NCBI GenBank assembly: GCA_964553835.1
Contig: CAZKMJ010000002.1
Coordinates: 1 to 35,085 of the forward strand
From: an uncultured bacterium
GTDB taxonomy: Bacteria; Omnitrophota; Omnitrophia; Omnitrophales; Aquincolibacteriaceae
DNA length: 35,085 bases
Reading direction: 5' to 3'
Part shown: positions 1 through 35,085 of the stretch, piece by piece
Position numbering within the stretch: the stretch's first letter is position 1
How the letters are laid out: each line of letters begins with the position of its first letter
The notes under the pieces: generated by a model
Told to the model about the DNA's origin: nothing
Database searches by the model: none
Seen by the model: only the letters and a program-made list of their open reading frames with translations
Made by a program: the position numbers and the translations under genes

Positions 1-113
1 GGAAGAAAGGAAAATGGAAATCCCTATCATTATTGACGGGCGTTTGCCGGACGTGCGCCTGCGTATTGAGCCGCAGCTGCGCATTCGCCGGCAGCGTTTA
101 TGGATGAACCGCT

Positions 114-2233
<2,120 letters not shown>

Positions 2234-2263
2234 AATTCTACAGGCAGTTCCGGTTTAAAATTT

Positions 2264-3352
2264 ATGGATACAAATAAAAAGAAAATTCTTGTCGCTATGA
2301 GCGGCGGTGTCGACAGTTCTGTGGCCGCGGCCCTTTTGAAAGACCAGGGCCATGAAGTCGCTGGTGCGACTATACGCACGTGGGCTTCGGACAGCTGCGC
2401 GGATCTGAACACTCGTGCCTGTTGCGGGCTTTCGGGCGTGGAAGACGCGCGTGACGTGGCCGAATCGCTTGGCATCAAGTATTGGGTATTTAATTTTGAA
2501 AAAGATTTCAAGAAACACGTTGTCGATTATTTTGCGGCTGAATATCTGAAGGGCCGCACGCCCAATCCGTGCGTGGCCTGCAATGAACACATCAAGTTCC
2601 GGCTTTTTTTGAAACGCGCCCAAGAACTTGGCTTTGATGCTATTGCCACCGGGCATTATGCGCAGCTAGTGCATGATGAGCAGGGAAATATTGTGCTTTC
2701 AGAGGGCGTGGACGCGGGCAAGGACCAGTCCTACGTTCTTTTTCCTCTCGAAAAAGAAGTGCTGCGGAACCTTTATCTTCCCATCGGTGGTTTCACTAAA
2801 TCTGAAATTCGCGTGCGTGCCGCTGGCATGAAGCTTAAAGTCGCGGGCAAGCCGGACTCGCAGGAAATCTGCTTTATCCCAAGCAATGATTACAGCCAGT
2901 TCCTGAAAAAGGAATACAAGGAGGCTTCGCCGCGCAAAGGTATTATTCGCACCCGGGGCGGTGAAGTGCTGGGCGAGCATGAAGGTTTTTTTAATTATAC
3001 GCGCGGGCAGCGCCGGGGTCTTGGAGGTGGAAATTCCGAGCGCCTGTATGTGCTGGAAACCATTCCTGAAACTAATGAGGTCGTCGTAGGAACCCGTGAA
3101 GAAATTTTTGGCCTGAATTGCACAGTGGGCCGGTTTAACTGGTTCGCGCGTCCTGCCGAAAATGATTTCAAAGCGCATGTGAAGATCCGCTCCCAGCATC
3201 GCAAGGCCGCGGCTGAAGTCCGGGTCCTGGATGACCATTCTGTGGCGATTGAATTTGAAGAACCTCAGGACGCTATCACTCCAGGGCAGGGCGCTGTCAT
3301 TTACAATGGAAGCATGGTGCTTGGTGGAGGCTGGATCGATACGGTAAAATGA
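2264..3352 (+). CDS. mnmA: tRNA-specific 2-thiouridylase MnmA
   Basis: 362-aa ORF. PP-loop VAMSGGVDSSV, catalytic-Cys context NPCVACN, GKDQSY and QEICF motifs. Confidence 0.95.
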   Translation: MDTNKKKILVAMSGGVDSSVAAALLKDQGHEVAGATIRTWASDSCADLNTRACCGLSGVEDARDVAESLGIKYWVFNFEKDFKKHVVDYFAAEYLKGRTPNPCVACNEHIKFRLFLKRAQELGFDAIATGHYAQLVHDEQGNIVLSEGVDAGKDQSYVLFPLEKEVLRNLYLPIGGFTKSEIRVRAAGMKLKVAGKPDSQEICFIPSNDYSQFLKKEYKEASPRKGIIRTRGGEVLGEHEGFFNYTRGQRRGLGGGNSERLYVLETIPETNEVVVGTREEIFGLNCTVGRFNWFARPAENDFKAHVKIRSQHRKAAAEVRVLDDHSVAIEFEEPQDAITPGQGAVIYNGSMVLGGGWIDTVK

Positions 3353-4599
3353 AACTTTTAAAGCTCGAAAACAAAAAAGATATTTTCTTCCTCGTCTGGA
3401 CCATCCACCGTCCGTCCACTCCGCCTGCCAAAACCATTACTCCTCTCAAACAATTTTCCGGATTCGAAGCCGCGGCCTGCGTCAAAGAAGGTGACAAAGT
3501 TCTTTTGGGGCAGAAAATCGCTGAAGCCGGGCATGAAGACAACGTGGACTTGCATGCGCCTGTTTCAGGAAAAGTCTCCCGCGTTTTCAATGCTCAACAC
3601 CCCGTTTTTGGAAAATCGCAGGCCATCGAAATTATTTCAGACGGACTGGACGAAAAATGTCCGGGCTATGGTCTCGATCGAGTTTGGGAAAAATCAAAGC
3701 CACAAGAGTTGATCGAGCGTTTCCGAAGCATGGGCGTTGTGGACATGAATCTGAAAATGGAGCCTGTCCATAGCAAGCTGCGCAAAAAAAGCGGCTCCAT
3801 TATTTTGAATGCTTGCGAGTCCGACCCTTATCTTGCTTCAAATTATTCTTTGATCATGTCTCATCCACTCGAAGTGCTCAAAGGCGCCGATATCCTTCGA
3901 AGGGCAGCGGGAGCCGAAAAAATAGTGTTCGTCACGGAAAATGAAAAGCGTGAGGCGGCGGAGCTGGTTAAAAGCAAAATTTATTTTCTGAAATGGGAGC
4001 ATGCCGAAGCAGTCATGATTCCTTCCGGATACCCGGATGACGAAGCGTTGCTGGCCCGCCGCGCGGGCATAGAACAGGGCGTTGTGTTTGATCTGGCCAC
4101 TGCATTTGCCGCCTATGAAGCCGTTGCCCTGAACAAACCATTGATAGAAAGAGTCGTGACGGTCGCCGGGGAATGTGTCATGGAACCCAAAAATGTATGG
4201 GCCAGGACGGGGGCGGAATTTGGAGCCGTTGTTAAAACCTGTAAAGGTTTTATGCGGGAACCCCGTAAATTACTGATGGGCGGTCCCATGGGGGGCCGTG
4301 CCCAGACGCGCCTGGACGTTCCGGTAGTCGCGGGGACACAGGGTATCCTGGCACTTCCAAAGGAAGTCGCTAGACCTGAAGACCCGGAACCTTGTATCCG
4401 GTGCGGGCGCTGTATTGAGGTTTGTCCTGAAAATCTTTCGCCGGCGCTGATCAGCCTTGCGGCTGAAAACGACCTTTTTGCTCTGGCCAAGGATTATGGC
4501 GCGGACCTTTGCGTTGAATGCGGCAATTGTGCCTATGTTTGTCCGGCAAAACGTCCCATGACCGAGTTAATGCGTTATGCGGCGGGCGGACCGTCTTGA
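3349..4599 (+). CDS. rnfC: RnfC-like subunit (divergent; two 4Fe-4S motifs kept, Gly-rich nucleotide loop absent)
   Basis: 416-aa ORF. It is collinear with RnfC: HAPVSGKV, LNACESDPY (canonical INAAECEPY), ERVVTVAGE..P.NVWAR.G, MGGPMGG, LDVPVV, then CIRCGRCIEVCP and CVECGNCAYVCP. ATGA overlap with the mnmA stop. Confidence 0.8.
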   Translation: MKLLKLENKKDIFFLVWTIHRPSTPPAKTITPLKQFSGFEAAACVKEGDKVLLGQKIAEAGHEDNVDLHAPVSGKVSRVFNAQHPVFGKSQAIEIISDGLDEKCPGYGLDRVWEKSKPQELIERFRSMGVVDMNLKMEPVHSKLRKKSGSIILNACESDPYLASNYSLIMSHPLEVLKGADILRRAAGAEKIVFVTENEKREAAELVKSKIYFLKWEHAEAVMIPSGYPDDEALLARRAGIEQGVVFDLATAFAAYEAVALNKPLIERVVTVAGECVMEPKNVWARTGAEFGAVVKTCKGFMREPRKLLMGGPMGGRAQTRLDVPVVAGTQGILALPKEVARPEDPEPCIRCGRCIEVCPENLSPALISLAAENDLFALAKDYGADLCVECGNCAYVCPAKRPMTELMRYAAGGPS

Positions 4600-4653
4600 A
4601 ATTTGAGCTCAATACCTGTACCTTTTGAACAGAAACACTAACCACAGGAATTT

Positions 4654-5940
4654 ATGAAGCCCAATCCGTTTTTCTCCGGTTTTGTCTGCGGCGTTGCCCT
4701 GACTCTTGCTTCCATCATTGTCATTCTTACTTATAATAAGAATTACGCGCCGACAGTTCCTGCGAATCCGCTGATCCCGGAAACCGGCGCTATCCAGCTG
4801 GCCCAGGCCGGCGGAAGGGCCCTGAACCTGACCCCACCCACGCGTGGTCCGGTCACTGCTCCCGTAACGATCATTGATTATTCGGATTTCTACTGCGGCT
4901 TCTGCAAAAAAGTCATGCCTACACTGCTGCAGGTCACTAAAAATTATCCGGACAAGGTTAAACTTGTTTTCAAGCATCATCCATTGTCGCAGACACCCGG
5001 TCAGGGTTCGTATTTTGTTCATGAAGCGGCTGTCTGTGCGCATGAGCAGGCCAAGTTCTGGGAATTTTTTGAAGCTGCTTTCGCGTATTCCGGGCATCCG
5101 GATCCCGCCGCGGTACGGCAGATCGCATCTCAGATTGGTTTGAATTCTCAACTTTTTGAGGGCTGTTTGAAAACCGATCGGCCCAAAAAAGTGATCGAAG
5201 CAGATTTGCGCGAGGCGCAGTCACAGAAAGTGGATGGAACTCCTACTTTCTTCATCAACGGAGAAGTTCTTGCGGGCGCTTATCCTTATGAGACTTTCCA
5301 GTCTAAAATCGAATCGATTATAAACCCGAGGCAGGCGGGAACTGCGCCTGCAGCCGCGGCCGCGGCTGCTCCGAAGGCCGTTCCGCAAATCGCGCCTCAG
5401 CCGGTTCAGCGCGCGGAATTTAATGATTTGAAAGGCCGTCCCTCCCAGGGGCCTGAAAAAGCTCCTATTACCATTGTTCAGTTCAGTGATTTTCACTGCC
5501 CGTTTTGTGTGCGCGTAGAGCCGACCATGGACCAGATCATGAAAGAATATCAAGGTCAAGTGCGCAAGGTGTGGCGTCATTTTCCGTTGTCCATGCACAT
5601 CGGCGCGGACAGGACACATGTGGCCTCTGAATGCGCCAATAAACAGGGGAAATTCTGGGAATATCATGACAAGTTGTTTAAGAATTTTTCGGCGCCCAAG
5701 GACGATGGTCTTTACATTTCCATCGCTAAGGAAATCGGTTTGAAAGAGAAAGATTTTAAAAAATGTTTGAACGATGAGGGCATGCTGCAGCAGATCCGCG
5801 ACGACATAAGCGCGGGCTCCAAAGTTGGTGTCAGCGGAACGCCGGTGGCTTTTATCAATGGCCTCAAGTTGACTGGCGCCCAGCCTTTCACTTCCTTCAA
5901 GCGCGTGATTGACGACGAGCTTCAAAAAGCAAAAAAATGA
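4654..5940 (+). CDS. Membrane-anchored tandem DsbA-family thiol:disulfide oxidoreductase (two thioredoxin-fold domains)
   Basis: 428-aa ORF. N-terminal hydrophobic anchor FVCGVALTLASIIVILTY. Two paralogous DsbA-like domains with active sites YSDFYCGFCKK and FSDFHCPFCVR. Each domain ends in GTP.FFING / GTPVAFING (cis-Pro loop). The domains are joined by an Ala/Pro linker AGTAPAAAAAAAPKAVPQIAPQP. Confidence 0.85.
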   Translation: MKPNPFFSGFVCGVALTLASIIVILTYNKNYAPTVPANPLIPETGAIQLAQAGGRALNLTPPTRGPVTAPVTIIDYSDFYCGFCKKVMPTLLQVTKNYPDKVKLVFKHHPLSQTPGQGSYFVHEAAVCAHEQAKFWEFFEAAFAYSGHPDPAAVRQIASQIGLNSQLFEGCLKTDRPKKVIEADLREAQSQKVDGTPTFFINGEVLAGAYPYETFQSKIESIINPRQAGTAPAAAAAAAPKAVPQIAPQPVQRAEFNDLKGRPSQGPEKAPITIVQFSDFHCPFCVRVEPTMDQIMKEYQGQVRKVWRHFPLSMHIGADRTHVASECANKQGKFWEYHDKLFKNFSAPKDDGLYISIAKEIGLKEKDFKKCLNDEGMLQQIRDDISAGSKVGVSGTPVAFINGLKLTGAQPFTSFKRVIDDELQKAKK

Positions 5941-5946
5941 GGCTTC

Positions 5947-6780
5947 GTGAGCTACAGCTCCGGCGTCAATCCGCACATCCGCTCATCTGAAACAGTACAG
6001 AGCCTGACGTGGTCCATGGTCATGGCTCTTCTGCCCGCGGTTTTCGCGCATATTTTTTTCTTTCCAGCGCGGGCGGTGTTTCTGGTCCTTCTGCTTTTCA
6101 CAGCCTCCATTCTTGAGGAAATAACCTTTATCATTTTCCGCGACCTGCCGCTGAAAAAATATCAGGACTTCAAAAACGGCACCATTTTTCTTTACGCGCT
6201 TGTTTTCTTTATGATTGTGCCAGTTTCGCTGCCCATGTTTCCGGCCGCGGCGGGATTTGCATTTTCTCTTTTTTTCACGCGCTCGGTTTTCGGGGGGCAG
6301 GGCGCCGCGTTTTTTCATCCGGCACTTGCTGCGCTCATATTTTTAAGGGTCCTTTTTCAGGGCTCGGGATTTTTCCGGGCATATGCCTATCCGCCGTCTC
6401 TTTTTTCCTGGTCCGTGCGCGGGCTGCTTGCTTCCGGCGGGATTTATTTAATTTTCCGCAAAACTTTCCGGCCTCAGGTGCCTTTGGTTTTTCTCTTCTC
6501 GGTCTTTGGATTTTCACTTCTTTTTCAGCTTCCGCAGGATTCCGCGCACGCCGCGTTCTGGTTGTTGACCGGATTTTTCGCGGCGGTGGATTTTGGAACA
6601 GCGCCCATGCATGATTCGGGGCGTGTGATTTACGCTTTTTTATCCGGGCTTATCGCGGCTTTTCTTGAAAGCGGAGGCCTGGGAACCGGAACCGCGTGCG
6701 CATTCGCGGTTTTGACCGGAAATATCATGACGCCGTGGCTGGATATCGCGCGTGTTAAGAAAGCGCTGAACCATGTTTAA
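5947..6780 (+). CDS. rnfD: RnfD/NqrB-like polytopic membrane subunit, shortened (277 aa)
   Basis: GTG start. Matches RnfD landmarks by eye: N-terminal S..PHIRS, FGGQGAAFFHPALAA (canonical YGG.G.NPFNPAM), and C-terminal LLTG..AAVDFGTAP ... GTACAFAVLTGNIMTPWLD (canonical LLSGAT..TDPVT ... GVAFAVLLAN..VPLID). Confidence 0.75.
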   Translation: MSYSSGVNPHIRSSETVQSLTWSMVMALLPAVFAHIFFFPARAVFLVLLLFTASILEEITFIIFRDLPLKKYQDFKNGTIFLYALVFFMIVPVSLPMFPAAAGFAFSLFFTRSVFGGQGAAFFHPALAALIFLRVLFQGSGFFRAYAYPPSLFSWSVRGLLASGGIYLIFRKTFRPQVPLVFLFSVFGFSLLFQLPQDSAHAAFWLLTGFFAAVDFGTAPMHDSGRVIYAFLSGLIAAFLESGGLGTGTACAFAVLTGNIMTPWLDIARVKKALNHV

Positions 6781-7273
6781 AAAACTCATGCCCGGTTTAA
6801 AAATTTGTTTTTTTGTTTTGTATGTTACCGCCATTATTTCAGGCGTTGTTCTGTGCTACGGGCCTCGCAGCCAGAGGGGTTCACAACAGCTCCAGGAAGA
6901 CCTTAAAAAAATTCTGCCCCATTTTGACAACAAGCCCTGGGAAGAAACGTTTAATGTAGACGGGTTCCAGGTTTTTCCGGCACGCGCTGAACGCAAAGTA
7001 CAGTTTGAGGGTTCTGCGGAATCCGTTACAGCCAATGCCCTGAGCGGTTTCGCGGTCAAGGCACCCAAATACCGGGACAGCGAAGGTTTGAACCCCTTGA
7101 TCGCGGGTTTCGATCTGGAAGGCAACATCACAGGCATGCGCAATGTTTTTCACCGGCCGGGACTCGTGCCTGAAAATGAAATTTCTTCGGAAACCCGGTT
7201 TAAAGCCAAACTGTTTTTCGAACACAGGCGTTCTGTCATGTTGGAAAAAGCCAATGAAGGGGCCATGGCATGA
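6773..7273 (+). CDS. RnfG/NqrC-like subunit, truncated (166 aa)
   Basis: N-terminal TM helix ICFFVLYVTAIISGVVL. The stretch NPLIAGFDLEGNITGMRNVFHRPGL resembles the RnfG core (llvGid.dG.ItGv.vl.H.ETPGLG). Position after the rnfD-like gene matches rnfCDGEA order. 8-nt overlap with the upstream gene. Confidence 0.45.
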   Translation: MFKKLMPGLKICFFVLYVTAIISGVVLCYGPRSQRGSQQLQEDLKKILPHFDNKPWEETFNVDGFQVFPARAERKVQFEGSAESVTANALSGFAVKAPKYRDSEGLNPLIAGFDLEGNITGMRNVFHRPGLVPENEISSETRFKAKLFFEHRRSVMLEKANEGAMA

Positions 7274-7809
7274 AAAAGAGGGCCCCACTTCCTTCTTTCA
7301 TAGAAGCCGCGGCCCCGGTTTTTCCTCTTTGGACATTTCTTTTGCAGTGGGACGGCGCGCTGGAAACCGTTTTGGCTGCCGCAGTGGTTTATCTGGCTGT
7401 GTCCCTGCTTTTCGAACTGATCTCACCCGCGTTTCCAAAAAACCTGCTGGCGTTTGCCAAAGTTTTGACAGTTTGTTCCGCGGTCTATGCTCTGCCCGGT
7501 TTTTATGAAAATGCGCCGGCTATTGCCCTGAGTGTATGTCTTCTGGAATTTCCGCTGCAGAGCGTGAAAAAACGCGCGGGCAAAAGCCCCGCACTTGCCA
7601 AAATAATTTGTTTCGCGGGACTTGCGGTTTATCTGGCGGCCGCGCAGGAAATTCTGGGCCGCCAGTTCCATTGGCCGGTTTTTCAGCGTGTGCCCGGGAC
7701 TTTTTTCCTGCTTTCTCTTCCCGCGGTTTTGTGGCCAGTCAGCCGCAAAAGGGTCCGTGCTCTCCGCACGAGAATCAAAAAAGTTTCCCTGGGGGGCGCG
7801 CCCGCGTGA
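7270..7809 (+). CDS. Hydrophobic membrane protein in the RnfE/NqrD position (weak similarity)
   Basis: 179-aa ORF, multi-TM. AQEILGRQ and PGTFFLLSLPAVL faintly recall RnfE (LREIIGNG, PPGAFI.LGL). The assignment rests mostly on synteny. ATGA overlap upstream and GTGA overlap downstream. Confidence 0.4.
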   Translation: MKKRAPLPSFIEAAAPVFPLWTFLLQWDGALETVLAAAVVYLAVSLLFELISPAFPKNLLAFAKVLTVCSAVYALPGFYENAPAIALSVCLLEFPLQSVKKRAGKSPALAKIICFAGLAVYLAAAQEILGRQFHWPVFQRVPGTFFLLSLPAVLWPVSRKRVRALRTRIKKVSLGGAPA

Positions 7810-8279
7810 ACACATTATTTTTTTCCGCGGCAGCTTTCGCGTTCCTCTTTTCCATTGAACGTGAAAAAACAAGCATGGCCAAGGTTCTGGAAGAAACTTT
7901 TATGGTTTTTTCCTGCGTTGCCCTGATTGCGGCCACGGGATTAAAAAATGATTTAGCGGTTTGGATAATTCCGGCTGTCTTTGCCGCTTGTTCGCTTGCC
8001 TGCAAACCTTTGATTTTTTTTGCCGCGATCTGCGGACTTTCCTTTTCTTTTCTGGAAACCGCGCCTTATGTCACTCACTTGTCGGGAATTCTGCAGTCCG
8101 CGGTGCTTTTCGCGGGTCTGAGGATCTTTGTGGAGGGGTTCCGGCAAAGGGGGCTGTTTTTCCGGCCGCCCTCGCGCTTCGCGGGCATCCCGGCCCTTTT
8201 GATGCAGGCTTTCTGGGCCTCTTTATTTTTATCTGCATGGCTGCTTTTGCCTTATTGGTCGCGGCCTGCGGGCATTTAA
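7806..8279 (+). CDS. Hydrophobic membrane protein in the RnfA/NqrE position (RnfA-like C-terminus)
   Basis: In-frame GTG at 7806 inside track ORF 7536..8279; the first 90 codons of that ORF overlap the previous gene. The C-terminal ILQSAVLFAGLRIFVEGFRQRG..PPSRFAGIPALLMQAFWASLFLS parallels RnfA [35 protein letters not shown]. Confidence 0.5.
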   Translation: MNTLFFSAAAFAFLFSIEREKTSMAKVLEETFMVFSCVALIAATGLKNDLAVWIIPAVFAACSLACKPLIFFAAICGLSFSFLETAPYVTHLSGILQSAVLFAGLRIFVEGFRQRGLFFRPPSRFAGIPALLMQAFWASLFLSAWLLLPYWSRPAGI

Positions 8280-8351
8280 GTTCTTGCGCTGCAGGCCGTT
8301 GTTTAAAGAAGCGCGTTTTAATGTGTTATCCTTCTCTTAAGCGAGGTGTTT

Positions 8352-9455
8352 ATGTCGATTGAAGCCATTCTGAATTACGCCATCGAGCGCGAAGCATCTG
8401 ACATTCATATTTCCGTAGGCCGTCCCCGTTCTGTGCGTCTTCACGGCATCATCACTTCCATTGACGATAAACCTTTGACCGCTCAGGAAACCGAAGAGCT
8501 GGCGCGTGAAATCACGACTGAAGAGCAGCGCAAAAAAGTTGAAGAGGTCGGCGGCATTGATTTCGGTTTTTCTTACGGACAGAAAGCGCGTTTCCGCGTT
8601 TCCTGCTTCAAGCAGAAGGGCAGCTATGCCATGGTCCTCCGCCAGCTGCCATACAAGTTTTATACGTTTGATCAGATCGGTCTTCCGACGCAGCACCTGG
8701 TGGAACTGTTGTCTCGCCCGCGCGGCTTGATTCTGGTGACCGGGCCCACGGGTTCCGGTAAAACCACCACCCTGGCCACCATGCTCAATTACATTAATGA
8801 AAATATGGAGAAGCACATCATTACGGCTGAGGATCCAATCGAATTCATGCATCCGCACAAAAAGTCAGTGGTGACTCAGCGCGAAGTGGGTGAAGACGTT
8901 CCGAGCTTCTCGGAAGCGGTTGTTAAGGCTTTGCGCCAGGATCCAGACGTCATTCTGGTCGGCGAAATGCGAGACCTATCGACTATGGAGACCGCGATTC
9001 GCGCAGCTGAAACGGGTCACTTGGTTTTCTCAACCCTGCACACGACGGGTGCTGCCCGCACCGTGGACCGTATCATTGACGTGTTCCCGGCACACCAGCA
9101 GACCCAGATCCGCATCCAGCTGGCCTCCACTCTGGTGGCGGTTGTGTCCCAGACCCTGTTGCCCCGCATTGACGGAAAAGGTGGCCGCATCTGCGCTTTC
9201 GAGATCATGATTGCTACCCCGGCCATCCGGAACCTGATCCGGGAAGGTAAAACCTACCAGGTGGTATCTGAAATTCAGACCGGAGCCCGGTTTGGCATGA
9301 GGGCATTGGACGACCACTTAAAGGAGCTATATCAAACAGGTGTAATAAGTTACGACTCGATGATCGAAATGGCTCAGGATCCCAAGGAGCTGGCGGAAAG
9401 GGCGCTAAAGGCCCCAACTGGCGCCAAGCCCATGGGAACCCCCATTAAGAAATAA
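8352..9455 (+). CDS. pilT: Type IV pilus retraction ATPase PilT (twitching motility)
   Basis: Walker A GPTGSGKTT, Asp box/Walker B ILVGEMRD, His box FSTLHT and AIRNLIREGK motif. GAGG lies 5 nt before ATG 8352. The track ORF begins at GTG 8346. Confidence 0.9.
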   Translation: MSIEAILNYAIEREASDIHISVGRPRSVRLHGIITSIDDKPLTAQETEELAREITTEEQRKKVEEVGGIDFGFSYGQKARFRVSCFKQKGSYAMVLRQLPYKFYTFDQIGLPTQHLVELLSRPRGLILVTGPTGSGKTTTLATMLNYINENMEKHIITAEDPIEFMHPHKKSVVTQREVGEDVPSFSEAVVKALRQDPDVILVGEMRDLSTMETAIRAAETGHLVFSTLHTTGAARTVDRIIDVFPAHQQTQIRIQLASTLVAVVSQTLLPRIDGKGGRICAFEIMIATPAIRNLIREGKTYQVVSEIQTGARFGMRALDDHLKELYQTGVISYDSMIEMAQDPKELAERALKAPTGAKPMGTPIKK

Positions 9456-9524
9456 CCAGCCAGGACAAGATTCTCTATAGAGTTTCTGGCATTACCGGTG
9501 CATTGGGGTCGCTAAAAAATAGGC

Positions 9525-9553
9525 TTGACCGCTATAGGGGCTTTGGGTATGCT
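9525..9553 (+). promoter_or_regulatory. Sigma70-type promoter candidate upstream of polA
   Basis: TTGACC (9525-9530), a 17-nt spacer, then TATGCT (9548-9553). Preceded by the A-tract AAAAAAT (9514-9520). Located in the largest intergenic gap of the window (9456-9683). Confidence 0.5.
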
Positions 9554-9683
9554 ACTTCCTCACGGAGAGTAGTTCACGTCAGATTGACCCGCACGGCAAT
9601 TCTAAATCCCTGAAAAATCAATAGTTAGAGGTCGTTTAATCCTGGTTTCCGCGGGTTTTACCGCGCTCTTTCCCTGAATCTCA

Positions 9684-12380
9684 ATGAGAAATTCCAAAAT
9701 TAAAAATGGCCGGCCGGTTTTATACCTGATAGACGGCAGCTCTTTTTTGTACCGGGCTTTTTATGCCATCCGCGCTCTTTCGAATTCCAAAGGTGAACCC
9801 ACAAACGCGATTTATGGCTTTGTGACCATGATGAAAAAGCTGGTGGCTGACCATCAGCCTGATTCCATGGCCATCTGCTTTGACCGCAAGGAACCGACTT
9901 TCCGCCATGAAAGGTTTGATGACTACAAAGCCCACCGCAAGCCCATGCCGGACGATCTTGTGCCGCAGATTGAGCCTATCAAGGAATTTTGCCGGCTTTC
10001 GAAATATGCGCTTTTTGAAATGGCAGGTTATGAAGCCGACGATTTGATCGGCACGCTGGCCAAGCAAGGCGAAAAAAAAGGCTTTGACGTTTTTATAGTG
10101 ACCAGCGACAAGGATGCGATGCAGCTGGTCAATGACCATATTAAGATCATCAATCCTTCAAAAGAAGATTTGGTAATCGATCGCGAAGCTGTGAAAAAGA
10201 AGTTTGAAGGTCACGGCCCTGAAAAGGTCGTCGATATCATGGCGCTCATGGGTGACAGTTCCGACAACATTCCTGGCGTTCCGGGGATTGGTCCTGTAGC
10301 GGCGATTAAATTAATACACCAGTTCGGCTCGGTCGAAAAGCTGGTGCAGTATGCGGGGCAGATCAGCTCAAAGTCCCAGCAGACTTTGATCAAGGACAAC
10401 ATCAAGAGCCTTGAGATGTCCAAAATGCTGGCAACCATTGAAGTCAATGTTCCGGTGAAGGTAAACTGGGATGAGCTAGAGCTTCAACCGCCTGACGACG
10501 CCAAGCTGCTTGAGTTTTACAAGCGGTATGAATTCCGCGGGCTGACGCGGGAATTGATCCCGACCGGAGAAGCGCAATCTGAAAAAAGATGCTATGCCAC
10601 GGTCGCGAAGGAAAAAGATTTTAAGGATTTTCTGGTCAGGCTGAAAAAGGCCACGGCCTTCAGTTTTGACACAGAAACAACATCGGAAGATCCGATGCGC
10701 GCTGAACTTGTGGGGTTCAGCTTCTCGTGGGAACCGTATTGCGCTTTTTATATTCCAGTTTCAAGCCCGAAGCATAAAGGCCCCGGACTTCCGCTTGTGG
10801 ATGTTTTGGAGCAGCTGCGGCCTGTGTTGGAAGACTCAAAAATTAAAAAGTTTGGCCAGAACATCAAGTATGACTGGATTGTTCTGAAGCGCGCGGGAGT
10901 GGAGATTCAGGGTGTTAATTTTGACACCATGATCGCCAGTTACCTCGTCAACCCGATCAAGTTGAACCACAATCTGGATGACATCAGCCTGGAACTGCTG
11001 GGCGTAAAAAAAATCACGACCCAGTCACTGATTGGCTCAGGGAAAAGCCAGATTTCCATGGCGGAAGTCGAGCTTGAAAAAATTTCGGAATATGCGTGCG
11101 AAGACGCGGACTGCGTGTTCCGCCTTGAATCGATCCTGGAAAAACGCCTGAAGCAGGACAGCCTCCAGGAGCTCTTTGAAAAAGTAGAAATGCCGCTTTC
11201 GGGCGTTCTGGCCAAGATGGAAATGAATGGTGTCTGTCTCGATACAAAGCTCCTTGGAGAATTTTCCAAAGAGACCCAGGTGGAACTGGACGCGCTGACT
11301 GGCGCCATTTACGAAGAAGCGGGCGAGGAATTTAACATCAACTCGACCAAGCAGCTGGCGGAAATTCTTTTTACAAAAATGAAAATCCCGCCAGTCAAGA
11401 AAACCAAGACTGGTTTTTCGACCGATGTGGCGGTGCTGGAAAAACTGGCGCTGAACCATGAGCTGCCGAAAAAACTCCTCGAATACCGGGAGAAATCCAA
11501 GCTCAAATCCACTTACCTGGACGCACTGCCGGAAATGATTAATCCGGAAACAAAATTGATCCACACGTCGTATCACCAGACGGTTACGGCCACGGGCCGG
11601 CTTTCGAGCTCGGACCCGAATTTGCAGAACATTCCCATCAAGACGGAAGAGGGAAGGAAAGTTCGCAAGGCGTTTGTTCCGCGCGCGAAAAACCGCAAGC
11701 TTTTGTCCGCGGACTATTCGCAGATCGAGCTTCGCATTCTGGCGCATTTAACCGGGGACAAGAACTTGACTGCGGCGTTCAATGAGGACCGTGATGTGCA
11801 TAAGTTCACGGCCACGCTTCTTTATGGCGTGAAAGAAAAAGATGTAACTCGTGAAATGCGCCACATGGCCAAGACTATTAATTTCAGCGTGATTTACGGC
11901 AAGACAGCTTTTGGCCTTGGCCAGGAACTGGGCATTCCGATTTCGGAAGCTGACACGTTTATTAAAAATTATTTTGAACGTTACAAGGCTGTGAAAGACT
12001 ATTTGGAAGCGCAAAAGGAAACAGCCCGGAAAAACGGTTACCTGACCACAATTCTTGGCAGGCGCTCTTATTTTCCGAATATCAACTCGAAGAATATGAT
12101 GGAGCGCCAGTTTGCGGAACGAGCGGCCATTAACGCGCCTATTCAGGGTTCGGCCGCGGACTTGATCAAGCTGGCCATGATTGCGATTCAAGAGCGGCTG
12201 GAAAAAGAGAAGCGCGAAACTCTTATGATTATGCAAGTCCATGACGAACTTGTTTTTGACATGGCGCCCAAAGAAGAAGAGGCTGTGACCAAGCTGGTCC
12301 GCTCTGAAATGGAAACTGCTTACAATTTGAAAGTTCCTTTGAAGGTGGACGTTTTCACCGGAGATTCCTGGTACAAATAA
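9684..12380 (+). CDS. polA: DNA polymerase I (5' nuclease + 3'-5' exonuclease + polymerase domains)
   Basis: 898-aa ORF. 5' nuclease LIDGSSFLYRAFYA. Exo motifs FDTETT, NIKYDW and YACEDAD. Polymerase motifs DYSQIELRILAH, RHMAKTINFSVIYG and QVHDELVF. Confidence 0.97.
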   Translation: MRNSKIKNGRPVLYLIDGSSFLYRAFYAIRALSNSKGEPTNAIYGFVTMMKKLVADHQPDSMAICFDRKEPTFRHERFDDYKAHRKPMPDDLVPQIEPIKEFCRLSKYALFEMAGYEADDLIGTLAKQGEKKGFDVFIVTSDKDAMQLVNDHIKIINPSKEDLVIDREAVKKKFEGHGPEKVVDIMALMGDSSDNIPGVPGIGPVAAIKLIHQFGSVEKLVQYAGQISSKSQQTLIKDNIKSLEMSKMLATIEVNVPVKVNWDELELQPPDDAKLLEFYKRYEFRGLTRELIPTGEAQSEKRCYATVAKEKDFKDFLVRLKKATAFSFDTETTSEDPMRAELVGFSFSWEPYCAFYIPVSSPKHKGPGLPLVDVLEQLRPVLEDSKIKKFGQNIKYDWIVLKRAGVEIQGVNFDTMIASYLVNPIKLNHNLDDISLELLGVKKITTQSLIGSGKSQISMAEVELEKISEYACEDADCVFRLESILEKRLKQDSLQELFEKVEMPLSGVLAKMEMNGVCLDTKLLGEFSKETQVELDALTGAIYEEAGEEFNINSTKQLAEILFTKMKIPPVKKTKTGFSTDVAVLEKLALNHELPKKLLEYREKSKLKSTYLDALPEMINPETKLIHTSYHQTVTATGRLSSSDPNLQNIPIKTEEGRKVRKAFVPRAKNRKLLSADYSQIELRILAHLTGDKNLTAAFNEDRDVHKFTATLLYGVKEKDVTREMRHMAKTINFSVIYGKTAFGLGQELGIPISEADTFIKNYFERYKAVKDYLEAQKETARKNGYLTTILGRRSYFPNINSKNMMERQFAERAAINAPIQGSAADLIKLAMIAIQERLEKEKRETLMIMQVHDELVFDMAPKEEEAVTKLVRSEMETAYNLKVPLKVDVFTGDSWYK

Positions 12381-12383
12381 GTT

Positions 12384-12986
12384 ATGAAAAGACATTTGAT
12401 CATTGGTGTTACGGGCGGATTTGGAACCGGCAAAACAACAGTTGCTGATTTGCTTGAAGAGCTGGGCGCTTACGTAGTGGACGCGGACAAGCTGGCGCAT
12501 GAAGCCTTGATGGAAGGCAGCTCTGTTTACGAGCAGGTGCTGAAAATTTTTCCGGAAGCCAGGACCGCGGACGGATTCGACCGTAAAAAAATCGCGGCGG
12601 TGATTTTCACGGATGCTGAAAAAAGAAAAAAGCTGGAATCGATTGTGCATCCATATGTACTGGAGCGGATCGAGGAAGAAATCGTGGATGCTGAGGAGCC
12701 GGTTATTGTGCTGAATGTGCCGCTTCTCTTCGAAACAAAGCTTAACCTGCGCTGTGACAAAGTGGTGGTGGTTGGGGCGTCGGCTGACGCGGTGCGTGAA
12801 AGGCTGAAGGAACGCGGTTTCACAGAAAAAGACATGGAGCTGCGTGCGAAAGCACAGTGGCCCCTGGAAAAGAAAATGGAAAAAGCAAATTACGTTATCA
12901 ACAATTCTGGAAACTTGGAGTCAACACGGCGGGAAGTGGAAAAGGTCTGGAAAGATCTCCGCCCCGTCCTGAAAGGAGAGAAGTAA
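12384..12986 (+). CDS. coaE: Dephospho-CoA kinase
   Basis: 200-aa ORF. P-loop [16 protein letters not shown] motif (IVHPYV) and PLLFE motif. Typical polA-coaE adjacency. Confidence 0.93.
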
Positions 12987-12990
12987 AGCA

Positions 12991-14385
12991 ATGCCAAAAG
13001 AAAGAACTGAAAGGCCCGAAAGGACCGAAAGGTCACAAAGCAGGAAACCTGAAACTCCGCAGCGCCCGCAGGCGCAGGAGGACATTCAGGACAATCAGAT
13101 TCCCGCGGCCAAGCCCGGGGAGAAGACCTTTGACGTGGTCAGCCTGAAGCGTATGAAGATCAGCGAGCTGCACGAGCTGGCGCGCAAATTCAATGTCGGC
13201 CCCACGGTTGGCGTGAAAAAGCAGGACGTGATTTTCAAGATCCTTCAGGCTCAGGCGGAACGATCCGGTCTGATGTTTGGGGAAGGGGTCCTGGAAATCC
13301 TGCAGGACGGCTTCGGATTTCTCCGTTCGCCGAACTACAACTACCTGCCTTCGCCCGACGATATTTACGTTTCACCGAGCCAGATCCGCCGTTTCAATCT
13401 GCGCACCGGTGACAATGTCAGCGGGCATATTCGTCCGCCGAAGGAAGGCGAACGCTATTTTGCGCTTTTGAAGGTGGAAGCGGTCAACTTTGAAGACCCT
13501 GAAACCATCAAGGACAAGATTCCGTTCGACAACCTGACCCCGCTTTACCCTGAAAAGCGCATCATGCTTGAGACCGAACCGAAAGAAGTTTCCATGCGCG
13601 TCATGGACCTTCTGACGCCGATCGGTTTCGGGCAGCGCGGTCTGATCGTCGCGCCGCCTTACAGCGGTAAAACCATCCTTCTTCAGAAAATCGCGAACAG
13701 CATTACCACCAACAATCCGGACACCTACCTGATTGTGCTGCTGATTGACGAGCGTCCTGAAGAAGTCACGGACATGGCCCGCTCCGTCAAAGGCGAAGTC
13801 ATTTCTTCGACTTTTGACGAACCCGCGGAACGCCACGTACAGGTCGCGGAAATCGTGCTCGAAAAGGCCAAGCGTCTTGTGGAACACCGCCGTGACGTTG
13901 TGATCCTGCTTGACTCGATCACCCGTCTGGCCCGCGCGTATAACACCGTGGTCCCTCACTCCGGTAAAATTCTTTCCGGCGGTGTGGACTCCAGCGCGCT
14001 GCACAAACCCAAGAGGTTTTTCGGCGCCGCGCGCAACATCGAAGAAGGCGGCAGCTTAACCATTGTTGCTACCGCTCTCGTGGATACGGGTTCCCGTATG
14101 GACGAAGTTATCTTTGAAGAATTCAAAGGTACCGGCAACATGGAAATCCAGCTGGATCGCAACCTGTTCCAGAAGCGCATCTATCCCGCGATCGATGTTA
14201 AAAAGTCGAACACGCGTAAGGAAGACATCCTCATGCATCCGGATGAGTTGAATCGCGTCTGGATCCTGCGCAAGGTCCTTAACGAGCTGAATCCGGCTGA
14301 AGCTATGGAGCTTCTGGTCGACAGGCTCGGAAAGACCAAGAGCAACGCGGAATTTCTTCTGAACATGAGCAAGGTAAAAGATTAA
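12991..14385 (+). CDS. rho: Transcription termination factor Rho with a charged N-terminal extension
   Basis: 464-aa [18 protein letters not shown] (RNA-binding domain), Walker [19 protein letters not shown] and [12 protein letters not shown]. About 47 extra residues rich in K/R/E/P/Q precede the canonical N-terminus. Confidence 0.97.
13000..13035 (+). repeat. 4 x 9-bp in-frame tandem repeat (GAAAGNNCN) inside the rho 5' end
   Basis: gaaagaact gaaaggccc gaaaggacc gaaaggtca, encoding [12 protein letters not shown]. Confidence 0.9.
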
Positions 14386-14387
14386 CA

Positions 14388-14405
14388 CTTGCGCCTATGC
14401 GCAAG
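14388..14405. repeat. Palindromic stem-loop CTTGCGC-CTAT-GCGCAAG placed 2 nt after the rho stop
   Basis: Perfect 7-bp stem with a 4-nt loop and no downstream U-tract. A second hairpin, GAAACTT-TGA-AAGTTTC, lies at 14418-14434. It shares the TGCGC-NNAT-GCGCA core with the elements at 17890 and 21667. Confidence 0.6.
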
Positions 14406-14473
14406 AACGGCTTCGCTGAAACTTTGAAAGTTTCGTGTGGGCCGCTTTAAAATTAAATAAAGGAGATTTGAAA

Positions 14474-14692
14474 ATGAAAAAAGGCATTCACCCCAATTAC
14501 AGCAATGTGGTCATTCAGTGCGCGTGCGGAAGCACTATTGAGACCCGCAGCACTCTTAAAGAGCGCGTGCAGGTTGAAATCTGCTCCCAGTGCCACCCGT
14601 TTTTCACGGGCAAGCAGCGTTTTGTTGACACTGCCGGCCGTATTGAGCGCTTCAACAAGAAGTTCGCCAAGACCCTGCCGAAGAAAGCCTGA
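14474..14692 (+). CDS. rpmE: 50S ribosomal protein L31 (Zn-binding C+ type)
   Basis: MKKGIHPNY start with AGGAG 8 nt upstream. Cys pairs CAC and [10 protein letters not shown]. The track ORF start at 14435 was trimmed. Confidence 0.93.
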
Positions 14693-14700
14693 TTTTTGTA

Positions 14701-15759
14701 ATGCGATTTACGGAGACGCTTGAAAAAATCGAGCGGAAAATCCGCGACATCGAAAGTGAGATGTCGAATCCGGACGCAGTCAAGGACACGGTCCGCTATC
14801 AGAAGCTGATGCGCGAACTTGCGGACCTCCGGCCCGCGGGTGAGGCCTGGGCCTCTTATAAAAAAGCGGACCGGGAAGCGGTTGAGCTTCGCGCCAGCCT
14901 TGACAGTCTGGACCGTGAAATGCGCAAGCTGGTTGAGGAAGAACTGGAACTCCTTGAGAAAAAGAAGCAGGAGCTCGTTACCGAGATTGAAGACCTGCTG
15001 ATCAAGGAGTCCGACCCCAACCGCGGGCGCGACTGCATTGTGGAAATTCGCGCGGGCACGGGCGGGGAAGAAGCCGCGCTTTTTGCTGCGGATCTTTTCC
15101 GTATGTACTCCCGCTACGCTTCGAACAAGAAGCTTGCGGTTGAAGTCATGGATTCCAGCACGACCGGCAAGGGCGGATTGAAGGAAATCATTTTCAGTGT
15201 TTCCGGGCCGGGCAGTTATCCCTGTTTCAAGTACGAGATGGGGATTCACCGGGTCCAGCGAGTGCCGGACACGGAAGCCAGCGGGCGTATTCATACCTCC
15301 GCGGTTACGGTGGCAGTCATGCCGGAAGCCGAGGAAGTCGATATCGACCTGAAGATTGACGTATTCAGGGCTTCAGGGGCGGGCGGACAGCATGTTAACA
15401 AGACCGAGTCGGCTGTGCGTATCACGCATGTCCCGACCGGGGTAGTAGTCAGCTGCCAGGACGAAAGGTCCCAGCACAAGAACAAAGAGAAGGCCATGAG
15501 GGTACTTAGGGCCAGGCTTTATGACGCGGCCCAGCAGAAGTACCACAATGAGATGGCCAAGCAGAGAAAAGAGCAGGTGGGAAGCGGTGACAGGTCCGGT
15601 AAAATAAGGACTTACAACTTTCCTGACAGCCGGGTGACCGACCATCGAATCGGTTTGACTTTGCATGCCCTGGGTGATATTTTAGACGGCTCTTTGGACG
15701 AATTGGTGCAGGCCCTTGAGAGGGACGAGAGGGACCGGAAACTGCGTGAAGTCGCTTAA
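14701..15759 (+). CDS. prfA: Peptide chain release factor 1
   Basis: 352-aa [19 protein letters not shown] (GGQ motif) and RVQRVP.TE..GRIHTS (PxT tripeptide region, here PDT). Confidence 0.97.
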
Positions 15760-16627
15760 GACTAACGGACCGGACACCATCGCAGGACTGCTGGCCTGGG
15801 CGCAAAAAACCCTGGCCGTTTTGGGGCCTGAAGAGGCCAAAGCCAGTTCAGAACGATTGCTTGAAGAAACACTGGGCCTGGAGCGCACCGCGCTTTTCAT
15901 CCACGCCGGAAAAACGGTTTCAAAACCGCAGGCAGGGCGTTACCGGAGTTTGATTCAGAAGCGGAAGAAACGCATCCCGGTCGCCTACCTTCTTCGGAAA
16001 GCTTATTTCTGGGACGAAGTCCTTGAAGTTGACGGCTCGTGTTTGATTCCGAGGCCGGAAACCGAGATTCTGGTTGATTCTTTTATTCGTCACTCAGGTT
16101 TTAAAAAGGAAAGCCGTTTTTCTTTTTTAGACTTGGGCTGCGGCAGTGGAGCGATAGGCATTGCGCTCCTCCGCCATTTTCCGCAGGCACGCGCGGTTTT
16201 TTCCGATATTTCGGCAAAAGCGCTGGCTGTAACACGGAAAAATTTGAAAAGTTACAAGTTGATGAGCCGTTCGGAAACAGTCAAATCCGACTGCTTCAAA
16301 GCGTGGCAGCAAAAGCCGCGGCAATGGGACGCAATCATCAGCAATCCGCCGTATGTCGCGGATGAAGACTGGCATACGCTGGAACCCGAGCTTGGGCATG
16401 AGCCCGAGGTGGCATTGCGGGGCGGGAAAGGCGGCCTGACGTTTTACGAAAAGATCAGCCGCGAAGCAAAGCAGTTTTTTGGGCCGGGCGGCATCCTGGT
16501 TTTTGAAATGGGGGCCGGCCAGGCCGGTGAAATTAAAAAGTTTATGCTCAAGCAGGGCTATGAGGCCCCGCGTATTTTCAAAGATTATCTGAACATTGAC
16601 CGCGTAATCATGGCGCGGAAGGCGTAA
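15746..16627 (+). CDS. prmC: Release-factor glutamine N5-methyltransferase PrmC/HemK
   Basis: [11 protein letters not shown] motif [11 protein letters not shown] and catalytic NPPY (IISNPPYV). The start is uncertain: GTG 15746 (14-nt overlap with prfA) or the track start 15716. Confidence 0.9.
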
Positions 16628-17893
16628 ATGGATAAAATTGTTATTAATGGCGGCCGGAAGCTGAGGGGCGAAGTTGAAATTTCCGGAGCCAAGAATTCCG
16701 CGCTGCCAATCCTGGCCGCGGCACTTCTTGCTGAAGAAGAATCGATCATTGAAAACGTCCCGGATTTAAGGGACATTCAGACCATGCTCAAGCTCCTTCG
16801 GGCGCTTGGATGCAAAGTCCAGTATGACAAGGGCAAGGTCGCGATCAAGCCGGGAAAAAGCCTGAGCCCCATCGCGCCTTACAAACTGGTCAGCACTATG
16901 CGCGCCTCGATCTGTGTGCTGGGCCCGTTGCTTGCACGCATGGGCCATGCAGAGGTTTCGGTGCCGGGCGGCTGCGTCATTGGACCGCGGCCGATTGACC
17001 TTCATATTAAGGGTATGCAGGCACTGGGCGCGAAGACCAACATTGAACATGGTTATGTAAAAGCCCAGGTGGCCAAGAAATTACGCGGAAGCGATATTTT
17101 CCTTGGCGGCGCTTTCGGCTCTTCGGTGCTTGCTACCGGCAATGTCATGATGGCCGCGACGCTGGCACAGGGCGCGACGCAGATTGAAAATGCGGCTTGC
17201 GAACCCGAAGTAGTGGACCTGGCGCGTTTCCTCAAAAAAATGGGCGCGCGCATTGAAGGCGAAGGTTCGCCTATCATCAATATTGAAGGCGTTAAAAAAC
17301 TGCACGGCGCGCGTTACAGTGTGATTCCGGACAGGATTGAAACCGGGACTTATATTTTCGCGGCCGCGATGACGGGCGGTGACGTGCTGATTAAAAAGAC
17401 CGAGCCGTCGCACCAGAACGCGGTCATTGATAAATTAAAACAGGCCGGGATCAAGATTGACAAGACGAAGACGGCGATCCGCGTTCGCAGAAACGGCAAG
17501 TTGAAAGCCGTGGATGTGACTACGCTTCCGTATCCGGGTTTTCCGACGGACCTGCAGGCGCAGATGATGGCTCTTATGGCCGTGACGCCTGGTATCAGCG
17601 TGATCACGGAAAAAATTTATCCGGACCGTTTCATGCATGTTTCGGAGCTGAATCGTATGGGCTCCAAGATTTTTATGGAAGGTGCCAGCGCCATTATTCA
17701 CGGTGTTAAGCAGCTTTCCGGTGCGCCGGTCATGGCTTCTGATTTAAGGGCCAGTGCCGCGCTTGTCATCGCCGGCCTTGTGGCTGAAGGCAAGACAGAA
17801 GTGCACCGCGTCTACCATCTGGACCGCGGTTATGAGAACCTGGAAAAAAAGTTTTGCGCCATCGGTGCTTCAATCCACCGCGAACGCGAGTAG
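16628..17893 (+). CDS. murA: UDP-N-acetylglucosamine 1-carboxyvinyltransferase
   Basis: 421-aa ORF. ISGAKNSALPILAA, active-site loop PGGCVIGPRPIDLH (Cys) and FPTDLQAQ. Starts immediately after the prmC stop (TAA-ATG). Confidence 0.97.
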   Translation: MDKIVINGGRKLRGEVEISGAKNSALPILAAALLAEEESIIENVPDLRDIQTMLKLLRALGCKVQYDKGKVAIKPGKSLSPIAPYKLVSTMRASICVLGPLLARMGHAEVSVPGGCVIGPRPIDLHIKGMQALGAKTNIEHGYVKAQVAKKLRGSDIFLGGAFGSSVLATGNVMMAATLAQGATQIENAACEPEVVDLARFLKKMGARIEGEGSPIINIEGVKKLHGARYSVIPDRIETGTYIFAAAMTGGDVLIKKTEPSHQNAVIDKLKQAGIKIDKTKTAIRVRRNGKLKAVDVTTLPYPGFPTDLQAQMMALMAVTPGISVITEKIYPDRFMHVSELNRMGSKIFMEGASAIIHGVKQLSGAPVMASDLRASAALVIAGLVAEGKTEVHRVYHLDRGYENLEKKFCAIGASIHRERE

Positions 17894-17922
17894 TTGCGCT
17901 AATGCGCAACTACAGCAAGTCG
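17890..17922. repeat. Palindromic element GTAGTTGCGC-TAAT-GCGCAACTAC plus conserved flank CAGCAAGTCG, spanning the murA stop
   Basis: Perfect 10-bp stem with a 4-nt loop. Core and 3' flank (TGCGCT-R-ATGCGCA-N4-CAGCAAGT-Y-G) recur at 21667-21695. No U-tract follows. Confidence 0.65.
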
Positions 17923-17979
17923 GGATCAAAGAAGTCCTGTACTAGCTAGTAAAAAAACGAAACAAGAACGGAGAATAAA

Positions 17980-18225
17980 ATGGCAGTTAAAATCAGATTA
18001 AAACGTTTCGGGACCAAGAACCGCCTTCAGTGGCGCGTTGTTGTCGCGGATGCCAAGATGCCGCGCGACGGCCGTTTCATCGAAGAAATCGGTTACTATG
18101 ATCCGCTTCCCAAAGAAGAACGCTTTGTGGTGAAGCTGGAACGTTACGAATACTGGACCAAACGCGGCGCGCAGGTCAGCCCGTCGGTCAAGAGTCTGGT
18201 CAAGCGCTCAAGCCGCAAGAAGTAA
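17980..18225 (+). CDS. rpsP: 30S ribosomal protein S16
   Basis: [12 protein letters not shown]...RVVVAD...[13 protein letters not shown] signature. GGAG RBS upstream. Confidence 0.95.
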
Positions 18226-18235
18226 GGCTTCCTTC

Positions 18236-18916
18236 ATGGGAAGTCCGGCTTTTGAGATTGACCTGGTCACGATTTTTCCGCCCTTTTTTAAAGGGCCGCT
18301 GGAAGAATCGCTGATCAAAAAGGCGCGTGAGAAAAAGCTGATCGACGTGCGCGTGCATGACCTTAGAAAGTTCACGCACGACAAGCACCGGACCGTGGAC
18401 GACAAGCCGTTTGGCGGCGGACCGGGCATGGTCATGAAGCCGGAACCAATCTTTGAGTGCGTGGAGAGTATCCGCGAAAAGCATGGCAGGGGATGGGTCA
18501 TTCTGCTTGATGCGCGCGGAGAAAGACTGACGCAAAAAAAAGCGCAGCAGCTGGCCGAAAAAAAACATCTGGTCCTGCTGTGCGGGCACTACGAAGGCAT
18601 TGACCACCGGGTGCACGAACATCTGGCTGATGAGCTGATCTCGATCGGTGATTTCGTGACCATGGGCGGCGAAGCGCCGTCGTTGAGCCTGATTGAAGCA
18701 GTGACGCGGCTTGTTCCCGGCGTGATCGGGAATGAGGAGTCGCTTAAAGAAGAAAGTTTTCTTGAGGGTCTTGAATACCCTCAATACACAAGGCCCCGGG
18801 ATTACCGGGGATGGAAAGTCCCTGAAATCCTGGTTTCGGGAAATCATAAAGAAGTAAAAAAATGGCGGACGCAGTTGTCGAAGGACATGACAAAAAAGCG
18901 GCGGCCGGACTTATAA
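18236..18916 (+). CDS. trmD: tRNA (guanine37-N1)-methyltransferase TrmD
   Basis: 226-aa ORF. D.VTIFP..F, HD.R.FT.DKHRTVDD.P.GGG.GMVM, LLCG.YEG.D.R and SIGD.V..GGE motifs. Confidence 0.95.
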   Translation: MGSPAFEIDLVTIFPPFFKGPLEESLIKKAREKKLIDVRVHDLRKFTHDKHRTVDDKPFGGGPGMVMKPEPIFECVESIREKHGRGWVILLDARGERLTQKKAQQLAEKKHLVLLCGHYEGIDHRVHEHLADELISIGDFVTMGGEAPSLSLIEAVTRLVPGVIGNEESLKEESFLEGLEYPQYTRPRDYRGWKVPEILVSGNHKEVKKWRTQLSKDMTKKRRPDL

Positions 18917-18928
18917 GGAGAAGCAAAA

Positions 18929-19249
18929 ATGAAAGCAACTGAAGCGATTGAAAAACTGACCAAGGAATCCGAACGGAAAGATGTTCCGGAATTTCGCGTG
19001 GGCGACACGCTGAAAGTCCACGTCCGTGTGAAGGAAGGCGACAAGACTCGTACGCAGCTTTTTGAGGGCGTGTGCATTCGCCGCCGCGGTACGGGCATTT
19101 CTGCCAACTTCACAGTTGTCAAGGAAACGCACGGCGACATCGTGGAAAAGATCTTTCCGGTCCATTCCCCGACGATTGAAAAGATCGTGGTCAGCCGTAA
19201 GACCACCCGGACCCGCCGCTCCAAGCTTTACCACCTGCGCAAGAAATAA
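18929..19249 (+). CDS. rplS: 50S ribosomal protein L19
   Basis: 106-aa ORF. PEFRVGDT..V.V.V.EG.K.R.Q.FEGV.I.R.G.G and R.KLYYLR-like KLYHLR. Confidence 0.95.
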   Translation: MKATEAIEKLTKESERKDVPEFRVGDTLKVHVRVKEGDKTRTQLFEGVCIRRRGTGISANFTVVKETHGDIVEKIFPVHSPTIEKIVVSRKTTRTRRSKLYHLRKK

Positions 19250-19262
19250 TCCGGGGTCGGTC

Positions 19263-19940
19263 TTGAAACGGGCTGTCCTGCCCAGACTCCTCCGGTTTGA
19301 TCTTGCGGCCAGGCCGTTTGACCAGGCTTGGATCGCGGGTGTGGATGAAGTGGGCCGCGGCCCTCTGGCCGGGCCTGTTGTGGCTGCGGCCGTTGTGCTC
19401 CGCCGAGTGGGCGATTTCAAAGGCCTCAACGATTCCAAGCAGGTCTCTCATGAAACGCGGGAGAAGCTTTTCCGCGAAATCATCAAACATTCTGTGACGG
19501 GCATTGGCGTGGTGGACGAAGCCACAATCGATGAGATCAATATCTACCAGGCGTCCCGTCTTGCGATGAAGCGCGCGGTACTCGCGCTGACACGTACGCC
19601 CGACCTTCTGGTTATCGATGGCAAAGCCCGCATCGACCTTCCTAGTCCCCAGCAGACCATTATCGGCGGTGACGGCAAATCAGCGGCCATTGCGGCGGCT
19701 TCCATTGTCGCCAAGGTTTTCCGGGATTCTTTCATGGTCTATCAGGACAGTCTTTATCCCGAATATCAATTTAAAAATCACAAAGGCTACGGAACGCCGG
19801 TCCACAAAAGCAAGTTGAAGGAAATTGGGCCCTGCCCTATTCACCGTAAAACCTTCCTTCACCTCGACACTTGTACATCGGTACAAGTGCAGCCGGGTGA
19901 CGGTTTAGAGAATACCGTCTATCCAAATCGTGACTTATGA
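19263..19940 (+). CDS. rnhB: Ribonuclease HII
   Basis: IAGVDEVGRGPLAGPVVAAAV (DEDD active-site start), NDSK, DG, and SIVAKV.RD...YP.Y.F..HKGYGT. Track ORF 19062 overlaps rplS, so I trimmed it to the in-frame TTG at 19263. Confidence 0.88.
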   Translation: MKRAVLPRLLRFDLAARPFDQAWIAGVDEVGRGPLAGPVVAAAVVLRRVGDFKGLNDSKQVSHETREKLFREIIKHSVTGIGVVDEATIDEINIYQASRLAMKRAVLALTRTPDLLVIDGKARIDLPSPQQTIIGGDGKSAAIAAASIVAKVFRDSFMVYQDSLYPEYQFKNHKGYGTPVHKSKLKEIGPCPIHRKTFLHLDTCTSVQVQPGDGLENTVYPNRDL

Positions 19941-20320
19941 AATACAGCCCATCGAAGAGACCTTTTAATCTTACCCTGGGTGAAAGAGGCGAAATGGCAG
20001 GGTGGAAGTACCTGCTGGACCATGGCTACAAAATACTCGAAAAAAATTTCCGCTGCCCGCTTGGCGAAATTGACGTAGTTGCTGAAAAGAATAAACGGGT
20101 TGTTTTTATTGAAATCAAAACCAGGGCCGACCATTCTTTTGGCACACCCCAGGAGGCAGTGACTCCCGCCAAGCAGCGAAAGCTGCTCCGCCTGGCGGAG
20201 TGGTATTTGAGCGACAAACACTGTCAGGACGCTCGGGTGTCGTTTGAAGTCCTGGCTATTTTATGGAATGGTAAAGAGGCACCGGAATTTCTGTTGATTG
20301 AAAACGCTTTTACGGCATAA
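19937..20320 (+). CDS. YraN/UPF0102 family endonuclease-like protein
   Basis: 127-aa ORF. GE..A..YL...GY.ILE.NFRC..GEIDVVA......VFIEIKTR..... pattern. Usual rnhB-yraN adjacency, with an ATGA overlap. Confidence 0.8.
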   Translation: MKYSPSKRPFNLTLGERGEMAGWKYLLDHGYKILEKNFRCPLGEIDVVAEKNKRVVFIEIKTRADHSFGTPQEAVTPAKQRKLLRLAEWYLSDKHCQDARVSFEVLAILWNGKEAPEFLLIENAFTA

Positions 20321-20361
20321 TAAAGAAAACCCTGACACAGCCGAAACTTATAAACGAATTC

Positions 20362-21666
20362 ATGAACAAAAAATCCATACTTTTAATATTGCTCTTGGCT
20401 CTGATGACTGGCGCGGCCAATGTTTTTGCCGCCGAAGTCAGCTATGACCGTTATGCTTCCCTCTATGCGGACCGGAAGCAGCCCTCCTCTATATCAAAGG
20501 TTTCAACCGAGTTTCTGACCTATCCGTTTGAGCTGGTGCGCTGGCCAGTGGACCAGGCGTTAATTTTTACTGAAAAGCAGCACCTGTTGAACAAAGGGAA
20601 GCATATTTACGACAAGTTCGTGGACAATGGCGTTACTCCGCTGGTTGGTTTCCAGCGTTACGGAGCTGAAGTCGATTTTCTTCGCGCGACCCGCCAGAAA
20701 GTACGGTTTCCGGATTACACGCTCAAGGGCTGGTATGACAGCTATGAGAGCAGCATGTTCGCGGGCGTCAGGACCGGCATGGAGCGGATCATGGATACAC
20801 CGCTGCGTGTTTTCGGTACTCTGGACTACTCCAGCCGCGAAGAAGAACATTTTTACGGCATCGGTCCCGATACGAGCAAGGGCGAAGGAACTTCCTTTAA
20901 AATGGAGCAGACCAAGCTGGAAGCCACCGTTGGTTACAGTAAGGACCCTTCTTTTTCTGCCGACCTGAATTTTTACTACAAGAACACCAATATCACAAAC
21001 GGTGAAGACGGTGGCCGCGGCATTATTGATACCACGTTTCCAAACACGGCTTTCACCATCCCGGGCCTGAAGGGCGATGAAATGATTGGTACGGGCATTG
21101 ACCTGGTGCGTGATACCCGTGACCACAAGGATGCTTCCACCCGCGGCTATCTTGCCCGCTTTGCCTACAGCTTTAATGAAGGCCTTGGATATTCCGACGC
21201 GCGTTATTTGAAGGCCATCCTGGAATACAGCCATTATTTCCGCCTGTGGTCTGACCGCCGCATTTTTGTGACCCACTTTTATTTTGAAGACAATCACGCG
21301 CTGGCCGGCCGGCAGGTACCTTTCTGGGACATGGCTCGCTTGGGCGGTTACGGCAATCATCCTTCGCTCAGCCAGACGCTAAGGGGCTATGACAATAATC
21401 GCTTTTTTGACCGCGATGCCGCGCTCATGAACCTGGAATACCGCTACACCGTTTATGAGTACCGCGATTTCAAGGCTGACACCGTGCTTTTTTGGGACAC
21501 CGGGCAGACTTTCAGAAAAGTAAGCCAGATGCAGTTTGGAGATTTCAACTGCACTTATGGTGGTGGAGTCCGGTTGTCTTTACTGGAACATGTTATTGCG
21601 TCAATTGAAGTAGCTCACGGAAACGAAGGAACAGGAATTTATGTTAAAAACCGCGCGCCTTTCTAA
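20362..21666 (+). CDS. Omp85/BamA-superfamily outer-membrane beta-barrel protein without recognisable POTRA repeats
   Basis: 434-aa ORF. Sec signal MNKKSILLILLLALMTGAANVFA|AE. Alternating amphipathic strands. FYGIGPDTS and LRGYDNNRFFDRDAALMNLEYRY (Omp85 barrel motif). C-terminal beta-signal ending in Phe (IYVKNRAPF). Confidence 0.75.
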   Translation: MNKKSILLILLLALMTGAANVFAAEVSYDRYASLYADRKQPSSISKVSTEFLTYPFELVRWPVDQALIFTEKQHLLNKGKHIYDKFVDNGVTPLVGFQRYGAEVDFLRATRQKVRFPDYTLKGWYDSYESSMFAGVRTGMERIMDTPLRVFGTLDYSSREEEHFYGIGPDTSKGEGTSFKMEQTKLEATVGYSKDPSFSADLNFYYKNTNITNGEDGGRGIIDTTFPNTAFTIPGLKGDEMIGTGIDLVRDTRDHKDASTRGYLARFAYSFNEGLGYSDARYLKAILEYSHYFRLWSDRRIFVTHFYFEDNHALAGRQVPFWDMARLGGYGNHPSLSQTLRGYDNNRFFDRDAALMNLEYRYTVYEYRDFKADTVLFWDTGQTFRKVSQMQFGDFNCTYGGGVRLSLLEHVIASIEVAHGNEGTGIYVKNRAPF

Positions 21667-23263
21667 CTGCGCTGATGCGCAGATGCAGCAAGTTGTAGCT
21701 AAGGTCGTCACGTGCTTGCTGATAAGCACTTTTATTTGTTTGCCAATTTCCCAAGGGACGGTTTTTGCTTCCGACGGACCTTCTGCGGATCATCATGCGG
21801 ACATCAAAAAAACCCCAGACAGTCTTTACGCCGACGTTTTTGACAATAACGTCCTGGATGACAACCTTTCTCTTCTGGATTTTAAGAGACTTGGCCGCAA
21901 AATTACGGGCGCCAAACTGCGTTCCGCGAACGTTAACATTTATGATGAGGTCGCCGATTCCGCTTTCTTCACCAATCGCAAGAGCCGTGCCGCGGCCGCT
22001 GAAGCGCAGGGGCCAGACGTTTCCGGTGCCCTGCAGATCACGGGAGGCCACCTTGAAGGTCTGCGGCCGGTTTTTGAAGTGCGTGATTCCAAGGGCGAAG
22101 AATTCACTCTTTATTTTGACACTTCAGACACCCTCGGCCTCATGACATCTGCTATGAAAGTGGCCAGCGGTTTTTACCACGCTATTGGCTACAATGTTCC
22201 GGATGTTTCCCTGATTTCGATTGCGCCGGACAATCTCACTCCTGGAGAAAATTCCCGTTTTGTGGATTCTTCCGGTTTTAACCGCAAGCTGACCAAAGAA
22301 AAGCTGGATGAATTGGTGCTTATGATTCCGTGGGCCGATGACGGTAAATTTCGTGTGGCCGCGGTCAAAACTCCGGATGGCGTGGACAAGGGCCCGTTTA
22401 GGTTCAAAGGCCGCCGTAAAAAAGATCCGAATGATACCTGGCCGCATGAACAGCGCCGCGAACTCCGCGCGCTTCGTGTTTTTGCTTCCTGGCTGAATGA
22501 TTTTAAAATCCATGATCAGTTCACGCGCAGCTACGAGGTTTCTGAGGATGGAAAAACCTGGCTGAAGCATTATCTTTTGGGTTTTCAGGGCGCGCTTGGC
22601 GCTGACGCGGACGGTGTTAAACCGCCCATGGTTGGCTATGAGTATCTTTATGACGCGGGGGAGACCCAGAAGGCTTTCTGGACCCTTGGTTTTTGGGAAA
22701 AGCCCTGGCAGAAAAGATGGCGCGAAGCAGGAGAAGCCACCCGGTCTTCAGCTGTCGGCTATTTTGATAATAACGGGTTCGATCCTGGAAAGTTCAAAAC
22801 CTTCCTTCCTCAATTTGTTTTCAAGGACGTAACGGCAGCTGACGGTTTCTGGGCCGCCAAGATCATCAAATCTTTTACCGACGAAGAAATTCGCTCTATT
22901 GTTAAAACCGGAAAATTTGCTGAAGAACCGGACCAGGCATTTGTTGCTGACACATTAATTGCGCGCCGGGACATTATCGTAAAATACTGGTTTTCAAAAG
23001 CTGCTCCGCTTGATGATTTCGATGTCAAAGGCGGAAAGCTGACTTTTACCGATCTTGAAGGCGAAGGTTCTTATGAGGCGGATGTCAGGGGTGAAAAAGG
23101 CGGTAAGAGCTCTTCGCTGAATTCCAACACTCCGTCTTTCGATGTTCCTGCCGGCGCAGCTGAGCTGTGGATCCGCAAGGTACGCGCGGGCTCCAAAAAC
23201 AATCCTTATGTACGCGTGAAAATCAACGCGAACGGGATTGCCGAAGTCGCTCATCAAGACTAG
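21641..23263 (+). CDS. Secreted protein of unknown function (540 aa; 526 aa if it starts at 21683)
   Basis: Long uninterrupted ORF. AGGA lies 4 nt before ATG 21641. Hydrophobic core VVTCLLISTFICLPISQGTVFA|SD fits a Sec signal. The alternative ATG at 21683 has no SD. No family recognised. Confidence 0.6.
   Translation: MLKTARLSNCADAQMQQVVAKVVTCLLISTFICLPISQGTVFASDGPSADHHADIKKTPDSLYADVFDNNVLDDNLSLLDFKRLGRKITGAKLRSANVNIYDEVADSAFFTNRKSRAAAAEAQGPDVSGALQITGGHLEGLRPVFEVRDSKGEEFTLYFDTSDTLGLMTSAMKVASGFYHAIGYNVPDVSLISIAPDNLTPGENSRFVDSSGFNRKLTKEKLDELVLMIPWADDGKFRVAAVKTPDGVDKGPFRFKGRRKKDPNDTWPHEQRRELRALRVFASWLNDFKIHDQFTRSYEVSEDGKTWLKHYLLGFQGALGADADGVKPPMVGYEYLYDAGETQKAFWTLGFWEKPWQKRWREAGEATRSSAVGYFDNNGFDPGKFKTFLPQFVFKDVTAADGFWAAKIIKSFTDEEIRSIVKTGKFAEEPDQAFVADTLIARRDIIVKYWFSKAAPLDDFDVKGGKLTFTDLEGEGSYEADVRGEKGGKSSSLNSNTPSFDVPAGAAELWIRKVRAGSKNNPYVRVKINANGIAEVAHQD
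21667..21695. repeat. Palindromic element CTGCGC-TGAT-GCGCAG plus conserved flank CAGCAAGTTG, directly after the OMP stop
   Basis: 6-bp stem with a 4-nt loop. Same spacing and flank as the 17890-17922 copy. Lies within or just upstream of the start region of the next gene. Confidence 0.6.
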
Positions 23264-23266
23264 TGA

Positions 23267-23334
23267 AGGCCGGAGCTTCCAGCTCCAGCAAATGTGCCGA
23301 AACTATTAGAGTTCCGGCCTAATTCCCCGTTTTT
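23267..23334 (+). terminator. Nested stem-loop with a downstream T-run after the secreted-protein gene (weak terminator candidate)
   Basis: Outer stem AGGCCGGA (23267-23274) pairs with TCCGGCCT (23313-23320). Inner hairpin GGAGCT-TCC-AGCTCC lies at 23272-23286. TTTTT lies at 23330-23334, 9 nt past the stem, which is non-canonical spacing. Confidence 0.3.
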
Positions 23335-23344
23335 AGGTTCTTCC

Positions 23345-24034
23345 ATGATTCAAAAAATTCTTCTCTTCGATATTGACGGCACCCTTCTTTTGACCGGTGG
23401 TGTTGGCGCGGACGCTTTCAACATTGTCTTTAAAGAAATGTTCGGCATTGATGACGCCTGGGGCTCTTGCATTCCTGACGGCAAAACGGATCCTATCATT
23501 ATTGAGGAAGTCGCGCAGGCCAGCCTTGGCCGCAAACTCAATGACAGTGAATATGAAAAACTTTGCGTCCGGTATCTCGAAATTTTTGACCGTGATATTT
23601 TAAAAGCGGAGCGTTTCCGGCTTATGCCCGGCGTGCCCGGGCTTCTTGAACAGCTTTCGCGTGATAGAAAACTGGCGCTTGGTGTGGCCACGGGAAATTT
23701 TGAACGTGCCGCCTGGTCCAAGCTGGAGCGCGGCGGCATCCGCCATCATTTTGGTTTTGGTGGATTCGCTTCCGACTCAGCGCTGCGACCGGAACTGACC
23801 CGTACGGCGCTTTTGCGCGGACACGAAGCCATCGGTAAGGAGCTGGATCCCGGGCAGGTTTTTGTCATTGGGGACACGATTTGGGACATCCATGCCGGAA
23901 AGCATATTGGGTCACGTACGGTGGGGATTGCCACAGGCCGTTACTCCGTTGGAGAATTCAAGGCAGCGGGAGCGGACTTCGCTTTCCCCGACTTGACTGA
24001 TCTGGCCGGGTTTCTCAAAATGATCGAGTCCTGA
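23345..24034 (+). CDS. HAD-superfamily hydrolase (phosphoglycolate phosphatase-like)
   Basis: Motif I LFDIDGTLL, motif II VATGN, motif III/IV K...VIGDTIWDI. The track start GTG 23294 lies inside the upstream stem-loop, so ATG 23345 (MIQKILLFDIDG) is preferred. Confidence 0.85.
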   Translation: MIQKILLFDIDGTLLLTGGVGADAFNIVFKEMFGIDDAWGSCIPDGKTDPIIIEEVAQASLGRKLNDSEYEKLCVRYLEIFDRDILKAERFRLMPGVPGLLEQLSRDRKLALGVATGNFERAAWSKLERGGIRHHFGFGGFASDSALRPELTRTALLRGHEAIGKELDPGQVFVIGDTIWDIHAGKHIGSRTVGIATGRYSVGEFKAAGADFAFPDLTDLAGFLKMIES

Positions 24035-24498
24035 TGAAAAGTATTCAGATTCAGTCTGAACTGTTAGTTAAAATCCGTGAACAGGCGGAAAGTGAGTATC
24101 CTTCCGAGTGCTGTGGCCTGATTTTGTCCAGCGAAGCCGATCCCGATACGTTAACCCGCCTAATTGCATGTAAAAATGTGCAAAACGAGTACCATCAGAA
24201 GGACCCGGAGCGGTTTCCCCGGACTTCTCGCAATGGTTTTTTCCTCGATCCGCGACGTCTTTTGGAAATCCAGAAGGAAAACCGGGCAAAAAAAGAGACA
24301 GTCCGGGTCATTTATCACTCCCATATTGATGCGGAGGCCTATTTTTCCGAGGAAGACAAGCGAATGGCGGCTCCGGACGGTAATCCAGCCTGGCCGGACG
24401 TCCTTTATCTTGTTATTTCCGTCATTTCAGGAAAAGCAGGCGAACAGGCACTTTTCAGCTGGGATTCCGGCCGCAAAGACTTCATTAAATTGTCTTAA
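24034..24498 (+). CDS. JAMM/MPN+ (Mov34) family metalloprotease
   Basis: 154-aa ORF. Catalytic Glu context ECCGL and the JAMM motif HSHIDAEAYFSEED (H-x-H-x7-S-x2-D). TGATG one-nt overlap with the HAD gene. Confidence 0.8.
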   Translation: MKSIQIQSELLVKIREQAESEYPSECCGLILSSEADPDTLTRLIACKNVQNEYHQKDPERFPRTSRNGFFLDPRRLLEIQKENRAKKETVRVIYHSHIDAEAYFSEEDKRMAAPDGNPAWPDVLYLVISVISGKAGEQALFSWDSGRKDFIKLS

Positions 24499-24513
24499 CA
24501 CCTTAATTTCCGA

Positions 24514-24542
24514 TTTATTTTTAGCGGGTTTTTCATTACAAT
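24514..24542 (+). promoter_or_regulatory. Weak promoter candidate for the ACIII operon
   Basis: TACAAT (24537-24542) with TTTATT (24514-24519) 17 nt upstream, inside the 91-nt AT-rich gap before actA. The -35 element is poor. Confidence 0.25.
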
Positions 24543-24589
24543 ACCCCTTTCACTTCCCTAGAGACCGTCAACCTTAAACCGGCAGACGA

Positions 24590-25243
24590 ATGGCGCAGAT
24601 TTTTCCAAAAAGTGCAAATACGATCGCGAAGGCCAGTATTTTTGGCCTTCTTTTCATTGTGGGTGCCTCCGCGCATGTTATGTTCACCATGAACGAATCT
24701 TCCTATTACACAAAGGTCAACGTTCCGGTTGAGCAGCCCGTTCCATTCAGCCACAAGCACCATGTTGCCGGCCTTGGCATTGATTGCCGTTACTGCCATG
24801 CGTCTGTGGAAACTTCCGCGGTCGCGGGAGTGCCTCCCACTAAAACCTGCATGAACTGCCACGTTTCCATGTGGTCCGACAGCCCGACCCTTGAGCCCGT
24901 GCGTGAAAGTTTTAAGAATGATAAATCGATTGAATGGATCCGGGTGCATGACCTTGCGGATTTTGTGTATTTTGACCACAGCATTCACGTGAAAAAAGGC
25001 ATTGGCTGCTCCACCTGCCACGGTCAGGTCGACCAGATGCCCCTGACCATGAAAAAGAACACTTTGCGCATGGCGTGGTGCCTGGACTGCCATCGCAATC
25101 CTGAAAAATATGTTCGGCCGCGCGACCATGTCTTTGACATGAAGTGGCAGGTACCGGCTGCTGACCAGAAGACCCTGGGACCGAAACTGGTCCAGGAATA
25201 CAACATTCAAAAGAAGACCGACTGCTCGGTCTGCCATCGATGA
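24590..25243 (+). CDS. actA: Alternative Complex III subunit ActA (pentahaem cytochrome c)
   Basis: 217-aa ORF. N-terminal TM anchor and five CxxCH motifs (CRYCH, CMNCH, CSTCH, CLDCH, CSVCH). First gene of an act-type cluster. Confidence 0.9.
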   Translation: MAQIFPKSANTIAKASIFGLLFIVGASAHVMFTMNESSYYTKVNVPVEQPVPFSHKHHVAGLGIDCRYCHASVETSAVAGVPPTKTCMNCHVSMWSDSPTLEPVRESFKNDKSIEWIRVHDLADFVYFDHSIHVKKGIGCSTCHGQVDQMPLTMKKNTLRMAWCLDCHRNPEKYVRPRDHVFDMKWQVPAADQKTLGPKLVQEYNIQKKTDCSVCHR

Positions 25244-28200
25244 ACGAAGAGAATAAACAAAATAAGGAAATTCATAATTCCATTCAGAGCGGCGAAAAAC
25301 CCGCTGTGGATTGGACGGTAATTCGCGAGAAAATCGCTTCGGTCTGGGGCCGCGACTATTGGCGCAGTCTTTCTGAAATTGTTGAGACTCCGGAATTTCT
25401 GGAGCATATGGCCAGTGAATTTCCGGACAAGGCGCGCCCTCTTCCGGATGAAATGACCCGCCGCGATTTCATGAAAATCATGGGCGCATCACTTGCTCTT
25501 GCCGGTCTGGGTGGATGCACCAAGCAGCCTGTAGAAAAAATCGTTCCTTATGTGAAAGCGCCGGAGCAAATCATTCCGGGCAAGCCGCTGTTTTTTGCCA
25601 CAGCCATGCCGTTTCAGGGATCCGCGATCGGGCTTCTTGTGGAAAGTAATATGGGCCGCCCAACACATATTCAAGGCAATCCCAACCACCCGGAAAGCCT
25701 GGGCGCGACCGATGTTTTTTCACAAGCCTCCATTTTGAGCCTCTATGATCCGGACCGCTCGCAAAGCCCGAAGCATATGAGCCGCATCAGCAGCTGGGAC
25801 GCGTTTTCCGCGGCCGCGACGGAATGGCTCTCGGTTCAGCGCGCGAAAAAAGGCGCCGGCCTTCGTATTCTGACTGGCTCGATTTCTTCTCCTACTCTTC
25901 TGGTACAGATTCATTCTATTCTTTCCGAAATGCCACAGGCCAAGTGGCACCGTTATGAAGCGGTGCATGATGATAATTCGCGCGAAGGCGCCAAGCTTGC
26001 CTTTGGGGAAGTGGTCACACCTGTTTACAAGATTGAAAACGCGGACGTCATTCTGGCACTGGACAGCGATTTTCTGAATTCAGGCCCGGGGCATGTGAAA
26101 TATACGCGTGAGTTTTCAAGAAAACGTCAGGTCCGTTCCGGCGATACCAAAATGAACCGTCTCTACTCGGTTGAAAGTACGCCTACAGGGACCGGTGCTT
26201 CGGCCGACCACCGTCTGGGTCTTCGCGCGGGGGACATTCCCGTGCTTGCCGCGGCCATTGCGGCACAGCTGGGTGTCAGCTCGCCGGGTTATGACGCGTC
26301 GGCTGTGAAAGCGCATGAAAAGTGGATCAGTGCTGTGGCCAAGGATCTGAAAAGAAATGAAGGCAAGAGCCTGGTTATTGCTGGTGAAACCCAGAGCGCG
26401 GAAGTGCACGCGCTTGCGCATGCCATCAACGCTGCGCTTGGCAACGCGGGTAAAACCGTTGTTTATATCCAGCCTACGGACACCAACCCGCAGGGAAATG
26501 TGGAATCCATCACGGATCTTGTAAACGACATGAAAGCCGGTTCGGTAGAAGTCCTGCTTATGCTCGGCGTGAACCCGCTTTTTGATGCTCCCGCGGACCT
26601 GAATTTTGGTCCGGCCATGGAAAAAGTGAAAATGCGTGTTCATCTTGGTCTTTACGAAGATGAAACTTCCGAGCACAGTCATTGGCACTTGCCGGAAGCG
26701 CATTACCTGGAGCAATGGTCGGATGCGCGCGGTTATGACGGCACGGCTTCACTGATACAGCCTTTGATTCTCCCGCTCTTTGACGGCCGCTCCGCGCATG
26801 AAATTCTTTCAATCTTCCAAGGCAAGCCCGGAAAGCCCGGCCATGAAATCCTGCAGGAATTCTGGAAGGGCAAAAACATCAACTGGAAACGTTCGCTGCA
26901 TGATGGCGTTGTGGAGGGTTCCGATTTTTCTTCTAAAAACATCTCGCTCAAATTGAATTCTTTCAAAGTTCCCGCTGCGAGCAGCCCGGACAAAATCGAA
27001 ATCAATTTCCGCCCTGACCCGACACTTTTTGACGGGCGCTTTGCCAACAACGGATGGCTTCAGGAGCTGCCCAAAACCATCACCAAACTGACTTGGGACA
27101 ATACGGTCTGGATCAGCCCTCGTATGGCTGAAAAATTAAGCCTTGGAAATTCGGATGTGGTGTCGCTGGATGCGGGCGGCCGCAGTGTGGAAGGTCCGGT
27201 CTGGGTTGTGCCCGGCCACCCGGATAATTCCGTGACTGTATTTATGGGTTATGGCCGTGCGCGTTCTGGAAAAGTTGGCACCGGCACCGGTTTCAGTGTT
27301 TACGGCTTGCGCACTTCCAAAGATTCGTGGACCGTTTCCGGCGCAAGCATTCAAAAGACCGGCAAAAAATTTCCCGTGTCTTGCACTCAGGAGCATCATG
27401 GTATTGAAGGCCGCGACCATGTGCGCGCTAATACTTTGCAAGAGCACTTGCATGATCCCAAGTGGGTGAAAGAGGCGGGGCCGCATATTCCCGCGGGGTC
27501 TAATTTTTATCCTGACATGCCGCTTTCAAAAGAATACGCCTGGGGCATGGCTATCGATATGAATGCTTGCACCGGCTGTAACGCTTGTGTAGTGGCGTGC
27601 CAGTCTGAAAATAATATTCCGATTGTGGGCAAGAAAGAAGTGGCGCGCGGACGTGAAATGCACTGGCTGCGCATCGACCATTACTACAGCGGGAATCCGG
27701 ACGCCCCGCAGAATGTGCATCAGCCCGTTCTTTGCATGCATTGCGAAGCCGCGCCGTGTGAGCCGGTCTGCCCTGTGGGCGCGACAACGCACAGCAGCGA
27801 AGGGCTGAATGAAATGACCTACAACCGTTGCGTGGGTACGCGTTACTGCTCCAACAACTGCCCGTACAAAGTGCGCCGTTTCAATTTCTTCGAGTATTCG
27901 GACCATCAGACAGAAATCCTGAAATTCCTGCGTAACCCCAATGTTACGGTGCGCAGCCGCGGCGTCATGGAAAAATGCACTTACTGTGTGCAGAGAATTA
28001 ATATCGCGAGGATCCAGGCCAAAAAAGAGGACCGCCAGATCAAAGACGGCGAAATTGTCACGGCCTGTCAGTCTTCCTGTGCGGCCGAAGCCATTGTGTT
28101 CGGCAACCTGCGTGATCCTGAAAGCAAAGTTTCCAAAATCAAACAGTCGCCGTTGAATTACGGAATGCTGGAAGAACTTAACACCAAGCCCAGGACGACT

Positions 28201-28248
28201 TATCTGGCTAAACTCCGGAATGTGAATCCGGAAATCGAGGCGTTGTAA
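25240..28248 (+). CDS. actB: ACIII subunit ActB (fused molybdopterin-oxidoreductase-like B1 + 4Fe-4S B2 domains)
   Basis: 1002-aa ORF. YWRSL.E..ETPEF, then an internal twin-arginine motif TRRDFMKIMGASLALAGLGGC. C-terminal FeS motifs CTGCNACVVAC, CMHCEAAPCEPVCP, CVGTRYCSNNCPYKVRRF and CTYC. Confidence 0.93.
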   Translation: MNEENKQNKEIHNSIQSGEKPAVDWTVIREKIASVWGRDYWRSLSEIVETPEFLEHMASEFPDKARPLPDEMTRRDFMKIMGASLALAGLGGCTKQPVEKIVPYVKAPEQIIPGKPLFFATAMPFQGSAIGLLVESNMGRPTHIQGNPNHPESLGATDVFSQASILSLYDPDRSQSPKHMSRISSWDAFSAAATEWLSVQRAKKGAGLRILTGSISSPTLLVQIHSILSEMPQAKWHRYEAVHDDNSREGAKLAFGEVVTPVYKIENADVILALDSDFLNSGPGHVKYTREFSRKRQVRSGDTKMNRLYSVESTPTGTGASADHRLGLRAGDIPVLAAAIAAQLGVSSPGYDASAVKAHEKWISAVAKDLKRNEGKSLVIAGETQSAEVHALAHAINAALGNAGKTVVYIQPTDTNPQGNVESITDLVNDMKAGSVEVLLMLGVNPLFDAPADLNFGPAMEKVKMRVHLGLYEDETSEHSHWHLPEAHYLEQWSDARGYDGTASLIQPLILPLFDGRSAHEILSIFQGKPGKPGHEILQEFWKGKNINWKRSLHDGVVEGSDFSSKNISLKLNSFKVPAASSPDKIEINFRPDPTLFDGRFANNGWLQELPKTITKLTWDNTVWISPRMAEKLSLGNSDVVSLDAGGRSVEGPVWVVPGHPDNSVTVFMGYGRARSGKVGTGTGFSVYGLRTSKDSWTVSGASIQKTGKKFPVSCTQEHHGIEGRDHVRANTLQEHLHDPKWVKEAGPHIPAGSNFYPDMPLSKEYAWGMAIDMNACTGCNACVVACQSENNIPIVGKKEVARGREMHWLRIDHYYSGNPDAPQNVHQPVLCMHCEAAPCEPVCPVGATTHSSEGLNEMTYNRCVGTRYCSNNCPYKVRRFNFFEYSDHQTEILKFLRNPNVTVRSRGVMEKCTYCVQRINIARIQAKKEDRQIKDGEIVTACQSSCAAEAIVFGNLRDPESKVSKIKQSPLNYGMLEELNTKPRTTYLAKLRNVNPEIEAL

Positions 28249-29612
28249 TGTCGGCTAAAACGGAAACTCTGCCGGTCATCCAGCCGGGGCATACCAATAC
28301 AACGGTCACGGAAAAAATCACCTCTGTCATCCTGACCAAGGAGCTGCCTCCAAAGGCGTGGCTCATGACCGCGCCGCTGGCGTTTGGTCTTGCGGGACTT
28401 GTGCTTCTGACCATTGTCATGCTGCTGGTTGTGGGCATCGGGGTCTGGGGGGTCATGATTCCGGTGGGTTGGGGCATGGACATTTTATGTTTTGTCTGGT
28501 GGATTGGTATCGGCCATGCAGGCACTCTGATTTCCGCCATCCTTCTTTTGTTGAAACAGAAATGGCGTATGTCCATCAGCCGCTTTGCTGAAGCTATGAC
28601 GATTTTCGCAGTTATGTGCGCCGGTCTTTACCCGCTTTTTCATACGGGCCGCCCTTGGCGCGCTTTTTATCTCTTTCCCTATCCCAACACCATGGCGCTA
28701 TGGCCGCAATTTCGAAGCCCGCTGGTTTGGGACGTGTTCGCGGTCTCAACTTACGCGACGGTTTCAATGCTTTTCTGGTATGTAGGTATGATTCCCGACC
28801 TTGCCACAATGCGCGACAAGGCCAAGAACGCGATCTTGAAGTTAGTTTACGGATTTTTATCACTGGGCTGGCGTGGTTCCGCGGCGCATTGGGGCCGTTA
28901 TGAAACCGCCTGCCTTCTATTAGCCGGCCTTGCCACGCCGCTGGTCGTTTCCGTGCATACGATCGTCAGCTTTGACTTCGCTGTTTCGGTCATCCCCGGC
29001 TGGCACACCACTATTTTTCCGCCTTACTTTGTGGCGGGCGCGATTTATTCCGGCTTTGCCATGGTTCTGACTCTGGTTATTCCCATCCGCGCGATTTTTG
29101 GGATGAAAGATTTCATCACAGAGCATCATCTGAATAATATGTCCAAGGTCATGCTGGCCACAGGCTTGATTGTGGCCTACGGGTATTTCATGGAAGTATT
29201 CATGTCGTTTTACAGCGGCAGCAAGTATGAGATTTTCATGATCTTGAACCGCGCGGGTGGTTACTACAAATATTACTATTGGGCTCTTATTTTCTGTAAC
29301 GTCATGACGCCCCAGCTGCTCTGGTTCCGTCAGGTGCGCCTCAACACTTTCCTGCTTTTTATCATTTCCATCATCGTGAATATCGGCATGTGGCTGGAGC
29401 GCTTTGTGATCATTGTGGTCAGTCTTCATCGCGACTTTCTACCCTCTTCATGGGGCGAATACCATCCGACCGTGTGGGATTGGGCCATGTTTACCGGGAC
29501 AATCGGCATGTTCTTGAGCCTTGTGCTTCTTTTCGTCAAGGCGCTGCCCATGATTTCCATTTTTGAAATGAAAACCATATTGAAGAAAAAAACAGACAAT
29601 CATGCACACTGA
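28248..29612 (+). CDS. actC: ACIII subunit ActC (NrfD/PsrC-like quinol-interacting membrane subunit)
   Basis: 454-aa polytopic ORF with NrfD-like features (WGxxIxxxxFxxGxxAG region: WGMDILCFVWWIGIGHAGTLISA). Position is after actB. Confidence 0.9.
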   Translation: MSAKTETLPVIQPGHTNTTVTEKITSVILTKELPPKAWLMTAPLAFGLAGLVLLTIVMLLVVGIGVWGVMIPVGWGMDILCFVWWIGIGHAGTLISAILLLLKQKWRMSISRFAEAMTIFAVMCAGLYPLFHTGRPWRAFYLFPYPNTMALWPQFRSPLVWDVFAVSTYATVSMLFWYVGMIPDLATMRDKAKNAILKLVYGFLSLGWRGSAAHWGRYETACLLLAGLATPLVVSVHTIVSFDFAVSVIPGWHTTIFPPYFVAGAIYSGFAMVLTLVIPIRAIFGMKDFITEHHLNNMSKVMLATGLIVAYGYFMEVFMSFYSGSKYEIFMILNRAGGYYKYYYWALIFCNVMTPQLLWFRQVRLNTFLLFIISIIVNIGMWLERFVIIVVSLHRDFLPSSWGEYHPTVWDWAMFTGTIGMFLSLVLLFVKALPMISIFEMKTILKKKTDNHAH

Positions 29613-30150
29613 GAAACCCAAAACGCCTTATTTCGGCCTAATGGCTGAGTTTGCGACAGAGGAGGACTTTATCCACGCCACGCGCAAGGTTAAGGACGCG
29701 GGGTATAGCAAGTTGGACGCGTATTCTCCTTATCCGATTCATGAAATTCTGGATATTCTCCATCTTCATAAGAACAAACTTCCTCTTGTTGTGCTGATCG
29801 GCGCTATTTGTGGCGGGCTTGGGTGTTATGCCATGGAATGGTTTGCGTCAGTGATCCATTATCCGTGGAACATCGGCGGAAGACCGCTGCACAGCTGGCC
29901 GTCTTTTTTGCCGCCGGCTTATGAAATCACGATTCTGGCCGCCGCGTTTGGCGCGGTCATTGGATTGATCTCCATGAACGGGCTCCCCATGCCGTATCAT
30001 CCGGTTTTTAACGTGCCTGCTTTTGCCAAGGCTTCAGATGACCGTTTTTTTATCTGCATTGAGTCGGGCGATCCAAAATTTGATCTTGAGAACACGCGTA
30101 AATTCCTGGAAGGCCTGAAACCGGTTAGCGTATCTCAGGTGGAGCATTAA
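29602..30150 (+). CDS. actD: ACIII subunit ActD (DUF3341-type)
   Basis: 182-aa ORF. GLMAEF....... A..KV...GY...DAYSPYPIHE pattern plus two TM helices. 11-nt overlap with actC. Confidence 0.8.
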   Translation: MHTEKPKTPYFGLMAEFATEEDFIHATRKVKDAGYSKLDAYSPYPIHEILDILHLHKNKLPLVVLIGAICGGLGCYAMEWFASVIHYPWNIGGRPLHSWPSFLPPAYEITILAAAFGAVIGLISMNGLPMPYHPVFNVPAFAKASDDRFFICIESGDPKFDLENTRKFLEGLKPVSVSQVEH

Positions 30151-30151
30151 A

Positions 30152-30739
30152 GTGACAAAAACGAGGCTGATTTCCATTCTGGTGCTTTTAACCGCCGGCT
30201 TTTTTTCCGGCTGCACCAATGACATGAAAGACCAGCCGCGGTTTAAACCTTATCATGAAACCGGTTTTTTCCCGGATGGCCGTTCGGAAAGACCCTTGAT
30301 TGACGGTGTTGTGGCGCGCGGGCACCTTGATGAAGACACGGAATTTTATCAGGGCAAGACCGCGGAAGGAAAGCTGGTGCAGAAAAGCCCAGTGCCCGTG
30401 ACAGAGGAGCTTTTAAAGCGCGGTCAGGAGCGTTTCAATATTTATTGTATCGTCTGCCACGGTGCTGCTGGAACAGGTGACGGCATGGTCATCCGCCGCG
30501 GATTCAAGCCCGTGCCGCCCACGTTTCACAGTGACAAGCTGCGCAATATTGAGGACGGGCACATTTATGATGTCATTAGCCATGGTTTTGGCGTGATGCA
30601 GGATTACGCGTTTCAGATCCAGCCCGCGGACCGCTGGGCCATTGTGGCCTATGTGCGCGCGTTGCAGCTTAGCCAGAACGCGCCGGCCGCCGAACTTTCG
30701 GCTGCGGACAAACAGCAGCTTGCGGGAAATAAAGCATGA
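30152..30739 (+). CDS. actE: ACIII subunit ActE (monohaem cytochrome c, probable lipoprotein)
   Basis: GTG start. Signal with a lipobox-like LTAGFFSGC. Single CIVCH haem motif and a distal Met region (HGFGVMQ). Confidence 0.85.
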   Translation: MTKTRLISILVLLTAGFFSGCTNDMKDQPRFKPYHETGFFPDGRSERPLIDGVVARGHLDEDTEFYQGKTAEGKLVQKSPVPVTEELLKRGQERFNIYCIVCHGAAGTGDGMVIRRGFKPVPPTFHSDKLRNIEDGHIYDVISHGFGVMQDYAFQIQPADRWAIVAYVRALQLSQNAPAAELSAADKQQLAGNKA

Positions 30740-31803
30740 AAAAATCAGCTATTATCGGATTGATATTACTTGGGGTCGCGGTGGTGCTCGGCATGCAGGA
30801 CCGCGCGCATTTTCTTCAGGCTTATCTTGTAGCGTTCCTTTTCTGGATGGCGCTACCGCTTGGCGCCATGGGCCTGAGAATGATTCATCACCTGACCGGC
30901 GGTGGATGGGGTCGTGCCATCGCGGTTTATCTGGATGCTTCCGTGCGCACCGTGCCTCTTCTGGTCATTTTTTTCATTCCACTGGCGCTGGGCGTTAAAG
31001 AATTATTCCCGTGGGCGCATGGCCATCATCATTTTACCGGATTCAAAGCCCAGTATCTGACGGTCAATGGTTTTTACCTTCGCGCCGCCATCTGTTTCAT
31101 TGTTTGGGTTGTGACTTCTATGGTCCTTACGGCTTGGAGCCATGAAGCCAGAAAACAGGAAGAAGCGCCTTCCGGTCTCCAGGGTTTTAGCGGTATCGGA
31201 CTTCTTCTTTATGTGCTGACCATGACCTTGGCCGCGACTGACTGGGCCATGTCGCTGGAACCCGAATGGTTTTCTACAATTTACGGCGCTCTTTTCATGG
31301 TTGGAAACGGGCTTGAAATGTTCTCTTTCAGCATTCTGGTCATGGCTTTCTGCCAGAAGCCTGCGGACAAACCCGAGCAGACGCCGGGCCGCATTCATGA
31401 TTTGGGTAATCTAATGCTGGCGTTCACTATGCTGTGGGCCTACATGACATTGTCGCAGTTTTTGATTATCTGGTCCGGGAACCTTCCTGAAGAAGCTTTC
31501 TGGTATATCAATCGCAGCAACGGTGGATGGAAAGTGGTTGGGCTTTTGACTGTTGGATTTCAATTTATTGTCCCGTTTTTCCTGCTTTTGATCCGCAGCT
31601 GGAAGCGGGACCCGAAAACCCTCTGGCCGATTGCCGCTATTATTTTCGCGGCCAAGTTTATTGAGTTGACATGGATCATCAAGCCGTCTTTTTCCAAAAC
31701 ATTTTATTTTAATCCGATGGACATTTTAATCTGGCTCGGCATGGGCGGCGTCTGGCTGGCGGTTTTCTGCTGGCAGCGTGAAGCTGTGGAAAGGCACTCA
31801 TGA
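30736..31803 (+). CDS. actF: ACIII subunit ActF (second NrfD-like membrane subunit)
   Basis: 355-aa polytopic ORF in the canonical position after actE. HHLTGGGWG stretch. ATGA overlaps on both sides. Confidence 0.8.
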   Translation: MKKSAIIGLILLGVAVVLGMQDRAHFLQAYLVAFLFWMALPLGAMGLRMIHHLTGGGWGRAIAVYLDASVRTVPLLVIFFIPLALGVKELFPWAHGHHHFTGFKAQYLTVNGFYLRAAICFIVWVVTSMVLTAWSHEARKQEEAPSGLQGFSGIGLLLYVLTMTLAATDWAMSLEPEWFSTIYGALFMVGNGLEMFSFSILVMAFCQKPADKPEQTPGRIHDLGNLMLAFTMLWAYMTLSQFLIIWSGNLPEEAFWYINRSNGGWKVVGLLTVGFQFIVPFFLLLIRSWKRDPKTLWPIAAIIFAAKFIELTWIIKPSFSKTFYFNPMDILIWLGMGGVWLAVFCWQREAVERHS

Positions 31804-32195
31804 GCCAGCATGGTCACGGCGGAAATCAGCCTGGAAATTATGAAAAAACAGACGTGAAACCCTCCCTGATCTGGATTTCACTTTTTGTGCTCGGTATTTT
31901 TATAGCGGCTGGCATTTTCCTCAGCCTGGCCAGCTACAAAGGGCTTCAATTTTTTCTGAAGACCCGGGACAAGGCACTTCCGCCCATGATGGAAACCAAC
32001 GTCCAGCCGCCGGAACCACGCCTGCAGGTTTTTCCGGCCCAGGACCTGGAAAAATTTCAAAGTGAACAACAGGCAGCTTTGAATGCTTATGCCTGGGTAA
32101 ACCAGGAAACCGGCATTGCGCGGATTCCCGTCGCGCGTGCCATGGAAATCCTGGCGAAAAGGCCGCAAGCCCCGAAGCAGGAGGCCGCGGTATGA
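31800..32195 (+). CDS. Single-pass membrane protein coupled between actF and SCO1 (ActG-like position, function unknown)
   Basis: 131-aa ORF. One TM helix LIWISLFVLGIFIAAGIFLSLA, then PPEPRLQVFP..DL...............AYAWVNQETGIARIPVARAMEIL. ATGA overlaps with both neighbours argue that it is translated. Confidence 0.5.
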   Translation: MSQHGHGGNQPGNYEKTDVKPSLIWISLFVLGIFIAAGIFLSLASYKGLQFFLKTRDKALPPMMETNVQPPEPRLQVFPAQDLEKFQSEQQAALNAYAWVNQETGIARIPVARAMEILAKRPQAPKQEAAV

Positions 32196-33022
32196 AAAAA
32201 ATTCACAGCATTTTCCTGGTTCTGATGCTGGCCTTCGCCGGTTCTGTTTTCGCGGAAAGCGTCCAACTTCCGCTTGCCCAGCAGAAACCAGTCGCGGACC
32301 TGGTCCGGGAAATCGGGATTGATCAAAAGCTGAATCAGCAGCTTCCACTGGACACAGTTTTCCACGATGAGCAGGGGAATGTCGTAAAGCTGGGGGATTA
32401 TTTTGGTTCCAAGCCCGTGATCCTGAACCTGGTTTATTTTCGCTGCCCCATGCTTTGCAGCCTTGTTCTTGAAGATCTGGTTAAGGCTCTCCGGCCTTTA
32501 AAAATGGATGTTGGCAGGGAATTCCAGATCGTGACCATCAGCATTGATCCCAAGGATACGCCGGAAGATGCTTTGGTAAAAAAAGAAAAATACATGACTT
32601 CATATAAAAGAAAAGGCGCGGAGAACGGCTGGCACTTTTTGACGGGAGAGCAAAAATCTATTGATGCCGTGACCCGGGCCGCGGGCTTTCGCTACATGTA
32701 TGATTCCAAATCTGGCCAGTACGCGCATGCCGGGGGTATTATGATTGTGACGCCGGAAGGAAAGCTTGCCCGCTATTTTTACGGACTTGAGTACGCGCCC
32801 CGAGATTTGCGTTTTTCGCTGATCGAAGCGTCTCAGGGTAAAATTGGCACTTTGGTTGACCAGCTCCTGCTTCTTTGCTTTCATTATGATCCCATGACCG
32901 GAAAATATGGTTTATTTGTCATGAATTTTTTAAGGGTCGCCGGCTTTTTGACTGCTCTGGGCGTGGCTTTGAGTATTGGTATGATGTTGCGTTCTGAGCG
33001 CGGCAAGGCGGGTGCCCTGTGA
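32192..33022 (+). CDS. SCO1/SenC family copper chaperone
   Basis: 276-aa ORF. Signal/anchor, thioredoxin fold with a CxxxC copper site (YFRCPMLCS), a downstream His (YAHAGGIM) and an extra C-terminal TM helix. Confidence 0.9.
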   Translation: MKKIHSIFLVLMLAFAGSVFAESVQLPLAQQKPVADLVREIGIDQKLNQQLPLDTVFHDEQGNVVKLGDYFGSKPVILNLVYFRCPMLCSLVLEDLVKALRPLKMDVGREFQIVTISIDPKDTPEDALVKKEKYMTSYKRKGAENGWHFLTGEQKSIDAVTRAAGFRYMYDSKSGQYAHAGGIMIVTPEGKLARYFYGLEYAPRDLRFSLIEASQGKIGTLVDQLLLLCFHYDPMTGKYGLFVMNFLRVAGFLTALGVALSIGMMLRSERGKAGAL

Positions 33023-33965
33023 AGCAATTTTTCCCGCTGTTTCCTGAAAACGCTTCTACCATCGCCACCGGCGTAGACAGCCTCTATTTTTACCTGGTGG
33101 CCTTGACGGTTTTCTTTTGCTGTCTGATCTTTACACTGGTCATCTGGTTTTCGATCAAGTTTCACCGCAAGTCTGAGAGCGAAACGGGCACGGAAGTGCA
33201 TCCTAACATGCTGCTTGAGGTGGCCTGGAGCGTCATTCCGCTTTTGATTTCAGTCACTATCTTTGGATGGGCGACTTATCTGTTTTTTGTCAACGCGCGG
33301 GTCCCCAAGGACGCGGTTGAAATGTTTGTGGTCGGTAAACAGTGGATGTGGAAACTGCAGCATCCGGAAGGCAAGCGGGAAATCAATGAGCTGCATATCC
33401 CGGTTGGGCAGGCGGTCAAGCTGACCATGACCTCTGAGGACGTGATCCATAGTTTCTACGTTCCAGCCTTCCGTACCAAGATGGACGTGCTGCCGGGACG
33501 CTACACCCACATGTGGTTTCAGCCGACCAAACCCGGGAAATACCATTTATTTTGCGCTGAATATTGCGGTACCAATCACTCCCGTATGATTGGCTGGGTA
33601 CATGTCATGGAGCCAGCGCATTACCAGGCCTGGCTTGAAGGAAAAGAGCCTGGGGCTGGAGCCGAATCCATGGTTCAGAAGGGTGAGAAGCTGTTCAAGC
33701 AGTTCAATTGTGTTTCCTGCCATGGAGACGCAACGCGCGCGCCTGCACTCGACGGTATTTTCGGCAAGCAGGTGGAACTGGAAGGCGGCCGCACGATTAA
33801 GGCCGACGAAACATATCTGCGGGAATCGATCCTGACACCTGCATCCAAAGTGGTCAAAGGATATCAGCCAACCATGCCTCTTTATTCCGCCCAGATGAAT
33901 GAAGAGCAGATTATGCAGCTTCTGGCATACTTAAAGGCGGACCTGGGCAAGAAGGGCACAACGTC

Positions 33966-33969
<4 letters not shown>
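33019..33969 (+). CDS. coxB: Cytochrome c oxidase subunit II with a fused C-terminal cytochrome c domain (caa3 type)
   Basis: GTG start (GTGA overlap). Two TM helices. CuA site HSFYVP...[13 protein letters not shown]-terminal CVSCH haem c motif with a distal Met (QPTMP). Confidence 0.95.

Positions 33970-35085
<1,116 letters not shown>

Follow-up and report, generated by a model that had tools for sequence, protein, structure and literature searches.

An Rnf-derived gene module with an embedded tandem DsbA gene in Candidatus Omnitrophota

The window (the whole stretch of 35,085 nucleotides that was analysed) contained six intact genes on the forward strand between positions 3349 and 8279, in the order RnfC'-(tandem DsbA)-RnfD'-RnfG'-RnfE'-RnfA', and the host lineage of this module is Candidatus Omnitrophota. 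The genes and their two neighbours are as follows.

2264..3352, + strand: mnmA (tRNA 2-thiouridylase), ORF, upstream neighbour, context only
3349..4599, + strand: rnfC', 416 aa, RnfC homologue (TIGR01945, PF13375, PF01512, Fer4)
4654..5940, + strand: tandem DsbA, 428 aa, N-terminal transmembrane anchor (PF13462 and PF01323, NF041057)
5947..6780, + strand: rnfD', 277 aa, GTG start, RnfD/NqrB homologue (PF03116)
6773..7273, + strand: rnfG', 166 aa, transmembrane anchor and N-terminal part of FMN_bind (TIGR01947, weak)
7270..7809, + strand: rnfE', 179 aa, RnfE/NqrD homologue (family profile and AlphaFold2 model)
7806..8279, + strand: rnfA', 157 aa, GTG start, RnfA/NqrE homologue (family profile)
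8346..9455, + strand: pilT (type IV pilus retraction ATPase), ORF, downstream neighbour, context only

These gene calls, together with the homology of all five Rnf' proteins, bear out the preliminary description of a six-gene Rnf-derived module in C-D-G-E-A order whose first gene overlaps mnmA by ATGA (4 nt; rnfC' starts at 3349 and mnmA ends at 3352). Intact frames coupled throughout by 4–8 nt overlaps had also been described; the frames were intact, but overlaps were found only at four pairs (mnmA/C', D'/G', G'/E', E'/A') and the tandem DsbA gene was flanked by gaps of 54 nt towards C' and 6 nt towards D'. The true start of rnfA' is the GTG at 7806, overlapping the rnfE' stop; the mechanical ORF had begun upstream, at the ATG at 7536, and the 157-aa product was present in the protein collection. 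Neither the window nor any of 23 related Omnitrophota loci contained an RnfB-like ORF, and the gene following rnfA' was indeed pilT; matches to RsxB coincided with RnfC' ORFs or, in the window, with ActB, all of which carry 4Fe-4S domains.

With pilT as the anchor for locating related loci, over 20 Candidatus Omnitrophota contigs were seen to carry the module between (mnmA)/bioD and pilT, and this recurrence across many independent contigs excludes chance. pilT was located 3' of the module in every related locus and mnmA upstream of C' in most, with the relatives in L005, L007 and L114 matching PF00437 (PilT) and Pfam tRNA_Me_trans (MnmA). Gene order in the whole bio-mnmA...pilT-polA-coaE-rho block is frozen throughout the phylum, and overlaps also occur between unrelated genes, so synteny and overlap weigh little as functional evidence. 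A literature search found no paper describing the same layout with a DsbA gene inside rnf, in keeping with the earlier statement that no such system had been described.

All five Rnf' proteins are true Rnf homologues, although curated Pfam and NCBIfam models recognised only C' and D' with confidence. RnfC' scored 288 bits against TIGR01945 (cutoff 246) and also matched PF13375, PF01512 and Fer4, and RnfD' scored 135 bits against PF03116. RnfG' matched TIGR01947 weakly (E 0.006; two of five G' family members matched), and neither E' nor A' had a Pfam or NCBIfam match. Family profiles nevertheless related these membrane ORFs to solved Rnf/Nqr subunits: the G' profile matched 8rb9_G, 8ahx_G and 7zc6_G (3e-10 to 6e-10), the E' profile (69-member family) matched 7zc6_E (1.2e-8), 9eri_E (1.4e-7) and NqrD (1.7e-4), and the A' profile (16 loci) matched 8ahx_A (3.5e-11), 9eri_A (4.1e-11), 7zc6_A (5.2e-9) and NqrE (3e-7). 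The AlphaFold2 model of E' (pLDDT 89.7) returned NqrD, RnfE or RnfA as its top 11 Foldseek PDB matches, with NqrD/RnfE first. Escherichia coli RsxA matched A' directly in L020 and L022, and RsxG matched G' of relatives. The subunits are 15–25% shorter than those of Rnf, in line with the earlier remark that every subunit is shorter or more divergent.

The carrier sites of RnfC (FMN/NADH), RnfD (FMN), RnfG (FMN) and RnfA/RnfE ([2Fe-2S]) have been lost from the module, which leaves the pair of [4Fe-4S] motifs in RnfC' as the sole canonical cofactor sites. RnfC' retained both CxxCxxCxxxCP motifs, with cysteines present in 13 of 13 sequences at seven of the eight positions and in 12 of 13 at the other, and the two motifs were kept by nearly all of its 120 closest relatives. 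The FMN/NADH glycine loop was gone, DMNLKMEPVH replacing GMGGATFPTH in alignment with 7zc6_C and 9eri_C, and was found in none of the 120 relatives, a count taken as evidence of loop loss. RnfD' aligned to 9eri_D and 7zc6_D as two halves with the middle absent; against E. coli RsxD it lacked the loop of ~48 residues bearing the flavinylated Thr, and across the family this loop was deleted or its Thr replaced. RnfG' had lost the C-terminal stretch that bears the [S/T]GA[S/T] site, SSAT being kept in L011 only, and in L007, L022 and L113 the protein was reduced to a helix-sized ORF of 38–48 aa (hydrophobic in L007 and L022, where the sequence was read). RnfE' had six helices with both canonical [2Fe-2S] cysteines replaced (column census), and the canonical cysteines of RnfA' were not conserved. 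No conserved cysteine column was present in the family alignments of D', G', E' and A', and therefore no thiol relay is visible. RnfC' was the most conserved and slowest-evolving subunit, with identity falling to about 45% across the range of DsbA-bearing modules, and it carries new invariant cysteines, which clearly argues for some redox-related activity of this protein.

The membrane-anchored tandem DsbA described earlier between C and D was confirmed, with an N-terminal anchor and two Thioredoxin_4/DSBA domains (motifs CGFC and CPFC), each matched by both PF13462 and PF01323, and a score of 219 bits against NF041057. Besides its CxxC motif, each domain had a Thr-cisPro loop and a further pair of conserved cysteines (Cys census and alignment), and with 4pwp (MdbA-type DsbA), 3eu3 (BdbD) and 4gxz (ScsC) as the closest solved structures the two thioredoxin-fold domains are MdbA/BdbD/ScsC-like. 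At least 12 loci had a DsbA of 1–4 domains in the interval between C' and D', where it tightly overlaps or abuts its neighbours in L001, L007 and L114 (the overlaps sometimes of 4 nt). All 26 embedded domains and an unlinked copy (L033) formed one clade that excluded 80 outgroup domains: the gene was inserted once at the C'/D' junction and then amplified in place to 1–4 domains. At least two sublineages have since lost it while retaining Rnf', as the DsbA-less, equally degenerate operons L017, L019, L020 and L113 nest among DsbA-bearing operons and monophyly of the latter was recovered in 0 of 100 bootstraps. In one genome the embedded DsbA was copied elsewhere, L033 being a paralogue derived from it that sits in the same MAG in a non-rnf setting, and in L016 an unrelated amidohydrolase gene (Amidohydro_2) occupied the C'/D' junction. 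Against such separability, DsbA has stayed at this precise junction through deep divergence, with the tight overlaps or abutments noted above. Also counting against it, in the RnfC' tree the gain of DsbA roughly coincided with the loss of the NADH/FMN loop, and the DsbA-less loci L022 and L021 have the loop in full or in part. L021 retains only C' and D', and G', sometimes E'/A', has been lost in some lineages.

Compared with Rnf (RnfABCDGE, the Na+/H+-translocating ferredoxin:NAD+ oxidoreductase; 7ZC6, 8AHX, 9ERI), the module shares homologous C, D, G, E and A subunits, arranged C-D-G-E-A as in clostridia, both [4Fe-4S] motifs of RnfC, the six-helix RnfE/NqrD fold and a TDP-type motif region in RnfD', but differs in having no RnfB, in the loss of the RnfC loop, the RnfD/RnfG flavinylation sites and the RnfA/RnfE cysteines, in its shorter subunits and in the DsbA gene between C and D. 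Na+-NQR (NqrABCDEF), with which the D/E and A/E subunit pairs are homologous, provides a precedent, as its RnfC homologue NqrA lost its cofactors and yet remains an essential subunit. The pattern of the module is the reverse, however: NQR lost the NqrA Fe-S clusters and FMN, kept the NqrB/NqrC FMNs together with the Fe-S centre of NqrD/E and acquired NqrF, whereas the module has no NqrF-like input module. Two-subunit Nqr/Rnf-like systems consist of an RnfD-like protein fused to an NqrF-type NAD-binding domain and a flavinylated RnfG-like subunit; their RnfD-like subunit has no flavinylation site, and one-way electron transfer to the periplasm has been proposed (Meheust et al. 2021, PMC8238504; PMC11334425). 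Both they and the module are partial Rnf derivatives with an RnfD-like subunit lacking the flavinylation site, but these systems combine a PF00175 NAD-binding domain with a flavinylated G and a nearby ApbE and have no C, E or A, whereas the module has C', E' and A' with no NAD-binding domain and no flavinylation site. As in DsbA-DsbB, MdbA/DsbA-VKOR, BdbD-BdbC and ScsC-ScsB/DsbD, a DsbA-like fold with CxxC and Thr-cisPro lies beside membrane proteins; unlike in those pairs, the membrane proteins show no homology to DsbB, VKOR or DsbD and lack any conserved pair of cysteines, and the DsbA is a membrane-anchored tandem.

Databases imply by their naming an ordinary Rnf ferredoxin:NAD+ oxidoreductase, with rnfB and apbE encoded elsewhere. 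Close relatives are named 'RnfABCDGE type electron transport complex subunit C' by NCBI and JGI, C' exceeds the TIGR01945 cutoff and a conserved Rnf complex has been attributed to Omnitrophota in the literature. This reading is extremely improbable, and the cofactor motifs already refute it: behind the Rnf names, alignment showed neither the FMN/NADH loop nor either flavinylation site, and none of the four [2Fe-2S] cysteines. In a listing of MAG operons, a canonical six-gene Rnf with RnfB exists in other Omnitrophota (the two further columns give five subunits without RnfB, and RnfA and RnfB only); these operons have canonical gene sizes and in several MAGs run rnfB-C-D-G-E-A with rnfB first, whereas the module opens with rnfC' after mnmA/bioD. 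Decay into pseudogenes might be read from the rapid evolution of the membrane subunits (dN 0.36–0.60 compared to 0.03 for pilT and 0.11 for mnmA, i.e., 4–20 times faster than flanking genes) and from the loss of subunits in some lineages. We regard it as highly unlikely, as the earlier argument against simple decay implied. The module is intact in more than 20 contigs spanning 20–76% identity, dN/dS was 0.09–0.32 for genes with a defined estimate (with dS saturated), pN/pS was below 1 for all module genes, E' forms 70 clusters and RnfC' hundreds, and family-specific motifs are conserved. All module genes are under purifying selection.

The preliminary description proposed an Rnf scaffold repurposed as a transmembrane redox conduit for the embedded DsbA, substituting for DsbB, VKOR or DsbD. 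Electrons would be exchanged between the [4Fe-4S] clusters of RnfC' and a flavin or quinone bound non-covalently in RnfD', which may have such a site, and from there directly with the DsbA CxxC. The embedded position of DsbA, the conservation of RnfC' with its clusters and the gain of DsbA near the same node as the loss of the NADH loop would fit. DsbA genes commonly adjoin a membrane recycling partner (dsbA-dsbB, bdbDC, vkor-dsbA). In other systems flavinylated and thioredoxin-like periplasmic carriers appear interchangeable, and RnfD-like proteins without a flavinylation site are proposed to export electrons still. We nevertheless consider the conduit unlikely: the sites of four carriers are lost, including every known intramembrane and periplasmic carrier, the membrane subunits offer no conserved cysteine and hence no thiol relay, RnfG' is dispensable, Rnf' outlives DsbA in at least two lineages, the embedded type of DsbA occurs unlinked (L033), the L016 amidohydrolase occupies the same junction and adjacency is barely informative in a frozen region. 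Sequence, synteny and tree comparisons gave no evidence of electron transfer from Rnf' to DsbA. A residual redox job apart from DsbA is also rather improbable; here the RnfC' clusters, supplied for example by ferredoxin, would pass electrons to a non-covalent flavin or quinone at the C'/D' interface, much like the last steps of Na+-NQR, and in the window organism feed the quinone pool of the aerobic chain. The near-invariant Fe-S motifs, the slow evolution of RnfC' and the survival of C' and D' alone in L021 favour it, NqrA and NqrB form a quinone site in NQR, and genes for alternative complex III, SCO1 and CoxB lie in the window, which calls for quinone reductases. This model, however, requires neither E' nor A', which are under selection in most lineages, and the loss of both the NADH site and RnfB leaves the electron donor unaccounted for.

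On balance we lean towards a cofactor-stripped Rnf derivative specific to Omnitrophota (RnfC'D'G'E'A', no RnfB), a probable paralogue of the canonical rnfBCDGEA of other members of the phylum, co-transcribed with a periplasmic DsbA that acts independently. The Rnf' complex would still assemble in the membrane as Rnf does, because lineages in which RnfG' has shed its periplasmic domain still retain the anchor helix. The complex would have no ferredoxin:NAD+ electron loop and no known transmembrane electron route, and therefore a non-canonical role, which could be that of a structural or ion-conducting membrane core or of a membrane-tethered Fe-S protein at the cytoplasmic face. The module is widespread in Omnitrophota yet carried in databases under the name of ordinary Rnf. 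Its tandem DsbA, anchored in the membrane, would serve the cell as the periplasmic thiol oxidoreductase that acts on exported proteins; a partner encoded elsewhere would recycle it, and it would share with Rnf' only a transcript.

Six genes occupy the + strand between mnmA and pilT in the order given by the preliminary description, with the gene for a membrane-anchored, two-domain thioredoxin-fold protein (tandem DsbA) placed between those for C' and D'. C', D', G', E' and A' denote divergent homologues of RnfC, RnfD, RnfG, RnfE and RnfA, jointly Rnf'. The genes of this part of the window are:

114-1505, + strand, bioA
1505-2233, + strand, bioD
2264-3352, + strand, mnmA, overlapping C' by ATGA
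3349-4599, + strand, C', 416 aa
4654-5940, + strand, tandem DsbA, 428 aa
5947-6780, + strand, D', 277 aa, GTG start
6773-7273, + strand, G', 166 aa
7270-7809, + strand, E', 179 aa
7806-8279, + strand, A', 157 aa, GTG start
8346-9455, + strand, pilT, after A'
9684-12380, + strand, polA, after pilT

The start of A' is the GTG at 7806, which overlaps the stop codon of E'; the mechanical ORF begins at 7536, and the 157-aa product is recorded in the protein collection. Coupling by overlaps of 4-8 nt, described for the whole module, is present at mnmA/C' (4 nt), D'/G' (8 nt), G'/E' (4 nt) and E'/A' (4 nt) but does not apply to the DsbA gene of the window, because this is flanked by gaps of 54 nt after C' and 6 nt before D'. 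The reported lack of rnfB was borne out: neither the window nor any of 23 Omnitrophota loci (approximately 7-8 kb searched on each side) contained an RnfB, and pilT follows A'. Scans of the window for promoters and terminators gave nothing above chance, and an Rfam search of the window gave no RNA. The MnmA of the window (2264-3352) carries NPCVACN, which we take to mark the Cys-type, Fe-S-dependent form rather than the D-type of E. coli. In most related loci mnmA adjoins rnfC'; a PP-loop (LarE/QueC-like) gene lies between the two in the related Omnitrophota loci L021 and L022, and bioD is directly upstream of rnfC' in locus L113.

All five Rnf' subunits are Rnf homologues, arranged in the clostridial C-D-G-E-A order. 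The proposed Rnf derivation of the module thus held in profile searches, in which C' and D' matched curated models and G', E' and A' matched through family profiles. With 288 bits, C' exceeded the 246-bit threshold of TIGR01945, the curated model for RnfC; it contains RnfC_N, Complex1_51K, SLBB and 4Fe-4S domains, and D' matched PF03116 with 135 bits. The kinship of E' and A' to Rnf was detectable with family profiles only and not with single- or few-sequence searches: as single sequences neither had a match in Pfam, NCBIfam or PDB, and hhalign comparisons of two or three sequences with E. coli RsxA and RsxE gave probabilities below 1%. An exhaustive HMMER search with seven E' query sequences against 1.84 billion representatives returned 70 relatives of 121-199 aa, and a 69-member E' profile matched RnfE (7zc6_E, 1.2e-8; 9eri_E, 1.4e-7; 8ahx_E, 1.3e-5) and NqrD (1.7e-4). 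When the AlphaFold2 model of the window E' (pLDDT 89.7, pTM 0.81) was compared with the PDB in Foldseek, the 11 best matches were all chains of NqrD, RnfE or RnfA, with probabilities of 0.75-1.00, TM scores of 0.47-0.59 and weak E-values. A 16-locus A' profile matched RnfA (8ahx_A, 3.5e-11; 9eri_A, 4.1e-11; 7zc6_A, 5.2e-9) and NqrE (3e-7), and E. coli RsxA directly matched the A' proteins of L020 (a further related locus) and L022. G' alone gave a weak match to TIGR01947 (E = 0.006) and none to PF04205 in Pfam, while a 9-locus G' profile that takes in fuller-length relatives matched RnfG at 3e-10 to 1e-6; the window G' aligns with these relatives over the anchor helix and the start of the FMN_bind domain, including LPxFDN.

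The cofactor sites of the homologous subunits were largely absent. The glycine-rich loop that serves FMN and NADH in the Complex1_51K fold, GMGGATFPTH in 7zc6_C, reads DMNLKMEPVH in C'. The GxGGxxFP motif was found in none of the 120 closest RnfC' relatives, nearly all of which carry two CxxCxxCxxxC motifs, and an intact loop was seen only in the distant L022 (GMGGRGFPT), that of L021 being partly intact. Both [4Fe-4S] motifs of C' are kept (CIRCGRCIEVCP and CVECGNCAYVCP), with seven of the eight Cys columns conserved in 13/13 sequences and one in 12/13 (Ser in locus L018). Outside these motifs C' has cysteines C276 (13/13), C156 (11/13) and C44 (10/13); alignments to solved RnfC place other residues at the C156 and C276 positions, and these extra cysteines may make up a novel site close to where the FMN pocket used to be. 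D' matched solved RnfD in two halves with approximately 48 residues missing between them. The central loop with the flavinylation-type motif (GISQATPL in E. coli RsxD) is deleted in the window clade, so that no covalent FMN site [S/T]GA[S/T] was found in the central loop of D'; the loop is present with its Thr replaced in loci L014, L015 and L017, and the motif is unrecognisable in L021. The C-terminal half of G', which would bear [S/T]GA[S/T], is also missing. The sole RnfG' relative seen with a Pfam FMN_bind match and a flavinylation-type motif (SSAT) is in locus L011 (134-841), where it adjoins P0028, a member of the E' family already without both canonical cysteines. RnfG' is cut to an ORF of 38-48 aa in locus L007 (7858-8004), L022 (6769-6897) and L113 (9179-9295), and the L007 and L022 stubs, when read, were hydrophobic and helix-sized, which suggests that RnfG' can do without its periplasmic domain but retains the anchor helix.

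The four canonical cysteines of RnfA and RnfE, which ligate the intramembrane [2Fe-2S] cluster of Rnf and NQR (7ZC6, 7XK3), are replaced in E' and A' (LGMCP by LAxLP, and the TNC position by S-L/V). Within the E' family (n = 69), Cys occurs in 2/69 members at the column of the first canonical Cys (window position 18). For the second canonical Cys, the commonest residues at position 89 do not include Cys, which 5/69 members carry at the adjacent position 90. No Cys column in D', G', E' or A' reached 50% conservation across the loci, or 60% across those with an embedded DsbA (DsbA+ loci). We considered C37, C62 and C76 of A' together with C90 of E' as a new metal site or thiol relay and rejected this, as these residues are confined to the closest relatives of the window and vanish in loci L005 and L006 and in the wider family. 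L021 (5677-7913) has only rnfC' and rnfD' before pilT and no G', E' or A', and L022 (4596-7904) combines an intact RnfC loop with an RnfD without the flavinylation motif and a G' stub; both look like less or differently degenerate stages. From the site losses in RnfC, RnfD, RnfG and RnfA/RnfE, combined with the missing RnfB, we infer that the known Rnf electron path could not operate in the module.

Related loci were recovered by anchoring on the adjacent, highly conserved pilT, which yielded GTDB genomes labelled Candidatus Omnitrophota, and by adding contigs found through E', C' and DsbA, all followed by HMM mapping. A scan of GTDB genomes with D' alone returned nothing, and a word-index search with D' returned one relative only. 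Of the candidates scored for the RnfC' family, 1088 matched at E ≤ 1e-30, and the closest 120 were at least 42% identical. The module was present in more than 20 contigs, always between mnmA (or bioD) and pilT. The block bioF-bioA-bioD-(mnmA)...pilT-polA-coaE-rho is itself conserved across module-bearing genomes, and with synteny frozen in this way, conserved adjacency inside the block says little about function. In comparisons of the window with its two nearest relatives (pS 0.61-0.79, saturated), dN was 0.03 for pilT, 0.11 for mnmA, 0.18-0.25 for C', 0.31-0.38 for DsbA, 0.36-0.43 for A' and 0.45-0.60 for D', G' and E'. The resulting dN/dS estimates of 0.09-0.32 are if anything too high, since dS is saturated. 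These low ratios and reading frames that remain intact across 20-76% identity speak against simple decay, in agreement with the preliminary description, and indicate that selection on the membrane subunits is purifying but relaxed.

The embedded DsbA domains have the Thioredoxin_4/DSBA fold with CxxC motifs (CGFC, CPFC), a Thr-cisPro loop (GTPTF and GTPVAF) and an extra conserved Cys pair. The CxxC of the second domain is conserved in 8/8 sequences; in the first domain the first Cys is conserved in 8/8 and the second in 7/8 (CPYS in L014). The N-terminus is a single hydrophobic anchor and not a lipobox. The nearest solved relatives are MdbA-type DsbA (4pwp), BdbD (3eu3) and ScsC (4gxz), from a family that comprises oxidases and reductases alike. 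The number of DsbA domains at the C'|D' junction varies, with one in locus L114 (8337-9080), two in the window and others, three in L035 (4410-6659) and four in L034 (3738-6632). A pair of L034 domains is so similar (distance 0.2) as to suggest a recent in-place duplication. In locus L016 a 320-aa Amidohydro_2 gene (5111-6070) lies between the DsbA gene and rnfD', so the junction also takes unrelated cargo.

In a neighbour-joining tree of 111 DsbA domains, 80 of them outgroup, all 26 rnf-embedded domains formed one clade with the three domains of locus L033, and all 80 outgroup domains fell outside it. The L033 protein (3588-5909; 773 aa, three DsbA domains and a long N-terminal region) is encoded in the MAG that also contains L014, on a different contig, among Omp85, PALP, JAB and secreted-protein genes and with no rnf genes nearby; downstream of it lie four small ORFs whose N-termini are hydrophobic and signal-peptide-like and which lack a Pfam match. 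L033 also has an Omp85 and unknown-protein pair similar to that of the window, where a 540-aa ORF without a Pfam match (21641-23263) directly follows an Omp85-family gene (20362-21666). The DsbA-less L017 and L019/L020 nested among DsbA+ loci in the neighbour-joining RnfC' tree, and monophyly of the DsbA+ loci was recovered in 0/100 bootstraps; L113, which shares the RnfC' motif type LVTTDPxMEPVH with L020, also has no DsbA. The insertion was therefore rejected as a marker of a single RnfC' clade, yet the DsbA domains themselves are of single origin. With both trees distance-based and indicative only, the most economical history would begin with a single early insertion and include amplification of the domains in place, two or more later losses and the relocation of one copy. 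DsbA and Rnf' would thus be separable in both directions, with Rnf' lacking DsbA in L017, L019, L020, L113, L021 and L022 and an embedded-type DsbA lacking Rnf' in L033.

Compared with canonical Rnf, the module shares homologous C, D, G, E and A subunits and the two [4Fe-4S] clusters of RnfC but lacks the RnfB ferredoxin entry, the FMN/NADH site of RnfC, the FMN sites of RnfD and RnfG and the [2Fe-2S] cysteines of RnfA/RnfE. Cofactor loss has a known precedent among Rnf/NQR-type complexes in NqrA. The closest described partial Rnf derivatives are the Nqr/Rnf-like systems, whose two-subunit electron exporters combine an RnfD-like domain, fused to an NAD-binding domain of NqrF type (PF00175), with a flavinylated RnfG-like partner (Meheust 2021); D' differs in having PF03116 only over its 277 aa, and G' in having no flavinylation motif. 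No description of the layout was found in the literature, as had been supposed. A conserved Rnf complex is attributed to the phylum in published reconstructions of Omnitrophota metabolism, and canonical six-gene Rnf that includes RnfB occurs in other Omnitrophota. In Supplementary Table S5 of Williams et al., two columns depart from this, one giving five subunits with RnfB missing and the other giving RnfA and RnfB alone. Given these listings, the mnmA-pilT-linked module is most likely a paralogue of canonical Rnf.

The preliminary description proposed that the Rnf scaffold serves the embedded DsbA as a DsbB-, VKOR- or DsbD-like partner. A cofactor-remodelled core would then use a non-covalent flavin or quinone of RnfD', and physical contact between DsbA and RnfD', to link the cytoplasmic Fe-S chemistry of RnfC' to the membrane-anchored multi-DsbA, replacing DsbB, VKOR or DsbD. 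The periplasmic half of such a pairing is present, the module DsbA having the thioredoxin fold, CxxC and cis-Pro loop; the DsbA gene has been kept at the C'|D' junction through deep divergence, and the sequence of RnfD' is compatible with a non-covalent flavin or quinone site, RnfD-like proteins without a flavinylation site being credited with electron export in Nqr/Rnf-like systems. On the RnfC' tree, the acquisition of DsbA also maps close to the node at which the NADH site was lost, since the outgroups L022 (intact loop) and L021 (partly intact loop) have no DsbA. The route would, however, need membrane Cys pairs or a transmembrane cofactor chain, and neither is visible: D', G', E' and A' have no conserved redox-active Cys pairs, the known flavin and [2Fe-2S] sites are lost, and a Pfam scan of the six proteins contained no DsbB (PF02600), VKOR (PF07884) or DsbD (PF02683). 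No obligate co-occurrence of DsbA and Rnf' was seen among the compared loci, and equally degenerate operons do without DsbA both inside the DsbA+ clade (L017, L019/L020, L113), where later losses are consistent with the pattern, and outside it (L021, L022). Together these findings argue against the proposed conduit, which we regard as improbable.

We instead favour, with slightly better than even confidence, a cofactor-stripped Rnf derivative, probably a paralogue, in a non-canonical role and co-transcribed with an independent membrane-anchored multi-DsbA. The Rnf' membrane core would be retained for that role, and the multi-DsbA would work independently, sharing only its transcription with Rnf'. 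The window also encodes respiratory components:

24590-25243, ActA multihaem cytochrome c
25240-28248, ActB
28248-29612, ActC/NrfD
29602-30150, ActD
30152-30739, ActE
30736-31803, ORF without a Pfam match, at the end of the alternative complex III set (24590-31803)
32192-33022, SCO1/SenC
33019-33969, cytochrome oxidase subunit II with a cytochrome c domain

With alternative complex III, SCO1/SenC and oxidase subunit II, the host seems to be an aerobe that uses quinones and possesses c-type cytochromes and copper centres, which a periplasmic thiol oxidoreductase could plausibly serve. If the improbable conduit did exist, it would open a new route to periplasmic disulfide chemistry and represent a hitherto unknown kind of disulfide-bond machinery.

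One use of the finding is a correction to Omnitrophota annotation. Automated annotation or metabolic reconstruction could count the module as an energy-conserving Rnf, which would be an error, as the close RnfC' relatives have no NADH/FMN site and their operon partners no flavin or [2Fe-2S] sites. The module also offers a natural experiment, in which selection has maintained a five-subunit membrane complex despite the loss of nearly all of its redox centres and RnfG has shrunk to a bare anchor helix. It bears on the evolution of Rnf/NQR-type complexes and on what their membrane core can do without electron transfer.

What the first reader, a model, noticed from the sequence alone, without database searches (positions are those of the whole stretch)
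3730..3831. RnfC-like protein lacks the Gly-rich NADH/FMN loop but keeps both 4Fe-4S motifs
In canonical RnfC the segment before INAAECEPY carries a G-x-G-G-A-G-F-P-type loop (E. coli RsxC: FGVAGLGGAGFPTGVKL, from memory). Here the collinear segment reads MGVVDMNLKMEPVHSKL and has no glycine cluster, and the downstream acidic motif is ACESDPY.

The two C-terminal ferredoxin motifs, CIRCGRCIEVCP and CVECGNCAYVCP (nt ~4390-4550), are intact. This predicts a subunit that can relay electrons through FeS clusters but cannot bind NADH or FMN the usual way. That would change the electron donor or acceptor of the whole module.
Basis: partly seen in the sequence, partly recalled or inferred. Interest (0 to 1): 0.6.

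Follow-up and report, generated by a model that had tools for sequence, protein, structure and literature searches.

The report
Flavin-less RnfC in stripped-down Rnf
This gene encodes an RnfC-type iron-sulfur protein whose NADH/flavin pocket has been dismantled; it belongs to a cofactor-stripped remnant of the Rnf membrane redox pump that is kept across one whole order of Omnitrophota, so the "Rnf" annotated in these bacteria is very unlikely to be the textbook ferredoxin:NAD+ pump.

Summary
ORF 3349-4599 (416 aa) has the RnfC fold: AlphaFold pLDDT 95, TM 0.88-0.92 to solved RnfC. It keeps all eight cysteines of the two 4Fe-4S motifs. Where solved RnfC reads G-I-V-G-[LM]-G-G-A-x-F-P, it reads G-V-V-D-M-N-L-K-M-E-P, and no other glycine cluster exists.

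Other flavin/NADH signature residues are gone too: ECEPY is now CESDPY, YPQGxE is now YPDDEA, Asn264 is Asp and Lys344 is Ala.

The loss is not private to this genome. All 120 closest database homologs lack the loop.

In a 201-genome Omnitrophota sample, 84 genomes of this order carry the RnfC-like gene, and only one of them has recognisable RnfA/E. All 77 RnfC-bearing genomes outside the order have RnfA/E. The 20 of those I read keep every motif.

That one in-order genome has a canonical rnfCDGEAB at the same locus, and other families show intermediate loops. This points to in-place erosion.

The rest of the operon is also stripped. It has no RnfB, no flavinylation threonines in RnfD'/RnfG', no 2Fe-2S cysteines in RnfE'/A', and the genome has no ApbE.

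The best reading is an Fe-S-only cap on a repurposed Rnf chassis. Its function is unknown.

The parts
3349..4599 (+). rnfC' : 416-aa RnfC-fold protein, flavin/NADH site lost, 2x[4Fe-4S] kept
   Evidence: TIGR01945 scores 288 bits (cut-off 246). Pfam finds RnfC_N, a partial Complex1_51K and Fer4. AF2 pLDDT is 95.4. Foldseek TM is 0.88-0.92 to RnfC chains.
3742..3762 (+). degenerate former Gly-rich FMN-phosphate loop (D132-M-N-L-K-M-E138)
   Evidence: Aligned without gaps to G134-x-G-G-A-x-F140 of 7zc6_C, 9eri_C and 8ahx_C. These columns are the most variable of the segment in the clade: entropy 1.9-3.5 against a protein mean of 1.52.
3808..3831 (+). N-A-C-E-S-D-P-Y, altered NxxECEPY motif (Cys moved two positions upstream)
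   Evidence: Canonical C164 is present in 74 of 74 and absent in 112 of 112 clade members. C156 is present in 107 of 112 clade members against 12 of 74 canonical.
4030..4047 (+). YPDDEA in place of canonical YPQGxE
   Evidence: G235 is present in 74 of 74 canonical sequences (not a selection column).
4084..4101 (+). VFDLAT in place of canonical VxNVxT (Asn264 to Asp)
   Evidence: N264 is present in 73 of 74 canonical and in 20 of 20 out-of-order Omnitrophota.
4393..4428 (+). first 4Fe-4S motif CIRCGRCIEVCP
   Evidence: All four Cys are 99-100% conserved in the clade and in canonical RnfC.
4510..4545 (+). second 4Fe-4S motif CVECGNCAYVCP
   Evidence: Same as the first motif.
4654..5940 (+). membrane-anchored tandem DsbA/thioredoxin protein (CGFC, CPFC) inserted between rnfC' and rnfD'
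   Evidence: Pfam Thioredoxin_4 and DSBA; NF041057 at 218 bits. The same insertion is seen in G001, G002, G003, G005, G006, G017 and G020.
5947..6780 (+). rnfD' : short RnfD without the flavinylated Thr segment; riboflavin-ligand Asp kept
   Evidence: PF03116 E=4e-39. The alignment to G029 RnfD shows the TTAT segment deleted. The alignment to 9eri_D shows D249 kept and N123 changed to His.
6773..7273 (+). rnfG' : truncated RnfG-like protein lacking the xTGAT flavinylation site
   Evidence: TIGR01947 E=0.006. Iterated HMM search reaches only G029 RnfG. Alignment.
7270..7809 (+). rnfE' : highly diverged RnfE-like membrane protein, no conserved 2Fe-2S cysteines
   Evidence: Iterated HMM search reaches G029 RnfE and RnfA. 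Weak PF02508 hits occur at the syntenic spot in relatives. Alignment.
7806..8279 (+). rnfA' : highly diverged RnfA-like membrane protein (GTG start overlapping the rnfE' stop), no 2Fe-2S cysteines
   Evidence: Iterated HMM search reaches G029 RnfA. Alignment.
2264..3352 (+). mnmA, upstream gene whose stop overlaps the rnfC' start by 4 nt
   Evidence: NF001138 at 414 bits. Synteny mnmA-(PP-loop)-rnfC...pilT is conserved across the order, including the canonical G029.

Best explanation
Shown by sequence and fold.
- ORF 3349-4599 is a true descendant of RnfC.
- It has lost the glycine-rich FMN-phosphate/NADH loop and several other residues that are invariant in NAD(H)-linked RnfC.
- It keeps both [4Fe-4S] motifs.
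- It sits in an operon (rnfC'-dsbA2-rnfD'-rnfG'-rnfE'-rnfA') that descends in place from a canonical rnfCDGEAB.
- That operon has also lost RnfB, the covalent-FMN threonines of RnfD and RnfG, and the [2Fe-2S] cysteines of RnfA/E.
- The genome has no ApbE flavin transferase.
- This state is shared by essentially a whole order of Omnitrophota and is under purifying selection.

Inferred.
- RnfC' no longer oxidises or reduces NAD(H), and the complex cannot run the Rnf ferredoxin:NAD+ ion-pumping cycle.
- RnfC' probably still caps RnfD'. The N-terminal PHIR arm of RnfD is conserved, and one relative has a C-D gene fusion.
- My preferred mechanism (about 35%) is that RnfC' acts as a one-electron Fe-S relay. 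It would run between a cytoplasmic one-electron carrier, reaching the clusters through the vacated cleft, and a non-covalent riboflavin retained in RnfD'.
- The near-equal alternative is an NqrA-like non-catalytic cap whose clusters are structural or regulatory.

The confidence given below is for the loss-of-site and stripped-complex claims, not for the electron-relay mechanism.
For: Fold and family.
- TIGR01945 is above its cut-off.
- AF2 pLDDT is 95.4 and pTM 0.93.
- Foldseek gives TM 0.88-0.92 and rmsd 2.3-2.9 A to 9eri_C, 8ahx_C and 7zc6_C. NqrA gives only about 0.7.

Loop and other motifs lost.

Family-wide loss.
- 120 of 120 closest homologs lack the loop.
- Among 50%-identity representatives, the loop reappears only below about 262 bits.

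Order-level split.
- 84 in-order genomes have the RnfC-like gene, and 1 of them has PF02508.
- 77 of 77 out-of-order genomes with RnfC have PF02508.
- 20 of 20 sampled out-of-order RnfC keep all motifs. 20 further in-order ones do not, except one near-canonical loop in family f7.

In-place erosion.
- G029 has canonical rnfCDGEAB with GMGGAMFP/ECEPY, the RnfD TTAT motif and ApbE, at the locus that has mnmA upstream.
- Graded intermediates are listed.
- In the tree the canonical clade has 99/98 support, the partial forms sit between, and the lost clade has 100/99 support.

Other subunits stripped.
-.
- tblastn with G029 RnfB, G, E and A finds nothing in the own genome.

Selection.
- 28 invariant and about 70 nearly invariant columns among 110 sequences of about 45% identity.
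- Omega is about 0.15 against the congener, with saturated dS.
- 26 of 26 high-quality relatives keep one copy.

C'-D' contact.
- The PHIR arm is conserved. PMC9588780 says this arm is buried in RnfC.
- G035 has a C-D fusion.

Riboflavin site.
- D249 is kept and N123 becomes His.
- The ligand identities come from PMC11889175.
Against: - No cofactor content or activity was measured. Loss of FMN/NADH binding is inferred from motifs.
- Half of the old pocket stays conserved in the clade: N154, E157, E159, P160, Y161 and K143. This could mean some ligand is still bound there.
- I could not read the model's coordinates, so the pocket geometry was not inspected.
- The membrane subunits evolve fast: 38-54% identity within the genus against 95% for PilT. 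This fits a loosely constrained scaffold better than a precise electron wire.
- The genome is a 94.8%-complete MAG, so the absence of RnfB and ApbE is not absolute. However, the whole genus and most of the family lack ApbE as well.
Confidence: 0.75

Rival explanations
1. NqrA-like pseudo-subunit. RnfC' is a non-catalytic cytoplasmic cap. Its two clusters are kept only for folding or as a redox or oxygen sensor. The stripped membrane core does a non-redox job such as ion leak, transport or scaffolding.
For: - Precedent: NqrA is an RnfC homolog without any cofactor (PMC11889175, PMC12174285).
- Every other redox site of the complex is gone.
- The membrane subunits evolve fast.
- The loop columns themselves are relaxed.
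Against: - All eight Fe-S cysteines are 99-100% conserved over more than 110 divergent sequences and 40 further genomes. NqrA lost them.
- The riboflavin-ligand Asp of RnfD is retained.
- Part of the old pocket is still conserved.
Confidence: 0.3
2. RnfC' still binds a flavin, or NAD(H), in a non-canonical way. An example is riboflavin, which needs no phosphate-binding loop. In that case RnfC' would remain a two-electron/one-electron converter.
For: - N154, E157, E159, P160, Y161, K143 and T251 of the old site remain conserved.
- Relatives of family f7 (G030, G036, G154) keep a near-canonical GMGG[RKE]GFP loop, YPQGSE, NVAT and K344, although they have already lost RnfB and RnfG.
Against: - In this protein five loop residues, G235/E237, N264 and K344 are all replaced. 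Acidic D132 and E138 now sit where the phosphate loop and the Phe were.
- In relatives the loop is variable or even deleted.
Confidence: 0.1
3. The vacated pocket has become a new cysteine- or metal-based redox site next to the [4Fe-4S] chain. The candidate residues are C156, E275-C276 and H141/H172. It would do ferredoxin-dependent thiol or sulfur chemistry.
For: - C156 is present in 107 of 112, E275 and C276 in 112 of 112, and H172 in 92% of the clade.
- C156 and C276 never co-occur in 74 canonical RnfC.
- By alignment C156 takes the place of NuoF Asp94, a flavin contact (my own knowledge of NuoF).
- The neighbours are sulfur or thiol proteins: mnmA, a PP-loop ATPase, trxA and the DsbA pair.
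Against: - C276 is already common in canonical Omnitrophota RnfC, 12 of 20, so it is not a new ligand.
- The sulfur-gene synteny also holds for the canonical G029 operon.
- No distance could be measured.
Confidence: 0.08
4. Decaying relic, pseudogene or assembly error.
For: Many functional motifs are lost, and the membrane subunits evolve fast.
Against: - The ORFs are intact with coupled starts.
- One copy is present in 26 of 26 high-quality relatives.
- There are clade-specific invariant residues.
- Omega is well below 1.
- The fold is predicted with confidence.
Confidence: 0.02

Closest known systems
RnfC / RsxC, the NAD(H)-binding subunit of the Rnf ferredoxin:NAD+ oxidoreductase (PDB 7ZC6, 9ERI, 8AHX)
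   Same: - Same four-part architecture: RnfC_N barrel, NuoF-like Rossmann domain, SLBB domain and a C-terminal 2x[4Fe-4S] ferredoxin domain.
- TM 0.88-0.92 to the solved chains.
- Same operon position ahead of rnfD.
- The orthologous locus holds a canonical rnfCDGEAB in relative G029.
   Different: - Gly-rich FMN/NADH loop lost.
- ECEPY cysteine moved.
- YPQGxE, Asn264 and Lys344 replaced.
- Partner subunits stripped of their cofactor sites.
- No RnfB.
NqrA of Na+-NQR (for example PDB 4U9O, 7XK3)
   Same: An RnfC homolog that lost the FMN/NADH site during evolution of a derived complex and remains as a cytoplasmic cap on the RnfD/NqrB homolog.
   Different: - NqrA also lost both Fe-S clusters, while this protein keeps all eight cysteines.
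- Fold similarity is much lower (TM about 0.7).
- NCBIfam NqrA models score far below their cut-offs.
- Nqr kept the covalent FMNs, the 2Fe-2S cluster and ApbE, and gained NqrF. None of that applies here.
NuoF / HydB / Nqo1 51-kDa FMN-NADH module (Pfam Complex1_51K)
   Same: Homologous Rossmann-like and SLBB domains. The NxxExEP motif is retained.
   Different: - Only positions 4-110 of 150 of the domain model match, at 53 bits.
- GxGGAGFP is absent.
- The genome's real NuoF-like protein (contig C44) has GLGGAGFP.
PrdC, RnfC-like electron-transfer protein of D-proline reductase (TIGR04481)
   Same: RnfC-derived soluble protein used outside a classical Rnf complex.
   Different: - Scores 82 bits against a cut-off of 490.
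- Different C-terminus.
- No proline reductase genes nearby.

Membership tests
RnfC (TIGR01945 subfamily; NAD(H)-linked subunit of Rnf) | Whole-protein HMM score above the curated cut-off | tested here: met
   288.2 bits against a cut-off of 245.95. The equivalog models RsxC (266 against 345) and rnfC_Methano (192 against 650) are not reached.
RnfC (TIGR01945 subfamily; NAD(H)-linked subunit of Rnf) | RnfC fold: N-terminal barrel sandwich, NuoF-like domain, SLBB domain and ferredoxin domain | tested here: met
   AF2 pLDDT 95.4. TM 0.88-0.92 to 9eri_C, 8ahx_C and 7zc6_C.
RnfC (TIGR01945 subfamily; NAD(H)-linked subunit of Rnf) | Glycine-rich FMN/NADH loop GxGGAxFP and companion residues (ECEPY Cys, D171, YPQGxE, N264, K344) | tested here: not met
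   The protein reads DMNLKME, CESDPY, N165, YPDDEA, D248 and A328.
RnfC (TIGR01945 subfamily; NAD(H)-linked subunit of Rnf) | Two CxxCxxCxxxCP [4Fe-4S] motifs | tested here: met
   Residues 349-360 and 388-399. Conserved across the clade.
RnfC (TIGR01945 subfamily; NAD(H)-linked subunit of Rnf) | Non-covalent FMN bound, and NADH oxidation or NAD+ reduction | not testable with these tools
   Needs purified protein. The motifs argue against it.
Rnf complex (RnfABCDGE) | All six subunits with their cofactor sites: RnfB polyferredoxin, RnfA/E [2Fe-2S] cysteines, RnfD and RnfG flavinylated Thr, ApbE in the genome | tested here: not met
   - No PF02508 and no ApbE in the genome.
- tblastn with G029 RnfB, G, E and A finds nothing.
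- RnfD' lacks TTAT.
- RnfG' lacks ITGAT, and RnfE'/A' lack the Cys pairs.
NqrA (TIGR01936 and NF0037xx) | HMM above cut-off; no Fe-S motifs; part of the nqrABCDEF operon | tested here: not met
   36-45 bits against cut-offs of 321-505. Fe-S motifs are present. No nqr genes were found.
PrdC (TIGR04481) | HMM above cut-off; prd operon context | tested here: not met
   82.5 bits against 490. The neighbours are mnmA, a DsbA-like gene, rnfD' and pilT.

The most novel reading that the evidence does not exclude
A whole respiratory pump has been converted into a new kind of membrane Fe-S machine.

After losing the flavin, RnfC' would use the emptied pocket as a thiol- or metal-based active site fed by its two [4Fe-4S] clusters. 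The candidate residues are the relocated Cys156, the invariant Glu275-Cys276 and His141/His172. The arrangement would resemble ferredoxin:thioredoxin reductase or heterodisulfide reductase.

That site would link cytoplasmic ferredoxin to sulfur or thiol chemistry. Alternatively, through riboflavin in RnfD', it would link to the membrane-anchored tandem DsbA encoded inside the operon.
Probability: 0.08. Interest if true: 0.85.

Novelty: new variant of a known kind. Interest (0 to 1): 0.6.

Why it matters
Annotation and metabolic models.
- Annotation pipelines name these proteins "RnfABCDGE type electron transport complex subunit C" (names).
- Published metabolic reconstructions of Omnitrophota credit the phylum with a working Rnf that balances ferredoxin and NAD+ and builds an ion gradient (PMC8542988, PMC10066038).
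- For one large order this is very probably wrong. In my sample, 83 of 84 genomes that carry the gene lack recognisable RnfA/E. These organisms need another route to re-oxidise ferredoxin, and their energy budgets should be redrawn.

Evolution of Rnf and Nqr.
- For Rnf/Nqr specialists this is a natural series of cofactor loss inside one order.
- It runs from canonical, through forms lacking RnfB and RnfG but keeping the NADH loop, to forms with the loop eroded or deleted.
- It parallels the RnfC-to-NqrA transition but stops at a different point: Fe-S kept, flavin lost.
- It offers ready-made natural variants for asking what the RnfC clusters and the RnfD riboflavin can do on their own.

Tried and rejected
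1. A displaced Gly-rich loop elsewhere in the protein: none found. The only glycine cluster, MGGPMGG at 310-316, is the GGPMxG motif that canonical RnfC also has.
2. The idea that the Rnf remnant replaces a missing DsbB, VKOR or CcdA partner for the embedded tandem DsbA. The genome has a VKOR homolog and a CcdA/DsbD_TM homolog, though no DsbB. No such need is evident, so the idea is weakened but not excluded.
3. mnmA and PP-loop (LarE-like) linkage as a clue to a new sulfur-related function. The same synteny flanks the canonical rnfCDGEAB of G029, so it is inherited gene order and not specific evidence.
4. C156 and C276 as a newly acquired cysteine pair. C276 is already present in 12 of 20 canonical Omnitrophota RnfC. 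Only C156 and the fixation of E275-C276 are clade-specific.
5. Inspecting the pocket in the AF2 model. The coordinates are not exposed to the Python box, so no distances could be measured.
6. dN/dS. dS is saturated (1.2-3.0, or not computable) even against the closest genome, so omega values are rough.
8. The search for related loci with the single protein found only one close relative and gave no useful organism names.
9. Literature searches for a described flavin-less RnfC or a partial Rnf in Omnitrophota found nothing.
Full report
**What is at the coordinates**

The window carries an ORF at 3349-4599 (+), 416 aa. Nucleotides 3730-3831 encode residues 128-161, MGVVDMNLKMEPVHSKLRKKSGSIILNACESDPY. 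The two ferredoxin motifs CIRCGRCIEVCP and CVECGNCAYVCP lie at nt 4393-4428 and 4510-4545.

**Is it an RnfC?**

- NCBIfam TIGR01945 (rnfC subfamily) scores 288 bits against a cut-off of 246. The stricter equivalog models (RsxC, methanogen RnfC, PrdC, NqrA) are not reached.
- Pfam finds RnfC_N, a partial and weak Complex1_51K (model positions 4-110 of 150, 53 bits), a sub-threshold SLBB, and Fer4 motifs.
- An AlphaFold2 model built on 110 homologs is very confident: pLDDT 95.4, pTM 0.93.
- The model superposes on the solved RnfC chains 9eri_C, 8ahx_C and 7zc6_C with TM 0.88-0.92 and rmsd 2.3-2.9 A. NqrA reaches about 0.7 and NuoF/HydB about 0.5.
- So this is an RnfC by descent and by fold.

**The loop**

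- phmmer alignments to the three solved RnfC run through the segment without gaps.
- Solved RnfC reads G-I-V-G-[LM]-G-G-A-[TI]-F-P-T-H-V-K-L. This protein reads G-V-V-D-M-N-L-K-M-E-P-V-H-S-K-L.
- Three glycines, the alanine and the phenylalanine become D, N, L, K and E.
- Residues 100-170 contain only four scattered glycines. The Pfam domain alignment is collinear, so there is no displaced loop.
- As an internal control, the genome's NuoF-like protein on contig C44 sits in a NuoE/F/G-like cluster. It has a full-length Complex1_51K match (151 bits) and reads GLGGAGFP.

**More than the loop is lost**

I contrasted 112 close homologs with 74 canonical RnfC. The canonical set was chosen by a regex on the loop and on ECEPY, so its 100% at those columns is circular. 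The other columns are independent.

| Position (C. tetanomorphum numbering) | Canonical RnfC | This protein |
|---|---|---|
| D171 | 72 of 74 | N |
| G235 of YPQGxE | 74 of 74 | YPDDEA |
| N264 of VxNVxT | 73 of 74 | D |
| K344 | 73 of 74 | A |
| ECEPY cysteine | 74 of 74 (selection column) | absent; a Cys sits two residues upstream (NACESDPY) |

All eight Fe-S cysteines are kept.

According to the structural papers, RnfC holds one non-covalent FMN between the NuoF-like domains and the ferredoxin domain. NADH stacks on it, and the two clusters wire it to the riboflavin of RnfD (PMC9588780, PMC11889175, PMC12174285). That the Gly-rich loop binds the FMN phosphate is my knowledge of NuoF/Nqo1. 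It was not tested here.

**How widespread is it?**

- None of the 120 best hits among 5.8 billion proteins has the loop. These hits are 42-77% identical, many are labelled Candidatus Omnitrophota, and some delete the loop outright.
- Among 50%-identity representatives the loop is absent down to about 262 bits, with three partial forms. From there on it is the canonical GIVGxGGAxFPTHVKL...NGAECEPY.
- Among 41 relatives, 38 carry one copy, including 26 of 26 high-quality genomes.
- In a 201-genome sample of the phylum the split is clean.
  - Inside the window's order, 84 genomes have the RnfC-like gene and only one (G029) has recognisable RnfA/E (PF02508).
  - Outside the order, 77 genomes have RnfC and the same 77 have RnfA/E.
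- I read 20 of those outside RnfC. All 20 keep the loop, ECEP, YP[QH]GxE, N264 and K344.
- I also read 20 further in-order ones. None is canonical, and one (family f7) keeps a near-canonical GMGGEGFP.

**Erosion in place**

- G029 has a textbook rnfC-D-G-E-A-B. Pfam finds FMN_bind, two Rnf-Nqr proteins at 205-239 bits, and an RnfB-type FeS polyferredoxin.
- Its RnfC reads GVVGMGGAMFP and ECEPY. Its RnfD has a TTAT flavinylation motif. The genome has ApbE.
- It lies at the same locus as the degenerate operons: mnmA and a PP-loop gene upstream, a small thioredoxin downstream, and pilT beyond in relatives.
- Other families of the order show intermediate states.
  - Family f7 (G030, G036, G154) keeps GMGG[RKE]GFP, YPQGSE, NVAT and K344. 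It has already lost RnfB, RnfG and the RnfA/E cysteines.
  - Family f9 keeps D-L-G-G-S.
  - Family f1, which includes this genome, has nothing left or a deletion.
- In a maximum-likelihood tree the canonical sequences, including G029, form one clade (99/98). The partial forms branch between. The fully eroded forms make a 100/99 clade, with at least one separate loss in G031.
- The likely order of events is that the input branch (RnfB, A/E cluster, RnfG) went first, and the NADH/FMN site of RnfC followed.

**The rest of this operon**

The starts are coupled, by overlaps of 4-8 nt or gaps of 6 and 54 nt. After rnfC' come:
- A membrane-anchored tandem DsbA/thioredoxin protein with CGFC and CPFC motifs. 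It is inserted at this spot in at least eight genomes of the family.
- A 277-aa RnfD'. It lacks the segment with the flavinylated threonine. It keeps the Asp that binds the ribityl of riboflavin in A. woodii RnfD (D249), and has His for N123.
- Three small proteins without Pfam hits. Iterated HMM searches on a small local ORF set link them specifically to G029's RnfG, RnfE and RnfA. The E-values are therefore optimistic, but the specificity and the synteny agree.
  - RnfG' stops before the ITGAT site.
  - RnfE' and RnfA' have no conserved counterparts of the four [2Fe-2S] cysteines.

The 94.8%-complete genome has no PF02508, no ApbE and no second RnfD. tblastn with G029's RnfB, G, E and A finds nothing.

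**Selection**

- The clade has 28 invariant and about 70 nearly invariant columns at about 45% mean identity.
- It has its own fixed residues: C156, E275-C276, W284, R303 and a YFLKW insertion at 212-216.
- The former loop columns are the most variable of their neighbourhood.
- Against the congener G003, omega is about 0.15 for rnfC' and 0.19-0.34 for rnfD', rnfE' and rnfA' (it could not be computed for rnfG'). dS is saturated, so these are rough.
- Within the genus the membrane subunits are only 38-54% identical, while PilT is 95% identical.
- The module is maintained, but the membrane part is loosely constrained.

**Interpretation**

The firm part (about 0.75-0.85):
- RnfC' cannot bind FMN and NADH the canonical way.
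- The complex cannot perform the Rnf ferredoxin:NAD+ ion-pumping cycle.

Evidence that RnfC' probably still sits on RnfD':
- The PHIR N-terminal arm of RnfD is conserved. In the solved complex this arm is buried inside RnfC (PMC9588780).
- G035 encodes a C-D fusion.

What it does now is open.
- I favour slightly (about 35%) a short one-electron relay, given the strict Fe-S conservation and the retained riboflavin ligand. It would run from a cytoplasmic carrier, through C1/C2, to riboflavin in RnfD'.
- An NqrA-like non-catalytic cap is nearly as likely (about 30%).
- Residual non-canonical flavin binding (about 10%) is kept alive by the conserved N154, E157, E159, Y161 and K143.
- A new Cys- or metal-based site in the pocket (about 8%) is the boldest reading. 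It is weakened because C276 pre-exists in canonical Omnitrophota RnfC, and because the sulfur-gene synteny also surrounds the canonical operon.

**Comparison with the known, and novelty**

- The closest known protein is RnfC itself. The closest known evolutionary precedent is NqrA, which went further and lost the clusters too.
- I found no paper describing a flavin-less RnfC or a stripped Rnf in Omnitrophota.
- Two genomic surveys credit Omnitrophota with a working Rnf. My data support that for most of the phylum, but not for this order.
- Earlier notes of this scan describe the same phenomenon in other Omnitrophota genomes. I treated them as leads.
- The order-level split, the canonical relative at the same locus and the graded series were established here independently.
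- I class the finding as a new variant of a known kind.

**Limits**

- The model's coordinates could not be read.
- The genomes are MAGs.
- The names of the order and families are hidden behind handles.

Noticed in passing
window 4654-5940: A membrane-anchored protein with two DsbA/BdbD-like domains (CGFC and CPFC, each with a GTP cis-Pro loop) is inserted between rnfC' and rnfD'. The same insertion occurs in G001, G002, G003, G006, G017, G020 and, as a single domain, G005. The genome also has VKOR and CcdA elsewhere (contigs C51 and C47).
   Followed up: partly
L038 1241-3283 (G035): rnfC' and rnfD' are fused into one 680-aa ORF. This is a Rosetta-stone hint that the two proteins still work as a unit.
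   Followed up: partly
L032, L033 (G030, G036) and L092 (G154): Family f7 keeps a near-canonical RnfC NADH/FMN site (GMGG[RKE]GFP, YPQGSE, NVAT, K344). In G030 and G036 the operon has no RnfB or RnfG and only degenerate RnfE/A, and RnfD lacks the flavinylation motif. G154's neighbouring genes were not read. This may be an RnfC-RnfD-only NADH-linked stage.
   Followed up: partly
window 5947-6780: RnfD' keeps the riboflavin-ligand Asp (FFAAVDF, equivalent to A. woodii D249) and has His at the N123 position. The central segment carrying the flavinylated Thr is deleted.
   Followed up: partly
window 2264-3352 / 3349: The mnmA stop overlaps the rnfC' start by 4 nt (ATGA). In relatives a PP-loop (LarE-like) ATPase sits between mnmA and rnfC, and a small thioredoxin follows the rnf genes (G029, G034).
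   Followed up: yes
L001 (own genome, contig C44) 390-3505: There is a NuoE-like, unassigned 169-aa ORF, NuoF-like (GLGGAGFP), NuoG-like cluster. This is the genome's only canonical 51K FMN/NADH module and a candidate replacement for NAD(H)-linked redox balancing.
   Followed up: partly
P0185, P0205, P0206, P0240, P0252, P0254: Other, more distant RnfC-like representatives also lack GGAxFP and read N-C-[VT]-E-S-[DE]-P-Y. The loop loss and the ECEPY-to-ESEPY change may have recurred in other lineages.
   Followed up: no
window 6773-8279 versus L028: Within one genus the RnfD', G', E' and A' proteins are only 38-54% identical, while neighbouring PilT is 95% and MnmA 86% identical. The membrane part evolves unusually fast.
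   Followed up: partly
L043-L048: Pirellulales and Planctomycetota MAGs carry RnfC-like genes about 31% identical to this protein. Their motif state was not examined.
   Followed up: no

What the first reader, a model, noticed from the sequence alone, without database searches (positions are those of the whole stretch)
5947..6780. RnfD-like subunit is missing the loop that carries the covalent-FMN threonine
The 277-aa protein aligns by eye to both ends of RnfD (FGGQGAAFFHPALAA, and ...AFAVLTGNIMTPWLD). The central segment is the exception. In E. coli/V. cholerae RnfD it holds the flavinylated Thr187, in ..DGISQAT.. (S/T-G/Q-A-T context).

Here that segment collapses to about 15 residues (GSGFFRAYAYPPSLF, nt ~6352-6411). 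I find no [ST]-G-A-[ST]-like motif anywhere in the protein. ApbE-dependent flavinylation of RnfD/NqrB is established knowledge, so its absence implies a flavin-free D subunit.
Basis: partly seen in the sequence, partly recalled or inferred. Interest (0 to 1): 0.6.

Follow-up and report, generated by a model that had tools for sequence, protein, structure and literature searches.

The report
RnfD without its covalent-flavin loop
This gene is a real, conserved, shortened RnfD membrane subunit that has lost the loop and pocket for covalently bound FMN, and it sits in a cofactor-stripped remnant of the Rnf redox pump kept across one order of Omnitrophota, so the "Rnf complex" annotated there is very unlikely to be the textbook ferredoxin:NAD+ ion pump.

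Summary
ORF 5947-6780 (277 aa) is an RnfD/NqrB-family protein that keeps all ten membrane helices. Its helix V-VI linker is 15 residues, against about 50 in solved RnfD structures, where that linker carries the FMN-threonine. No flavinylation motif exists anywhere in the protein, and the other FMN-pocket residues are also replaced.

This is not an artefact. Within this Omnitrophota order, 63 sampled genomes carry the degenerate form at a syntenic locus. One genome (G029) and all 56 hits elsewhere in the phylum keep a canonical RnfD. ApbE is found in 57/57 genomes with canonical RnfD, in 12/63 with degenerate RnfD, and not in this genome.

The rest of the operon is stripped in the same way:
- RnfC lacks the NADH/FMN loop.
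- The RnfG-like protein stops before its threonine.
- The RnfE/A-like proteins have no conserved cysteines.
- There is no RnfB.

What is still conserved:
- the two [4Fe-4S] motifs of RnfC;
- RnfD's RnfC-docking arm;
- RnfD's cytoplasmic loops, including the riboflavin-pocket aspartate.

The likeliest reading is an RnfC-RnfD core acting at the cytoplasmic face, without electron transfer across the membrane. Methanosarcinales RnfD lost the same site independently. I rate it a new variant of a known kind.

The parts
3349..4599 (+). rnfC-like gene (416 aa). It keeps two CxxCxxCxxxCP [4Fe-4S] motifs but lacks the Gly-rich NADH/FMN loop.
   Evidence: TIGR01945 scores 288 bits, above its cut-off. In an alignment to G029 RnfC the window reads VVDMNLKMEPVH where G029 reads VVGMGGAMFPAH. 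Both FeS motifs are kept in 29/30 relatives, and the Gly loop only in G029.
4654..5940 (+). Membrane-anchored tandem DsbA/thioredoxin protein (CGFC, CPFC) inserted between rnfC and rnfD.
   Evidence: Pfam Thioredoxin_4/DSBA matches twice, and NCBIfam matches the Rcas_1661 family. It is present in about half of the related loci and absent in the others.
5947..6780 (+). rnfD-short: 277-aa RnfD/NqrB-family membrane protein, the subject of the finding.
   Evidence: PF03116 E 4e-39. TIGR01946 scores 109.5 bits, below its cut-off of 207. AF2 pLDDT 90.9 with ten TM helices. Foldseek hits RnfD at TM 0.78-0.80.
5971..5982 (+). N-terminal P-H-I-R arm, residues 9-12. In solved Rnf structures this arm is buried inside RnfC.
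   Evidence: P9 is kept in 75/78 short forms and H10 in 68/78. The role of the arm is taken from PMC9588780.
6289..6333 (+). Cytoplasmic loop IV-V and start of helix V, FGGQGAAFFHPALAA. The riboflavin-ligand Asn is His124 here.
   Evidence: G116 and G117 are kept in 76 and 75 of 78 short forms. Position 124 is N in 44/44 canonical forms, and H in 42 and N in 26 of the short forms.
6355..6399 (+). Residual helix V-VI linker, residues 137-151 (FQGSGFFRAYAYPPS). It replaces the ~50-residue five-helix linker that carries the FMN-threonine.
6583..6606 (+). Cytoplasmic loop VIII-IX, AVDFGTAP. Asp215 corresponds to Asp248 (C. tetanomorphum) and Asp249 (A. woodii), the riboflavin/Na+ site residue.
   Evidence: D is kept in 69/78 short forms and P220 in 77/78. 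The role is taken from PMC9588780 and bioRxiv 10.1101/2024.06.21.599731.
6721..6744 (+). End of helix X and the C-terminal arm, NIMTPWLD. [quoted passage not shown]
   Evidence: N259 is kept in 62/78, P263 in 73/78 and D266 in 72/78 short forms.
6773..7273 (+). rnfG-like gene (166 aa): TM anchor plus the first half of the FMN_bind fold. It ends before the S-G-A-T flavinylation site.
   Evidence: TIGR01947 E 0.006, residues 31-131 matched to model positions 25-124 of 187. hhalign against G029 RnfG gives 91%, E 1e-6, over columns 3-128 of 206 only.
7270..7809 (+). rnfE-like membrane protein (179 aa) without the [2Fe-2S] cysteines.
   Evidence: An iterated profile reaches G029 RnfE. hhalign gives 56%, E 1e-4, which is a weak link. 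No column has 30% or more Cys.
7806..8279 (+). rnfA-like membrane protein (about 157 aa, GTG start overlapping the preceding stop) without the [2Fe-2S] cysteines.
   Evidence: hhalign against G029 RnfA gives 96.9%, E 1.5e-10, over the C-terminal 73 columns. No Cys is conserved. The start is inferred from conservation with G003.

Best explanation
The gene is the vertically inherited ortholog of RnfD in an order of Candidatus Omnitrophota.

Shown:
- The periplasm-facing FMN station of RnfD has been dismantled. The five-helix linker with the acceptor threonine is deleted, the residues lining the FMN pocket are replaced, and the flavin transferase ApbE is absent.
- The same lineage has lost every other station of the U-shaped Rnf electron path: the NADH/FMN loop of RnfC, the FMN-threonine of RnfG, the [2Fe-2S] cysteines of RnfA/E, and the RnfB gene.
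- The complex therefore cannot move electrons across the membrane and back, and cannot be a ferredoxin:NAD+ ion pump.
- Selection still preserves the two [4Fe-4S] motifs of RnfC and the cytoplasmic face of RnfD. On RnfD this means the N-terminal PHIR arm and the C-terminal arm that clamp RnfC, the FGG.G loop, and the Asp of the riboflavin pocket.
- In some genomes only rnfC and rnfD remain, and in one they are fused.

Inferred: RnfD-short works as the membrane anchor and partner of an iron-sulfur RnfC. It may still hold a non-covalent riboflavin about 12 A from the proximal cluster. The two would form a redox unit confined to the cytoplasmic face of the membrane.

The donor and acceptor are unknown. 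A ferredoxin-type donor and the menaquinone pool are candidates, because the genome encodes MqnP/UbiX/UbiD-type menaquinone genes and VKOR.
For: Loss of the site itself:
- Linker and motif are absent.
- The G029 motif threonine aligns to Thr153 of 7zc6_D.
- Pocket residues, canonical versus short: R130 44/44 vs 18/78; G203 and G204 44/44 vs 25 and 18 of 78; E249 and G250 41 and 42 of 44 vs variable.

Cytoplasmic motifs are kept. Conservation falls more in the periplasmic half (0.237) than in the cytoplasmic half (0.146), p = 0.002.

Missing partners in this genome:
- No ApbE, FMN_bind or Rnf-Nqr family hit.
- tblastn with same-order RnfG/E/A/B and ApbE finds nothing.

Distribution:
- PF03116 scores are 276 bits or less in 63 genomes of the order. 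They are 333 bits or more in 55 of the 56 hits elsewhere in the phylum (G108, whose match is split in two, is the exception), and 378 bits in G029.
- ApbE is present in 57/57 genomes with canonical RnfD and in 12/63 with degenerate RnfD.

Origin:
- The synteny MnmA-RnfC-(DsbA)-RnfD-...-PilT is shared with canonical G029.
- G029 RnfD groups with same-class outgroups.

RnfC:
- FeS motifs are kept in 29/30 relatives, and the Gly loop only in G029.

C-D as the retained core:
- C-D-only loci exist.
- G035 carries a C-D fusion.

Residual constraint: between congeners, pN 0.41 against pS 0.72.

Quinone genes are present.
Against:
- Riboflavin binding is only an inference from one conserved Asp. The second ligand, Asn, is His here, and N123A abolishes activity in A. 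woodii.
- RnfD is among the fastest-evolving genes of the locus: 42% identity between congeners, against 95% for PilT and 68% for RnfC. A purely structural or nearly dispensable role would fit this.
- No quinone site is identifiable.
- The G/E/A-like genes are still kept in many genomes without any recognisable cofactor site. The C-D core model does not explain this.
Confidence: 0.7

Rival explanations
1. Non-redox remnant. RnfD-short, which has an Amt/urea-transporter-like fold, has been re-used as an ion or solute channel, or is only a membrane scaffold. The RnfC clusters would then be structural or regulatory.
For: - RnfD and the G-like gene evolve fastest in the locus.
- Every periplasmic cofactor site is gone.
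- More distant fold matches are to AmtB and urea transporters.
- The FMN and linker that plug the outer half-channel in canonical RnfD are absent (PMC9588780).
Against: - All eight cluster cysteines of RnfC are kept in 29/30 genomes.
- The riboflavin-pocket Asp and the RnfC-docking arms are the best-conserved parts of RnfD-short.
- The putative Na+ path residue Asn90 is lost.
Confidence: 0.17
2. Outward electron route to a periplasmic thiol protein. By analogy with cytochrome-linked Rnf variants, the complex would pass electrons between the cytoplasm and the operon-encoded tandem DsbA-like protein.
For: - A membrane-anchored double-CxxC thioredoxin gene lies between rnfC and rnfD.
- Methanosarcinales Rnf, whose C and D subunits also lack flavin sites, hands electrons to a periplasmic cytochrome (PMC12174285).
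Against: - No cofactor or conserved cysteine pair spans the membrane in the D, G-, E- or A-like proteins.
- The DsbA gene is missing from about half of the related loci.
- The genome has VKOR, the normal DsbA oxidant.
Confidence: 0.06
3. Genes in slow decay with no remaining function.
For: - There is a progressive series of losses across the order: intermediate linkers, loss of G/E/A, and C-D only.
- dN is high.
- One relative (G037) has an in-frame TGA in the RnfD match.
Against: - Open frames are intact in 63 sampled genomes at 25-45% identity.
- The same cytoplasmic motifs stay near-invariant.
- pN is well below pS.
- Translational coupling is preserved.
- The AF2 model is confident.
Confidence: 0.05
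4. Still a working ferredoxin:NAD+ Rnf pump, either with flavin attached at a non-canonical site or bound non-covalently, or the short ORF is an assembly or frameshift artefact.
For: Published Omnitrophota reconstructions annotate a conserved Rnf complex (PMC10066038, PMC8542988).
Against: - There is no motif, no ApbE and no RnfB.
- There is no NADH loop in RnfC, no Thr in RnfG and no Cys in RnfA/E.
- The short form is reproduced in many independent assemblies.
Confidence: 0.02

Closest known systems
Canonical RnfD of the RnfABCDGE ferredoxin:NAD+ oxidoreductase (PDB 7ZC6 C. tetanomorphum, 9ERI A. woodii, 8AHX A. vinelandii; TIGR01946)
   Same: - Same family and ten-helix fold.
- Same N- and C-terminal arms that bind RnfC, the same FGG.G...PA loop, and the same Asp of the riboflavin pocket.
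- Same operon position after rnfC.
- Orthologous locus to the canonical rnfCDGEAB of a same-order genome.
   Different: - The five-helix linker is cut from about 50 to 15 residues, and the FMN-threonine is absent.
- Arg130, the Gly-Gly of helix VIII and the Glu-Gly before helix X are replaced, and Asn124 is His.
- It scores 109.5 bits against a cut-off of 207.
- The partner subunits lack their cofactor sites, RnfB is missing, and ApbE is missing.
Methanosarcinales-type Rnf (NCBIfam NF041838 rnfD_Methano and NF041837 rnfC_Methano; M. acetivorans Rnf-MmcA complex)
   Same: - RnfD is about 285 aa with a short V-VI linker that lacks D-x-x-T-x-A-T-P-L. Arg130 is replaced, and Methanosarcina itself also reads F-H-P-A.
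- Its RnfC likewise lacks the G.GGA.FP loop and does not use NAD (PMC4023990).
- A functional Na+-translocating Rnf therefore exists whose C and D subunits have no recognisable FMN sites.
   Different: - The loss is independent. The archaeal proteins form their own clade with 100% support, away from the Omnitrophota forms.
- The window protein scores 92 bits against a cut-off of 400.
- Methanosarcinales keep a flavinylated RnfG, cysteine-bearing RnfA/E, RnfB, ApbE and a multihaem cytochrome. All of these are absent here.
Two-subunit Nqr/Rnf-like flavinylation-associated complex (Meheust et al. 2021, PMC8238504; Huang et al. 2024, bioRxiv 10.1101/2024.03.13.584918)
   Same: It has an NqrB/RnfD-like membrane subunit whose flavinylation threonine is not conserved.
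   Different: - That subunit is fused to a cytosolic NAD-binding domain.
- It pairs with a flavinylated RnfG-like protein and ApbE.
- Here there is no NAD domain, no flavinylated partner and no ApbE. The partner is an RnfC-type Fe-S protein.
Cytochrome-linked Rnf2 of Desulfobacterales, and NQR variants with a short NqrB
   Same: They are reported to lack the NADH/FMN site of RnfC and the FMN-threonine of RnfD/NqrB.
   Different: They are reported to come with a periplasmic cytochrome c and otherwise intact G/A/E/B subunits. No CxxCH motif occurs in this operon.

Membership tests
PF03116 NQR2_RnfD_RnfE (RnfD/NqrB fold family) | Profile score above the gathering threshold | tested here: met
   135.2 bits against a cut-off of 27.7, E 4e-39, covering 5-293 of 296 model positions.
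PF03116 NQR2_RnfD_RnfE (RnfD/NqrB fold family) | Ten-helix inverted-repeat membrane fold | tested here: met
   AF2 pLDDT 90.9 with ten TM helices. Foldseek best hits are 8rbq_D, 9eri_D and 7zc6_D at TM 0.78-0.80.
Canonical RnfD (TIGR01946; subunit of the Fd:NAD+ Rnf pump) | Score above the curated cut-off | tested here: not met
   109.5 bits against a cut-off of 207.05, matched in two stretches.
Canonical RnfD (TIGR01946; subunit of the Fd:NAD+ Rnf pump) | FMN-acceptor Thr in D-x-x-[ST]-x-A-T-P-L within a ~50-residue helix V-VI linker | tested here: not met
   The linker is 15 residues and no motif exists in the protein. The reference Thr153 was mapped through G029.
Canonical RnfD (TIGR01946; subunit of the Fd:NAD+ Rnf pump) | FMN-pocket residues (Arg130, Gly236/237, Glu-Gly before helix X, Ser284) | tested here: not met
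   They read Leu130, Ala203/Phe204, Thr249/Ala250 and Ala here. As a group they are lost in the 78 short forms but invariant in the 44 canonical forms.
Canonical RnfD (TIGR01946; subunit of the Fd:NAD+ Rnf pump) | Riboflavin ligands Asn124 and Asp248 (C. tetanomorphum numbering) | tested here: inconclusive
   The Asp is kept (Asp215; 69/78 short forms). The Asn is His here (H in 42 and N in 26 of 78). Binding itself cannot be tested in silico.
Canonical RnfD (TIGR01946; subunit of the Fd:NAD+ Rnf pump) | Partners: flavinylated RnfG, Cys-bearing RnfA/E, RnfB, NADH/FMN-binding RnfC, and ApbE in the genome | tested here: not met
Canonical RnfD (TIGR01946; subunit of the Fd:NAD+ Rnf pump) | N-terminal arm that docks into RnfC | tested here: met
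   The P-H-I-R motif at residues 9-12 is conserved (P in 75/78, H in 68/78). A natural RnfC-RnfD fusion exists in G035. Physical binding was not tested.
Methanosarcinales-type RnfD (NF041838) | Score above the curated cut-off and membership of the clade | tested here: not met
   92.4 bits against a cut-off of 400. Methanosarcinales form a separate clade with 100% support.
Methanosarcinales-type RnfD (NF041838) | Short V-VI linker without the flavinylation motif | tested here: met
   The query aligns to the 285-position model in a single stretch. Methanosarcina sequences were read directly.
Two-subunit Nqr/Rnf-like complex (Meheust 2021) | RnfD-like domain fused to a C-terminal NAD-binding domain, with a flavinylated RnfG-like partner and ApbE | tested here: not met
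   The 277-aa protein has a single domain. The G-like partner lacks the site. There is no ApbE.

The most novel reading that the evidence does not exclude
The RnfC-RnfD pair is the only part retained everywhere in the order, and it is sometimes fused. It may be a previously unrecognised, self-sufficient membrane redox module derived from Rnf. In this reading, two [4Fe-4S] clusters feed a riboflavin buried in a ten-helix anchor. Electrons are then exchanged with the menaquinone pool or another membrane carrier, without crossing the membrane and without pumping ions. That would be a minimal ferredoxin-type:quinone oxidoreductase that reinvents the riboflavin-to-quinone end of Na+-NQR.
Probability: 0.2. 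Interest if true: 0.75.

Novelty: new variant of a known kind. Interest (0 to 1): 0.55.

Why it matters
**Metabolic reconstructions.** Published reconstructions of Omnitrophota count a "conserved Rnf complex" as the link between ferredoxin, NAD+ and the ion gradient (PMC10066038, PMC8542988). For this whole order that assignment rests on annotation of genes whose cofactor sites are gone, so the energy budget of these bacteria needs another explanation.

**Rnf/NQR mechanism.** The series offers a natural dissection of which parts of RnfD are tied to which cofactor. It runs from canonical G029, through intermediate linkers and the full deletion, to C-D-only loci and a C-D fusion. The independent loss in Methanosarcinales points the same way. 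It suggests that the RnfC-RnfD half can be kept for a role separate from the pumping half.

**Annotation.** A hit to PF03116 or "RnfD" does not establish a flavinylated subunit. A check for the A-T-P-L threonine and for ApbE would separate the classes.

Tried and rejected
Searches and tools that did not help:
- The search for related loci in genome contigs with P0001 found no relative.
- Word-indexed search for homologous proteins gave only 2 hits for the protein and 21 for the profile. It was of little use for distribution.
- The look-up of encoding contigs for canonical-looking but linker-less proteins (P0142, P0095) returned only ~1-kb contigs without context. Whether these are real or mis-assembled stays open.

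Analyses that were inconclusive:
- dN/dS between congeners was uninformative because dS is saturated. Only pN against pS and relative dN were used.
- The RnfD tree could not be rooted reliably, and many degenerate rows are long branches. I did not use it to count the number of losses inside the order.

Ideas considered and rejected:
- In-situ replacement by horizontal transfer as the origin of G029's canonical operon. This was rejected because G029 RnfD is 64% identical to, and clusters with, same-class Omnitrophota.
- The "SGTF" string proposed as a flavin motif for M. acetivorans RnfD (PMC4023990). In the Methanosarcina sequences read here, the similar strings (FTGSY, ITGTF) lie in the segment that aligns to canonical helix VIII, not in the linker. 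This placement is by eye.
- A haem route. No CxxCH motif occurs in any operon protein.
Full report
**What is at the coordinates**

The ORF at 5947-6780 (+) starts with GTG and encodes 277 residues. A GAGG lies 6 nt upstream and overlaps the stop of the preceding gene.
- It matches Pfam PF03116 (NQR2_RnfD_RnfE) at E 4e-39 over nearly the whole model.
- It scores only 109.5 bits against NCBIfam TIGR01946 rnfD, whose cut-off is 207, and in two stretches.
- Against PDB sequences it aligns to RnfD of A. woodii and C. tetanomorphum in two blocks: query 3-134 to 7-134, and query 161-266 to 191-298 of 7zc6_D. The segment between them is about 30 residues shorter than in the solved proteins.
- An AlphaFold2 model built on 54 short-form homologs is confident (pLDDT 90.9, pTM 0.90). 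It keeps all ten membrane helices and joins helices V and VI by residues 137-151 alone.
- Foldseek returns RnfD chains first (TM 0.78-0.80), then NqrB, then far more weakly AmtB and urea transporters.

No flavinylation-like string occurs anywhere in the protein.

**What exactly is missing**

In C. tetanomorphum RnfD the FMN is bound to Thr153, inside a "five-helix linker" (residues 140-190) that covers the flavin. The isoalloxazine is lined by Arg130, Glu185, Gly237 and Ser284. A second, non-covalent riboflavin sits on the cytoplasmic side next to Asn124 and the strictly conserved Asp248 (PMC9588780). In A. woodii the equivalents are Thr156, Asn123 and Asp249, and N123A or D249A abolishes activity (bioRxiv 10.1101/2024.06.21.599731).

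The canonical RnfD of a same-order genome (G029) aligns end to end with 7zc6_D at E 1e-86. The last T of its DAMTTAT string falls on Thr153.

In the window protein:
- the linker is deleted;
- Arg130 is Leu;
- the Gly-Gly of helix VIII is Ala-Phe;
- the Glu-Gly before helix X is Thr-Ala;
- Ser284 is Ala and Asn90 is Ile;
- Asn124 is His;
- Asp248 is kept, as Asp215.

I compared 78 short forms with 44 canonical forms.

| Position (window numbering) | Canonical | Short forms |
|---|---|---|
| R130 | 44/44 | 18/78 |
| G203 / G204 | 44/44 each | 25 / 18 of 78 |
| E249 / G250 | 41 / 42 of 44 | variable |
| P9 | 44/44 | 75/78 |
| H10 | 42/44 | 68/78 |
| G116 / G117 | 44/44 each | 76 / 75 of 78 |
| P125 | 44/44 | 72/78 |
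| D215 | 43/44 | 69/78 |
| P220 | 43/44 | 77/78 |
| N259 | 43/44 | 62/78 |
| P263 | 42/44 | 73/78 |

The periplasm-side residues are lost as a group, while the cytoplasmic motifs stay. Using the model's topology, conservation falls by 0.237 in the periplasmic half and by 0.146 in the cytoplasmic half (Mann-Whitney p = 0.002).

**The surroundings**

The gene lies in a translationally coupled row.

| Gene | Coordinates |
|---|---|
| rnfC-like | 3349-4599 |
| tandem DsbA-like | 4654-5940 |
| rnfD-short | 5947-6780 |
| rnfG-like | 6773-7273 |
| rnfE-like | 7270-7809 |
| rnfA-like | 7806-8279 |

pilT follows the row.

- RnfC: aligned to G029 RnfC it reads VVDMNLKMEPVH where G029 has VVGMGGAMFPAH. 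It also lacks two further loops of the nucleotide/flavin domain, but keeps both CxxCxxCxxxCP motifs.
- G-like protein: it matches RnfG only over the membrane anchor and the first half of the FMN_bind fold. The evidence is TIGR01947 positions 25-124 of 187, and hhalign to G029 RnfG at 91%, E 1e-6, over columns 3-128 of 206. It ends before the S-G-A-T site.
- E- and A-like proteins: iterated profiles and hhalign link them to G029 RnfE and RnfA (A: 96.9%, E 1.5e-10; E: 56%, E 1e-4, which is weak). Neither alignment has a column with 30% or more cysteine, so the ligands of the [2Fe-2S] cluster are gone.
- There is no rnfB, and no CxxCH motif in any operon protein.

The genome is 94.8% complete. 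It has a single PF03116 gene and no ApbE, FMN_bind or Rnf-Nqr family match. tblastn of the whole assembly with G029's RnfG, RnfE, RnfA and RnfB, and with two same-order ApbE proteins, finds nothing at E 0.01 or below.

**Distribution and origin**

PilT-syntenic contigs identify the lineage as Candidatus Omnitrophota.
- In 33 related genomes the order MnmA-RnfC-(DsbA)-RnfD-(G/E/A-like)-PilT is conserved.
- Only G029 keeps DAMTTATPLA...GNVSGSLGETS, canonical RnfA/E (PF02508, E 1e-71) and RnfB at that locus.
- Several genomes (G019, G006, G013, G032, G011, G007) keep linkers of intermediate length without the threonine. The window's genus has the fullest deletion.
- Four genomes (G032, G017, G037, G031) and an NCBI MAG keep little or nothing between rnfD and the next gene. 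G035 encodes RnfC and RnfD as one 680-aa frame, and G017 appears to fuse RnfD to an A-like tail.

In a sample of 151 genomes of the phylum, PF03116 scores are cleanly bimodal:
- 63 genomes of the order score 276 bits or less;
- G029 scores 378 bits;
- all 56 hits outside the order score 333 bits or more, apart from one split match.

Six outgroup loci are complete rnfCDGEAB operons with the A-T-P-L threonine. G029 RnfD is 64% identical to, and clusters with, same-class outgroups (98% SH-aLRT). The canonical state is therefore ancestral, and the degenerate state is derived within the order.

ApbE is present in 57/57 genomes with canonical RnfD and in 12/63 with degenerate RnfD. Both RnfC [4Fe-4S] motifs survive in 29/30 relatives. 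The one exception is G002, whose listed frame of 367 aa starts close to the contig end. The Gly-rich loop survives only in G029.

**Constraint**

Amino-acid identity between the window genome and its congener G003:

| Protein | Identity |
|---|---|
| PilT | 95% |
| MnmA | 86% |
| RnfC | 68% |
| DsbA-like | 61% |
| A-like | 58% |
| E-like | 53% |
| RnfD | 42% |
| G-like | 39% |

dS is saturated, so dN/dS is not usable. For RnfD, pN is 0.41 against pS 0.72. RnfD-short is thus strongly relaxed but not neutral. This fits a protein that kept one interface and lost the rest of its job.

**How it most likely works**

Shown:
- The FMN station of RnfD is gone, and so is every other station of the canonical path. 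That path runs from Fd through RnfB, the [2Fe-2S] of RnfA/E, FMN on RnfG, FMN on RnfD, riboflavin and the RnfC clusters to FMN on RnfC and NAD+ (PMC12174285).
- Transmembrane electron transfer and NAD(H) coupling are therefore excluded, and with them the known pumping mechanisms.

Inferred:
- Selection retains the RnfC clusters, the arms of RnfD that clamp RnfC, and the cytoplasmic pocket with Asp215. The functional unit is therefore an RnfC-RnfD core acting at the cytoplasmic face, possibly with riboflavin as the last cofactor.
- Donor and acceptor are unknown. The genome encodes VKOR, a cluster of an MqnP-like prenyltransferase with UbiX and a UbiD-type menaquinone decarboxylase, and haem o synthase. 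A quinone pool is therefore plausible, and a riboflavin-to-quinone step as in Na+-NQR is conceivable. No quinone site was identified.
- The persistence of cofactor-less G/E/A-like genes in many genomes is not explained.

**Comparison with what is known**

1. Two-subunit Nqr/Rnf-like complexes have an RnfD-like subunit without the threonine. That subunit is fused to an NAD-binding domain and works with a flavinylated RnfG-like protein and ApbE.
2. Methanosarcinales RnfD was retrieved here through RnfB peptides printed in the supplement of PMC4023990.
   - It is about 285 aa, lacks the motif and the first half of the linker, and has Trp at the Arg130 position. In Methanosarcina it reads FHPA.
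   - Its RnfC lacks the Gly loop as well.
   - All short forms align to NF041838 in one stretch, but none reaches its cut-off. The archaeal proteins form their own clade (100%), so the loss was independent.
   - That complex is a functional Na+-translocating enzyme that hands electrons to a cytochrome (PMC12174285). It keeps G, A/E, B and ApbE.
3. Earlier notes of this scan report cytochrome-linked Rnf2 of Desulfobacterales and NQR variants with the same loss. I did not check them.
4. Sporadic losses also occur elsewhere. One example is a 292-aa RnfD that appears, by eye against a close 307-aa relative, to lack the motif, inside a complete rnfCDGEAB-apbE operon.

None of these combines loss of all flavin and [2Fe-2S] sites with loss of RnfB and ApbE. 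The papers I found treat the Omnitrophota genes as a standard Rnf.

**Verdict**

The feature is a new variant of a known kind: a lineage-wide, cofactor-stripped Rnf remnant whose conserved core is RnfC plus an FMN-less RnfD.

Confidence that it lacks covalent FMN and is not a Fd:NAD+ pump is high. Confidence in the cytoplasmic-face redox role is moderate. Interest is 0.55.

Noticed in passing
L021 (G035:C15) 3783-5825: RnfC and RnfD are encoded as one 680-aa open frame. The RnfC C-terminus runs directly into the A-P-H-I-R arm of RnfD. This is a natural fusion of the two subunits that are retained everywhere in the order.
   Followed up: partly
L036 (G017:C36) 4923-6251: The RnfD frame is 442 aa. 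Its extra C-terminal ~140 residues resemble the C-terminal motif of the RnfA-like proteins (F-P-P-P...R-F-A), which suggests a D-A fusion. No separate G/E/A genes lie before pilT.
   Followed up: no
L082-L119 (Methanosarcinales rnf loci), e.g. L082 3889-4746: Methanosarcina, ANME-2, ANME-3 and Methanoperedens RnfD lack the canonical D-x-x-T-x-A-T-P-L site and Arg130. Methanosarcina RnfC lacks the G.GGA.FP loop. The literature proposes an SGTF string as a flavin motif in M. acetivorans RnfD. In these sequences the similar strings appear, by eye, to lie in a membrane helix.
   Followed up: partly
L071/L072 6001-6879 (NCBI MAGs CBDPUH01, CBDQDA01): A 292-aa RnfD appears, by eye against a close 307-aa relative, to have the motif-bearing part of the linker deleted. 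It sits in an otherwise complete rnfCDGEAB operon with apbE two genes downstream. Loss of the RnfD threonine may therefore also occur in apparently functional complexes.
   Followed up: no
L069 (NCBI MAG JAUNPN010000117.1) 139-2284: An rnfC plus short rnfD pair stands alone and is followed by a convergent 2028-aa pectinesterase-domain protein. This is another C-D-only module outside the sampled relatives.
   Followed up: no
window 4654-5940, and the DsbA-like genes in L016, L034, L039, L044, L045: The DsbA/thioredoxin gene between rnfC and rnfD varies from 249 to 964 aa among relatives and is absent in about half of them. This suggests a variable number of tandem thioredoxin domains.
   Followed up: no
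G000:C51:4281-4640; G000:C82 (L074); G000:C171 (L073): This genome encodes VKOR, a cluster of an MqnP-like prenyltransferase with UbiX and a UbiD-type menaquinone decarboxylase, and haem o synthase. A quinone pool, and possibly haem-copper oxidase biogenesis, is therefore likely in a phylum usually described as fermentative.
   Followed up: partly
G037:C76:6662-7015: The C-terminal half of the RnfD match in this relative contains an in-frame TGA. This may be a true pseudogene in one member of the order.
   Followed up: no
window 6773-6780, 7270-7273, 7806-7809: Start and stop codons overlap at each junction from rnfD to the rnfA-like gene (ATG/GTG overlapping TGA/TAA). Translational coupling is thus preserved despite the loss of cofactor sites.
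   Followed up: partly
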